From contig NC_092371.1 of NCBI RefSeq assembly GCF_030028105.1, forward strand, positions 212,658,031 through 212,722,030: a stretch of 64,000 bases of DNA, in the 5' to 3' direction. Every line of letters begins with the position of its first letter. The first letter of the stretch is position 1. The DNA is from Mobula birostris. Taxonomy: Eukaryota. The position numbers and the translations under genes are program-made. Shown here piece after piece: positions 1 through 64,000 of the stretch. The notes beneath the pieces were generated by a model. The model did not search any database. It saw only the letters and a program-made list of their open reading frames with translations, and had not been told where the DNA came from.

Positions 1-1299
1 GGGCCTGTAATGTGCTGATTCTATGATAAGATTACACTGTGAAACTCCAGGGATGTTAAAGTCATGAATAAATTGTCTGAAATAATCCATGTGATCCATA
101 ATTACACACTGTAATCAAAATGTACTTATCTTTATTCCTTGACAGTGACGCATTTACCTGAGATTTCCTTGCCTTTTAAACTTATTAACTTTGTTGCTTC
201 ACAGAGGCCTTAAAGCAAGATAGCTTTTGCCATATCATCTGTCTGTGAGGTCTAGAGGTGTTCCACTGAAGACAATGGAGGATCTTGGAGTAGCATGGGC
301 CCTGTAAGCTCGATACCGAACTGATATTCTCAGGCTTATGGTGTGATATCTCAAACATGTATCTGGGCTGTGTTTACACTGTGCCTCCTACTATTTGCAG
401 TGTTGGCAAACAAGATATCTGATGACTCATTTACCCACGCACCCAGTCCCGAGTAGCAACAAATTCTTCTCAAGCGTCTCCAAGTGGCAATATAAACACA
501 ACAGAATCTTAGAAGCATATTTAGGAAACTCTTTAAGTAGACAAAATTAGATTGGATTTCTCCTACCACTATTGAAAGATCTGAGATGGACAGAGGAACT
601 GAATGCCTCACCCACTTTTAACCTTAGACCTGTTTTGTGTACACTGTTTAAAAAGAAATAAAAGAATTTGAATATAGGTGGGGCCTTTCATATCTCTCTG
701 AGAGTGTAACCCTTCTTCAAGCAGCAAACTTATACAAACAAAAAAATACAATAATTTGTTTTAGTAATGCTGATTGTGAGGTAAATGTGAGAGAAGAGCC
801 AGATCATCAAATCTTTTGTGAAAAGTGTAATTGTGTTCAAGTGGGCAGCTGGAGGCTTGGTTTAACATTTCACACAAAAGGCCGCACCTCCTGTGTTGCA
901 GTGCTCCCCCGGCTCTGCACGGGAGCAGCAGCCGCAGCCTGGTTTTCTGTGGCCTGGTCTCCAGTGGGATTTGATGCCAGAATTTTGTAACCCAGAAGCT
1001 ACAGCTTTGCAGGTGGGGCTGGGGCTGGCAACAGAAACAGCTGCAAGTGGCAGAACCCCACAATGCAGAGAAGGAAGGAGGCGAATCGTCCCTCCAACAA
1101 AAAGGGGCAACTGAATTCAAAAGTAAGTGGAGCAATTAATTAAACTTAAGGAATTAAAACTACATGGAGGGTCTTAACATTAAGGGCATTCTAAACACAT
1201 TAAACAAAAATATAGCAATACATACTGTATAAATAATTGAATAAAAGAAGATATTAAGGAAGTGTAAAACTATACAAAACCAGAAAAAAATCAGTGCAC

Positions 1300-1790
1300 A
1301 GAGGAGTAAAGCACAGGAAGAAGCCTTCAGTCCTCGATGTTGTACTGAACTGTTTAAGCTAATCACAGTTAATCCCTCCTGCCTGCGCACAATCCATATC
1401 CCTCTATTCGCTGTATGATCACGTACCACAGAGCCTCAAACACCTCAGATGTGCCTGCCTCCACAACCACCTCTGGCAGCACATTCCAGGCACCCAACGT
1501 TCTGGGTAAAAATCCATCCCCCTCCCCACCCCACTTTAAATGCACACTCTCTGCTATTAGACGTTTTGACCCTGGGATAGAGATGCTGGCTGTCCGCTCA
1601 TCTGCGATACTGGCCTCTCATAATTTTATAAAATTCTGTCAGATCTCCTCTCAGCTTCTGTTGCTCCAGAGAAAAAATAATAATTCTGTCGCACCTCTCA
1701 TTAAAGCACAGGCCCTCTAGTCCAGGCAGCATGCTAGTAAATTTCTTCTACACCAACTTCATAGCCTCCACATCTTTCCTGTAATGGGAT
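1300..1790 (-). mobile_element. Old CR1-type LINE 3' fragment
   Basis: Degenerate similarity to the CR1 3' regions at about 2000-2450 and 48200-48700. Confidence 0.6.
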
Positions 1791-1964
1791 GACTTGAAAT
1801 AATTGACCAATAGGCAGATATAAATAAAAGTGAGATACAGTCTGCCATTTCTTTTTGAATTCCAAGAGGCTTTATTTGACTTACTTAGCCACAGTCAGAG
1901 GTATTGCCTGTTGTTCGCTGAGCTAGAGAAGTATGGCTGAGAGTTTCTATTCCACGACTGCACT

Positions 1965-4900
1965 TAAGACCATAAGACCATAAGATATAGGAGCAGAATT
2001 AGGCCATTCAGCCCATCGAGTCCACTCACCATTTCATCATGGCTGATCCCGGATCCCACTCATTCCCATACAGCTGTCTTCTAGCCATATCCCTTGATAC
2101 CCTGACTGATCAACTTCCACCTTAAATATACCCATGGATTTGGCCTACACCACAGTCTGTGGCAGTCCACAGATTCACTACTCTCTGACTAACAAAAATT
2201 TCTCCTCGTCTCCATTCTAAAAGGTCGTCCCTCAATTTTGAGTCTATGCCATCTAGTTCTGGATACCCCCACCACAGGAAACATCCTCTCCACATCCACC
2301 CTATCTAGTCCTTTCAACATTCAGTAGGTTTCAATGAGGTACCCCTGCATTCTTCTAAATTCCAGTGAGTTACAGGCCCAAAATCTGTTAACCCCTTCAT
2401 TCCCAAAATCATCCTCGTGAACCTCCTCTGGACTCTCTCCAATGACAACACATCCTTTCTGAGATATGGGGCACAAAACTGTTGAATATTCTATTCTCTT
2501 TGAAATAAGTGCCAACAATGCCAACATTGCATTTGCTGCATCTACTTAACTTGTAAACTACCCTTCTGGGAGCCTTGCACTTGAACTCCTAAGTCCCTCT
2601 GCACCTCTGATGTTTGAACCTTCTCCCCATTTAGATAATAGTCCGCACTACTGTCCCTTTTACCAAAATATTTTATTGTACATTTTCCAAAACTGTATTC
2701 CATCTGCCACTTTTTTGCCCATTCTTCCAATTTGTCTAAGTCCTGCTGCAATCGCATTGCTTCCTCAGCACTACCTAACCCTCCCCCTATCTTGGTATTA
2801 TCTGCAAACTTTGCCACAAAGCCAACAGCTCCATTATCCAAATCATTGACAAACGATGTGAAAAATAGCAGTCCCAATACTGATCCCAGAGGAATACCAC
2901 TGGTCACCAGCAACCAACCAGAAAAAGCCACTTTCATTCCCACTCGCTGCTTCCTGGCTGTCAGCCATTCCTCTATCCATAGGATTTTAACTAGTTAAGC
3001 AGCCTCATGTGTGGCACTTCTGAAAATTCAAGTAAATGGCATCCATTGCCTCTCCTCTGTCCACTCTGCTTGTTACTTCCTTAAAAGCACTCTAACAGAT
3101 ATGTCTGTCAAGATTTCCCTTGATAGAAACCATGTTGACTTTGACTTATTTTATCATTAGTCTCCAAGTACCCCAAAACCTCATCCTTAGTAATTGACTT
3201 CAACACTTTCTCAACCACTGAGGTTAGGCTAACTGGTCTATAATTTCATTTCTTTTGCCCTCCTCCCTTCTGAAAGAGTGGAGTGATGTTTGCAATCTTC
3301 CAGTCCTCCGGGACCATGCCTGAACCAAGTGATTCCTGAAAGATCATTACCAATGCATCCGTTATCTCTTCAGCAACCTCTCTCAGGATTCTGGGGTGTA
3401 GTCCATCTGGTCCAGGTGACTTATCCACCTTAAGACCTTTTTCTTTTGTAATAGAAATGGTGCTCTCTCCTGCTCCCTGACAATCATGGACTTCTGGCAC
3501 ACTGTTAGTGTCTTCCACTGTAAATACTGAAGCAAAGTACTTATTAAGTTCATCTGCATTTTCTAGGTTCCCCATTACTATATCACCAGCATCATTTTCC
3601 AGTGATCCAATATCAACTTCCACCTCCCTTTCATTCTTTATATAACTGAAAAAACTTCTGGTATCTTGCTTTATATTATCAGCTAGTCTGCCCTCATATT
3701 TCATCTTTTCCCTTCTTATAGCTTTTTTAGTCTTATTTTGATGATTTTATACTTTATACTTTATAGTCGCCAAACAATTGATACTAGAACATACAATCAT
3801 CACAGCGATATTTGTTTCTGCGCTTCCCGCTCCCTGGAGTACAAATCGATAGTAAATATTAAAAATTTAAATTATAAATCATAAATAGAAAATAGAAAAT
3901 GGAAAGTAAGGTAGTGTAAAAAAAACCAAGAGGCAGGTCTGGATATTTGGAGGGTACGACCTAGATCCGGGTCAGGATCCGTTCAGCAGTCTTATCACAG
4001 TTGGAAGGAAGCTGTTCCCAAATCTGGCTGTACGAATCTTCAAGCTCCTGAACCTCCTCCCGGAGGGAAGAGGGACGAAAAGTGTGTTGGCTGGGTGGGT
4101 CGTGTCCTTGATTATTCTGGCAGCACTGCTCTGACAGCATGCGGTGTAAAGTGAGTCCAAGGACGGAAGATTGGTTTGTGTGATGTGCTGCGCCGTGTTC
4201 ACGATCTTCTGCAGCTTCTTCCGGTCTTGGACAGGACAACTTCCATACCAGGTTGTGATGCACCCTAGAAGAATGCTTTCTACGGTGCATCTGTAAAAAT
4301 TAGTGAGGGTTTTAGGGGACAGGCCAAATCCATTTTAAAAACTTTCCAATCATCCAACTTTCCCCACTCACTTTTGCTACCTTACATGTCCTTTCCTTGG
4401 CTTTATGCAGTCCTTCCCTTTCTTTGTCAGCCACGGTTGTCTAGCCCTGCCATTTGAGAACATCTTCCTCTGTGGGACATATCTATCCTGCGCCTTGTGA
4501 ACTATTCCCAGAAACTTCGGCCATCTCTGTTCAGCTGTCATTCTCGGCAGTATCATCCTCCAATCCACCTGGGCAAGCTCCTCTCTCGTTCTTCTGTATT
4601 TGCCTTTATTCCATTGCAGTACTAACCCATTTGAGTTATGCTTCTCCCTCTCAAATTGCAGTATGAATCCAATCATACTATGATTGCTGTCTCCTAAGGG
4701 TTCCTTTACATTAAGCTCCTTCTTGGTTATTACTCAATTCCCAATGTAGGAGAGCCTTTCCTCGAGACAGCTCAAGCACAAGCTGCTCTATAAAGCTATC
4801 CCATAGGTTTTAACAAACTCCCTCTCTTGTGATCTGACACCAACCTGATTTTCCCAATTCTCTTGCATATTGAAGTCCCCCGTTACTATTCTGTCATTAC

Positions 4901-5880
4901 CCTTATTACATGCCCTTTCCAGCTCCCTTTGCAATCTCAACCCCACATCTTGGCTACAATTTGGAGGCCTATATTTGATCACCATAATGTTCTTTTTTAC
5001 CCTTACAGTTTCTTAATTCCACCCACAGAGATTCAAAATTCTCTGACCCTATGTCACCTCTTTCTAAAGATGTGATTCTATCTCTTACCAACAAAGCCAC
5101 ACCAGCACCTATGCCTTCCTGCCTCTGCTTTGGATGCAAAGCGTCTTTTGATGTTGAGCTCCCAACTATGACCTTCTTTCAGCCACAACTCAGTGATGCC
5201 CACAACATTATACTGACCAATCTCTAATTGCCAAGAGTTCATCCACCTAATTCCAAATGCCACAAGCATTTAAACACAGCACCTTCAGTCCTGCATTCTT
5301 TGTCCTTTTGAACTTTGCCTCTGTGGTACGATTTAACTCATTGCCCTTTCTGCATTTGTACCCAATCATTGGCTTGTCCTTCCTTACGTTCGTGTTACCC
5401 CATCATCTACTTGCAAACCTGCTGACTCATCCTCGGCTCTATCATACTGCTTCCCATCCCCCTGCCATATGAGTTTAAAGCCATCGCAACAGCACTAGTA
5501 AACCTGCCCACAAGAATATTGGTCCCGCTCAGGTTCAAGTGCAACCTGTCCCTTTTGTACAGGTCCCACCTGTACTATTGTGACATTACCCTTATTACAT
5601 GCCCTTTTCAGGTCCCACCTGTTACTATTGTGACATTACCCTTATTACATGCCCTTTCCAGCTCCCTTTGCAATCTCAACCCCACATCTTGGCTACAATT
5701 TGGAGGCCTATATTTGATCACCATAATGTTCTTTTTTACCCTTACAGTTTCTTAATTCCACCCACAAAGATTCAACATCCTCTGACCCTATGTCACCTCT
5801 TTCTATAGATGTAATCCCATCTTTTACCAACAGAGCCACACCTCCACCTATGCCTTCCTGCTCAACCTTTTGATACAAAA
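1965..5880 (-). mobile_element. Decayed CR1 LINE (ORF2 endonuclease and RT, 3' end of ORF1) in TRIM54 intron 4
   Basis: ORF fragments VTSGIPLGSVLGLLFF...VAKFADNTKIGG (RT), KSPGPDGLHPRIL, YRPPN...GDFN and VGITELWL (APE). Tandem (TAAGACCA)n tail at 1965-1985. Many frameshifts and stops. Confidence 0.92.
3750..4331 (-). mobile_element. Rex1/Babar-type LINE 3' fragment nested in CR1
   Basis: Encodes LPSLDSLYTACC...IIKDTTHPANTLFVPLPSGRRFRSLKIRTARFGNSFLPTVIRLLN, with a (GTATAAA)n tail. ATTTTA on both sides is a possible TSD. The host CR1 resumes after 4331. Confidence 0.85.
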
Positions 5881-8075
5881 TATATCATTTGATACACTTT
5901 GATATCCTTTGCAGAGGGTGCAGGAGTTGAGAGAGTGGGTGCCCTGCACTGGGATAGAAAGAGGCTGGTAATGACAGCAATCTCCAGGGGAAAGTATTCC
6001 CAAAATAATTTTCAGTGTCACAGACCAGCAAGCGTGACAAATCCTTGAGGAATTTCAGCTAAGAACACACATGGGACCATGAGTCAAAACAACAGAATGA
6101 GATAGAAATATTTTGGTTCATAAGGAATAAGAATTTATAAAGATGTCCTTCTCTTAACAGCACAATTTTAAAACAGTAGCCAGAACAAACTTAATTATAT
6201 ATTCAAAATCACGTGACGGTGGGAGAAGAGTTTCCGACAGGAAGTGTTAACTCTATCAGTCTACCCACAGATAGAACTTGATCTACTCTATACATTCAGC
6301 ATTTTCTGTTTTTGTTTTAATTGTATGTAGAATTTGGAGTGAAGGATGTGTATTTCATTTAAAAATTGAAGGGAATACTTTCGCTATTTGCATGTTAATG
6401 CCAACATAACTTGACCTACTTAACCAAGTGAAAGATTCTTAAATCCTCATTCTCTAGAAACCAACATGTCTTCCAGTTCTCTTGGTGCACACCTCCCCTT
6501 GCACAATCATTTAAACTTCCCACTGGTTAATCTCCCCATTCAGACAGGTTCCACTGCTGCTATAATTCACCGATTCTTCAAAACATACACCGTATACTAG
6601 AAAGTGACTATTTTCCTCTTCACATGAACAGCCACACAATTATCGCCTTAACATGTCTGTTATTGTAATATACAATAACCATCCTTGTCTGTCAGTCACC
6701 CAATTTGTTCTTACACAGGTTAATTGCACTGGTAGCTCTCAATGTTCAAGAATTAAATAATTAGTTTTGTTATAATTGTATTTATTTATAAGGTGGCTAA
6801 TTGTTTGTGTGGAACAACAGATCAATAATGACAAACTGAGTATTAAAGGATTGTTGGCAACAAATTCCCTATTACCTCGAGGTTATTATCCAGAGGTCAA
6901 ACATAATGTTAACAAACTCATTCTCAGATCATAGCTGCACAGCTTTTGAAAAAATCACAGTAAACAAGAAACAGACATTATTGCATTTTTTAACGAACAT
7001 ATTCTACCATTCAGCCCGTGAGTTCAAAGAACAGTTACTTGGGCAATACCCCGAAGTCAGATTTATTCAATTTCCACTAAAGCATTTTTTTTCCAGTCAG
7101 ATTTTCTTTTCTTATTCTTTTTCCTTCCTCCCCACACACACTCTCCTCTTCACCATGTGAACAATGTCATAAGAACATTGGGGGGGGGGGGACAAAATTT
7201 AATGTTTAAAGCAGGAATGATAAGGGTCAAGGATTCAGTTTAGAAAATCCTCTCTATCACCTTGCAACTTGGAGATGTTAGCAAAGCAATTTTGTAATAT
7301 GATATGAGAGATTGGTATTTACTAAAGGTCTTCTTTAAACACATTTTTGCCAAATACTATGACACAAAATAACGCATGTTCACAGAGGAAAAATATATTA
7401 ATCTACATCCTTTAATGACAAGAAACTTCATGCTGCTCTGCTGCAGATCTGCCACACACTGTTGAACAGGCACAGCTCGCCAGCTACTTGCTTACATTGC
7501 TATTTTCGGTATTTTTGTTGTCAAATTTCTGGTAGCTGAAGACAGGCTAAAAATTTCCTATAGTTCCTCATTTGATGTTCTTATACAGCAACAGAAACGT
7601 GTATTCCAGAAGAGTCTTTAACATGCAAAACAAATGCTTCCCAAGACCAGATCTGACAGCCAATCAGATATTAGGATAAACAGGCAAGAGCTGGATCAAA
7701 GGAATGTCTAATGATAGGAAAGATGGAGAGATTGAAGAAGAAAATTACAGACCTAAGGACCTTGGTAGCTGAAGATATGGTCACATCTGAGGGAATGAGT
7801 TGCTCATTAAAGTCAGACTGGAGAAGAGCTTCAGAGCTGGAGCAGAATGCAAATGCAGAGGCAAGTCCAGGAAATGAAAACGAGAAAGGCTTTTAACCTG
7901 GGCCTTTGTCTGAGTGGAAGTGAATGCACACTGGCAGGCACAGGAACAATGAGTGCGATGAAGAACTATTGTAAACATGGAACGTTTGATCAGTTGAACA
8001 GATAATACACTACAAGACAAAGAGTAGTTATTCCGTGAGCTAAGTAACAGATATTTTTGACATGCAGTTGCTTAC

Positions 8076-8171
8076 CTCAATGGTTTTACAGATTTCTTCC
8101 AGCTGGGTAATAATTGCCTGGATTCTGTCATTTCCGGCCACAAGCATTGCAATTCCATCACTGAGCTCAGT
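8076..8171 (-). CDS. TRIM54: TRIM54 coding exon 4 (start of coiled coil); the gene probably continues left of the window
   Basis: Acceptor ttcacag|ACT. Encodes [32 protein letters not shown], 96 nt. Donor GAG|GTAAGC. No exon 5 was recognised in 1-8075. Confidence 0.95.
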
Positions 8172-8359
8172 CTGTGAAGAATAGGAATAATTGTCAGACC
8201 ATTCCAGGCAGCAGCAGTGACATGTTTGTCCATGGCTTGAACATTTTCTCTGACATCTTAACAACTCTTTTAAGATAAGTTAGTGGCATTTTTTTAAAAA
8301 GATACAATAGCAAAACACTAGCTAGGGATACCGATTTTTGTTAAAGAACTCCAACATAC

Positions 8360-8531
8360 CTTTTGACGTTTGTAGACATTTTGCAGAGGCGCCACTTCAC
8401 AATCTTTATGAGCACCAAAGACTTTGCACATTGAGCAGGTTGGAACCTCGCAAGTTAGACAGTAGATATTAATCTTTTCATCTTCATGCTCTTCACACAT
8501 TAACTGCTGGTCAGGCTTGGTGTGCAGAGGC
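8360..8531 (-). CDS. TRIM54: TRIM54 coding exon 3 (B-box type 2)
   Basis: Acceptor ttcag|G. Encodes [57 protein letters not shown], 172 nt. Donor AAG|GTATGT. Confidence 0.95.
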
Positions 8532-9079
8532 CTGAAGAAAATTATTAGTGAAAAGTACGAAGTGCCACAACGGGAAATGTTGGGAACTAAAAGAATGAGT
8601 CATTTCATTTCTCTTGAGATGATTGCCTCCCCCACCTTTAGGTAATGTCTTCTCACCTCCATGAACAGATACTCCTCCTCCCACTGCCTCCCACATCACC
8701 TCACCCACTTATCCTCGGCCGTCCCCTCTGACATCCACTGCCTCTCCATCACCCCAGGCCCACACACCTAACACCAGAACCTTTATTGGGAGGTGCTCAA
8801 TGCAATGAATTGCCAATGCCATTGCAATTTCCTGTGCTAACTCTTGATCACCTAGGAAGGAAATTTGATTATTTAGCCTCCTTCATGATCTTTCTTTTAG
8901 ACTCATCTCTCAGATAAGGAGGAAGAATTTAAAAAATGGAGGAAGTATAGAAAGCATGTTGTCAAGATGCAGCAGCGAGTGATTCATATACTTCCGCTGT
9001 TTTGAGTTGGGAGAAGCAAAAAGATCCCTAGAGTGAGGAGGAAGAAATAGAGTTAGAATTGATATTAACAATAAACCTC

Positions 9080-9490
9080 AAGGAATTAAGCCATAGTGAA
9101 AGTCAAATTAAAGTATGTATAACCATATACTAACTTGAGATCCAATTTCTTGCAGGCATTTATAGGAAAATAAAGAAATTCAATATAATTTTTGAGAAAC
9201 TATACGTAAACAAAGACTGATAATCAATGTGCAAAAGACAAGTTATACAAATAAAGAAATGAGTAATACTGAGAACATGAGTGGTGGAGACCTTGAAAGT
9301 GAGTCAGTAGGTTGTGGAACCAGTTCAGATTTGAGATGAATGAAGATATTCTCACTGGTTCAGGAGCCTGATGGTTGAAGGTAATAACTGTCCCTAAACC
9401 TGGTGGAGTAGGACTTAGGGCTCTTGTACCTCCTGCTTGATGGTAGTAGCAAGAAGAAATCATGGCCTGGATGATGGGGCTCCTTGATGG
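9080..9490 (-). mobile_element. Rex1/Babar-type 3' fragment
   Basis: Encodes IKEPHHPGHDFFLLLPSSRRYKSPKSYSTRFRDSY. Confidence 0.75.
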
Positions 9491-10299
9491 AAGAAGATGG
9501 CACAGGGAACAATGCTATCACGAGCAACATCCTCAAGTTGGCCCGCAAAACTACTTCTTTCACTTCCTTTTCTTTCAAATATAGTTCTGCAATGTTGGAG
9601 CCTGTGATCTACAGTTTGATGGTGTACTTTCAGGCCAATTGAGTCATTTGGTGGTTTGCTGTCTTCGAGAGTGTTCTGGGAGGTAAGCGGCCTCCTCGAG
9701 GCCTGAAGGTTTGGAGACTGGGCACGAGCCCGTGATCGACCCCATTTCTCACCGATCTCGCCAATTATAGCATCGAGGAAAATTGAAAACTCTGAGGCGA
9801 ATGCAGAAGGTGAATGGGTGTCCCATGCCACCTCCAACCTCTCGCTCGCTGCTGCCAGAGAAGATATCTTCATGCGACGGTCTCTCTCACTCCCTCTCAC
9901 TCACTGCTCCCAAAGGAAGGTCCCTGCATTCAAATGGTCTCTCTCTCCCGATGCTGTCGGAGGATGGTCCCAGAGCAAGGTACAATCAATGCGGTTGTAG
10001 ATTGGACTGTAGTTCACATTATGTTGTGTCTTCTGGTTTCCCGTCGCTCCCCTTTTCTGTTGCTATCTTTGAGCAACTTTGAATCAGGGCGGCCTGCAGA
10101 TAATGAATACTGAACTGAACTTAATATGGACTCTTTAGTTTTTGTGCTTTATATTCTGTGTATTTGCCCATTCTTTTTTGTTGCTGTGCAGGATTTGTTT
10201 TCTGTGCATGAAGTGGGGTATGGGGAGCGGGGGTGGAGCAGTGGGGGGGGGAGTTGATGCTTTTCTCTGAATGGGTTCCATGGCCTTCTTTCATTTTCA

Positions 10300-10700
10300 T
10301 TTTTAAATTTTTTATTAATTATTATTGAAGATCAACAAAAAAACATTAAAGTAATCAAGTCAACATGTCAATTTGTACAATGAGGAATTAAATTACCAAA
10401 TAACTGATTAACAAAGCTAAACAATACATCAATAATAATAAGAAAAAATAAAGTGTTAAAAAATTGTTTATAGGAAAAAAGAACCCCTACTAACTAAAAC
10501 AAAAAAAACGTCCCTGCTAACAAAAAAAAACAAAAAAAAAACCATTGGGAGGACAACCCCAGAGCTATACGCCATACAAGCTTCCATAAAAGAAAAACAT
10601 CAATCCACCAACTCAAATTCATTTAAACAAGAATCAGAAGCAAACCATCTTAATTAACTCAAATCAAGTGATAGTAGCGGGCAAAAGAACCCCACCTTTT
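10300..10700 (-). mobile_element. Possible L1/Tx1-like 3' end
   Basis: T-rich 3' UTR, AATAAA and an A-rich tail on the minus strand. A short KRWGSFARYYHLI peptide resembles an ORF2 C-terminus. Confidence 0.4.
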
Positions 10701-11123
10701 CTCTGAGGCCTCCGTCGGTCAGAGTCAACCATGGATATTGCATCCCAGCTGTCTAGATACACAAGCCTGGGCAGTACGATAAGGATAGCAAGCTGTTGCC
10801 CATGTAGCAAGCTCACCCTCTCCATGCATCCGATGAACCCAAAGGGCCGGCAGACACCCATACGGTCTGGTACCAGCAGCATCGCAGGGATTGCCAGTCA
10901 GCATTGAGCTCAATGTGGGACTGCCTTAGGGACTCCAGCTCCAGATTTTTCCCTCGGGGTTTACTCCCAAAGCCTTCCCCAGCTGGAGTCCCTAAGGCAG
11001 TCCCACATTGAGCTTGCTACACGGGCAACAGCTTGCTCTCCATATCGTACTGCCCAGGCTGGTGTATCTAGACAGCTGGGATGCAATATCAATAGTCAAC
11101 TCCGACCGATGGAGGCCTCAGAG
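10701..11123. repeat. Nested double inverted repeat (fold-back insertion)
   Basis: 10701-10814 is the reverse complement of 11010-11123 with scattered mismatches. 10907-10940 is the exact reverse complement of 10981-11014. Confidence 0.95.
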
Positions 11124-11174
11124 CTTTAAGTGAAATAATGGTTAAACAATTTTAATATCCCAGGCTTGATTCAT

Positions 11175-11510
11175 CCATCCATCCAGCATTCTCTTTGACT
11201 TTCTACCATCAGGCAGGAGACTATGATACATAAAGATAAGAACAATCAAGATGAAAACAACTTCTTCCCCCAGGCCACTGGGCTTCTGAACTCCCGGCTG
11301 CATTGTATTTGAAGTGTCACTGGTTAATCTGCCCCATACCTTATGGTTTGTTATTCATCTGTAGATTTTTATCCTTATCTTCATAAGTTATTGTGTGTTA
11401 TGTGTACTACTGTGCTTTACACCCTGGTTCGGAGAAACATCATCTTGTTTCTATATGGTTTGATACGTTACATATGTGTATATAGTTGAATGACAATAAA
11501 CTTGACTTGA
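11175..11510 (+). mobile_element. Rex1/Babar-type 3' end
   Basis: CCATCAGGCAGGAGA (LPSGRR-like) followed by an AATAAA(CTTGA)n tail at about 11495-11510. Confidence 0.65.
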
Positions 11511-11921
11511 TGCTCAACTCACTTCACCTCCTTCATGACTTTCAATCTTGTTGCTTTCTACATTTTTAACCATTCTTATTTGGATTCCCATATTGCAGAA
11601 TATTTTACTTCTGATTTCCCATTCACAAGGGTCAGTGCTATTTCCCCTTTCCCACTAATTATTGAATAGTGGAATGGCACTGGTGGAAAAATACCTTTTT
11701 ATGTTACTCTTTCCTCCCACCTCCCCCCAGCTCTGCTGGCAAGACTATGGCTGAAAGAATGGCTTTAAGATGATGGTACAGTTCATGAGAGGGCAAATGA
11801 GAAAACAAAAGGCAAACTCAAAAAAACCCATGTTTCATATAAATATATTTTCAAAACATTCACTGAAGTATTTTGACTCTGTTTGCCCAACTGCCTCTAT
11901 AAATAAAGTACGTTGCGCAAC

Positions 11922-12094
11922 CTGGATGATTCTTGTTTGTAGATGTCAATGATATTTTCCACCAGGAGGTTTCTCTGCAGGCCGTAAACCCCATGGCGAT
12001 CCAACACGACCTCATGCCGGCAGGAAGGGCAGCGAAAGCGGCCCCCTGAAGGTACTGTTGTGGAACCCCTTGACTGCCAGAAGGGGTTGGATGC
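11922..12094 (-). CDS. TRIM54: TRIM54 coding exon 2 (end of RING, MuRF-conserved region)
   Basis: Acceptor tcccag|GCA. Encodes [57 protein letters not shown](R), 173 nt. Donor AG|GTTGCG; phase fits exon 3. Confidence 0.93.
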
Positions 12095-12575
12095 CTGGGA
12101 ACGAGATATCATATGGTTATGTCAATTAACCCCAATAATCAGTTCACTAAATGATTCAGCTATTGTTCTCAGAACACATATCCTTTCTCAAGATTTCTGT
12201 TTTGATAACTTTCTTCCATTTTACAAACATCCACTTCAATGGTAGTAATATCTTACACAAGAATGTTTCTATTTTTAAACAGCTGATCTATACTTGATTG
12301 TTATTTCTTCCACTTCTCTGGCCATGTTAATGTCCTGAGTGTATTTCCTTTGTTATTTTCTTTTCCTCATTATACAGTTTTGTTTCCTTAAAGCTCAAAT
12401 CGAAAATGTCAGTAAAGCTGTCTTTTCAGATATTGAAGTGCAGGCACCCCATGTCTTGTTTGATCAAAAAGTTCACTCATCTTACTGAAAGTATAAATGC
12501 TGTTAATGTTCATCTGTTCAAAATAAATTAACAATTACACCACATCCAATTAATAACAATCAATGAAACACATAC

Positions 12576-12743
12576 CTGGAAAATATCATTGGCACATTTT
12601 CTGCATAAATTATGCTGGCATGGTAAAATTACTACTGGCTTTGTGAACATTTCCAGACAGATAGGACAAATAAGTTGTTTCTCCAAACCGTCCATTGTCT
12701 GTGCATCTCCGAGCATCGGCTTGAAGCCCACTGCGAGGTTCAT
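12576..12743 (-). CDS. TRIM54: TRIM54 (MuRF3) coding exon 1, N-terminus and first part of RING finger
   Basis: Translates [56 protein letters not shown] (168 nt), followed by a CAG|GTATGT donor. The N-terminus resembles TRIM54 ([24 protein letters not shown]) rather than TRIM55 or TRIM63. Confidence 0.95.
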
Positions 12744-12879
12744 CCCCGAAAAGACTTATCGGTAAAGTAATAATTAAATTTCTTCCTCTTTTCAGAGCTC
12801 TCTTTTCTTCTGCCTTTCTCTCTTAACTCACAGGCTAACTGATGGACAAACAGTTAAATTTAGAACAGCTTGTCAGAGG

Positions 12880-13050
12880 ATTGCAACAAGTCACATGGCC
12901 CAACGGTTAAGTGCTCGGCATTCCACGCTCCATATTTATCTCATGAAATGAGAGACTGGGATGTGGAAGAGCCATTTGTTGAGCAGTTCGTTTCACTGTC
13001 AACTGACCATTACTCATGAAGTATGCTACAGATTAAATATAAACTCTTCA
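12880..13050 (-). promoter_or_regulatory. Candidate TRIM54 muscle proximal promoter
   Basis: E-box CACATG (12892-12897), TATA-like ATAAATA on the minus strand (about 12933-12939) and a MEF2-consensus TTAAATATAA (13033-13042), all upstream of a muscle gene ATG. Motif matches only. Confidence 0.4.
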
Positions 13051-14860
13051 AACTGAGTTCATTCCATATGCTTTTGAATCAATGCCTTAAACTTAAATCG
13101 AATCTTAAATCATGAAATTAAATCCATAGAGGAAAAAAAGCTAATTGTTCCTAGCACCTAACAGGCATTTCAAATAGATACTGTCTATTGCACGTGTCAT
13201 TCTCCAACACAACAATTTGTCATCATTAAATCAATACTTCTAACTTCACTTGATAACAATCAATGTGCGAACAATCCAATATAATTAATTGCCACATCCC
13301 ACACAATGATGCAGTGTGCCTTAATTAGAACCATAGAATACTACAGCACAAAAATAGGCTCTTCAGCCCATCTAGTCCATGCCAAAATGTTGTTTGACAT
13401 AGTCCTATCAATTGTGTCTGGAGCATAGCCCTCCATAACCCTCCCAACCATGTACTTATCTAATCTTCTCGTAACAGTTCTAATTTAATTTGCATCCACC
13501 ACTTCAGCCAGCTTGTTCCAGACATGCACCACCGTCTGAGTGAAGAAGTTCTCCCTCAGGTTCCCTTTAAATATTTCACCATTCATCTTTAAACTATCAC
13601 CTCTCGTTCGAGTCTCACCCAACTTCAGTAGAAAACAATCTGCTTACATTTTCCCTATCTATATCCAGAATTTTGTATACCTCTATCAACTCTACCCTTA
13701 TTTTCCTACACTCCAGGGGATAAAGTCCTAACTATTCAGCTTTTCCCCTCTCACTCAACTCCAGGCACATCCTTGTACATTTTCTCCAAACTCCTTCAAA
13801 CTTACTGAGGTAGATAACCAGAACTGCACACAATAGTCCAAATTTGGCTTCACCAACATCTTATACAACTTCAACATTCCATCCGATTCCTATACCCAGT
13901 ACTCTGATTTACAGAAACCAATGTGCCAAAAGCTCTCTTTACCACCCTATCTGCATGTGACACCACTTTCAAGGAATTATGGGTCTGTTTTCCCAAATCC
14001 CTTTGTTCTACCACACACCTCAGTGCCCAACCATTCTCCATGTCCCGTCTGCATTAAATTCCATCTGCCATTTCTCAGCCCATTTTTCCAGCTGGTTCAG
14101 ATCCCACTGCAAGTTTGATAGCCTTCCTCTTTGTCCACTACACCCCCAATCTTCGTTTCATCTGCAAACTTGCTGAATCAGTTTACTGCATTATCATTCA
14201 AATCATTAATAAACATGACAAATAACAATGGACCAGCACCAGCCTATGGCACACCCAGAGTCACAGGCCTCCAGTCAGAGAGGCAACCATCTACTGGCAC
14301 TCTCTGGCTCCTCAGCATTTCCTTCATTGTTGTAGCAGCTGGCCGGCGGTTCAGAGGAGAGGCCATTGGACGCGCCGTCAGGCCGCGCAAGGAGGCGGAT
14401 TGGAGGAGCCGACGTGAGTGCAGACCTTACTGCTGCCTGTCATTTGAAGGCACCAGAGTTGGTGTGCAAAGGTGGCATGCAGTGAAATAGTGAGTGGCTG
14501 TCTGTCGTGGACATTCCTTTTGCGATCGCAAGACCCTGTTGGATATTGATTGCCACGGCCTGTTTTCCTTGTTTGGTAGTGAAATGTAGTGTGGCTTCTG
14601 TGCCCAGTCGGGGGTGGTCTCGCCTGCCAGTGCTGCCCTCCTCTGTTGGATTGGTGGAATTACAGACTGGACTATTCGCAACCATCAATTTGTGGGACTT
14701 GTTGCTCAGGGTCTTGGATTAAAAATGTGTATCCTTGTGTGACTAAGTTCTTTTTCTCTTTTTTGTTATTTTGAATGCGTGTGTACGTTTATGCACCTTG
14801 GCCCCAGAGGGACGCTGTCTCGTTTAACTGTATCAATGTATGGTTTGAATGATGATTAAA

Positions 14861-15199
14861 TCACAGACAAGAGAAAATCTGCAGATGCTGGAAATCCAAG
14901 CAATACACACACACAAATGCTGGAGGAACTCAGCAGGCCAGGCAGCATCTATGGAAAAGAGTACAGTCGATGGTTCAAGTCGAAACCCTTCGGCAGAACT
15001 GGAGGAAAAAAGCTGAGGGGTAGGGTTGGGGTTGGGGTTAGGGGTTAGGGGTTGGGGGTTGGAGGTTGGGGAGTAGGAGTAAATCTGCTCCTCAGCTTTT
15101 TCCTCCAGTTCTGCTGAAGGGTTTCAGCCTGAAATGTCGACTGCACTTTTTTTCCATAGATGCTGCCTGGCCTGCGAGTTCCTCCAGCATTTTGTGCGC
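14861..15199. mobile_element. Fold-back (hairpin) element, copy 1, with hammerhead-like motif and G-rich spacer
   Basis: Inverted arms at about 14912-15017 and 15090-15196. Flanking direct repeat TTTGAATGAT(G/A)ATTAAA at 14844-14860 and 15200-15216. Confidence 0.9.
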
Positions 15200-15667
15200 T
15201 TTGAATGATAATTAAACTTGATTTGATTGATTTGACTTCCTGGAAAATTCCACAAGATTGGTCAGACACAGCCTGCCTCCCACAAAGCCATGTTGACTAT
15301 CCCTAATCAGGCTCTGTCTATCCAAATACTTACATATCCGGTCCCTTAGAATACCTTCCAACAACTTCCCCACTTCTGTTTTCAGGTACATTGGCCTATA
15401 ATTTCATGGCTTATTCTTAAGGGTTTTTTGAACAACAGAACAGCATTAGCTATTCTCCAGTTCTCCAGCACCTTACCCATGTCAAGGACTTTTCAGATAG
15501 CTCTGCACTAGCTTTCGACAAGGCCCAAGAGAAACACCTCGTCATGCCCCAAGGACTTATCCACCCTCATTTGCCTAAGAAGCATGTATCTCTTCTTCCA
15601 TATATCATCCATGACCTCACTACTGTTTTACCCTAGCTCTATAGACTTCCTGTCCACCTCCCAAATG

Positions 15668-16315
15668 GAGGAGATGGTGGAACGTCACAGCATGCGTGGC
15701 CTCTCCAGTGAATGATAGCGGTAATCTGTCATGTAGGGTATTGTGCACAATTCTGATTTGGTGGAGACGGACATGAGAGTATGGAGGAACATCTGGAGAA
15801 ACTTCTGAAATGCCCGCTTCGCTGCCGCTGCTACTGTGTGGTAACCAGAATCTCTGGAGCAGAAGGCCCCGAATCCTCGGCTTTGCTTGCTTCAGCAGCC
15901 AGGGCGAGGTTGAAGGTGTTCGGGAGGCAGTATCGGAGGGGCTGGTCGCAGGCTCGAAGTTTTCGGCTGTGGTCGGGTGCTTCCAATGCATCGGCAAGTT
16001 GTCGGTGCCTGGGGGTTTATGGAAGGGAGTTTCTTCCCTTTTTCACCTGCTATCGGGGACTCGGGAGTCAATCGGGACTTTGAGACTTTTTTTTACCGTA
16101 CCCATGGTCTGTCCTTTATCAAATTATGGTATTGCTTTGCACTGCTGTAACTATATGTTATAATTATGTGGTTCTGTCAGTGTTAGTCTTTGGTTTGTCC
16201 TGTTTTTCTGTGATATCACTCTGGAGGAACATTGTATCATTTCTTAATGCATGTATGCATTTCTAAATGACAATAAAAGAGGACTGAGTGTTCTCATAAT
16301 CTAAATTTAAATCTA
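15668..16315 (+). mobile_element. About 650-bp non-autonomous retroelement (same family as 56063-56672)
   Basis: GAGATGGTGG head and a 3' end ATGACAATAAAAGAGGACT...(TCTAA)n. AAATG is duplicated at 15663-15667 and 16316-16320. Confidence 0.8.
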
Positions 16316-17522
16316 AAATGAATACAGATGCAAAAAAAAATCCATTTAAGATCTCCCCCAGCTCCATACATAGTTGATCACACTGATCTTCAAGAAGGCC
16401 AGTTTTATCCCTTGCCATCATTTTGCTCTTAGTATATCTGTAGAAGCCCCTGGGACTCTTGACCTTATCTGCCAGAGTAACTTCATCCCTTTTTTTGTCC
16501 CTCCTGGCTGTCCTCTTAAGAGTTGTCCTCTTGTATTCTTTTATTCCTCAAGTAGCTAATTTATTCCTTGTTGCCTCTATCTGGTATGGACCACCACCTC
16601 CTTGGCTAAGGCCTCAATATCCCTTGAACGATAGGCTGAATAGCCTAATTCTGCTCCTATGTTTATGGAAAATCAAGGTTCCCTACACATGCTAGTCTTG
16701 CCTTTCATTATAACAGGAACATAGAAACTCTGTACTTTCAATATCTCACTTTTGAAGGCTTCCCATTAACTTATTGGAAGACATTGATTAAACTCTGAAC
16801 AAAAATCTGCAATACCAAATGTTGGATGGAAGTGCATCCCTAGTAAAGGCCAATCAATTGGTTTATACTCTTTTTACTCCCCCCATGCACCTGCTAACTT
16901 CCCCAAACATGAATGAATATTCCGAAATTCCAAATATTCACTTAACAAGACAATTCCTTTTAGAAGGCACGCCCAGCTCCGCCAACACTCTTAGCAGTGA
17001 AGCTGTGTTGAGGCTAACGTCTCTACCATAGTCAATAGCTGACATCTTTCGGCACAGATAAAGTACCACCAAGGCAGTCTCTGTAAAATCCTCCAAAATC
17101 ACCAGCAGGAATCTTTCACATTTATTATCATAGGATGTAAAATGTGTTATCTTGTGGCAACAGTAAGACATAAAGTTACTATAAACAACAAAATAAATAA
17201 TGCAAAGAAATAGCAAACTAGTATGAATTTATAGATGGCATTTGAGCTGTGCTTAGCCACTCATGAGTGTAGAGGGAGTAGAGCAGTGGCCCAAGCATGC
17301 ATTCTTGCAGTTTGCCTATGTCGATTGTCAGTAAGGACAAAATGTTATTCTCAATCTGTACTGCCTGACTGATACATGAATCGGCAGCAGCATCCCCTCC
17401 CAGGCCAACATTCTGGGCTCTGAGGCCTCAGTTAACACACCTAACTCCAGGAACTGACACGGTTCTGAACTTCACCTCAGGAGCAGATTACCAAGAAGAG
17501 AGAGGGAAGGAAATTCCAGAGT

Positions 17523-17810
17523 GGGCATCATGATAGTGTAGTGGTTAACACAACACTTTACAGTACAGGCGACTAGGTTCATTTCCCCCTGCTGCCTATA
17601 GGGAGTGTACACATTCTCCTTGTAACCGCATGGGTTTCTTCCAGGTGCTCCAGTGTCCTCCCACAGTCCAAAGGTGTACCAGTGGCAGGTTAATTGGTCA
17701 TTGTCAATTGTCCCATGTTTAGGCTAGGGTTCAATTGGGGGATTGCTGGGCAGCATGACTCAAAGGGCCAGAGGGATCTATTCTGCACTGTATCTCAGTA
17801 AAATAAAAAT
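17523..17810 (+). mobile_element. tRNA-derived V-SINE (HE1-like)
   Basis: A-box-like TAGTGTAGTGG and B-box-like GGTTCATTTCC. V-domain GGGTTTCTTCCAGGTGCTCCAGTGTCCTCCCACAGTCCAAAG and an A-rich tail. Related copies at about 60240-60480 (+) and 24100-24215 (-). Confidence 0.8.
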
Positions 17811-19021
17811 AAACTAAAAGTTTTCTTCAAGCAGTGCATCATTTTCACTAACTACTGGAAAAAAATCAATATTCTGGAATGTGCAGAAACCTTGTGTTAG
17901 CAGTGAGAAGGAGCAGTCACCTCACAAAACAATTGGCACACCTGTCCTATCAGCCATTTCTGCTTCATCTGCTGGATATTCAAAAACCCACAAACATGGA
18001 ATAAGCAACACATATATTTTTGAACTATTCATTTTTGTAATTAATAATAAGTTTTGTTTTTGCAGCGTACTGCTGCTGCAAGACAATAAAAGCTAGAGAT
18101 ATTAGAACTCATTCTGACTGCAGAGTTTGCATTTGCAATGCTGGCCTTGTTAAGCCAGAATGCTCAACACCAGAGTGGAAGCAAGTCATCCCCAGTCCAA
18201 AGGGATTACTTATGTAGTCATGAAAACTCAATATTAAAGCTTGTGGATTAAATTCATGAACATATAATTTAGCAATGATTTATGTAAATTATAAATTACA
18301 TCCCTAGCTGTAAACATGGTGATTTCTGCAAATCATTCTTCAATCTGCCTGGAGAATTCTCCCCTTTAGAGTTTTTTTTAATATGACTAAGCTTTTACAA
18401 ATAACATGAATTACCATATTTAACAACAATTAAAAGACAAGCCATTAAGATCCCAGTGTTCAAGGTTGCTTTACATTCTGAATGCTAAATCTCGTTGCAT
18501 CTCAACACATTTGAAAAAAATCTATCTACCCAAGTACAAAACAGTTAATGGTTTACATTGATACATAACATTATTATTACTAGGGTTAACGATTCACTTA
18601 TGTCCAGTGCTGATCTCAGACAAACATGTATTAAAATGCAGACAAATGTGAACCAAAAGGGGAGAAAGGAGAAGTGGTGGAATTTCAAAAGGTATAGTCA
18701 AAACAAAAGTTAATAGGGGTGGGTCGTGCTTGGTAATGGGTAAATAAGGAAACAAAAGACAATGGGCCTTCAATAGGAAGAGCACAATCATTACCTGAAG
18801 TATGTAAACAATGATGTTAAGTGTGATTTTTTAGAGTCACAAGGCCCTCGTACCACAACAGGAAGGAGGCTTCTTTGGAATAGTACATTATGTGGTGGAT
18901 TAAAGTCAAAGTGATAAAGAATCAGTGTGGCAAGTGATCAGAAGTTTGAAGATTGAATGGAAATGTTCAACAAACTTGCTACGACATAATATGGCTTTGA
19001 TTCCAAAATACTGTAACATTA

Positions 19022-19492
19022 AGGCTGATTTATACTTGTGCGTCAAATGTACGCCGTAGGTACTGCGTACCCTATGCCATAGGGTGATGTGCACCTCCCC
19101 AAAAATGTAACTCATGTGTCGCGGCGACGCAGACCGTAACAACTGTTATTGGTTGGCTTGGTAGCATCGCATTTCCTCATACGCATTTCCAGTTGCTTTT
19201 CTCCGCTATGTCTGTACACTGATGTGAAATAAATGGTCAGAGACAACGAACCAAATCGTCAAATCTACCTGCCTACGTCTGAAAATATTTGAAATGCATT
19301 TCCTCATCCATGTCTCTCACGAAGAAACTCAACACAGTGGCATAGAAACCCCACTGCCAACTAGCATCTTGGCGGTGAATTGCAGAGCACACAGACACAA
19401 CTACGCATGCTCGTTACGGCATAGGGCTACGCAAAAGTATAAATCAGGTGTAGGATACGTCGTAGCCTGTACACACAAGTATAAATCAGCCT
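19022..19492. mobile_element. PIF/Harbinger-type MITE
   Basis: Terminal inverted repeats AGGCTGATTTATACTTGTG / CACAAGTATAAATCAGCCT, with TTA on both sides (19019-19021, 19493-19495). Confidence 0.85.
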
Positions 19493-19599
19493 TTAGTTTT
19501 GACCGTTAAAAATACATTAGAAAAGGAAGTTTGGACATGCATAAACATCAGTTAAAATATACACAATGTAAAACAAAACACTTCAGGAAGGGAGGTGGT

Positions 19600-20370
19600 A
19601 CACATGTTCCTGCTTACACCAATGGTACAGAGTTCATAGGGTTGAGAGCTTCAAGTTCCTAGCAGTCACCAAAAGCCTGCCCTACTATGATAACATAAGT
19701 CAAGAAAGTTTACCAGCACCTCTACTTCCTCAGGAGGCATGTCTCCTTTGACCCTCACCAATTCTTATCGATGCACCATAGAAAATATCCTATCCGGACA
19801 CATCAAGGATTGGCATGTCAAGTACTCTGACTATGATGACAGGAAACTGCAGAGAAACATCACAAAAACTAGTCCTGAAGAAGGGCCTTGGTCAGAATCA
19901 TCTATTGTTTATTTCTCTCCAGAGATGCTGCCTGACCTGTAAATTTCTCCAGCATTGTGTACGAGTTACACTAATTTCCAGCACCTGCAGAAACTCTTGT
20001 CTTTTGTGTACTCTTCGTACTGTCTTGGTAAAGTCAAGAACCGCACTCACACCGGGTGTACTCTCTTCTCCCATCTCTAATTGGACAGACTATACAAAAG
20101 CTAAAACCACGCATCACCAGTTTCTGCTTCCCAGTTCTAAGGTGATTGAATGGATCTCTAGTACAGTAAAAAGGACTCATGATTTCACAGTCTACCTTGT
20201 TATGGTCTTTGCATCATATTGTCTACCTGCATTAAACTTTCTCTGTAACACTCTTCTCTGCACTATTACTGTTTTATCTTGAACTAACTCCAGGCACTCA
20301 ATATCTGTATGAATGGTATGAAAGAAGAGTACCTCAGTACGTGACAATAATGAATCAATTCACCAAAATT
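19600..20370 (+). mobile_element. Old Rex1/Babar RT 3' fragment containing a single arm of the hairpin family (about 19870-20008)
   Basis: Encodes LTLTNSYRCTIENILSG. The embedded arm reads AGTCCTGAAGAAGGG...GATGCTGCCTGACCTG...CTCCAGCATT. Confidence 0.7.
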
Positions 20371-22839
20371 TATCTGTTTAATACATCACAGATCATGCCA
20401 GTAAATAGCAATTATCTAATTAAAGGCCTAGCAAAATTCTTCAATAATACTAAACTGAAGCCTACTAATTACAAAAAGTTATCAATTCCTGCCAAGCTGA
20501 AGATTATAGTTGTGGCATCTGTAAAATACAAAAATAAAACTACATGGGATTCCATATTACATTTTCTGCCTCAATGTCTTCTTGCAATTCCACGAAAATG
20601 CGTGCACATACAACTAAGATTTCTTAATATGCTATTGTGAATTTTATCTTTGAAAGTATACAACCTTTTGCCAACCACTCAAGTATATATATTTTCTCTG
20701 TATTTGGCTGTACTTGTCTGGTAAATTGTTGCAGAGCAAGAGTATCACTGAAACCTCCATTCTCAGGCAAACATAGATGCATTTTTCCCGAATGGATTTT
20801 TCACATTAGGAGAGAGAGGCTCATTTACTTTAACCAATGTGCTCCACTCTCTCTTTCTCCAGTTGTACTAGGGCCTTGCAAGTGACATTGAGTTAATCTT
20901 CGCACTCCATTCTGGTTTGATGCACAATCCCAAATACAACACCATCACATCTTCAGTATACACATGAATAAGGACTAACCCATGGATCGGATTACAAAGG
21001 AGAAATTATTGGAAGGATAAACAAAAACGATCAAGCTTTCAAAAATGCTTAAAATTTTGATGTTCATTCTTCCGCAGGATCTCTTGACAAAATCTTTAAT
21101 TTTTGAAAAAGCGATGAGTTAGCCTAACATGTTGAAGCCAAATGTGACTGCAGTGGCCAAAGGTATCTTTGGAATCAGCTGGGGAAGGGAGAGGGAGAGC
21201 AGAGTCAGAGGCTGGGAAGATGTATGTGCAGAGAAGAAAGAGATGATGGTAAGATGGAACCAGCTAGGAGAGGAGGGAAATATATGAAAGGTGAACCAAG
21301 GGAGAAGAATCTCAGGTAGATATTATGTCAAAGTAATACATTTTCTTAGTCTAGACCTGCATAACATTTGAGGTTTCACCATACAGAGATATATATATTT
21401 TGGGCCTAAAATGACAGGTCCATTTCTGTTCATTTGGTAAAACTGACTCCAGATGAACACATCACACATCAGGAACAAATTCAAACCTATCTGTATAGTA
21501 TCTATGTGCTCCCAAACCACCAAGTTTTAGAAGGCTGAATCCTTCCCATCCACAACTGCTCTTTTATCATGCATTGACACATTTGCTTTTGTCACTCATC
21601 CATAACCCCAGGCATAATTGCCATCTTTAAAGTTGGTCTCAAACCCATCTCAAGCTTCCATCCTACCTTTTCTATATCACTGATCTGTATGTGATACATC
21701 CTTGCATAAGCTCCCCAACCAGCTGCACCACCGGTTGCATACCATACTAGTGCTTTATAATTACCTCAAAAATGACCATGCACCCTCTGTTCCACATTAT
21801 TTGGTCTCTTAATCATAACCCTTCTTTGTGTTTGTGGGCATCAACTTCCTTTTGTGCTTCACAATCTTTACATTCACTACCTGCTGGAATATTTCCTCCC
21901 TACATGTTAGGAAGTTAACTGACCCTGACAATTATCAAAAACTAGCTCAGGGGCATTGAGAAAAAGTGTAATCCTAAATGTTCAACAGATCAAAGTACAG
22001 CACACATCCTTTTAGCAATCTCATGATTAAACATTTATATGCTCCTAAATTCTATGTGATTCAAACCAACTCTCTCCGATAAATTGTTTTTGTTTTCACC
22101 AAAAGAGATGGAACAGACATCACAGAAGATTACAGGTAACATCCTGAAATTGTTTAACATTGGATGTTATGGTTTTGGATAAATGTTTTGGAGGTTGCTG
22201 TAAAAATTCCTATTTTGATGACTAAAGTTAATTTTATCATCTATTTGAACTTGAAACATTTCACACCATAAACGCAACATTCCAGCCTGTGTCTTTTCAA
22301 TTCACATTTATTGTCATGTACTTCAAGAAGCAAAATTGTACAAAATATAATTTCATCACATTAACTACATATACAGCCTAGTTGAGATTAATATTACAAG
22401 GTCACACAGCCCCTTATAAAATGTACCTTTATGTAGTAAATTTTAAAAAACAATGCCCCGATTTATTAAATATACCCAGACTTCATGACAAGGCATCTTT
22501 TTCATTATGACACAGACATATTAAAAGTTAGAAGCTAAGTAAGCTCGAGATAGGAAAAGGATACATAATTATGAAAGCAGAGTGGAAAGAAGCTTCATAA
22601 CATATCTCCTGTTACCAGAACAGTCCCATATTTTCATAATAACTTTTGAAATATGCTGTTTCAAAAACAGTATACAGACATAATATTTTTGTTATTAATG
22701 CCAACTCATTTGAATTTTGTTTATTAAAGTTTAGTTTCAAAGATTTCTAACTAGGAAAAAGCTTCACTAATATTATGCCAATTTATAAGTGTCAATCTAC
22801 ATGTTCGGCAGCAGGTAAACAAGCTCGTAACAATCTTCA

Positions 22840-23020
22840 CAAACAAGAGAAAATCTGCAGATGCTGGAAACCCGAACAACACACACAAAATGCTGGAGGA
22901 ACTCAGCAGGCCAGGCAGCATCTATGGAAAAGAGTATAGTCGACATTTCGAAACGTTGATTGTACTTTTTTCCATAGATGCTGCCTGGCCTGCTGAGCTC
23001 CTCCAGCATTTTGTGTGTAT
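22840..23020. mobile_element. Fold-back element, copy 2
   Basis: A near-perfect palindrome centred at about 22950 (both strands give MLEELSRPGSIYGK ORFs). Degenerate 18-bp direct repeat at 22822-22839 and 23021-23038. Confidence 0.9.
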
Positions 23021-23574
23021 AGCTCCTAGCAGTCTTCAGTTGGCATTAATGTCTGGCAGAAATATTACAAATAAATGCAGAAATATTATAGATAAATGCA
23101 AAAATTTGATTCCCAAATATGTACCATTACTAGTTATATTTCAAATCTACAATTTGAAGGACACAAAATCACAAATAAAATCTATAATTTTTCCAATAAC
23201 GTGGCACATGCTCAGTTACATTAAGATTGAAGATCAAAGTAATATTGCATAGTGTTATATTTGTAATTCAAAACAATTAAATTCATTTCTTTAAAAGTTT
23301 TAAAATTGCATATACAAGTTTATTAAATATTGTCATCTTTTTGTGAATTATTCAGAGTAAAGTCTCAGAAATGCTATGCTTATATTCAATTTGTCTGAAG
23401 TAATTCAGATGGTAAGATTGTAGGCAGTAATTTAAAAGACATATTTCTATCTACGTTCATGCATCTATTCCTCACTTACTGTCCAGAATGCAAGGCCCCA
23501 GGTAATTGCTCCCTAGATGAATAATTTCACGTTAGACTTGAAAACACAAATTGTTGTAAATATTCAATACAAAC

Positions 23575-23900
23575 AGCATCTATGAACAGAGAAACAGTTG
23601 ACATTTCAAGTCAATTAGCTTTCACCAGAACTGGAAAAAGTTACAGATAATCAAATTTTAGGAGCGGAATAAACAATAGATCTGTAACAGGGTATAAAGG
23701 AGAAGTGGTGAAATGACAAAGGTGGGGATGATGAAAAGCAAAAACCCTTAAGGGAGCAGGACAAATAATGAAACTAAGGATTGATCTAGAGCTGCTGAGA
23801 AAGAAAATGGAACTATTCTGAAATTGATAACTGGATGTTGGATTCAGAAGTTCAAAAGGTGCCTAGTCAAAAGATGAGTTTGTTCTGAGTTTACATATTC
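23575..23900 (-). mobile_element. Old Penelope-like 3' remnant (GIY-YIG C-terminus and pLTR with hammerhead-like motif)
   Basis: The minus strand at 23895-23820 reads approximately LIF*LGTF*TSESNIQ, compared with a recalled LIFRLGTLQPxGLN motif. About 200 bp later comes CAGTT-CTGGTGA-AAG..CTT-GAAA-TGTC-AACTG. Confidence 0.5.
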
Positions 23901-26900
23901 CCTTTGAAGCAATGTAGTGGACTGAAATCAAAATGGAAGAGGAATGGAAAATTAGTGACAGGTGACTAACCAGAAACTTAAAGAGTCATCATTATATAAT
24001 AGAAATGGATCAAATATTCCAGATCCAAAACGTGTGCCCAAGCTCCCAGTCACTTCTCTTCATTCTTCCTCAATCTTCTCAATGAAGATTAAAAATTAGA
24101 GATGTAGTGCAGAACAAGCCCTCCCAACCCAACCACCTGCGCTGCCCAGCAACCCACCTATTTAACCCTAGCCTAATCACAGGACAATTTATAATGACCA
24201 ATTAACCTACTAACCAATGCTGTACATCACTGGAATGACATACAGTACTTCATCTTCTGAAGAAACAAAATACATCTTTATAACTCAAAATGTTATGTCC
24301 CAACAATTTCAGATGATGATTCAACATATTCTGTCAATCCATTGTATGTTTCAGTTGCTGAACACTGGCCCTTTCGCTTTGCATCATCAATCCATTTGTC
24401 ACTTAATGAGTCCCACCTTCTAACCCACCACAGATCAATTTCTTTCTGCATCATGGTACAACTTACTTCTAACTTTATCCACTTCCAATGCAAGGGAGTT
24501 GACATGAAACACCCAGCTGTTTCTCCTAATGCTGCTGGGCCTAAGGAATGACAACATTTTTGACTTCTTAAATTCCTCAGAGGAGTTTTATTTGTACTAT
24601 AATTCAGGTCACTTTCATCCTTTTTGTTGGTTATCTTTCAAAAGGTGCTAAGACCAAAATCAACTGATCATTATCACAGTTGCACAAAACATCAAAGGCA
24701 ATAGGCTTTTTTTTGGAGAAGCTTACTTTGTGTCACATTCTACATAACCAGCAAATTTCTTTTTACAAATTCTGGAGTTCTACTATGGCTATAGGACAGT
24801 AAAGGCATGCTGTTTGTTTTCACACTCCATTTCTCATGACCAAGAAAAAGTTCAATGCCCATGTACCAGGTATTCAGTTACATGCAGTTGTGGTTCTAAG
24901 TGTTAGGTTTTTAAAATGCTGATTGTAAAGGACCCCAGAACTAAAAAAAACACTATTAGAGTTATGTTTCAATTTAGCCCCGAGCTTGTGTCTTCTCCGC
25001 TTGATATTATACCTGCCAGCTGTGGGATGGGGGGAGGGGGGGGCGGTCAGTGGTGAGGATACATATCTGGAATTGATGAATCTCTAGTTTGATCATTTTA
25101 GTAAGCAAAAGCTAGATCATTCTTCGGAATATGCTTGTGTCCTGAGACAACATCAGGTGGTTGTTGTAACAGACACATAACACAGTTCATTCTTGAAAAT
25201 GCGCTAAAGTACAAGAACATGTTAAATGAAAGGTCTTTAATGCTGTGAGTACACAAGGATATATGACCACCATCTCCCATGTGTGACGTGGGCATTTAAA
25301 ACAAGGAGGCATTTATTTTAAGAATTCACTTATCCATTATTCTATAACCTCAATTTCTAAATAACAATTTTTCCCCTGCTGCTAATTTGCACAAGCAAAG
25401 CAGAAACCATTCCTGAAGCTGAAAACAGTGCAAAAACAGAAATTAAATTTAATTTTATAAAACTAAAATTACAAACTAAAGTTTAATTGCAGTGCAATTT
25501 ATATAATTTGTATATTTGATATTTTTTAAAAATCACATGTAAAAATAGCAAGTTTCCTAGAAAATCATACTTTTAAATGTTCTGATGGATGGACTAATAA
25601 TTATTACACAGATGAGGGAACCTGTATTCCTCTCGTGTTATAGTTGGAGACAATGAAAAAAGGCATGCATTTTCGGATTGATCTTTGTAATTTCTAAGAA
25701 TCCATGAATTGAAAATAAATTGTCAACAGGAAATATAGATTTTTAGAAGCAAATAGTTTGAAGGGAGTTAATTGATTTTGTTTGTAAAATTTTGTTCTTC
25801 ATTCTACGTGCTTTCTCATACTAAACAAACCAAAGTTGTTTTGTTTGGATTTAGCTTGGCTAGTACAGAATGCATTTTTTAAATTATAATTGCTCAAGAC
25901 CTTTATCAATTTAATTTGCTTTGAATCTATTGATAAGATATGATGCACCTTCTAAACGTTCAAGGTTACAGCAAAAATACTGATTGCAAAGTGTGTTAAG
26001 ACTGTGTTTGTCGTAAGTAAGCCAAGTAGTCTGTACATTTTCTATGAGCAATAAAATAGCACCAAGTTCAAAACTCCACTTTGCTAGAGCAATTCGATCT
26101 TCAACAAAAATCAAATACAAAGAACTGTGGTTTGATACCTTCTCATTTAAACACAAGTTGGGATTATCCAAAGTTATGCAGAGCAGAGGACAAGAACCTC
26201 ATTATCAAATTAACTCATTAAATACATTAACCACAGAAGATTTTACCCATGGTGGAAAAAAAAATGTGCAGAAGGCATGAACCTTGTCAAAGAATAAATT
26301 ATTCCTGATTTAAAACATTACAATCCTAGGGAAGTTGGAACAAATATGTGGAGCTAGATCACAGATGATCACTGAAAAGACTCAAGATACTAAATGGCAC
26401 CCTCTGTCCTTAGATTTTACTGAAAAATCAGTTGTGTTCATTATCTGACAAAATATGGGCATCAAATGTAACCCTATTTTAACAATACCTCTGATTATAA
26501 GCTTGAGTGTTAGAAATTCAAACCACTGTATTAAAGAATGGCAAACATTACAGCTACAAACATAATAGAAAACTAACGAATAAGAAACGTTAGCCAAGAT
26601 ATTTTGCTTAATTTCCAGTTAAATACCATGCATTTTACAAAACCTATTTACATTTCAGCCATTCTCTTTCACTACAGTATACAACCTTGAAGTGATTAAT
26701 GCCCAAAATAAGGTTAGGTGAAGAGATGTCCAGACATTATTTGTTGGACCATCAAACTCTCAGTGTGGTCCTTACAAGGACAATGCAACTGTTATGGACA
26801 AAAATAATATTGTATGTTTGAAAGACCCTCACGTTCCAGTATCTGGACAGGAACAGGAATGATAAGATATTTAGAGATTTTACTTAAACTGGCTAAATCT

Positions 26901-28639
26901 ATTGTTCAAGTTTACATTTTATACTATATGGGATACTAGAAACTTGGATAACTCAGTGATATTATTTCAAACAATTAAATTTTTTCTTTAGCAACTGCAG
27001 CATTGACACAGTAACACACTGCAGCTTCTTCTATGAGACTTGTTCTACCAGTAGGTCAACATAACTTCTATTGTTTAGGTTTGTCAGCTGTAAACATATA
27101 CATTAAAATATGCACACACCCTTTATACACAATAACTTCATACATAGCAAAATGAACTGTTTATAAATTCATTATAAATGAAGTATACATTCCATTTTTT
27201 ACTATTACTCTGACAAAAAATAACCAGTTCTAAAGTTTTTTTTCAAATACAGTATTTTGTTTGCATTGATTAATATTTTACAATTCTTGTAAAAATACTT
27301 TAGTTGGTATGACAATTTTATTATACTTAGTGGCAGATCAAAACTTGCTTAACAAGGCTAAATTGCTGAACTTAAAAACTATGATCGAAGTCCACAAGCA
27401 GCGTGAAGACTTGGTTGTTTATGACCAGAAATGGGAGGAAAATATCAGTCTCAGGCAATAAAATAGCCCAATTCCATACAAAGAGCAGTTGGTAATTCCG
27501 ATTAAGCAAAAGTGAACACATTGAAGCTATTTGTTTTATAAAATCACCATAAATTCCAGTGCTTTATTTTCTTTTAAATGACCACTGTAGAAAATTTAAA
27601 CAATCCAGATAAATGTGCAGTTATATTTACATAAATGGCATTTGTAAAATCTGATCTAGCTATAAAAGTTAGTTAACTGTGCATGAAGTCCAGGTCAAAG
27701 GATCACAGAGTTAGTCGTCCATCAAATTGCATTTTCTCACTCAGTTGCTAACTTAATATATTATAGAAACTCGCTTTCAATTGCTAAGAATCAGATTAAA
27801 AATAAAAAGATTTATAAAGCAACTCAGCTGGTCACTCCAAGCAAACGCAAACAATGGTTGACTTTTCAATAGGTTACAAGGGACACAATGAAATAGTTTT
27901 GCAGTACACATCAGCACCTAAGAGTTAAAGAATCCTAATATATAACTAACAAGTTTTATTTCCTGTGGTATTTGCAACTCTATGATTGATCTGCCAATTA
28001 AAAATGAATCCATGTTGTCCCACTACAACATTTATTTGGAGAAATAGTAAAGGGAGGGAAATAATGACTTACAGAAAATTAAAATCCTGACAACAGATAG
28101 CAGCACTGAATTCACAACTAACATTCATCTTCTACACTTAAGTGACAGAATTTTTTGGTCAGACTACCTTATCAAGAGGAGTCAAATGGCAACTTTACAT
28201 TTTCAATATAGCTGATAAAAGTGTACAGAAATTTTAGATATTTTACAAAATCAATCTTTTCACAAACATTTCCAGTCTATTAACTATTTGGCACAGATTT
28301 CAATCAGTAATAAAAGTGCTGTGCTGAACAGGCCTATTAGGCCAAACAGATGCTTTTAAGATGAACACAGCTTGACAGAGACACCAACCCATCAAATGTA
28401 AAAAAAATAATTTTGCTAAAACATTAATTCTAATAATTTGTGTCATTCAAATAAAAACATCTATATGGTCAATCAAAAGCTGCTGCACATTATTCATCTT
28501 TCCAAACTTGCAGGCTTAAATATTCTTGCACATTAAATTAACTTATTTTTAAATTCTAAATCAGAAATATTAAAGACATACTTTTATTCCCAAACAAAAT
28601 TTGATATAACTACCAACTAGTAGTGTTTATACTGCTATA

Positions 28640-29755
28640 TAAACAGCAGATGCACTTTCACTGGCTCTCCACTTGGTCTTGACAACAGCAATGTGTGTGT
28701 CAGGATACTGCTTATTGGCTACAACTCAGCATTCAACACAATCACACCTCGGTACTAATCAATAAGCTTTAAAAAAACTGGGCCTCTATACTTCCCTCTG
28801 CAACTGGATCCTCGACTTCCTCATCAGGAGACCACAGTAAGCGCAGTTCAGAAATAAATCACCCTAATGGCACACCTCAAGTTGTGTGCTAAGCTCACTG
28901 CACTACTCTCCCTACACCTACGACTACGTGGCTAAGCACAACACAAACAACATCTATAAATTCCCCAATAACACAACTGTTGCAGGCATCGTCTCAGATG
29001 GTGCTGAGGAAACATACAGGAGTGAGATAGAATGACTCATTGAGTCATGTTGCAACAACCTTGCACTCAACATCAGTAAGACTAAGGAATTGATTGTGGA
29101 CTTCAGGAAGGGGAAGTTGAGGAAACACACACCAGTCCTTATTGAAAGGTCAGCAGTGGAGAAGATGAGCAGTTTCAAGCTCCTGGTTGACAACAGCTAA
29201 GATGATCTATCCTAGGACCAACATATTGATGTAATTATGAAGAGGGCACACCAGCAACGATATTTCATTGGGAATTTGAGAAGATTTGGTATGTCACCAA
29301 AGACTCCAACAAAGTTTTACATATATATATCATGGAGAGTATTCTAACTGATGAACGGAGGGGCCACTACACAGGATCAGAAAAGACTGCAGAGGGTTGT
29401 AAACTCAGCCAGCTCCATCACAGGCACTAGCCTCCCCACCATCAGGATACCTTCAAAAGGTGATGCCTCAAGAAGGCAGCATCCATCACCATAGACCCCC
29501 CGTCATTGTTACCATCAGAGAGGTGGTACAGGAGCCTGAAGACACATTTTAGGAACAGCATTTTCCCTCCACCATCAGATTTCTGAATGGACAACAAACC
29601 CATGAACAGCACCTCACAACTTTTCTGCTCTTTTTTGCACTACTTTTTTTTAATATCTGTTTCTTATAATTGATAGCATACTATGTATTGCACTGTACTG
29701 CTGCCGCAAAACAAATTTCACGACATATATCAGTGATAAGAAACCTGATTCTGAT
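28640..29755 (+). mobile_element. Rex1/Babar RT fragment
   Basis: Recognisable RT motifs in broken frames (SAFNTI, LCNWILDFL, GTPQ.CVLS.LHYS, LALNISKTKELIVDFRK) and an AAACCTGATTCTGATT tail. Confidence 0.85.
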
Positions 29756-31302
29756 TACACACCTTGAACAAGACAAGCTTTGGTGATAAACACAGCAAAA
29801 GTATACAACAGCCAAAACTGCATTTTATAACTTACACTGAGCTGTGCTTTACAAGCAGCTTCTCATTTTGAAGCCTAAAATCAGTGCAAGTTGAAATTCC
29901 TTACCATTTCTACTCGGTTATAAGTTCAGTGGAATGAAGTATAAAGTTATGATTTCAGTTCAACTATTTAAAAAAAACTAAGCGCAATGAGTCCTTTGTT
30001 TAAAACAGGTTATTTCCTATAAGAATGATTCAGTTGATTTGCAGATGAATTTATCAACATAAAATTCGAGTTTACAAAAATTTTCAATGCATTGGTTGTG
30101 AGAGAGAGATCCCTCAGGAAACTGCCATATCTTGGTTACATACATATTTAAAATTAAATGTTTGGCTGAAATAAATTCTGGATCCTCCTTTTCTAGTTAT
30201 CACTTCTGCAGCCATATTTTTTGTCTGATAACAGCTGGGTTAATCAAGATTCCAATGATTCAGACTGTGGCTGAACGCTGGAGACATTTACACCTAAAGA
30301 GGTAAACAAATCAAAATGAGTAACTACAATGCAATATTCTATGCAATATAAAATACAGGTGAAAATACATTCAGCAGCTGCTGATGAATGAGTAGGCTGA
30401 AGATTGACAAAGGATGGGAAACAACTAAAATATTGAGGAAACCTATGAGAGTATGTTTTAGAGATGATAATATTGCTGTGCATTTTCAATGCAAGCATGG
30501 TTGACATTTTGGAGCACAACTGGATCCAGAATTCCACACTTAGCAGAAATTTGAGGATGGCCCCAGATAAAGTTTGGGAAGGTATCCAACGAATTACACT
30601 AGAATAAAAACAGACCACCACAGCTTGTTCTAGCATGATCCAGGAGGAAAATCAAGAATGTATTTTAAGGACAGAATACAAGCTGAAAAGTCTTCCAGGC
30701 ATGAAACATAATTTAAAAGCCAGACCAGAAATACAAAAGTCTCCACATGTAACTCAAATGTGAAAATCTGTCACAGAGAATTGATTGGCATACCATAAAC
30801 TATTTACTTTGAGAAATAGATTTGAATTCAATACACAAGTATTTAAATTCAAAACCAGATTGATTACTAGTAAAAGAGTTCAAACACTTAAAGCATGACT
30901 TAAGCGGACACAAGAGACAAAATTTTAATAAGTTAAAGAATTGCCGCTTTTAAGGCATCATTGTAAATCCACCTGCTTAACCATTTTGATTTAGTTACAA
31001 GGGAATAGCAACAAAATATACAAATCTAGTGTGAAATCAATATAAATTAGCTCAATTTCTGGTCTGATCGTAAGAATATGATGTATTCTTGTTAAATAAC
31101 ATTTACAGCCTACCCATTTATTATTTTTGTAATGTGCTAGAGATATTTAGAGATATAGAGATAATTAATGTGCTAGAGATATCAGTTTAATCACAAAATC
31201 ATTAAAATGGAAACAATTTATTCAACTTTTAAAGCATTGGTATAATCTACAGCATTCATTAGCCCTAAGTCAGACATTCATAATGAAAAGAAATGATGAA
31301 CC

Positions 31303-31385
31303 TTAATTCTCTGATGCCTCATGTCGTTCATCTGCCTTTACAGAGGCCGAATTAGTTGTTGGTTGAGTGATAATGATCTTTTCCC
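31303..31385 (-). CDS. DNAJC5G: DNAJC5G-like last coding exon
   Basis: A strong polypyrimidine acceptor (tctttttttttgttcattag|GG) in the correct phase. Encodes (G)EKIIITQPTTNSASVKADERHEASEN*; IIITQP matches the CSP C-terminal IVIQP motif. Total CDS is 570 nt, 189 aa. Confidence 0.85.
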
Positions 31386-31909
31386 CTAATGAACAAAAAA
31401 AAAGACAATCTCAGAAAAGTGTTCCAAATTCTATTAATCAATACACTGAAGTTCTTTACTATTGATAAAACAGCTTTGCATTTGACATTTAACCAGTAAG
31501 CCACAAGTGTGTCCTTTAATCCTGTGAGCCACTGGAGATGAACATTCAGGAAAAATAAATTTCAGAGATTTTAGACAATTGGAAATGGGAATTATAGGCA
31601 TACGTTTCCACATGTTAGTTTTTAAGCAGTTCCCTGTGTAAGACTGCAAGTAGCAAACTATTCTGTTTAACACCACCATTTTAAAAAAAAGATCAACTAT
31701 GCTATAGATAACTTATTGACAAGTATGGCACTAGTTTCATATAATTCACCTTTTTAAAACATTCATCCACAATGATCAGTAGATGTACTGTGTTTAAGTA
31801 TTTAAAATGAGACACTGCACATCCCTGGAGTACTTGAGATATCAGGTGAGATCTAAAGTAGTTTTGGCACTCCAAAATAGTGCATGTATCATAAGACCAT
31901 AAGACATAG

Positions 31910-32310
31910 GAACAGAATTCGTCTATTCAGTCCATCAAGTCTGCTCCATTCCATTATGGTTGATTTATTATCCTTCTCAAACCCATTTTCCTGCCTTCTC
32001 CCCATCAATATTTACACCCTTACTAAACAAGAATGTATTAAACTTTATTTTAAATATACCCAAATGATTTGGCCTCTTTAGTCATCCATGGTTTGAATTC
32101 CCTTTAGTAACAGAGATGAGGAGGAATTCCTTTAGCAAAAGGGCAATGAATTTATGGAAGTCTTTCTATTCTGAGGCTCTGTCCTCTGGTACTCGACCAC
32201 TTCACCATCAGTAACATCCTTGCCACGTCCACTCTAGCTAGGCCTTTCAATATTCTATCACCCCCCCCCATCCCCCAATTCTTCTAAACTCCAGTGAGTA
32301 CAGGCCCAAA
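31910..32310 (-). mobile_element. CR1 3' fragment
   Basis: CATAAGACCATAAGACATAGG tail like that at 1965, and antisense LGLYSLEFRRI. Confidence 0.8.
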
Positions 32311-33462
32311 ACATCAAGCAGGCGGGGGTAGAAAACTTGCACAGCATGCTTGCCTTCATCAGTCAGAGCACTAAGTATACATGTTGGGAAGTCATGTTGC
32401 AGTTGCAGTTGTTTAAAATGTTGGTTAGCCACATTCTGAGTTTCACTGACACGACAAAAAGGATGTAGTCACTTTGGAGAATGTGAAGAGGTTGTGTGAA
32501 TTGAAATGGATTAAATAAAAGGAGGGTTTGGACAAATTGCTCCCTTTCAAGCAAAGGCTGAGAGACAACCTACTAGAAATGTGTAAACTTAAGAATAGAT
32601 AAGGCAGGTAATTTTCTGTGGTTATGATAAATGGCTTGAAGCTGAACACAATTTCAGATTACTTGTATCATGCAGGAATTTGGAAAAACAAATAAACTTT
32701 TATTGAATATAATGTGTTTAATTGCATAATGGTGCTGATGCTTTGCAAAAGTTCAACTAAGCTAAATATATTTTGTTGATGACTTTCATTTGGACTCAAG
32801 TGTCTGAGGCTTCTCGCATAAGTGTCCAACAATAATCAGGCAGCATTGATGGATTCCATGAATACAACGTCCAGGTGAGACCTTTCACCATGCTCGTCAT
32901 TGGCAGCGCCAAGATTTGCAGGGAAGTAGTCTCAATGGGAATGCAGAAAATGAATCTTCAGAGACATGTTGCACTTCATAGTTTTGTATGCTTGAAGCAT
33001 GTTGTCAACCAGCTGCACAGAGCTTGGTGCTCTGTAGTTGCCAAGAAAATTTTCAGTAGCATCTTTGAATGCCTTCCTTGTGACTTTCTCCAGTCTCACT
33101 AGAAGTTCATTGAATTGCCTGTCATTGATGACCTGTTTGATTTGTGGATCAACAAAAATGTCTTCCTCAAACTTGGTATCAGTTATTGTAGGAAATATCT
33201 GTCTCAAATATCGAAATCCTTCATCTTCCTTGTCCATCTCTTTCACAAGAAATTTCATAAGCCTCAGTTTTATGTTAAGAAGAGGCAAAAATATCTTTGG
33301 TTTTATAAGTGGCTTATGTGCTACATTTTTCTGCCCTGGAACCAACTGCTTATGGAGTGGTCAATTGTTTTTAATTTAATGAGATCCTTTAGCATGGCTG
33401 TCCAATCTGCAAATGAATCAATCAGCACTTGGTGTATCTGAGCTGTATTCCTAGTAGTAGCA

Positions 33463-33666
33463 AATCGTAAACACAAAATAATCTGCAGATGCTGTGGTCA
33501 AAGCAACACTCACAACACGCTGGAGGAACTCAGCAGGTCGGGCAGCATCTGTGGAAAAGATCGGTCCACGTTTCGGTCCTGACAAAGGGTTCCGGCCTGA
33601 AACGTCAACCGATCTTTTCCATGGATGCTGCCCGACCTGCTGAGTTCCTCCAGCGTGCTGTGAGTG
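33463..33666. mobile_element. Fold-back element, copy 3, nested in the Chapaev-like transposon
   Basis: Inverted arms at about 33506-33575 and 33599-33668. Exact 15-bp TSD TTCCTAGTAGTAGCA (33448-33462, 33667-33681). Confidence 0.92.
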
Positions 33667-34499
33667 TTCCTAGTAGTAGCACTTCTACTTTCAGATCACC
33701 ACAGATGTTCCAATTGTAGTTGCTGTACTGTATGCATTTCTACAAGACTTCCAACTTTCAGTAGTTTTCTTTCATCTGTACTGCACAGTCGATTGGCATT
33801 GAAAGGCAGACATTGCTGTTGTGTAGCAGCTCAGCTTTCAGGCTTAACATTGAAGAATCAATAAAAGATACCATTCTCGCGGGTCATGCTGCCAACCCAA
33901 AGCAATCAAAAGCCCATTATGTCAATGCAGAAACACAGATCATCAACCTGACCAGAGAATTATGTCAAATCTTCTTGTCAGCTGTGAAAGACGGATATTT
34001 TCGTGTCTGGTGACAGCAGGTTCCATCCTTGCAGTCTTGAACCCAGTAATTCTGCTTTTGCCTTTGACAAACCCAAATCTCCGATCAGGTCATTTAACTC
34101 AAATTGAGTTATCAGATGAGGCCCATTCAACATGAAGGGTTCAAAATCTATATCATTATCAATGTCGTTTCCCATTCCTGGCTCGTGCATCACAGCATCT
34201 TCGTCTGCATACTCTAGACTCCATGTCTCTGGTGGCTTTGATACTGGAAGACTATTGTCATGGCTGAAGGAAGATTAGGGTATTTGATCTTTTTTTTAAA
34301 ATTTTTTTTAAACGCAGAAACCAGACACACTGGTCAGACAGAAGTAGCAGTCCGTCACATGATCCTTCTGCTCTCCCCATATTATCGGGACAGCAAACTG
34401 CATTGAGTTCCGAGTACCTCTGAGCCAAGCTCTAAGATCGACAGCACATATTGTGTAACAAACGTGAGGACCTCAGGCTTTATCTTGGTCGCCAATTTC

Positions 34500-34772
34500 A
34501 GAATCAGATTTAATATCACCAGCATATGTCATGAAATCATTAACTATGCAGCAACAGTATAATGCAATATATGAAAAATATAGGAAAAAACTAAATTACA
34601 GTTAAAATAGGTAGTGTAAAGATCAAAATAAAAAAAGTGAGGCAGTGTTCATAGGTTCAATGTCCATTTAGAAATTGGAAGCCAGTAGGGAAGAAGCTGT
34701 TCCTGAATTGTTGAATGTGTGCCTTCAGACTTAAGTACCTCCTTCCTAACGGTAACAATGAGAAGAGGGTAC
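34500..34772 (-). mobile_element. Rex1/Babar-type 3' end nested in the Chapaev-like transposase
   Basis: A (TCTGAT)n tail at about 34500. The transposase reading frame is interrupted here and resumes on both sides. Confidence 0.7.
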
Positions 34773-35056
34773 TTTACCCCCAAGTAGAGCTCACACGCAT
34801 TCTTAATAAGAGGAGTCATGCTCCAACTTTGAGATTTAAGCGTATACTCACCACAAATATAACAGAAAGTTTCGTGACTGTTGCAACATTGGCAAGACAT
34901 TTGTCTATCACCAGTAACTCCGAAAACACAATTACTTTAATATAATGAGTACACGCAATATACCATGCACATAGAGCATGCACATCAACTTGATCACAAA
35001 CTGATATACTCTACATGTAAATGCAATGTACAGACAGTGTGTGCATGATATTTTAT

Positions 35057-35265
35057 GAAGAAGAAGAAAGCCCTCAACTCCGAGTGGAGTCATCAGGTCG
35101 CCGTCATGATGGCGTTTTTTTTTTAGCAGGCTTTCTTATTTTTACGAGGCCGAATTGCTAGCTCGACGCTCAACCCAGCACGGATGGAAAGTGTGCAAGG
35201 GAGCCGGCTGGATTCGAACTCAGGAGCCTTCACTCCGAAGTATGGCACTGATGCTACTTCGCCAA
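35057..35265 (-). mobile_element. tRNA-headed SINE with (TTC)n tail
   Basis: Minus-strand TGGCGAAGTAG A-box and GAGTTCGAATCC B-box, with a CTTCTTCTTC tail. Near-direct repeat CATGAT(A/C)TTTTAT at 35044-35056 and 35283-35295. Confidence 0.8.
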
Positions 35266-36664
35266 AGAAATCATCATTTCTTCATGATCTTTTATAGCCT
35301 TTCTAAAACCTGTTCTGCCATGCAGCATTCACCCTGCCTAAGTATGCTCAGGCATACCTGGACAAGATAGGAAACTTTTCAGCTTACATTTGGGCAACAT
35401 TTTAAATGACTTGAATTATTCATTGAAATAACAAAGATAGGGAACTTCAAAAAAATGGTACAGTATGTGATAGCGACGTGCTGATTTTCATGATCGGCAG
35501 CCTAAAATCAATAACGTACATACAAAAGTATTCAGGAAGCATATATCTTTGTTTTCCAGAGTAATCACTCGTCTCCAAAGTGGAAATGTCAAAGTCTAGA
35601 GGACATGGTTTTAAGGCGAGGTTGCACCAATTAGCTGCAACTTCATGCTGTTAGGCGAGGTTGTGGCTGATGGAATAGTGATGTTTAAGATATATACAGA
35701 AATAGACAGAGAACAGAGGAATTGAAGTACCATGCACAAAATGATGGGATTAGTTTAATTTACTGGCAATATCTAAATGTAGTGGGCCAGAAGGCTTACT
35801 CCTGTGCTACAATTTTCTATGTACTATGTTTACTAAAATTACTACTAGTCCCAAGCTTCTTGTTACTCTGCTACGTTACTAATTTATTCTTGTCCAATTA
35901 CCATCCTTTTATCTATGGAGGTTTCATTTTGCTAATACCTGCTATTTGGAAATATTTTTTCAAAAGCCAGATGTACATTGATCTCAATGCACTGGGACCT
36001 TTTTTTACTCCATTGTGAACCACAATTAACGATCAGAACAAATCAGTGCTGACTTTCATTTACTAACCTACTCCAAATGCCAAAAAAATTAAATTATAAT
36101 CCCCAAAAATTTGCCCATCACCACAGTTAGGCTGACTGATCTTCTGTTACTGAGTCTAGCACTTTTTAAAAACATAAAAACAGGTTTACAACTTCATGGT
36201 GTTGAAAAAGAATGGATATTGAAATAACACATTGCAAAATTTTCTGAAATCGACCCATGAATTTGTTTAGTTAATGTCACAGTCCAAAGCCAATTTAGAG
36301 CAACTATGATGACCAATGATCAAAATCAATCATTAATTTCATGAGCAGTAGCTTGATAACAGTCAGGGATCCCCTGCTGACCAGAATCAACTGTACCGAG
36401 CAAAGCATCTTCAGAATTGTCTTGAAGCTCCCTTGACGCTGTTGTTGTGTGATACATTTTGTGAGTTTGACAATGGTTTTCTTAGAAATAGATTCTAGGA
36501 AACCTAGTATCTAGCAACGGTGGTTTGCTATTGCCTACCATTGGGCGAACTAAAGAAATCACCATTTCTCTTCCTAAATGTTCATCTGAGGACAGAATGT
36601 CAGAATATATGGTGATATCCAAAAAGGAGAGTCCTATCTGCATGCTGAGAATAAACAGGGAAGA

Positions 36665-36828
36665 CATAAAACAAGTACAGAACTTTTGCTAGTTAGGAAG
36701 CTGGGTGACATCAGATGGCAGGTGTGACATGGGCATCAAAAGAAGAATAGGGATGGCAAAAGACACCTTTATGAGAATGAACAGTATACTGACCAATACC
36801 AAACTAGGCATGACAATCCGCCTCAGGT
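36665..36828 (+). mobile_element. RTE-clade LINE fragment
   Basis: Encodes VQNFC*LGSWVTSDGRCDMGIKRRIGMAKDTFMRM, a typical RTE post-RT motif. Confidence 0.75.
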
Positions 36829-38860
36829 TCCCAAATTAGCAATCATATAAAATATATTCAAAAAGGACAAATCAGATACAAATTAATTTGTCACTCTTCA
36901 TCTTCCATTTTATGTTGATTAAATAGACAAGTATTCCACTTACGACCAGACCTATATATTGCCTTAAACCAAAGTATGCACATTAAAAGGTGTTCCACAT
37001 CCAGTATTAGTAGTACCTGGACACCAACTCTTTATTTGCACATAAAATCTGATAAATATACTTGTTCTACACTACATTTCTCAGAACAAATATTGAATGC
37101 CAATGATCCCAATCTACAACGGTTTGTTTCCTAATGGATCAGCTATTGATATGCAGCTTAAGGTTCAACAAAATTTATATAGAACCAACACCACAAAGAC
37201 AGGCCACCCAAACGGATGTTCTTTTAGAAATATCAGATAATTACTTCTTCCTGCCTTTCACATCCACTTAACTGCTTTCAATAGCAAACTGCATTAGCAC
37301 TGCCCTTAAACGTATTAACAGTAATACAATGTTTAATAGCACCACAACTATTCTACATGGTTCCAAGGACCACATTCCATAAGGCACAGAAAACAATTCA
37401 AACTCTTATCAAATTATACCTCCCATTTCTGGCCCCACAACAATTGAAATTCTTTTCCCCCATTCCATCCTCTAGATACCACCAAGATACGCCCTCTTCT
37501 CTTTGTTACCAGAGAGGAGGTAAAGAAGCCTGTAGGCACCTACTCAATGATTCAGGTACAGCTTCTTCCCCTCTGCCATCCAATTTCTGAATGGACATTG
37601 AACCCATGACACTTCTTTATTTTACACATTACTGTAATTCACTCTTTTTTCCCTCTATTTGTTGTCTTTGCATTGTACAGCTTCTGCAAAGACAAATTTC
37701 ACAACATATGCCAATGATATTAAACCTGATTCTGAGGCCCAGTTAGATCAATCCCTGCTGACAATAATCTTTCTTAACTCTCTCAGCATCCAGGTAAGCA
37801 TTTATTGCACATATTTCCAGTGCACCAGAACCCTTTTAGAGATCATAAATCTACATTCAGACTTCGCTGTTCTTTTTTTATTCTGAAAAATAAACACCAA
37901 AGTTGAAAATCTTCATGGACTTATTAACTGTTTTATTAATGAATTTGAAAAAAAACCTCATTATACTCCATACCATTTAATGCATTTCCTTTAAGAATTA
38001 ACTCAAAGCACATCTCATACACTGCTACATTAAATTTAATGCAACTTTTCCATCCTGCTGAAACATTTTGAAGTTCTTCCTATCAACAATTTGAATGAAA
38101 ATAAATGGCATGAATAGCAAGACTGATACCAAAACTGGTGCAAAGGACAGTAAAAATGGTAGTATAGGGTTACAATAGCTGAGAAAATGGATAAAGGAAG
38201 AGTTGTTTCATCAGCTGAAGTAAAAAGTGATGCTTGTTGAGTTAAACCAGGGCAGTAGATGCACACCTGCCTACATAGGGTACAAGAGTTAGAACATAAT
38301 GCTACAGTGTACAAGACTGATGAGGTGGTACCTGGAATATTGTGTGTGGTTCCAGTTGCCATACTATAAGGATTTGATTAAATTGGGGCGGGGTGTTGGG
38401 AGAAAGGGGTGCGGAAAAGATTTGTAACGGTGTTGCTAGGACTCGAGAGCTTCAGTTACAAGAGTCTGAATAGGCTGGGACTATTTTTCTTGAAGCAAGG
38501 CGGCTGCTGGAAGTGGAAGGGGGAAGACGGGTGGTGTGACCTGATAAAGTGAGACAATTGTTACAGAAGGCTGGTCGGTCTTTTACCCAGCCTGGTAGGG
38601 TCCAAAACAAGAAGCCATAAATTTAAGGTGAAAAGCGCATGCATATGCAGTAATGCATACAGCACACAGGTGATCGTGGATATATGGAATGAGCTGCCCG
38701 AGGTACAGGGAGAGGCATGTACAATTGCAACACTTAAGGACATTTTGGGGAAAAAAATATTGATAGCAAAGGTCTAGATGATTTTGAGTTACATCAGACT
38801 AGCTCAGGAGGACACTGGAGCCAAATATCCATGACGTTTACTCCTTTTTGCACTGAGGCA

Positions 38861-38991
38861 GAGGTCTGCTCTGGGCTTCATGTCTGCGGGCTCTACAACA
38901 TTTACTCCGCTCTACTCTGAACTGAGGTCTGCTCTGGGCTTCGTGTCTGCGGGCTCTACGACATTTACTCCGCTCTATGCTGAACTGAGGT
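38861..38991 (+). repeat. 63-bp tandem repeat, two copies
   Basis: The unit GAGGTCTGCTCTGGGCTTC...CTGAACT starts at 38861 and again at 38924. Confidence 0.9.
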
Positions 38992-39762
38992 CGAGGTTCG
39001 CTCCAAGGTTAGTGTCTGAGGACTCACTTTCGTCTAAATGTTACTTGCTTACTTTTATTGTTTGCACGATTCATTAATCCCTCTCTGCACAGATTATTTG
39101 TCATTTTTTCTGTGTTATTTTGGGTTTCTTTGTTTCGTGGCTGCCTGTAAGGAGGCAACCGTCATGGTTGCATTATGTACACATATCTTGATAATAAATA
39201 TTCCATGAATTAGGTGAGCATAGATGAATTGGGTCTCTTTTCATGCTGTATAACTCCACAACTCTAAGGTATGGTCTGCCACTTGATAGCATTTCAAACT
39301 TCAAAGAAAGATTTATGGCATTAATGCAAAGTAATTAATAAAAACCAATGGTGTTCACCACTGTTCATAAAAGATTATCTTGAATTCTATATGCAGCCAC
39401 CTTTCAGCTAAATTTCACATTTCCTGATATTATGTTGCATTTATGCTAGACTCTCACATGTATAATTATCCTAAGTTTCCAACTGTCCTTTAACATTGTA
39501 ATTGCACCTGCCCCTACCATTTCCTCTGGCAGCCATCCAACTTCCACCCCAAGTAGAAACACTTACCTTTCAGGTCATCTTTCTACTTTTAATACTTCAC
39601 CAAATTCAATAAAGTTAAATATTTAGAAATTCATGTAAAGTATATTCTCAATTGTATTTTATTACTTGATGTTTTAGCAAAGGTTTTGGCATGCTTCTGC
39701 CATCTAAATTAACTTAATGGGCCAATAAATGAGCTGTCAGAGTTGATTAATTATATCAATTA

Positions 39763-40490
39763 CAATGGATTCCGGTTAATAGGGACACATCAAGACCAAT
39801 GCATTTTGATCCAATTTTGACCCTAACCAGCTGCCCAATAAACTGAAGTTTCATGGAAATAGTTAAGATATATACAAATTAATTCTAACTGTATACAAAT
39901 TATATATTTAAATGAAATACAGAACAAATTAGCACACTACAAATCTAGTTACATATAACTATTAGTTCCTAATTATGAGGAATTCATTCAGTGCATGCTG
40001 TTGTGTTCTTTTGATTGACTAAATTAGCACGAACACCTAGTGCAGACAATGAACTGCCTTTGTAAAATACTTTGACAATTGCATCCCAAGAATCTTCATT
40101 TTCATAATATTCATGATTGTTGATACTTTCAAATTATTCATAGTTCCTAACTTGAAGTCATGAAATTATTTCATTTTCACTCCCACCATTTCTCATATTG
40201 CCAAGCCTGAATGCTTGAAACTGCAGGGAGCAAAAAAATCACTGCTATTTGAACATGAACACATGTAACTGACGGCATTTTAAAGCTGTTTGCTCTAAGC
40301 ATGCTGTAGTGTCTAACAGCCACACAAGTGCACATGACTGACGCCAATTTAAAAACTGTTTTGCCACAGCATCTTGCCCCAATTAAGTGACAGTGTCCCA
40401 AATAAATAAAGGGAATCCTGGCTATTTTCTCAATTTGTCCTTTAAGACTTGTCCCAAATAAGTGGCTGCACCAATTAACCAAATCTACTG
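39763..40490. mobile_element. Tigger/pogo-like non-autonomous DNA transposon
   Basis: Imperfect TIRs CAATGGATTCCGGTTAAT and ATTAACCAAATCTACTG, with TA at the left flank. Confidence 0.6.
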
Positions 40491-41124
40491 CATTTTATTT
40501 CCTGAACCAACAAATCTCAATTTAGTTATTCAGAGAACCTTAAGTATTTAATATTGATCATATTTTACAGGTTGGTTTTAAAATGTTTTCTCATACTAAA
40601 GAGGTCTTAATGAAACACCATCCTAACTTTATACATGCACTAATCCACATTTAAATTATTTAACAATTCTACACAAACTGGGAATGTAACTGCATTTATT
40701 ATTCCTGCAGATCACCTGTCAGGAAACTGCAAGCATGCATTGGGCAATTTTCCAAATGTCTAAATGAATGAATAGAAAATTAAGTAGACAAGTTGTGCAC
40801 CCTGGATTGCATTCAGAGTCCTGTAACACATGCAATGCCCATTTATGGAATTGCCTTTTTTAAATACTGTATACTGTCCTGGTCTCTGACCAGTTCAACA
40901 ATTACTAAACCATCTGGGGCTTGAGATACAAAGCAAAACATCCTCTCATCAACAGGCCGAACATCTTTGAGACACTCCGCACGTGCTGATGTATGGACCC
41001 GACTACCAACTAAATGTGACATTTTTCAAGAGTGCCAAGGAAAGGAATATAATGAAATTTAGTTTGTGCATAAAATGTAAATTTTTCAACTGACTATTCA
41101 TGTAACTCAGTTGTCACAGGATAG

Positions 41125-41297
41125 CAAACAACAGGAATTCTGCAGATGTTGGAAATTCAAGCAACACACATCAAAATTGCTGGTGAACGCAGGAGGCCAG
41201 GCAGCATCTCTTGGAAGAGGTACAGTCGACGTCTCAGGCCGAGACCCTTCTGCCCTATGCTGCCTGGCCTGCTGCGTTCACCAGCAACTTTGATGTG
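41125..41297. mobile_element. Fold-back element, copy 4 (divergent subfamily)
   Basis: Arms ACACATCAAAATTGCTGGTGAACGCAG...GCAGCAT and ATGCTGCC...GCGTTCACCAGCAACTTTGATGTGT. Exact 13-bp TSD TGTCACAGGATAG (41112-41124, 41298-41310). Confidence 0.9.
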
Positions 41298-41581
41298 TGT
41301 CACAGGATAGGTTTTGTTGCCTTATTTTGAAGTTACTCAACTCCAGTCTGAGCACATCAAAAAATGTAGGATTGCAACACACCTCCATTTCAGATTGGAC
41401 TATTGTCTGGGGAGTATTATGGTGGCAGTGATGATGCAAACCTGTTCATATTGTTCAGAGTTGGCAGCTTTGGAAAAGAGCCAAGCCACAAAGTATTTAA
41501 AAGTTATAACACTTAAAAAAAAATCTTTTCAATAAACTGATTAGCTTAGCATTTCTACAATAAAAGTCTGAAAACAATATA

Positions 41582-42068
41582 TACTCAGTGGCCACTTTAT
41601 TAGGTACATCTACTCATTAATGCAAATATCTAATCAGCCAGTCATGTGGTAGCAACTCAATGCACAAAAGAATGCAGACATGGTCCAGAAGAGTTAGCTG
41701 TTGTTCACCAGAATGGAGAAAAAAAAATGTGATTGACTTAAACTGTAGAATGCTTGTTGTGCCAGACCAGGTGGTTTGAGTAGCTCTGCAGATCTGGGAT
41801 TTTGAGAATGGTGCCAAAAAAAAAAAAAAAAAAAAAAAAAAGCAATGCACAGTTCTGTGTGTAAAAATGCCTTATTAATGAGAGGTCAGGGAGAACGGCC
41901 AGACCTGGTTCAAGCCGACAGGAAAGCAACAGTAACTCACGTGACCACGTTACAGTTGTGGCATGCAGAAAAGCATCTCTGAATGCACAACACACTAAAC
42001 TTTGGAGTGGATGGACTACAGAAGATCACAAGCATACCTCCTGCACCTAATAAAGTGGCCACTGAGTG
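41582..42068. mobile_element. Tc1/mariner non-autonomous element
   Basis: TIRs ACTCAGTGGCCACTTTATTAGGT / ACCTAATAAAGTGGCCACTGAGT flanked by TA. An internal poly(A) run lies at 41816-41841. Confidence 0.88.
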
Positions 42069-43308
42069 TATCTTTAAAGTAGTCACCAAGTGTAAACCAT
42101 ACATCAGTACAGTGCTGAAACAGGCCTCTCGATCTTATAACACTTTCAGGTCTCCCCTCAGCCTCCACTATCTCAAAGAAAACAACCTGTTTGTCCAGCC
42201 TCACCTTTTAGCCCATGCCCTCTAATCAAGGCATCATCATAGTAAACAACCTCTACACCCTCTCCAAAGCCTCATCATTCTTATTATGTGACTAGAACTG
42301 AAAATATCACTAATAATAGTGGAATGGAGCTACAATGTCTGTAAGACTGGTTATCACACAATCTTCATTTTGTTTGATCACCACATGAAGAATGAAGTGT
42401 AGATTACAGTCCTACTTGTGAGATGGATATTCTCAATATCTCAAATGGTGTCAAAGCATTGAGAAATACTTACACTTTCACACACTTCATTATCAAAGTT
42501 TGTATTTTGCAATGTCACATGGAATCTATTGTAGGAAGCCTTTAAGTTCTTTAGCTAAGTGTGCAAAATAGTCGTGTAGGTAAGAATGCACTGTAGACAT
42601 TTGAGTAACAAATACTTTCAGAAGGGTAAAACCTCAAGGGATAACATTCCTCCTTAAATTATACAATTCTACTTGAATCCTTTGTAATGACACAATTGTA
42701 GTAATCAAAGAGCCATTACTTGGTTAAATGACTTTTAATGTTTTAGATATTCAATAATGGTCAAAAATTCAGGTTTTTGGATACAGTGAGGTGTACAAAT
42801 GTTATTTCCTTATAACTCAATAGAACACATTAAGCATAGTTTGCATTTTAAACAACCAATAAACACTTGAAATCAAAATGGTTCAATATTATGATAAAAA
42901 TTGGAACCCAAACTTGGGTCCATAACAAGTCAATTCAAGTGCAATCAAAACCTTACACCAAAAACTATTTTTCCCCATTACGTACTCACTACATGCATTT
43001 ATGTACCCATTTTGCTTTGTACTAGTGACCAAGCATTTCTTCCGCTGGGGGCTTTCAAACTAGAATTGTAAAGTTAATTTGATTAATCATTTTCCATTGT
43101 TCTACAAGTATCCAGTGTCAAAGAAGCATTAATTTATTCTTTGTCTTCCCAAAGTTGGTCTTCAATAATATGTAGCAAATGGTGGCAAATGATAAAGAAC
43201 CTGAATCCAATTTTTCCTTCCTAGTTAATTCCCAAGTATATTGAAGTTTAACAATTTTAAGACAACATCGCTCCTTGTTCCTGTACTATTTAGTTTAAGT
43301 TTGTACAT

Positions 43309-43485
43309 TACAAATGTTGGCTGGTAATTGAAACAGATTCCAATTGTATTGACTTATCAACACTAGAGTGTTCTGCTTTAGTCTGTGCCTCCAAGTCAGG
43401 ATTTATAATAACAATCTTCCATTTCTCCTGATAGTTTCATTTTCCACAGCAAAAGCAGCAACAGGCAGTGATGATTCCACACAAT
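43309..43485 (-). pseudogene. Degenerate tandem duplicate (pseudo-exon) of the cysteine-string exon plus the start of the downstream intron
   Basis: Aligns by eye with 43877-44077. Reads [14 protein letters not shown] (a 1-nt deletion creates TGA), has further small deletions, and the donor GTAAGT is mutated to ATAAGT. Confidence 0.9.
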
Positions 43486-43925
43486 GATTTGATACAACAC
43501 CACAGAGCAGAATTTAACAAACTATTTTTGCAACATCTTTTTCACTTTGTCATAAAATCTTGGTAAAATGAATTACAGCTCACTTATGGCAATGTCAAAC
43601 ACAACTTGACCATTTCAACTTTTCACACCAGCACATGAAAATGCAAAATGAATAAACTGAATCTTCCATCAAGCTTCAGAATAAAATCAGTTCACAATTA
43701 ACAAAGCAGAACACATTGTTGTAGCATTCCAAAGACTAAAGCTGCACAACTGCAACTATTTTAGTGACAATTTCAGAATTTAGTTATACAGGATGGAAAA
43801 TCTTCTGAATAAAGCCTTTTACTCAATTTCAAAAGTGTATTTTCCACTATAAATCTCAACTAGTGAAATTAAAGTTTACACATTTTGGCTGGTAATTGAA
43901 ACAGATTCCATTTGTATTGACTTAC

Positions 43926-44088
43926 CATCTTCACTAGTGTGTTCTGCTTTAATCTGTGCCTCCAAGTCATCAGGATTTATAATATCATAATCTTCCATTT
44001 CTCCTGATGGTTTGCATTTTCCACAACAAAAGCAGCAACAACAACAACAGCAGCACCCAGTGATGACTCCACAGAATACAACTAGAGC
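43926..44088 (-). CDS. DNAJC5G: DNAJC5G-like coding exon 3 (cysteine string)
   Basis: Acceptor ttgcag|GCT. Encodes [54 protein letters not shown](G), 163 nt. Donor G|GTAAGT. Confidence 0.95.
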
Positions 44089-46003
44089 CTGCAACGTAAA
44101 GAAGATTAATATGCAAGGGAATAGTTTTCTATACTCATTAAGCAAGAATATGCACAGAGCAGCCTTTAAAAATTACTACCAGAGTCTTATTTTAAACCCA
44201 CAAAATCTTCTGCAATCAGTGAGCTTCTCAGACCAAATATCGTCCATGCCATGTCATTAGATATCAAGATGTAGTTAAAATTCACATAAGGTGGTCATAT
44301 TTGAATTAAGATGGTAAAGTTTACAGTTGAACGCTAATCGAAGCATTCCAATTTTTTCTAAAAATAACCAAAATGAAATTGCTTGTATGAAAATAGAATG
44401 TTTAAACTGAACTTTCAAAAAAGGAAATTGTCAGCACCCAGAATTCATAGTATTAGCAGCATTTGAAAATCCAAGCCAGAAAGAAACTTTTGCCATTGTT
44501 TACAGACTCACAGTTAAAAAGTTTTAAGATATGTTCTATAAAAAGTTGATACACAAGGCAGAAAAAGCTGGAAGTACTCAGTTTAGAGTGCATTGCTGAG
44601 TAAAGCTGAGTCAATCTTTCAGGTCACAGATGTGAGCTGATCTGCTGATTAAATGCAGCATTTCCTCCTTTTCGTTTTAAATTTTCAGTGTCTGCAGTTT
44701 AAGTTCAGATTGCTTTTTCCAAAGACATATATACATGTTGATAAATGATACTTTACTATAGATTAATATGTTGTTAGAATGTTGAAAAGATGACTATTTT
44801 CTCTACTCAGCTCAATCCGTTTCACATTTTCTATACTCTAATCAACTCTAATATCTTTAGCTAACACCTATCCTACTGTACATTTTCTTAAACTTTTTGG
44901 TATTATTGTAGAAACTATAGGCAAGACAGTTGAGAACTCGCAATTCCCATTACATTCTTCAAAACAAAACATCCTTAGAAAATACAACGTACATCATACA
45001 GACTGAGAGCACAACGAGAGTAGTGGTGGTCCTATCACTTACATTCCATGATTCAGCATACATCACTTGTTAGACCACAACTTAAGAGCTGTACTCAGTT
45101 CAGCTCACTATATTTGTGACTGTCTGAGAGGGGATGAGAGGAGTTTCACTCTGCAAATTCCAGGTCTCTCTTAATGGAATTTGCAGGAATGAGGGATCAT
45201 AGTTATTAGGTTAGCCTGGAAAGGCTGGGGTTGTTCTCTTTGAAGCAGTGCTGAGAGGAGATTTGATAGATTACAGTGATAAAATTGAGGAGAGCTGTTC
45301 CTAAAAGACCCAGGACTGCAGGTGGACAAAAATGGTGGACAAAATATGTGAGGAGTATGTAAGTAAATACATTTTACTCAGCAGTAATGATCTAGAAGGC
45401 AATGATTTTGGAAACAAAGTTGATCAATGACTACCCTTGGGAAGATGGGGATTTACTATTTTGTCAAGAGTCATGGATAATGGAGGTCAGATATCATCTT
45501 CAATCCATTCTTATTCCTCCCTCTTCTGGCCCCTTCCCAAAGTGCTCTTCTTTTATTTTCCCTGCACTCTTACTGCTCCAACAACTACTATTAATTTTCA
45601 GAAAAAGTAAAAGCCTGAAGTCAAAGGAGGAGGGAAGAGCAATGCAAGTGTAGCAATGGAGAAAGATGAAAATGGCAAATAAGATAGGAATCAGTAAATT
45701 CAAAGCTAATGACAATAATTAAAAAGGCCAGTAATAACTATACCACCATCCACATTAAGAGGCAGAGGCAAATCAGCTTGAGCTAGGCCTGACACTAAAC
45801 CACAAAGGACAGGTGTCCATCGGTGTATAAAACTAGTGAATACCCTTAAAATTGGGTGGAAACTTTCCAGATCAGAGTTAGAAACATAGCAGAGGGTCAG
45901 GAAGTGGAAGGAATGATGGAAGAAAAAAAACTGGGTGACTTCAAGTAAAGAGAAATAAAATCCATAAGCACTATAGATTAAGTTTCCACTAAACATAACC
46001 TAC

Positions 46004-46217
46004 CTTAAACCAACACTTGTTCATCAGAAAGTAGTATTTGACACTCTCTTCTCCAAACTGTTCAGCCACATATAGTCCCATTGAGCCATACTCATCGTAG
46101 ATGCGTTTCTTATTTTCATCATTCAGAATTGCATTTGCATTGTTTATTTCTTTAAACTTTTCTGATGCATCAGGGTTGTCTGGATTTTTGTCTGGATGAT
46201 ACTTGAGTGCAAGCTTT
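46004..46217 (-). CDS. DNAJC5G: DNAJC5G-like coding exon 2 (J-domain with HPD motif, linker)
   Basis: Acceptor caattag|A. Encodes [71 protein letters not shown], 214 nt. Donor AAG|GTAGGT. Confidence 0.95.
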
Positions 46218-47564
46218 CTAATTGGAAAACAAAAGTAACAAACTTCAGAACTACAATCTGGGTACAAATAATGCTGTATCTAGAGCTAATTAAAAATTTA
46301 AAATTAAACTAATCTCCTTCAATCAAATTAAACTATTACCAGGAACACCAGTGCTAATTTTTAACAATGTTTTTATCATAGTAGGAAGAGACAAGATTTC
46401 AAGAAAATACAGGTGGTTTCTGGATTTCCATTTCAACTTTTGTCATATGCTGCAAACCTTAAAAAACATCTCATTAGTTACCCAAATGTGTGCAAATTTA
46501 ACTGCAGCAATTGCAAAACCAGTTATTCTACTATTGAGTGAACTATTGGCCCTTTCCAGAGGTGTTTCAATGAAGCTTAAAAAATATTGCTCGTCACAAT
46601 GTCAGTGCTCAGCCAGCACAAACATCCTTATAAGTAGAAATGCACACCAAGGTGACCTGCAGTTCATTTAGCATGCCCAGCCTAAACTCCTGTAGCAGCA
46701 TGCTTTATGTGCAACGTTAAACACTGCTGGACTCCCATCACTGCAGAACTGGGTGCTCTACACAGCCTGATACAGAAATATTTCAGATGCTGAGTGCACA
46801 GGCAGCAACCATGCAGCATGTACCTGTTGTTTCATGAAATCTGGTTTCACCTCCATTGATCCATTGAAAGATCTCCTCATGTAGTACTGACAATCTCTCT
46901 ACATTTGTAAGACAGCAGTAAATATGTCAAGATGGCAATAAGCTGGAATGTGACGTTTGATTCTTAACCTGTCATGCAATAGCTAGCTCAGTTCAGTCAC
47001 AGAAGCAATGATGCAATGACTGTCCTATACCTGCCAGTGGCTGAAACTATTAAACCTGGGTTTCTAAACACATTGCAGTACTTGTGAAAATTGCACAAAT
47101 CCCCAGTGTGCCAACAATAGTCAGCCTAGGACAAGACCAGACAAAATGAGAGCAGAAGAGTCAGATACAGAAGGATCTGGGAATGAGACAGAGCTTGAGG
47201 GATAAGAATAGAAGGTGGCACACAGAAGAGCTCAATAACACCACAGACAGCTGTAACATGTGCAAACGAAAGGGGATACCACACAAGTACAGGGTACGTT
47301 CAGCAAAGGATGAAGTGAAAGTGAAGAATCGGTGAAAGAAATATCCAAAGTGGAAGAAAGCATGTGAGTAAAAGAGAAACATATGGGGATAGAAGGAAGA
47401 GTGTTTGGTGCACTTGCTTTGACTGCAATCTGTATGTAAAACCAGCTTACAAAGTAGCCAGGAGATCAATTGGGTTGTGAAATCTGAACATAAACTGTAG
47501 AAGCTGGAAATCTAAAAAAGGAATTGCTTGAAACACTCAGCAGACAGACAGCTTTTGTGGAATG

Positions 47565-48052
47565 AAGACCATAAGATATTGGAGCAGACTTAGGCCATTT
47601 GGCTCATTGAGTCTGCTCTACCATTTCATCACAGCTGATCCATTTTCCTTATCAGCCCCAACCTCCTGCCTTCCCTCCTGTATCCATGCCCTGACCAATC
47701 AACAATCTATTAACCTCCGCCTTAAATATACATATAGATTTGGTTTCCACAGGTGTCTGTGGCAATGAATTCCACAGATTCACCACTCTCTAGCTAAAGA
47801 AATTCCTCTTTATCTCCGTTCTAAAAGGACGCCCCTCTATCTTAAGGCTGTGTCCTCTGGTCTTATAGACTCCCCCACCACTGGAAACATCCACTCCACA
47901 TCCACTCTATAGAGGCCTTTCAACATTCAATAGGTTTCTTCATTCTTCTGAGTTCCAGTGAGTAGAGCCCCAGAGACATCCAACGCTCCTTATATGACAA
48001 GGCTTTCAATCCCAGAATCATTTTCGTGAACCTCCTTTGAACCACCTCCAAT
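47565..48052 (-). mobile_element. CR1 3' fragment
   Basis: AAGACCATAAGATATTGGAGCAG end; closely similar to 1975-2445. Confidence 0.85.
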
Positions 48053-48182
48053 ATATCAAACCCAAGAAAGAAAACTAGTTATTTTTAAACGAAGAATATG
48101 GAAGAACAATGAACAGAAACAAGAGGAACCTTTCTTTTATGGCAAGGCCAGGATTGTCTTTGGGATAAGTTGTAAAGCTCAC

Positions 48183-51100
48183 CCCATATAACCATATTAC
48201 AATTACAGCACGGAAACAGGCCATCTCGGCCCTTCTAGTCCGTGCTGAACGCTTACTCTCACCTAGTCTGATCTACCTGCACTCAGCCCACAACTCTCCA
48301 TTCCTTTCCTGTCCATATACCTATCCAATTTTTTTTTAAAATGACAAAATCTAACCTGCCTCTACCACTTCTACTGGAAGCTCGTTCCACAAAGCTACCA
48401 CTCTCTGAGTAAAGAAGTTCCCCCTAAACTTTTGCCCCTTAATCTCAACTCATGTCCTCTTGTTTGAATCTCCCCTACTCTCAATGGAAAAAGCCTATCC
48501 ACATCAACTCTATCTACCCGCCTAATTTTAAATACCTCTATTAAGTCCCCCCTCAACCTTCTACGCTCCAAAGAATAAAGACCTAACTTGTTCAACCTTT
48601 CTCTGTAACTTAGGTGCTGAAACCCAGGTAACATTCTAGTAAATCTTCTCTGTACTCTCTATTTTGTTGACATCTTTCCTATAATTTGGTGACCAGAACT
48701 GTACACAATACTCCAAATTTGGCCTCACCAATGTCTTCTACAATTTTAACACTATATCCCAACTCCTGTACTCAATGCTCTGATTTATAGAAACATAGAA
48801 AATAGGTGCAGGAGTAGGTCATTCGGCTCTTCGAGCCTGCACCGCCATTCAGTATGATCATGGCTAATCATCCAACTTAGAACCCTGTACCTGCTTTCTC
48901 TCCATACCCCCTGATCCTTTCAGCCACAAGGGCCATACCTAACTCAGTCTTAAAGGCCAGCATACCAAAAGCTTTCTTCACCACTCTATCCATATGAGAT
49001 TCCACCTTCAGGGAACTATGCACCATTACTCCTAGATCACTCTGTTATACTGCATTCCTCAATGCCCTACCATTTACCATGCATGTTCCATTTTGATTAG
49101 TCCTACCAAAATGTAGCTCCTCACACTTAACAGCATTAAACTTCATCTCCCATCTTTCAGCCCATTCTTCTAACTGGCCCAAATCTCTCTACAAGCTTTG
49201 AAAACCTACTTCATTTTCCATAATACCACCTATCTTAGTATCATCTGCATACTTACTAATCCAATTTACCACTCCATCATCCAGATCATTAATGTATATG
49301 ACAAGCAACATTGGACCCAGTACAGATCCCTGAGGCACACCACTAGTCACCGGTCTCCAACCTAACACACAGTTATCCACCACTACTCTCTGGCATCTCC
49401 CATCCAGCCACTGTTGAATCCATTTACTACTTCAATATTAATACCTAATGATTGAACCTTCCTAACTAACCTTCCATGTGGAACCTCGTCAAAGGCCTTA
49501 CTGAAATCCATATAGACAACATCCACCCCTTTACCCTCGTCAATTGTCCTAGTAATCTCTTCAAAAAATTCAATAAGATTTGTCAAACATGACCTTCCAC
49601 GCACAAATCCATGTTGACTGTTCCTAATCAGACCCTGTCTATCCAGATAATTATATATACCACCTCTAAGAATACTTTCCATTAATTTACCCACCACTGA
49701 CGTCAAACTTACAGGCCAATAATTGCTAGGTTTACTTTTAGAACCCTTTTTAAACAATGGAACAACATGAGCAGTACGCCAATCCTCCTGCACCATCCCT
49801 GCTTCTAATGACATTTGAAATATTTCTGTCAGAGCCCCTGCTATTTCTACACTAACTTCCCTCAAGATCCTAGGGAATATCCTGTCAGGACCCGGAGACC
49901 TATCCACTTTTATATTCCTTAAAAGCGCCAGTACTTCCTCTTCTTTAATCGTCATACTTTCCATAACTACCCTTCTTGTTTCCTTTACCTTACACAATTC
50001 AATATCCTTCTCCTTAGTGAATACTGAAGAAAAGAAATTGCTCAACATCTCCCCCATCTCTTTTGGCTCCACACATAGCTGTCCACTCTGATTCTCTTAG
50101 GGACCAACTTTATCCCTCACTATCCTTTTGCTATTAATAACTGTAGAAACCCTTGGGATTTATTTTCACCTTACTTGCCAAAGCAACCTCATATCTTCTT
50201 TTAGCTTTTCTAATTTCTTTAAGATTCTTTTTACATTCTTTATATTCCTCGAGCACCTCATTTACTCCAAGCTGCCTGTATTTATTGTAGATCTCTTTCT
50301 TTTTCAGAACCAAGTTTCCAATATCCCTTGCAAACCATGGCTCTCTCAAACTTCTAACCTTTCCTTTCAACCTAACAGGAACATAAAGATTCTGTACCCT
50401 CAAAATTTCACCTTTAAATGACCTCCACTTCTCTATTACATCCTTCCCATAAAACAAATTGTCCCAATCCACTCCTCCTAAATCCTTTCACATCTCCTCA
50501 AAGTTAGCCTTTCTCTAATCAAAAATCTCAACCCTGGGTCCAGTCCTATTCTTCTCCATAATTATATTGAAACTAATGGCATTGTGATCACTGGACCCGA
50601 AGTGCTCTGCAACACATACCCCCGTCACCTGACTTATCTCATTCCCTAACAGGAGATCTAACACTGCCCCTTCTCTAGTTGGTACCTCTATGTATTGCTG
50701 CAAAAAACTATCCTGCACACATTTTACAAACTCCAAACCATCCAGCCCTTTTACAGAATGTGCTTCCCCATCTATGTATGGAAAATTAATCTCCCACAAT
50801 CACAACCTTGTGCTTACTACAAATATCGCTATCTCCTTATAAATTTGCTCCTCCAATTCTCGCTCCCCATTAGGTGGTCTATAATACACCCCAATAAGCA
50901 TTACTGCACCTTTCCCATTCCTCAATTCCACCCAAATAGCCTCCCTAGATGAGCCCTCTAATCTATCCTGCCAAAGCACCACTGTAATATTTTCTCTGAC
51001 AAGCAATGCAACACCTCCCCCTCTTGCCCCTCCAATTCTATCACACCTGAAGCAACGATATCCAGGAATATTTAGTTGCCAATGACACCCCTCCTGCAAC

Positions 51101-52802
51101 CATGTTTCACTAATAGCTACAACATCATATTTCCAGGTATCAATCCATGCTCTAAGCTCATCCACCTTTCTTACAATGCTCCTAGCATTAAAATAAATGT
51201 ATTTAAGAAACTCTCCACCTCTTACTCTGTTTATCCCTAAAGGTGCAAACAATTTATTATCTTTTTCTTCCTTCTCCCCTACATCTTCGGTCTGAGCGCT
51301 CCCCTTCTCTGTCAGTGGCCAATCCTCCCTCACACACTGTCTACTAGCTTTTTCTGTTTGTGAACTAACCTCCTCCCTCTTAGTCTCTTCAATTTGATTT
51401 CCACCCCCTCAACCATTTTAGTTTAAAGTCTCCCCAGTAGCCTTTGCAAATCTTTCTGCCAGGATATTGGTCCCCCTAGGATTCAAGTGCAACCCGTCCT
51501 TTTTGTACAGGTCACACCTGCCCCAAAAGAGGTCCCAATGATCCAGAAACTTGAATCCCTGCCCCCTGCCCCAATCCCTCAGCCATGCATTTATCCTCCA
51601 TCTCATTCCATTCCTACTCTCAAGGTCGCGTGGAACAGGCAGTAATCCCGAGATTACTTCTTCTCAACTCCCTTCCTGACTCCCTATATTCTCCTTTCAG
51701 GACCTCTTCCCTTTTCCTACCCATGTCATTGGTACCTATATGTACCATGACCTCTGGCTCCTCACCCTCCCACTTCTGGATATCTTGGATGTGATCAGAA
51801 ACATCTCGGACTCTGGCACCAGGGAGGCAAACTACCATTCGGGTCTCTTGACTGCGTCCACAGAATCGCCTATCTGACCCCCTAACTATCAAGACCCCTA
51901 TTACTACTGCCCTCCTCTTCCCTCTTCCTTTCCCTACCCTTCTGAGCTACAGCGCTGGACTCTATGCTGTAGGCACGGCCACTGTTGCTTCCCCCAGGTA
52001 AGCTGTCTCCGCCCCCCCCTCCCCCAACAGTACTCAAACAGAAGTACTTGTTGTCAAGGGGCACAGCCACCGGGGTACTCTCTAGTACCTGACACTTCCC
52101 TTTCCCCCTCCTAACCGTGACCCACTTGTCTGCCTCCTGTGGCCCCAGTGTGACCACCTGCCTGTAACTCCTCTCTACCAACTCCTCACTCTCCCTGACC
52201 AGATGAAGGTCATCGAGCTGCAGCTCCAGTTCCCTAATATGGTCGCTTAGGAGCTGCAACTCAGCACACCTAGCGCAGATGTGGACGTCCAGGAGGCTAG
52301 GAGACTCCAGGACCTCCCACATCCGACACCAAGAACAACAAGCTGCCCTCACCCTCATACTTCCCCCTTTCCTCAAATAACAGGAAAAATTGAAAACCAA
52401 ACCTACTTTGCCTCGCCCGCTTCAGCCAAAGCCCTTAAGCCTTCACCCTGTTCCCGGCTCACTTCGCTACCCGCAAACCAACGCTGCCTGCTGTATAAGG
52501 CTATGTTCCTTTTAAATCTTCTGCGCTTCACTACCCGTCACACGCCTGCGCGGTCCCACCTCTCACCTCCGATGAAAAGAAAAAATCAAAATGGCTCCCG
52601 CCACACTCCCGCTCCGATTCTCAGACTTCCTTCTCCAAATTAAACCCGAACCAGGATTTCTGACCTTTTAAATCTTCCGCGTTTCACTGCCCGATGTCAC
52701 ACGCCTGCGCAGTCCCGCCTCTCTTAACTCCGATGAGAAGCAAAAATCAAAATGGCTCCCGCCGCACTCCCGCTCCAATTCTCAGACTTCCTTCTCCAAA
52801 TT
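48183..52802 (-). mobile_element. Near full-length CR1 LINE (5' UTR, ORF1 zinc finger and SGNH esterase, ORF2 APE and RT), frameshifted, in a DNAJC5G intron
   Basis: ORF1: CCSWC..HICARC, coiled coil, CLPGARV..HIGTND, DGLHLN. ORF2: YFNARSI, VAISETWL, GVYYRPPN, SDHNAI, QHGFVRGRSCLTNL, YMDFSKAFD, GVPQGSVLGP, YADDTK. A short second CR1 3' end is nested at about 48790-48950. Confidence 0.95.
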
Positions 52803-53258
52803 GATCAGTTGATGGGGGCAGTTGGAGAGGAAAAACGAAAAGTTATGAATTAAGGGCAGTTTGAAGAATGCACAGAAACACTGTAGCTGCGTGGAATGAA
52901 TGTATATGAACTGCAATGCAGTCACCCAATTAGCATTTGATTTCTCTAATGAAGGGGAAATCACTTGTTGAGCTGCAAAAGTAGCACACAAGATTGGAGA
53001 AAGTAGGAGGGCTGTTTGGATTGCTAGAAAGGGAATAGATAGAAGAACAAGTGTCACATCTCCACTGGTTTCATAGAAAAATGCAAAAGGGAGTGGTTGG
53101 AATCAGTGGTGGCATTTTAGAAGCTGCCATAAAGCATGCTCATATTTTTTTAATTCTGAATGATAATATTCTGAACTATTCCAAGAGAATAATTTTACAT
53201 AATTATTGGAACATTAAGAATGAATAGATTTCAAATTAGATTTAACAATATTTCATAC

Positions 53259-53368
53259 CTATATGCCTTTTTGATCTCCTCTGGTGTAGCTCCTTTCTCT
53301 AATCCCAATGCCTTATACAAACTTTCACCTGTTCGAGACATCGACCGCTGAAGTCGTGGTGCAGACAT
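53259..53368 (-). CDS. DNAJC5G: Cysteine string protein (DNAJC5G-like) first coding exon; the exon begins at 53380 with 12 nt of 5' UTR
   Basis: Not in the ORF track; read by hand. Acceptor ttcttacag|CTACCTGCCAAC-ATG, then [36 protein letters not shown](R) and donor AG|GTATGA. This is the start of a J-domain with a CSP-type N-terminus. Confidence 0.92.
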
Positions 53369-53479
53369 GTTGGCAGGTAGCTGTAAGAAATGAACAGGTT
53401 TTTAAATCTAATGTAAGGGCATTTTCACTGATCTGTGTAAAAAAAATCCCTCAGACAGCTGCAGCTCATTCAGAACGCT

Positions 53480-53990
53480 CCTCCTAGAGTCCTCACTAAG
53501 ATAAAGAAAGTAGAACCTATCAGTCCAGTTCTCAGATCGCTACACTGGCTTCCTGTCCAGAGAACTGATTTTAAAATAATGCTACTGGTTTATAAAATTT
53601 AAACGGTCTAGGGCCAAAATACATCTCTGATCTCTTGCTGCATTACGAACCTTCCCAAGTTCTCAGGTCATCTGGGGCAGGTCTGCTACAGTCCCCAGGG
53701 TCAAAACTAAATATAGTGAAGGAGCTTTTAGTTACTATGCTCCACGTATCTGAAAACTTTCCAGGGGATCTGAAGTCTGCCCCAACTTTAAGCTCTTAAA
53801 TCAAGGCTTAGTACTTTCCTTTTTGCTGTAGCTTTTAATTAGAAGCTCCTGCACTGCAACTTCAATTTATCATATCTATTTGTGATTTTATTCTTATATA
53901 TTGTTTGAAATTTGATATTCGATTTCTGTGTAAAGCACTTTGAACTGCCCTGAGTTTGAAAAGTGCTATACAAATAAACTTGCTTGCTTA
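53480..53990 (+). mobile_element. L2-clade LINE 3' fragment
   Basis: Encodes SPVLRSLHWLPV...LGPKYISDLLLHYEPSQVLRSSGAGLL..PRVKTK, and ends AAAGTGCTATACAAATAAACTTGCTTGCT. Confidence 0.85.
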
Positions 53991-54069
53991 AAATGAAGTG
54001 GACTGGTTCTCTTCACCCACTCCCCACAATATGCATTTTTTGAAAGCTAGAGGAAAAATTATTTATACA

Positions 54070-55080
54070 GCATAGAAAACATGTATATATACAAGCAAGC
54101 CTGCCAAAGGCACCTCCCTGAGCCAGTCCCATTTTGCTACAATTATTCCATATCACTCTAAATCTTTCCTATCCAGCCACCTGTCTAAATATCCCATAAA
54201 CATTGTAAAATTGTTTACTTTTTTTTGGCAGCTTGTTTCACATACCCACCACTCTGTGTGAAAAGCTTGCCCTCAAGTCTCCTTTAAATCTTTCCCCTCC
54301 CACCCTAAATCCATGCCCTCTATTATCCTGGGGCCGGAGGGGGGACCATCTATGCCCCTCATATCTCTGTAATGTCACCCTTTGGCCTCCTACACTCCAG
54401 AGAAAATAGCCCCAGACTTTTCAGCCTCTCCAGCCTCTCCTTACAATTTAAGCTGTCTAGACTCTTTCACCACCGTCCACCTACATTATGCCACACTTTT
54501 AGGGAATTGTGTAATTATACCCCCCTCTCCTATCACCAGAACCCTGCCATTTAATATGCATGTCCAGCTGAGGGTTACCTTTCCAAGATGTGACACTTTA
54601 AGTTAAATTCCTTCTGCCATTCATAGGCCCACTTTCCCAGTTGATCTGGATCCTGTTCTCAGGTAACCATCTCCACTGTTCACCGTATCATCAATTTGTG
54701 TCATGCAGAAATTTACCAACCACATCAGCTACATTCTCATCCAAATTAATATGGATGACAAACAACCATCAAGCCAATTCTGCATTCAACTGGTTAGCTC
54801 ATATCTGATCTAACTATTCAGAACTGGCTACCATGCAGAACATTACCTGCAACCTAACACCCTGTCCTCACCAATCCTCTTGGTCACTTCTCTAAAATAA
54901 AAACAACTTTGTGAGAATTTCTCATTCACAAAGTCATGCTGACAAATCAACCCTCGTCTTTTCACTTGCAAGGATTCTGGTTCCTCAATCTCCTCTGGTT
55001 ACTTTCTCATTACTGGTGTTATAGGCTCACCAGCTTTAGCTCCCTGGCTTGTCTATGTAGCTCCTCTTAAAAGCCCAACA
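54070..55080 (-). mobile_element. Old CR1 fragment, probably resuming at about 56830-57540
   Basis: Degenerate CR1 3' and RT similarity. ORF 56782-57138 contains EEIAGTLVEIF..S...VLESWRLTNV. Confidence 0.6.
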
Positions 55081-55139
55081 TTGCCACCTCTTAACCATCA
55101 GGCTCTTGAACCAAAGGGGATAACTTCACTCAATTTGAC

Positions 55140-55562
55140 TTGCTCATTTAAATGTCTGAAGTTCTCAGTCATCCAGGTCATTGCATATCGAGCAGTAGTA
55201 AATCAAGACAAGTGGACTTGCTGTGTTGTCCAGAAGGTGTTTCATCACTCATCTGAGAGGCTTCATCCGTTCTGATCCATGGTGGGTAGTTTCCCAGCTT
55301 ATAAAGTCTGAGTTATTTAAAGGTACAGCAATTGCATGAGTGTCATTCAGAGTCGTAAAAGTGATGAGAGGTTTATTAGTCTGATCTTTACATCAATGGA
55401 GGTGTGAACTGTTGTGGAGACACCGGGGTAGAGATGTTAGGACTACATTACAAGTAGCTGAAGGGTGGTGTCGTACTTTATCCCCTTCTGTTCAGGGATG
55501 GATTTTCTAGTTTGACAAAAATGGCTTCTATAACCCCTCTTTAAAACCACCCATCTTCCCTG
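55140..55562 (-). mobile_element. Penelope-like (Poseidon-type) 3' fragment: GIY-YIG C-terminus and pLTR
   Basis: The minus strand reads REDGWF*RGVIEAIFVKLENPSLNRRG / frameshift / VRHHPSATCNVV, matching a recalled Penelope-like endonuclease C-terminus (REDRWFERGVKEAIYVK...PSLNRGGGLRHHLS). A hammerhead-like motif follows at 55274-55231. Confidence 0.8.
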
Positions 55563-56793
55563 TACCAGCAAATTGTCCAGGAAAATGTCAGGGTATCCGT
55601 CTGTGAAATGAAGCTCATGAGAAAGTGGGTCATGCACCAAGACAACGACCCTAAACGCACAAGTCACTTTACTAAAGAATGGTTAAAGAAGAAGAAATTT
55701 CACATTTTGGAATGGCTGAATCAAAGTCCTGACATTAGAAATGTTGTGGAAGGACCTGAAACAAGCAGTTCAGAATCAGGTTTATTATCACCGGCATGTA
55801 TCGTGAAATTTGTTAACTCAGCAAGGAAGTCCACCAACATCCCAGAGTTGAAGCAGTTTTGTAAGGTGGAATGGCCTTAAATTCCTCCAAGCCGATATGC
55901 AGGACTGGAAATATTTGGTTGAAGTTATTGTTGTACAAGGAGGGTCACACCAGTTACTGAAAGCAAAAGTTTACATACTTTTTCCAACAAATACATGTAA
56001 TATTGGACCCTTTTTTTCCAACAAATAAATGAACAAGTATAATGTTTGTGTTTTTTTTTAATTAGATTAGATTATGAAGACATGTAGTCCTCTTTTATTG
56101 TCATTTAGTACTGCATGCATTAAGAAATGATACATTATTTCCTCCGGTGTGATATCACAAAACACAGGACAGACCAAGACTGAAAAAACTGACAAAACCA
56201 CAAAATTATAACATATAGTTACAAACAGTGCAACAATACCATAACTTGATGAAGAAGTCCATGAGCACAGTAAAGTTCAAAGTTTCTCAAATGTCCCACA
56301 TCTCACGCAGACGAGAGAAGGAAGAAAAACTCTCCCTGCCGTGCCAACCACAATCCGACTCTGAGTCATCCGAAAACTTCAAGCTCTGATCAACTCTCTG
56401 ACACAGAGTACTGAGCGCCATCTCTGTCCGAATGATTCGACCTCCTTCTCGGTCGCCAAAAGCAGGCAAGGTCGGGGGGATTTTGAGGCCTACCCTCCGG
56501 AAGATTCCCGACCACACAGTAACGACAGCAGCAAACCGGCGTTTCAGAAATTTCTCTGTGCTTTCAAGTCCATTCTCCATCAAATCAGAATTGTCCATGG
56601 CCCCTATTTAACAGATACGACATCATTTTTCACCGGAGGGCTGTGCACACGCAGGCGTGCTGCCACCTTCTCCATTTACATGGGTTGTCTTTATCTAGTT
56701 TTAGGACTTGCATGAAGATCTGATCACATTTTAGGTCATATTTATGCAGAAAAAGAAAGTTCTAAAGGGTTCACAAATTTTCTAGCACCACTG
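55563..56793 (+). mobile_element. Tc1 transposon 3' half with right terminus
   Basis: Encodes KLMRKWVMHQDNDPKRTS...EWLNQSPD (Tc1 DDE region). The terminus GGGTTCACAAATTTTCTAGCACCACTG|TA is at about 56793. Interrupted by an insertion at 56063-56672. Confidence 0.85.
56063..56672 (-). mobile_element. About 610-bp non-autonomous retroelement (same family as 15668-16315)
   Basis: The reverse complement shares the head (GGAGAAGGTGG...ACAATTCTGATTTGATGGAGA...TTCTGAAA) and the tail (GCACTGTTG.AACTATATGTTATAATT...ATGACAATAAAAGAGGACT...TCTAATCTAA) with 15668-16315. Confidence 0.85.
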
Positions 56794-57240
56794 TATATGT
56801 AGTTTGATAATAAATTTACTTTGAACATTAGTCAACCTCCAGCTTTCTAGTACCTCTCTTGCGGCTAATGGCAATTCAAATATTTCTACCAGGGTCCCAG
56901 CAATTTCTTCCCAGATTTCTTCACTATTCTTAGGATACATTTGGTCAGGCACCAAGGCTTGGCAACTTTGTGGTTTAAGACTACTATCATTTTCTCTTGT
57001 AATGTGGATATGTTTCAGGAAATCATTTCTCTTCTCAGCTTCCATGACCTGCACCTCAGTAAATACAGAGGTATTCATGCAAGACTTGACCCACCTCACG
57101 TTGTTCCACATATTTAAAGGATGCCCATTTTCTCCCAAGTTACCTTTTAATCCTTGATATTCTTGGAGAATTTCTGATTCTCCATTACCTACTCTGCCAA
57201 GACGTTATTTCCCCTTCTTGTCCTCCTACTTCCCTTATGC

Positions 57241-57312
57241 CGGCTGGTGGCATAGTGGCATCAGCGCTGGACTTCGGGGCGAGAGGTCCCGAGTTCGAAT
57301 CCAGACGGCCCC
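57241..57312 (+). mobile_element. tRNA-like SINE head (same family as 35057-35265)
   Basis: TGGCATAGTGG A-box and GAGTTCGAATCC B-box, without a convincing full cloverleaf or acceptor stem. Confidence 0.7.
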
Positions 57313-57559
57313 CGGTAAGAGCTGGTGATCCAGAATTGTGATATCCTCCATGAAACATTGTTCGCTAATCGTGCCAGCCTTGTCCTTCATTTGAACAGAA
57401 ACACTTGGATCCACAACTATCTCACTGTTGAAGGACTCCTATTTGCCACATATCATTTTATTAATACCCTCTCCTAATCTTTTTTCAAGGTCCTGTCTAA
57501 TGCCATCAAAATTAGCCTTCCTCATTATGGACTTTCTTGTGCATGCAGACAAGGAGGAC

Positions 57560-58330
57560 AACCAAGTGATCAGATTTACCAAAAATATGGTCTGGGCATA
57601 GAACTGTAGCCATTCCTCATCTTAGTATAACAATGATCAAGTCACTAGTGTGTTGGGACCTCTGGCACTATACATTATGTGCTGATGGTAATTGGGCATA
57701 GATTTCTTCAAAAAAGCCTGGTTAAGGTCCCCGACTATGATTTGAAATGCGTCAGAATGAACTTTCTTGTTTAGAGATGGCATCATACAGTGTCTCAGGC
57801 GCTTCATTATAGTCAGCCGCTGGTTGTATGTAAAGTATGGTCAGGATTATGGAGAACTTCCAAGATAAATAGAATGGATAGCATTTGATTATTAGGTGTT
57901 TAAGGTTGTGGGAACGACTTTGACAAAACCACCACATCAGAGCACCAAAGAGAGTTTATATGAAACACACCTTCATCTCTTGTCTTTGTTGAATCAGCAT
58001 TTTGGTCCATCCTGTGACTCAAGAAGCCTTCGAGTCTGATCACCTTATCTGGCATGCTGGGAGTAAGCCATGTCCTAGTTGCACATAGAATACAACAATC
58101 TCACATTTCCCTCCGATACAGGTCCTCAATTTTGTTTTCCAGTGACTGCTCATTTGCTAACGAGATGCCAGGTAGAGGGTGTCCCATTCCCCTGATTCAG
58201 CCTGGCTTGGAGTCTCCTCCTACTCCCTTCCTTACTTCCACCTATAGCAAAGAACCTTCATCTGTTGAAAGATGCCGTACCTGCTTAAGAGTTAAGTACG
58301 CCAAGCCCATTAGAAAACTGAGAAATCTGT
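57560..58330 (-). mobile_element. Rex1/Babar endonuclease-domain fragment
   Basis: Encodes HLIIKCYPFYL..FSIILT.LYIQP.AD...LYDAISKQE / DAFQIIVGDLNQA.LKK..PNYHQH, an APE domain of the Rex1 type. Confidence 0.75.
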
Positions 58331-61300
58331 AGTTCATTAAGTTGAATTAAAAGTACATTGCTTACAGAAATTACATGCTGCAGATTGCAGTGAGAGTAGT
58401 TCAAAAGACATATTGTATGTAGCCAGCAAAACGTTGCCATGGTTCTTGCTTAATTCATAATGATTAGAATTATTCAAACTGGATTTCTTCAGAATCAAAT
58501 TTGGCAGTATATGGAACAGGAGAAAGTCAATGAATGAAAATCAAAATGTGCAAGAGAGGTGTTATTCACCAAGGGACAATTTGTAAAAGGAAAAAATGGC
58601 AGCGAATAGATAAAGGAGAGGAAGTTTGGTTGACCATGTCATTGATTATAAGAATTTGAAGGAGTTTCATTAAAGACAGCATTTATGATTAGTCTGGTAT
58701 CTTGACAGGGTTGTTTACCTGGTAAGAGAATTTAAAAGGTAACTGCAGAAACATAAGCAGTTGCAAGATTTAAAGACTGGAAAAGAAAGCAATGTTGAAA
58801 TTGGGTCAGTATTAGTTTTGAAAAGAGACAATGACCCAAAAAAGATATTACCTTAGGTTCGTCCTTTAAAATTGCAATGCTTTCCAGATTGTACTGTGCA
58901 TTAGAAATCAGGGTCAAAAATTTGTAGGATCAGAATCTTCAGCAAAAGAGTTTTAGTCTATACAACTGAACAATGGATTATATTTGTTGGATTGTATCAA
59001 AATGGACTGCTGTGTATAACTGTGCTTAAAAAAAAATCAGTTCTAACAACCACACCTAACATGTCACCCCACGCCTAACATGTCACCTTAGCACATGACG
59101 GCTTTGGACTTTTTTAATGGAGCAACCATACACTGCTGTGCAAACATCAGCATTTCAGGCATTTCATCTGATCATACTATGAAGGACTTGCTGAGCTATA
59201 GAGTTTTGGGGTAGTGCTACATACAAAATAAACTATTCTTCAGAATTCCAAATTTAAATTGATTTCTCCAATTACCTCCACAATTATTACCGAAATATAC
59301 AAAACCAATAATAATTGCTCCAATGTACAAAAACAATTTCGTGTAAGCAAGTTTTGAAACTCAGTTCACACAATGTCACTCATTCAGCCTCTAAAAAAAA
59401 TTACTTCCTAAATACTGACCAAGTTCGAGATACTTAAGAGGTTTGACTCTGCATCTTATGACATACATCAAAGTTGAATGCAATTAAGGTTTAATAGTTT
59501 TCACTGGTGCTGCTCTTTGACAGGGTTAATTAGTCTCATTCCCATACAATTACAAGTTCTCTCCCCCTCTCCAAGTGCTATTTACATTACATTCCAGTTC
59601 ACAATTAATTGACATGACAGTTCTTGTCAACTTGCTATGCAAGTCAAAATATTCTTTTCTCTTCCCTCTGGCTCCACCAACAATTATATTCTGTGCCTCT
59701 GGCTGTCTGCCAATGGAAATACTTTTTATTACTTACTCTAACTAACAGTCAATTCTGAACACTGCTTTCTTATTTTACTGATCATCAACTATCCATGCAA
59801 ATGGTAAAAGTTTAAAAAAGGAAATTATCCCCTTCGGAAAACATTTGGTCAAACATCCAAAATGTTACTGTTTATGCACTTTGACTCCCCACTGATAATA
59901 CCAGACTTGGAGAATTTGCAGAGCTTTTACTTCCAACTTGCTTTGTCACTCATTTTTTTCTTCAGACATCACAAAATGTGTTTCTGATATAATTCAATTG
60001 TCCAAATTTATTCTCCTACAAACATAATGGCATCTTCAAGGACTCCTGCACCTCAAAACACTGGAGAGACACCAAGTTTCTCTCCAAAGAAACCAGTACA
60101 ATGGGCAGGCCCCATCAGTCACATGCCTTAACAGGAAACACCAAAATGAGCCACAATAATCAAAACTCTCATAATAACAAATAGCCAGGCAGACTGAAGA
60201 GTCAAGGATACTCTCAAAGGCTCTTTTCAAAATCGGGTTTCATGGTAGTTGAGTGGTAGCATGGCAAAATTAAAGCTCAAGGCATTCCGGAGTTTGGAAT
60301 TCAATCCTGGGGCCACTCTTTAAGAAATCTCTGTATATCCTGCGTGGGTTTCCCCCCCGGGTGCTCCAGTTTCCTCTCAGGTAGTAATCCTTGTCAATTA
60401 TCCCATCATTAAATTAGGTTTGTGCGGCAGTGTAATTCAAAGGGTTGGAGGGGCCTACTCCAAACTATACCACTAAATTTTTTAAAAATGCAATACTCCC
60501 ACCAACTGTTGGGAATTGCTAACCCATGGCCATTCTGCATTCTCTGAAGACACCATGTCTAAGCATCAGAACCAACTCAAAACAGCCACTCTCACCATGC
60601 GCTTCCAGCCCCACGTACTTTATCTCAACTCACATTGCCAAAGTGGCCTAATCAGTCATCATACTATTGTTTATGGTACTTCGTTGCATACCACAGTCAT
60701 ATTACCTTCATTACAACAGTGACTGATTCTTTGGCTGTAAAGGACATTAGGGTATTGAGAGGTCATGAAAGCTACCAAATAAACACCATTTGCAACATTA
60801 ATTACATTGTACTCCAGTATAAAGCTACCAAATTCAAGTGTACCATCTTTCTTCTTTCATCCATTCCTTCCTGTCTTCCATTAAACTAACAAATTTTTGT
60901 TTGGCCATAGTTAATTCATTTGGTTTACGTTAGTTAAATTGGAAAGAAGATTAGTGACGATTAACCAGATGATCTAAACAGGAGTACAATTGTATTAGAC
61001 AGCTTTTGTTATACATACACCAATTGGAAATGTACACCTAACATTGCACCAAAGTTGCACTGAAACACTATAAGTGGTTACAAGCTCAGTAGAAGAGAAA
61101 TTGCTGGAAATATGCACCAAGTCACACAGCATTTGCAGACAGAACACTTAATATTTCTGTTGACATTAACTTGAAAAAGTTAAGAGGAAATGAAGAGAAC
61201 AAAAGATGTGTCTGTGATGGAGTGGATACACAGAGTAATAAAAGGTTAGAAAAGTGATAAAGGGTAGCAGATCAGAGCAAGAGTTTGTCCAGTCGATACA

Positions 61301-61639
61301 GGAGAGGAGGGGAACAAAAGCAATGCTAAATTACAGCAAACAGAACACTACATTTGGAAATCCAGGCAGGAACTGTGGAGGGACTTAAGCAGTTAACATT
61401 GATGACCTTACTTTAGGCTGGTTATCTGAAATTATACAATTAAATACCAAGGGCTACAACATGGCAGCTGAAGGATAAGATGGTGTCCAGACACCTACGA
61501 GGGGCCTTGATTGGAACAGTGTGAAATACCAGCTAAGAGGGCAAGTTGGGTGGAGAATTTAACATGACAGGCAATAGTATAATTCTTTCAAATATTCCGC
61601 AAAACGGACACCAAAACTGTATTTAGTTGTTCCAATGAT

Positions 61640-62116
61640 AAGAGAAGGTTAAATCTCAGGATGGCGGGACTGTCATATGTTGAAAGATTGGAGTAACTGG
61701 GCTTGTATACACTGGAATTTAGAAGGATCAGAGGGGATCTGATTGAAACATATAAGATTATTAAGGGATTGGACACGCTGGAGGCAGGAAGCATGTTCCC
61801 TCTGATGGATGAGTCCAGAACCAGAGGCCACAGTTTAAGAATAAGGGGTAGGCCATTTAGAACGGAGTTGAGGGAAAACTTTTTCACCCAGAGAGTGGTG
61901 GATATGTGGAATGCTCTGCCCCAGAAGGCAGTGGAGGCCAAGTCTTTGGATGCTTTCAAGAAAGAGATGGATAGAGCTCTTAAAGATAGTGGAATCATAG
62001 GTTATGGGGATAAGGCAGGAACTGGATACTGATTGTGGATGATCAGCCATGATCACAGTGAATGGTGGTGCCAGCTCAAAGGGCCGAATGGCCTGCTCCT
62101 GCATCTATTGTCTATT
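61640..62116 (+). mobile_element. Young CR1 3' fragment
   Basis: Encodes YTLEFRRIRGDLIETYKIIKG...RTRGHSLRI...FFTQRVVDMWNALP, with a (CTATTGT)n-like tail. Confidence 0.9.
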
Positions 62117-62929
62117 AAGAGCATCACTACAGCACAACTACAGCTGCCTCATCTGGACCAAGTGCGGAAGTTCCTGGGTGATGGGAATTGAGGAAGTAAA
62201 AGATAGCGTTACATTTCCTGTTATTGCGGGGGAGGTGACATGCAAAGGAGGGTGGATGTTGGGAGAAACAGAAGAGTGAACCAAGCAATTGCTGAGGAAG
62301 CTGCCCCTTCGTGATGCTGGGGCATGTACCTGATATCAAAATCACACTGAAAGTGGCAGATGGATAGGGTGCAATACAAGGATAATGCAACCTTGCTCTG
62401 GGTGGGAGAAGAAGCACGACCAAAAGTATGAAAAATGGAACAGATGCATGTGATGCCCTAGCAACTGTGGTGCAAAGGAAACTCGTAAAGGAAAGAGGAA
62501 GACATCTGAAAACTGTTACTATAGCGTCAGAACTGGTAGGACAAGGACATTGAAAGTCAGAAGACAGAAACAGCGAGAAGATAAATGAGCTTTTCAAAAC
62601 TCTTTAACAGATGACAGCAAATCGCATTTTACTCCACCACTCAGCCCCTCCTCCGCGGAAGCCACTCCACCGCACCCCGCCAAAGAAGCCCTTTCCCCGG
62701 GAAACTACTCTACTGCCTCCCACCCCAAACTCATCCCATCTCCCAGAAAGCTGCTCCACTGTTTCTCTCCCCTCCCCGTCCCACAAACTCCCTTCATCTT
62801 TCCAACCTACCCCTTCTCCCGAAGTGCCGCTGTCCAACTCCCCACTCCCTCCTTCTCCCACAGAGGTACTTCAACAACGCCCCTCATCCACAGAAAGTTG
62901 CCCCGCACAGCCATCCACCAGCCTCCAAC

Positions 62930-63310
62930 ATCACTCAAGCCGCCGCCGACACGGACTGAGGTGCTACAGGTGACGTTTGCTTTCCCGAGGGCCACAGCCC
63001 GGGCTCCTGCACACTTTTCAAGTTGGCGGCCTCCCCGCTTGGGGACCGTCTTCCCGACGCAGCCGGATATCCATTCGGGCAGCCGCCTCGCAGCTCCGCG
63101 CACGACGCTTACCTCTGGTCGGACTGGCGGTGATGAGCAGCACCGCTCGGTTCCTCGCTTTCACCGCTCCCTCCACTCACGACGCCGTCCCCAGGGCGCA
63201 AGCGCGGGCCGACAGGACGTGACGCGCCGGAACAAGGCTCTGAAGTCACATGGACAGCGCCGCGGCCGGTTTTATCGTGGGACGGTAGTCGGACAATGTC
63301 GGGAAGTTTC
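62930..63310. promoter_or_regulatory. CpG island / promoter
   Basis: A sharp rise in GC and CpG against a CpG-depleted background. Contains CRE-like GACGTGACGC (about 63216-63225), ETS-like CCGGAA and GGAAGT, and a TGAAGTCA motif. Confidence 0.75.
63113..63190 (-). other. DNAJC5G: Probable non-coding exon 1 of DNAJC5G-like gene (5' boundary approximate)
   Basis: Consensus donor GAG|GTAAGC at 63113/63112 inside the CpG island. The ATG-bearing exon has its own acceptor, so an upstream exon is required. Confidence 0.65.
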
Positions 63311-64000
63311 TACTCCTCCGGAGAAGAAATAAAACTGTATAAACTAAAGATTTTATTGATAGAGTGGTGTGAATCTGGAAATCAATGCCTGAGTCGATAG
63401 GGCCGGCACAGGGCTCATTGAAAAAGTGGCTGAGCGAGGTTTGACGGTTTTACCTGCAGAGTGCTGGACCTTGAGTTGGAAGTACGATCATCTCTTTGCT
63501 GCCATACAGTTTCTCGGGCTAATGCTCTGCAATAAGATAATCGTCTTTCTGATGCTAGTCCTATGTTTGACCTCAGCTCTCCGCAGTTCGGTTAGAGCTG
63601 TCGGAAGCGCAGCACTGGGAGACTGGCGGAGCATTTGCGGTTCTCGGTTGCTTTAGCAAAAGAATAGATGGCTTTGAACTAAGTTTAGAGCCTAGAGTAA
63701 AGGATTCAGACAATCCCTGTAAATTCTTGCGTTGTGGTAAATCTGAATTATTTTTATGGTCAATAGTGGCTTCTGGTTATGGTGCTTGTGGCTGCCTGTG
63801 CCTCCAGATAACCAAGTCATAGTAACATCAGAACTGGAAACAGGAATACACCATTTGGTTCCTCGCAGCAGCTTAATCATTCGTAAAATGGCAGGTGGAA
63901 TTTATCCTGATAAATTCATTTAGAGAGGACTTTTAAGAATAGAATATATACAATGAATATGCAACTCTGTCCAGTAATACCTGAAGGTGGCAGCACAGAT

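Follow-up and report, generated by a model that had tools for sequence, protein, structure and literature searches.

A hairpin insertion with a decayed minimal hammerhead motif in the ray Mobula birostris, probably a truncated product of a Penelope-like retrotransposon

A hairpin of about 200 bp in the genome of Mobula birostris, bounded by a short direct repeat and carrying a hammerhead-like motif, raises the question of whether such hairpins form a retroelement family that spreads by itself or are by-products of a larger element. The earlier note on this DNA had argued for the former, proposing a non-autonomous, ribozyme-bearing family derived from Penelope pLTRs, and had singled it out as the best candidate for an under-described system. 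We analysed the hairpin within the 64,000-nucleotide stretch that contains it (the window; contig NC_092371.1, positions 212,658,031 to 212,722,030), together with contigs of related animals and with published descriptions, cited here from the accessible parts of the papers.

Insertion site and geometry of the hairpin

The insertion lies between two identical copies of TTCCTAGTAGTAGCA (33448..33462 and 33667..33681, + strand), which cannot be extended and are the only two in the window when both strands are counted; the chance of a 15-mer match of this kind, with placement allowed to vary by ±5 nt at each end, is about 1.5e-7. Since the leading TT of the repeat is also the end of the family, and in the right copy is common to the element end, the true length of the target site duplication (TSD) is 13-15 bp. 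Empty sites were found in contigs of the host repeat, which pass from the left flank into one single copy of the 15-mer. The joint 33421→33667 was present in two contigs of run X1 and four of run X5, and of two contigs in run X13 one linked 33417 to 33667 across 26 flank-like letters and the other linked 33455 to 33687 across 11 letters. As paralogous host-repeat sites carry the 15-mer once, the duplication arose upon insertion, and the claim of a hairpin insertion of about 200 bp with a 15-bp TSD is borne out.

The host repeat interrupted by the hairpin (32932..34936, − strand) contains broken transposase-like ORFs, and its flanks are matched by many contigs about 85% alike. These ORFs gave no Pfam match; the Atlas features of the repeat weakly resemble clusters with RAG1 zinc-binding families in 14-19% of their members, and its transposase may be Chapaev3-like. 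The hairpin is flanked by the exons of two minus-strand genes, one with a DnaJ domain (53.3-43.9 kb) and one of the RING/B-box (TRIM) type (from 12.7 kb). Several other features of the window are separate from it. A near-perfect inverted repeat at 10701-11123, with 115-nt arms 91% alike and an inner 34 nt at 100%, is unrelated and likely a MITE-type repeat (against mir-3199 it scored 48.7 bits, under the gathering score of 100). A LINE remnant at 49383-52421 (− strand) has RVT_1 and Exo_endo_phos domains and is not Penelope-like, and neither a 262-nt direct repeat (4879-5140/5618-5879, 92%) nor a 95-nt inverted pair (34649-34743/37515-37609, 82%) is related to the arm.

The hairpin arms, 33502-33582 and 33591-33671, are complementary over 81 nt at 89%, with a minimum free energy of −142.6 kcal/mol (z −18.7) that none of 200 shuffles equalled. 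The insertion and TSD stood as they had been described, with the correction that the two arms are unequal: the left one has about 39 extra nucleotides (33463..33501, − strand) that are absent from the right one. This tail, an extension of the element end found on the inverted arm only, aligns with extensions at 14861, 22840, 41125 and 19.9 kb and is missing from all four short arms of the window's hairpins. The long, inverted arm (33463..33576, − strand) accordingly consists of the element end plus the tail, is 5′-truncated within the 3′ strand of hammerhead stem II and is without the CUGANGA box; the short, direct arm (33572..33668, + strand) is the element end without the tail and starts one base ahead of stem I. 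The two meet head to head at a 5-nt microhomology, TTCGG (33572..33576), common to both arms; the match of family contigs starts at 33572, their loose ends upstream of it being C/T-rich, and the left arm tracks the family to 33576. A search for an ADAR-like one-strand A-to-G pattern between the arms found no A-to-G run, the six differences over 72 nt including two clearly of CpG type.

The hammerhead motif and its decay

The short arm contains, at 33573..33612 (+ strand), the string TCGGTC-CTGACAA-AGGGTTCCGGCCT-GAAA-CGTC-AACCGA, exactly as had been read before. Its parts, all on the + strand, are stem I (33573-78/33607-12), the core (33579-85, with G8 changed to A at 33584), an extra A between positions 9 and 10.1 (33586), stem II (33587-90/33595-98, with C11.1 changed to U at 33598), the GAAA box (33599-602), a palindromic ACGU (33602-605) and a predicted cut after C33606, followed by a base changed from G1.1 to A (33607). 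A minimal hammerhead (min-HHR) descriptor written for this analysis from the features given in PMC4209133, with one core mismatch allowed, had its sole window match here, and 30 dinucleotide shuffles gave one match in total. The proposed check against type I hammerhead models was therefore positive with our own descriptor and negative with the Rfam hammerhead families, which gave no match up to E 10 in the whole window or in 33555-33630; Rfam matches were limited to hairpin-type miRNA models, under the gathering score.

The letters typical of the family were taken from contigs of related animals matched at 80% likeness, by summed depth, in runs X1, X5, X13 and X16. G accounted for 61%, 62%, 47% and 98% of the summed depth at 33584 in these runs, respectively, and for 80%, 86%, 44% and 79% at 33607, and is thus the majority at both positions in three of the four runs, X13 being the exception. 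Hence the family core reads CUGACGA...GUC-G in those three runs, and the two deviations that the earlier note had named are indeed of CpG type. Its count was incomplete, a third CpG-type change having been overlooked at T33598, where the conserved G10.1-C11.1 pair has become G-U; the C is retained in the other arm and in the loose ends of the contigs. In all, three bases of the copy are changed, with A in place of G8 and of G1.1 and U in place of C11.1.

At the family level the motif has the CUGANGA and GAAA boxes with C3-G8, a point on which the copy at 33573-33612 itself fails (A8), together with the extra nucleotide 9/10.1, the G10.1-C11.1 pair (C11.1 being U in the right arm), the palindromic 15.2-16.2 and no helix III, all of them features of the min-HHRs of Penelope-like elements (PLEs; PMC4209133). 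With these core features present in the family, the arm can be said to bear a minimal type I hammerhead of the Penelope pLTR kind, in decayed form. It differs from the published motifs in its helix II, which has 3-4 bp here versus 7-8 bp in Schistosoma, and in the three changes of the ray copy (PMC4209133). In three arms of two subfamilies, CTGCNGA or GCAGA replaces CTGANGA (14961-15003, − strand; 15105-15147, + strand; 41245-41254, − strand), which is possibly a subfamily-level variant (A6 to C in the core) or a loss.

Contigs of X1 and X5 match 33572-33625 in one piece and continue upstream into C/T-rich sequence, and stem I thus has a 5′ strand that belongs to the element itself and is not a mere echo of the fold-back. 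Most family contigs have A at 33575 and T after 33609, so that the local subfamily, which is rare in runs X14 and X15, has G-C in place of one A-U pair of stem I. Over the five window copies that extend into the motif, 82.9% of the stem cells are paired, with one A-U to G-C change; as 85 and 401 of 500 shuffles, respectively, equalled these values, the covariation of the stems is not significant.

The C3-A8 mismatch is expected to disable the hammerhead core, C3-G8 being an established pair and G8C having been tried in PMC11167929 with a result that points the same way. Moreover, min-HHRs require a second motif on one RNA (PMC4209133), dimer cleavage of minimal hammerheads being cited in PMC6765202, and the second arm of the hairpin, antisense and without CUGANGA, provides no same-strand partner. 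When the right arm is folded alone, the hammerhead stems are predicted to form at 0.85-0.99; in the 206-nt context, predicted stem I pair probabilities are about 1e-12 and the active fold carries a predicted penalty of 19.8 kcal/mol, the 81-bp hairpin being predicted to bury the motif. Given the three CpG changes, the missing dimer partner and the predicted sequestration, the hammerhead in this copy is very likely inactive. It is a passenger of the pLTR.

Sister hairpins, Penelope affinity and the question of self-propagation

An arm profile built from eight window arms gave 12 arm-like matches in the window, which make up four hairpins (14.9, 22.8, 33.5 and 41.1 kb) together with four pieces that stand alone. 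The hairpin at 14844..15216 belongs to a second subfamily, with a 17-bp TSD containing one mismatch and a junction upstream of the hammerhead. That at 22822..23038, of the same subfamily, has a degenerate TSD (15/18, 3 mismatches), a junction at the TTTCGAAA palindrome (22946-53) and CUGANGA on neither arm. The third, at 41112..41310, represents a third subfamily, with an exact 13-bp TSD and a short arm that starts downstream of the hammerhead. The TSDs of the hairpins are therefore variable (13-18 bp; three clear and one degenerate, n = 4), and two of the four hairpins have a complete hammerhead on neither arm. A solo arm with tail, of an older subfamily (19866..20008, + strand), starts near the front of stem I, and a TSD sought there was not found. 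The loop of the 14.9-kb hairpin contains G-rich GGGGTT/GGGGTTA-like units (15027-15075) with the look of a degenerate telomeric repeat, which may be a microsatellite expansion of the C-rich upstream sequence of the element.

Membership among the PLEs is suggested by the structure and by the ribozyme motif. Insertions of EN+ PLEs consist of an inverted 5′-truncated copy, a one-sided tail of 30-40 bp and a TSD of 8-10 bp (PMC3846280, PMC8557442, PMC8969392), and the ray hairpins resemble those of Pen2a_Av and others in the head-to-head truncated copy, the overlap or palindrome at the junction, the 30-40-bp tail at one end and the enclosing TSD; they differ in that both copies are about 100 nt long and without an ORF, and in their TSDs of 13-18 instead of 8-10 bp (PMC3846280, PMC8557442). 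The autonomous element with RT and GIY-YIG domains that was expected to end in the same arm did not come to light, as no RT or GIY-YIG ORF linked to the arm was present within the 64-kb window and protein searches with the arm translations gave none. Two of these searches returned one match each, among 11 and 20 candidates, both being exonised arm fragments in ray gene models, and a search of representative proteins returned only three unrelated repeat proteins. The arm translations match gene models of Hemitrygon akajei and M. birostris; two ray models, P0002 and P0006 (a CBFA2T1 isoform and an LRRC43-like isoform), terminate in translated arm plus tail, through either exonisation or an annotation artefact. 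An older arm (23574-23634) has, about 250 nt upstream at 23887 (− strand; 23813-24092), a decayed stretch that by eye looks like the C-terminus of the Neptune endonuclease in Fig. S2 of PMC8557442. It agrees at 6 of 11 motif positions, which is chance level (three such matches in the window versus 4.8 in shuffles, with positions chosen after the match was seen); Pfam matched neither of two proteins, a protein database search gave no candidates, and this endonuclease-like stretch is a lead only. Arm pattern scans gave no loci in viral contigs, metagenome contigs or prokaryotic genomes, and blastn of plasmids gave none.

The arms are extremely abundant, with 40,846-50,457 contigs per DNA run matching a 651-bp stretch and the depth concentrated on the arms. 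Within a hairpin the two arms are of the same subfamily, and the four hairpins represent three: the left and right arms at 33.5 kb differ at 6 of 68 positions, as against 12-25 differences to other arms, and those at 41.1 kb at 4 of 43, as against 10-15. Each of the four hairpins has a junction of its own, none being held in common. In X1 and X5 the summed depth was 97-533 on the junction side (33556-33570) and 46,700-71,900 in the subfamily-specific part of the arm (33610-33621), so that the junction has a depth of about 1% of the arm value or below, bearing in mind that contig depth is not equal to copy number. Among the contigs listed, one of X1 and three of X5 spanned a similar junction with 7-11 differing letters; these few contigs make it possible that a small group has undergone limited re-amplification or that the junction is a hot spot.

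Two other accounts of the hairpins have to be weighed against these data. If they were DNA-transposon MITEs or foldback elements with an incidental hammerhead likeness, the long inverted repeats would be explained, and a transposase-like remnant does enclose this copy, but that remnant is the interrupted host repeat, with empty sites of its own; the inverted repeat stops short of one end, owing to the 39-nt one-sided extension, the TSDs vary from 13 to 18 bp, solo arms exist and the motif fits a min-HHR descriptor that shuffles rarely satisfy. We regard this account as hardly credible, in agreement with the earlier note, which had preferred a retroelement-type insertion to a MITE. The account that the note itself advanced, in which the hairpin unit is a non-autonomous ribozyme-bearing retroelement transcribed and re-inserted whole by Penelope proteins, has in its favour that every hairpin has its own TSD, that the four contigs mentioned above cross a similar junction and that non-autonomous pLTR derivatives exist, namely the retrozymes (bioRxiv 10.64898/2026.07.22.740005) and the putative non-autonomous Chlamys. 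It is nevertheless quite improbable in view of the unshared junctions and three subfamilies, the low junction depth, the two hairpins without a complete hammerhead and the predicted burial of the motif. In animals, the non-autonomous pLTR derivatives described so far are tandem retrozymes; these non-LTR retrozymes are likewise non-coding and pLTR-related, have a type I hammerhead and are known in one chondrichthyan genome, but their direct tandem arrays permit dimer cleavage, whereas in the ray unit the two copies are inverted and the one motif is broken (bioRxiv 10.64898/2026.07.22.740005). Identity with a retrozyme was rejected, the arms being inverted, the nearest other copy lying more than 7 kb off and no direct neighbour copy occurring within 7 kb. 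The data fit de novo formation of the hairpin with every insertion. The feature is genuinely inserted DNA of 204 bp, two short ends of the element placed head to head between the TSD copies, and it is probably a dead, one-off and heavily 5′-truncated product of an abundant Penelope-like retrotransposon, not a self-spreading unit.

The locus is therefore real and ordinary, and the claim of an under-described system is not supported, the layout of an inverted truncated pLTR with tail and TSD being already in print, as is the minimal hammerhead: PLE min-HHRs were described in 2014 as solo motifs or as opposite-strand pairs 100-700 bp apart, left by truncated PLEs (PMC4209133). Cartilaginous fishes are not named in the accessible part of PMC4209133, and shark and skate names and arm strings had no matches in the searchable supplements of PMC4209133 and PMC8557442. 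The ray arm family was not found in the literature searched, also by short arm strings, and that literature yielded no hairpin PLE families.

A possible route of insertion

With arm ends set from the TSD positions and nine arms aligned on a common anchor, the long arms end 82-88 nt past the anchor (5/5) and the short arms 40-44 nt past it (4/4), the long ends thus lying about 42 nt beyond the short ones. Each of the four hairpins combines one long and one short arm, and in each an inverted 5′-truncated copy is adjacent, head to head. By contrast with these fixed ends, the 5′ ends are scattered, the nearest lying 2 nt and the farthest at least 82 nt ahead of the anchor. In eight of the nine arms the sequence reaches past the predicted cut site in the 5′ direction, and no arm starts right there, which points to uncleaved templates. 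Two arms start at the front edge of stem I (33572; 19866-19871), the other starts being mostly within or near the hammerhead motif. The tail-bearing arm is on the left on the + strand in all four hairpins (14861, 22840, 33463, 41125), with a chance p of about 0.125.

The biochemistry of PAc, the Poseidon element of Anolis (Frangieh et al. 2024, PMC11167929), offers a parallel: PAc cuts and extends both target strands while its RNA template is uncleaved, its tail spans the interval from one RT start site to the other, and hammerhead cleavage is dispensable for insertion in vitro. The steps that we propose for the ray are alike in the two start sites that would bound the tail and in the cutting and extension of both strands on uncleaved RNA. 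They are unlike in that PAc had no strand difference in start site in vitro, as described in PMC11167929, whereas the ray hairpins are long plus short in four of four. Under an independent 50:50 choice this pairing has p of about 0.06, which with n = 4 makes it a hint only.

From the geometry of these four hairpins we infer priming at both ends of the target. The GIY-YIG/RT protein of the element would make a staggered cut, 13-15 nt apart, and both target 3′ ends would prime reverse transcription on uncleaved element RNA, the right end at the inner start site, giving the short arm, and the left end about 40 nt further 3′, giving the long arm with its tail. Synthesis would come to a halt within the hammerhead or adjoining it, leaving cDNAs of about 97 and 114 nt, lengths that are seen in the structure, and the two cDNA ends would then anneal through the 5-nt TTCGG/CCGAA microhomology and be filled in to yield the hairpin and its TSD. 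It is possible, and we propose it tentatively, that such stubs generally record a coordinated two-ended integration, in which a Penelope dimer primes both ends of a 13-18-nt stagger on uncleaved RNA, always using the inner and the tail sites, stalls at the folded hammerhead and leaves the ends to be joined by microhomology.

A Penelope origin could also be kept with a different final step, the hairpin forming by self-priming (fold-back) at the junction microhomology and the tail being gained or lost when the structure is resolved. A model of this kind, with an antisense template, has been proposed for Adineta Penelopes (PMC3846280), and the 5-nt microhomology at 33572-76, the palindromic junction at 22946-53 and the constant origin of both arms of a hairpin from one subfamily agree with it. 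The junction at 41 kb, however, has no such symmetry, and PAc extends both target strands in vitro (PMC11167929). Furthermore, a first-strand cDNA made from the short end would be without the tail and could not give the 39 extra nucleotides, so that fold-back is hard to reconcile with a tail on the copied arm alone. We consider self-priming unlikely and retain two-ended priming as our tentative reading.

The locus itself, a decayed repeat within another repeat, matters little. A self-propagating hairpin family, were it true, would add a novel type to the non-autonomous derivatives of PLEs, and the present evidence is against it. The interest lies in the class, as the regular pairing of a long with a short end and the microhomologies at the junctions have a bearing on the end step of PLE integration and on the origin of inverted pLTRs. 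If coordinated two-ended integration is true, it would supersede self-priming, the published explanation of inverted pLTRs, and the tens of thousands of ray copies could serve as its test.
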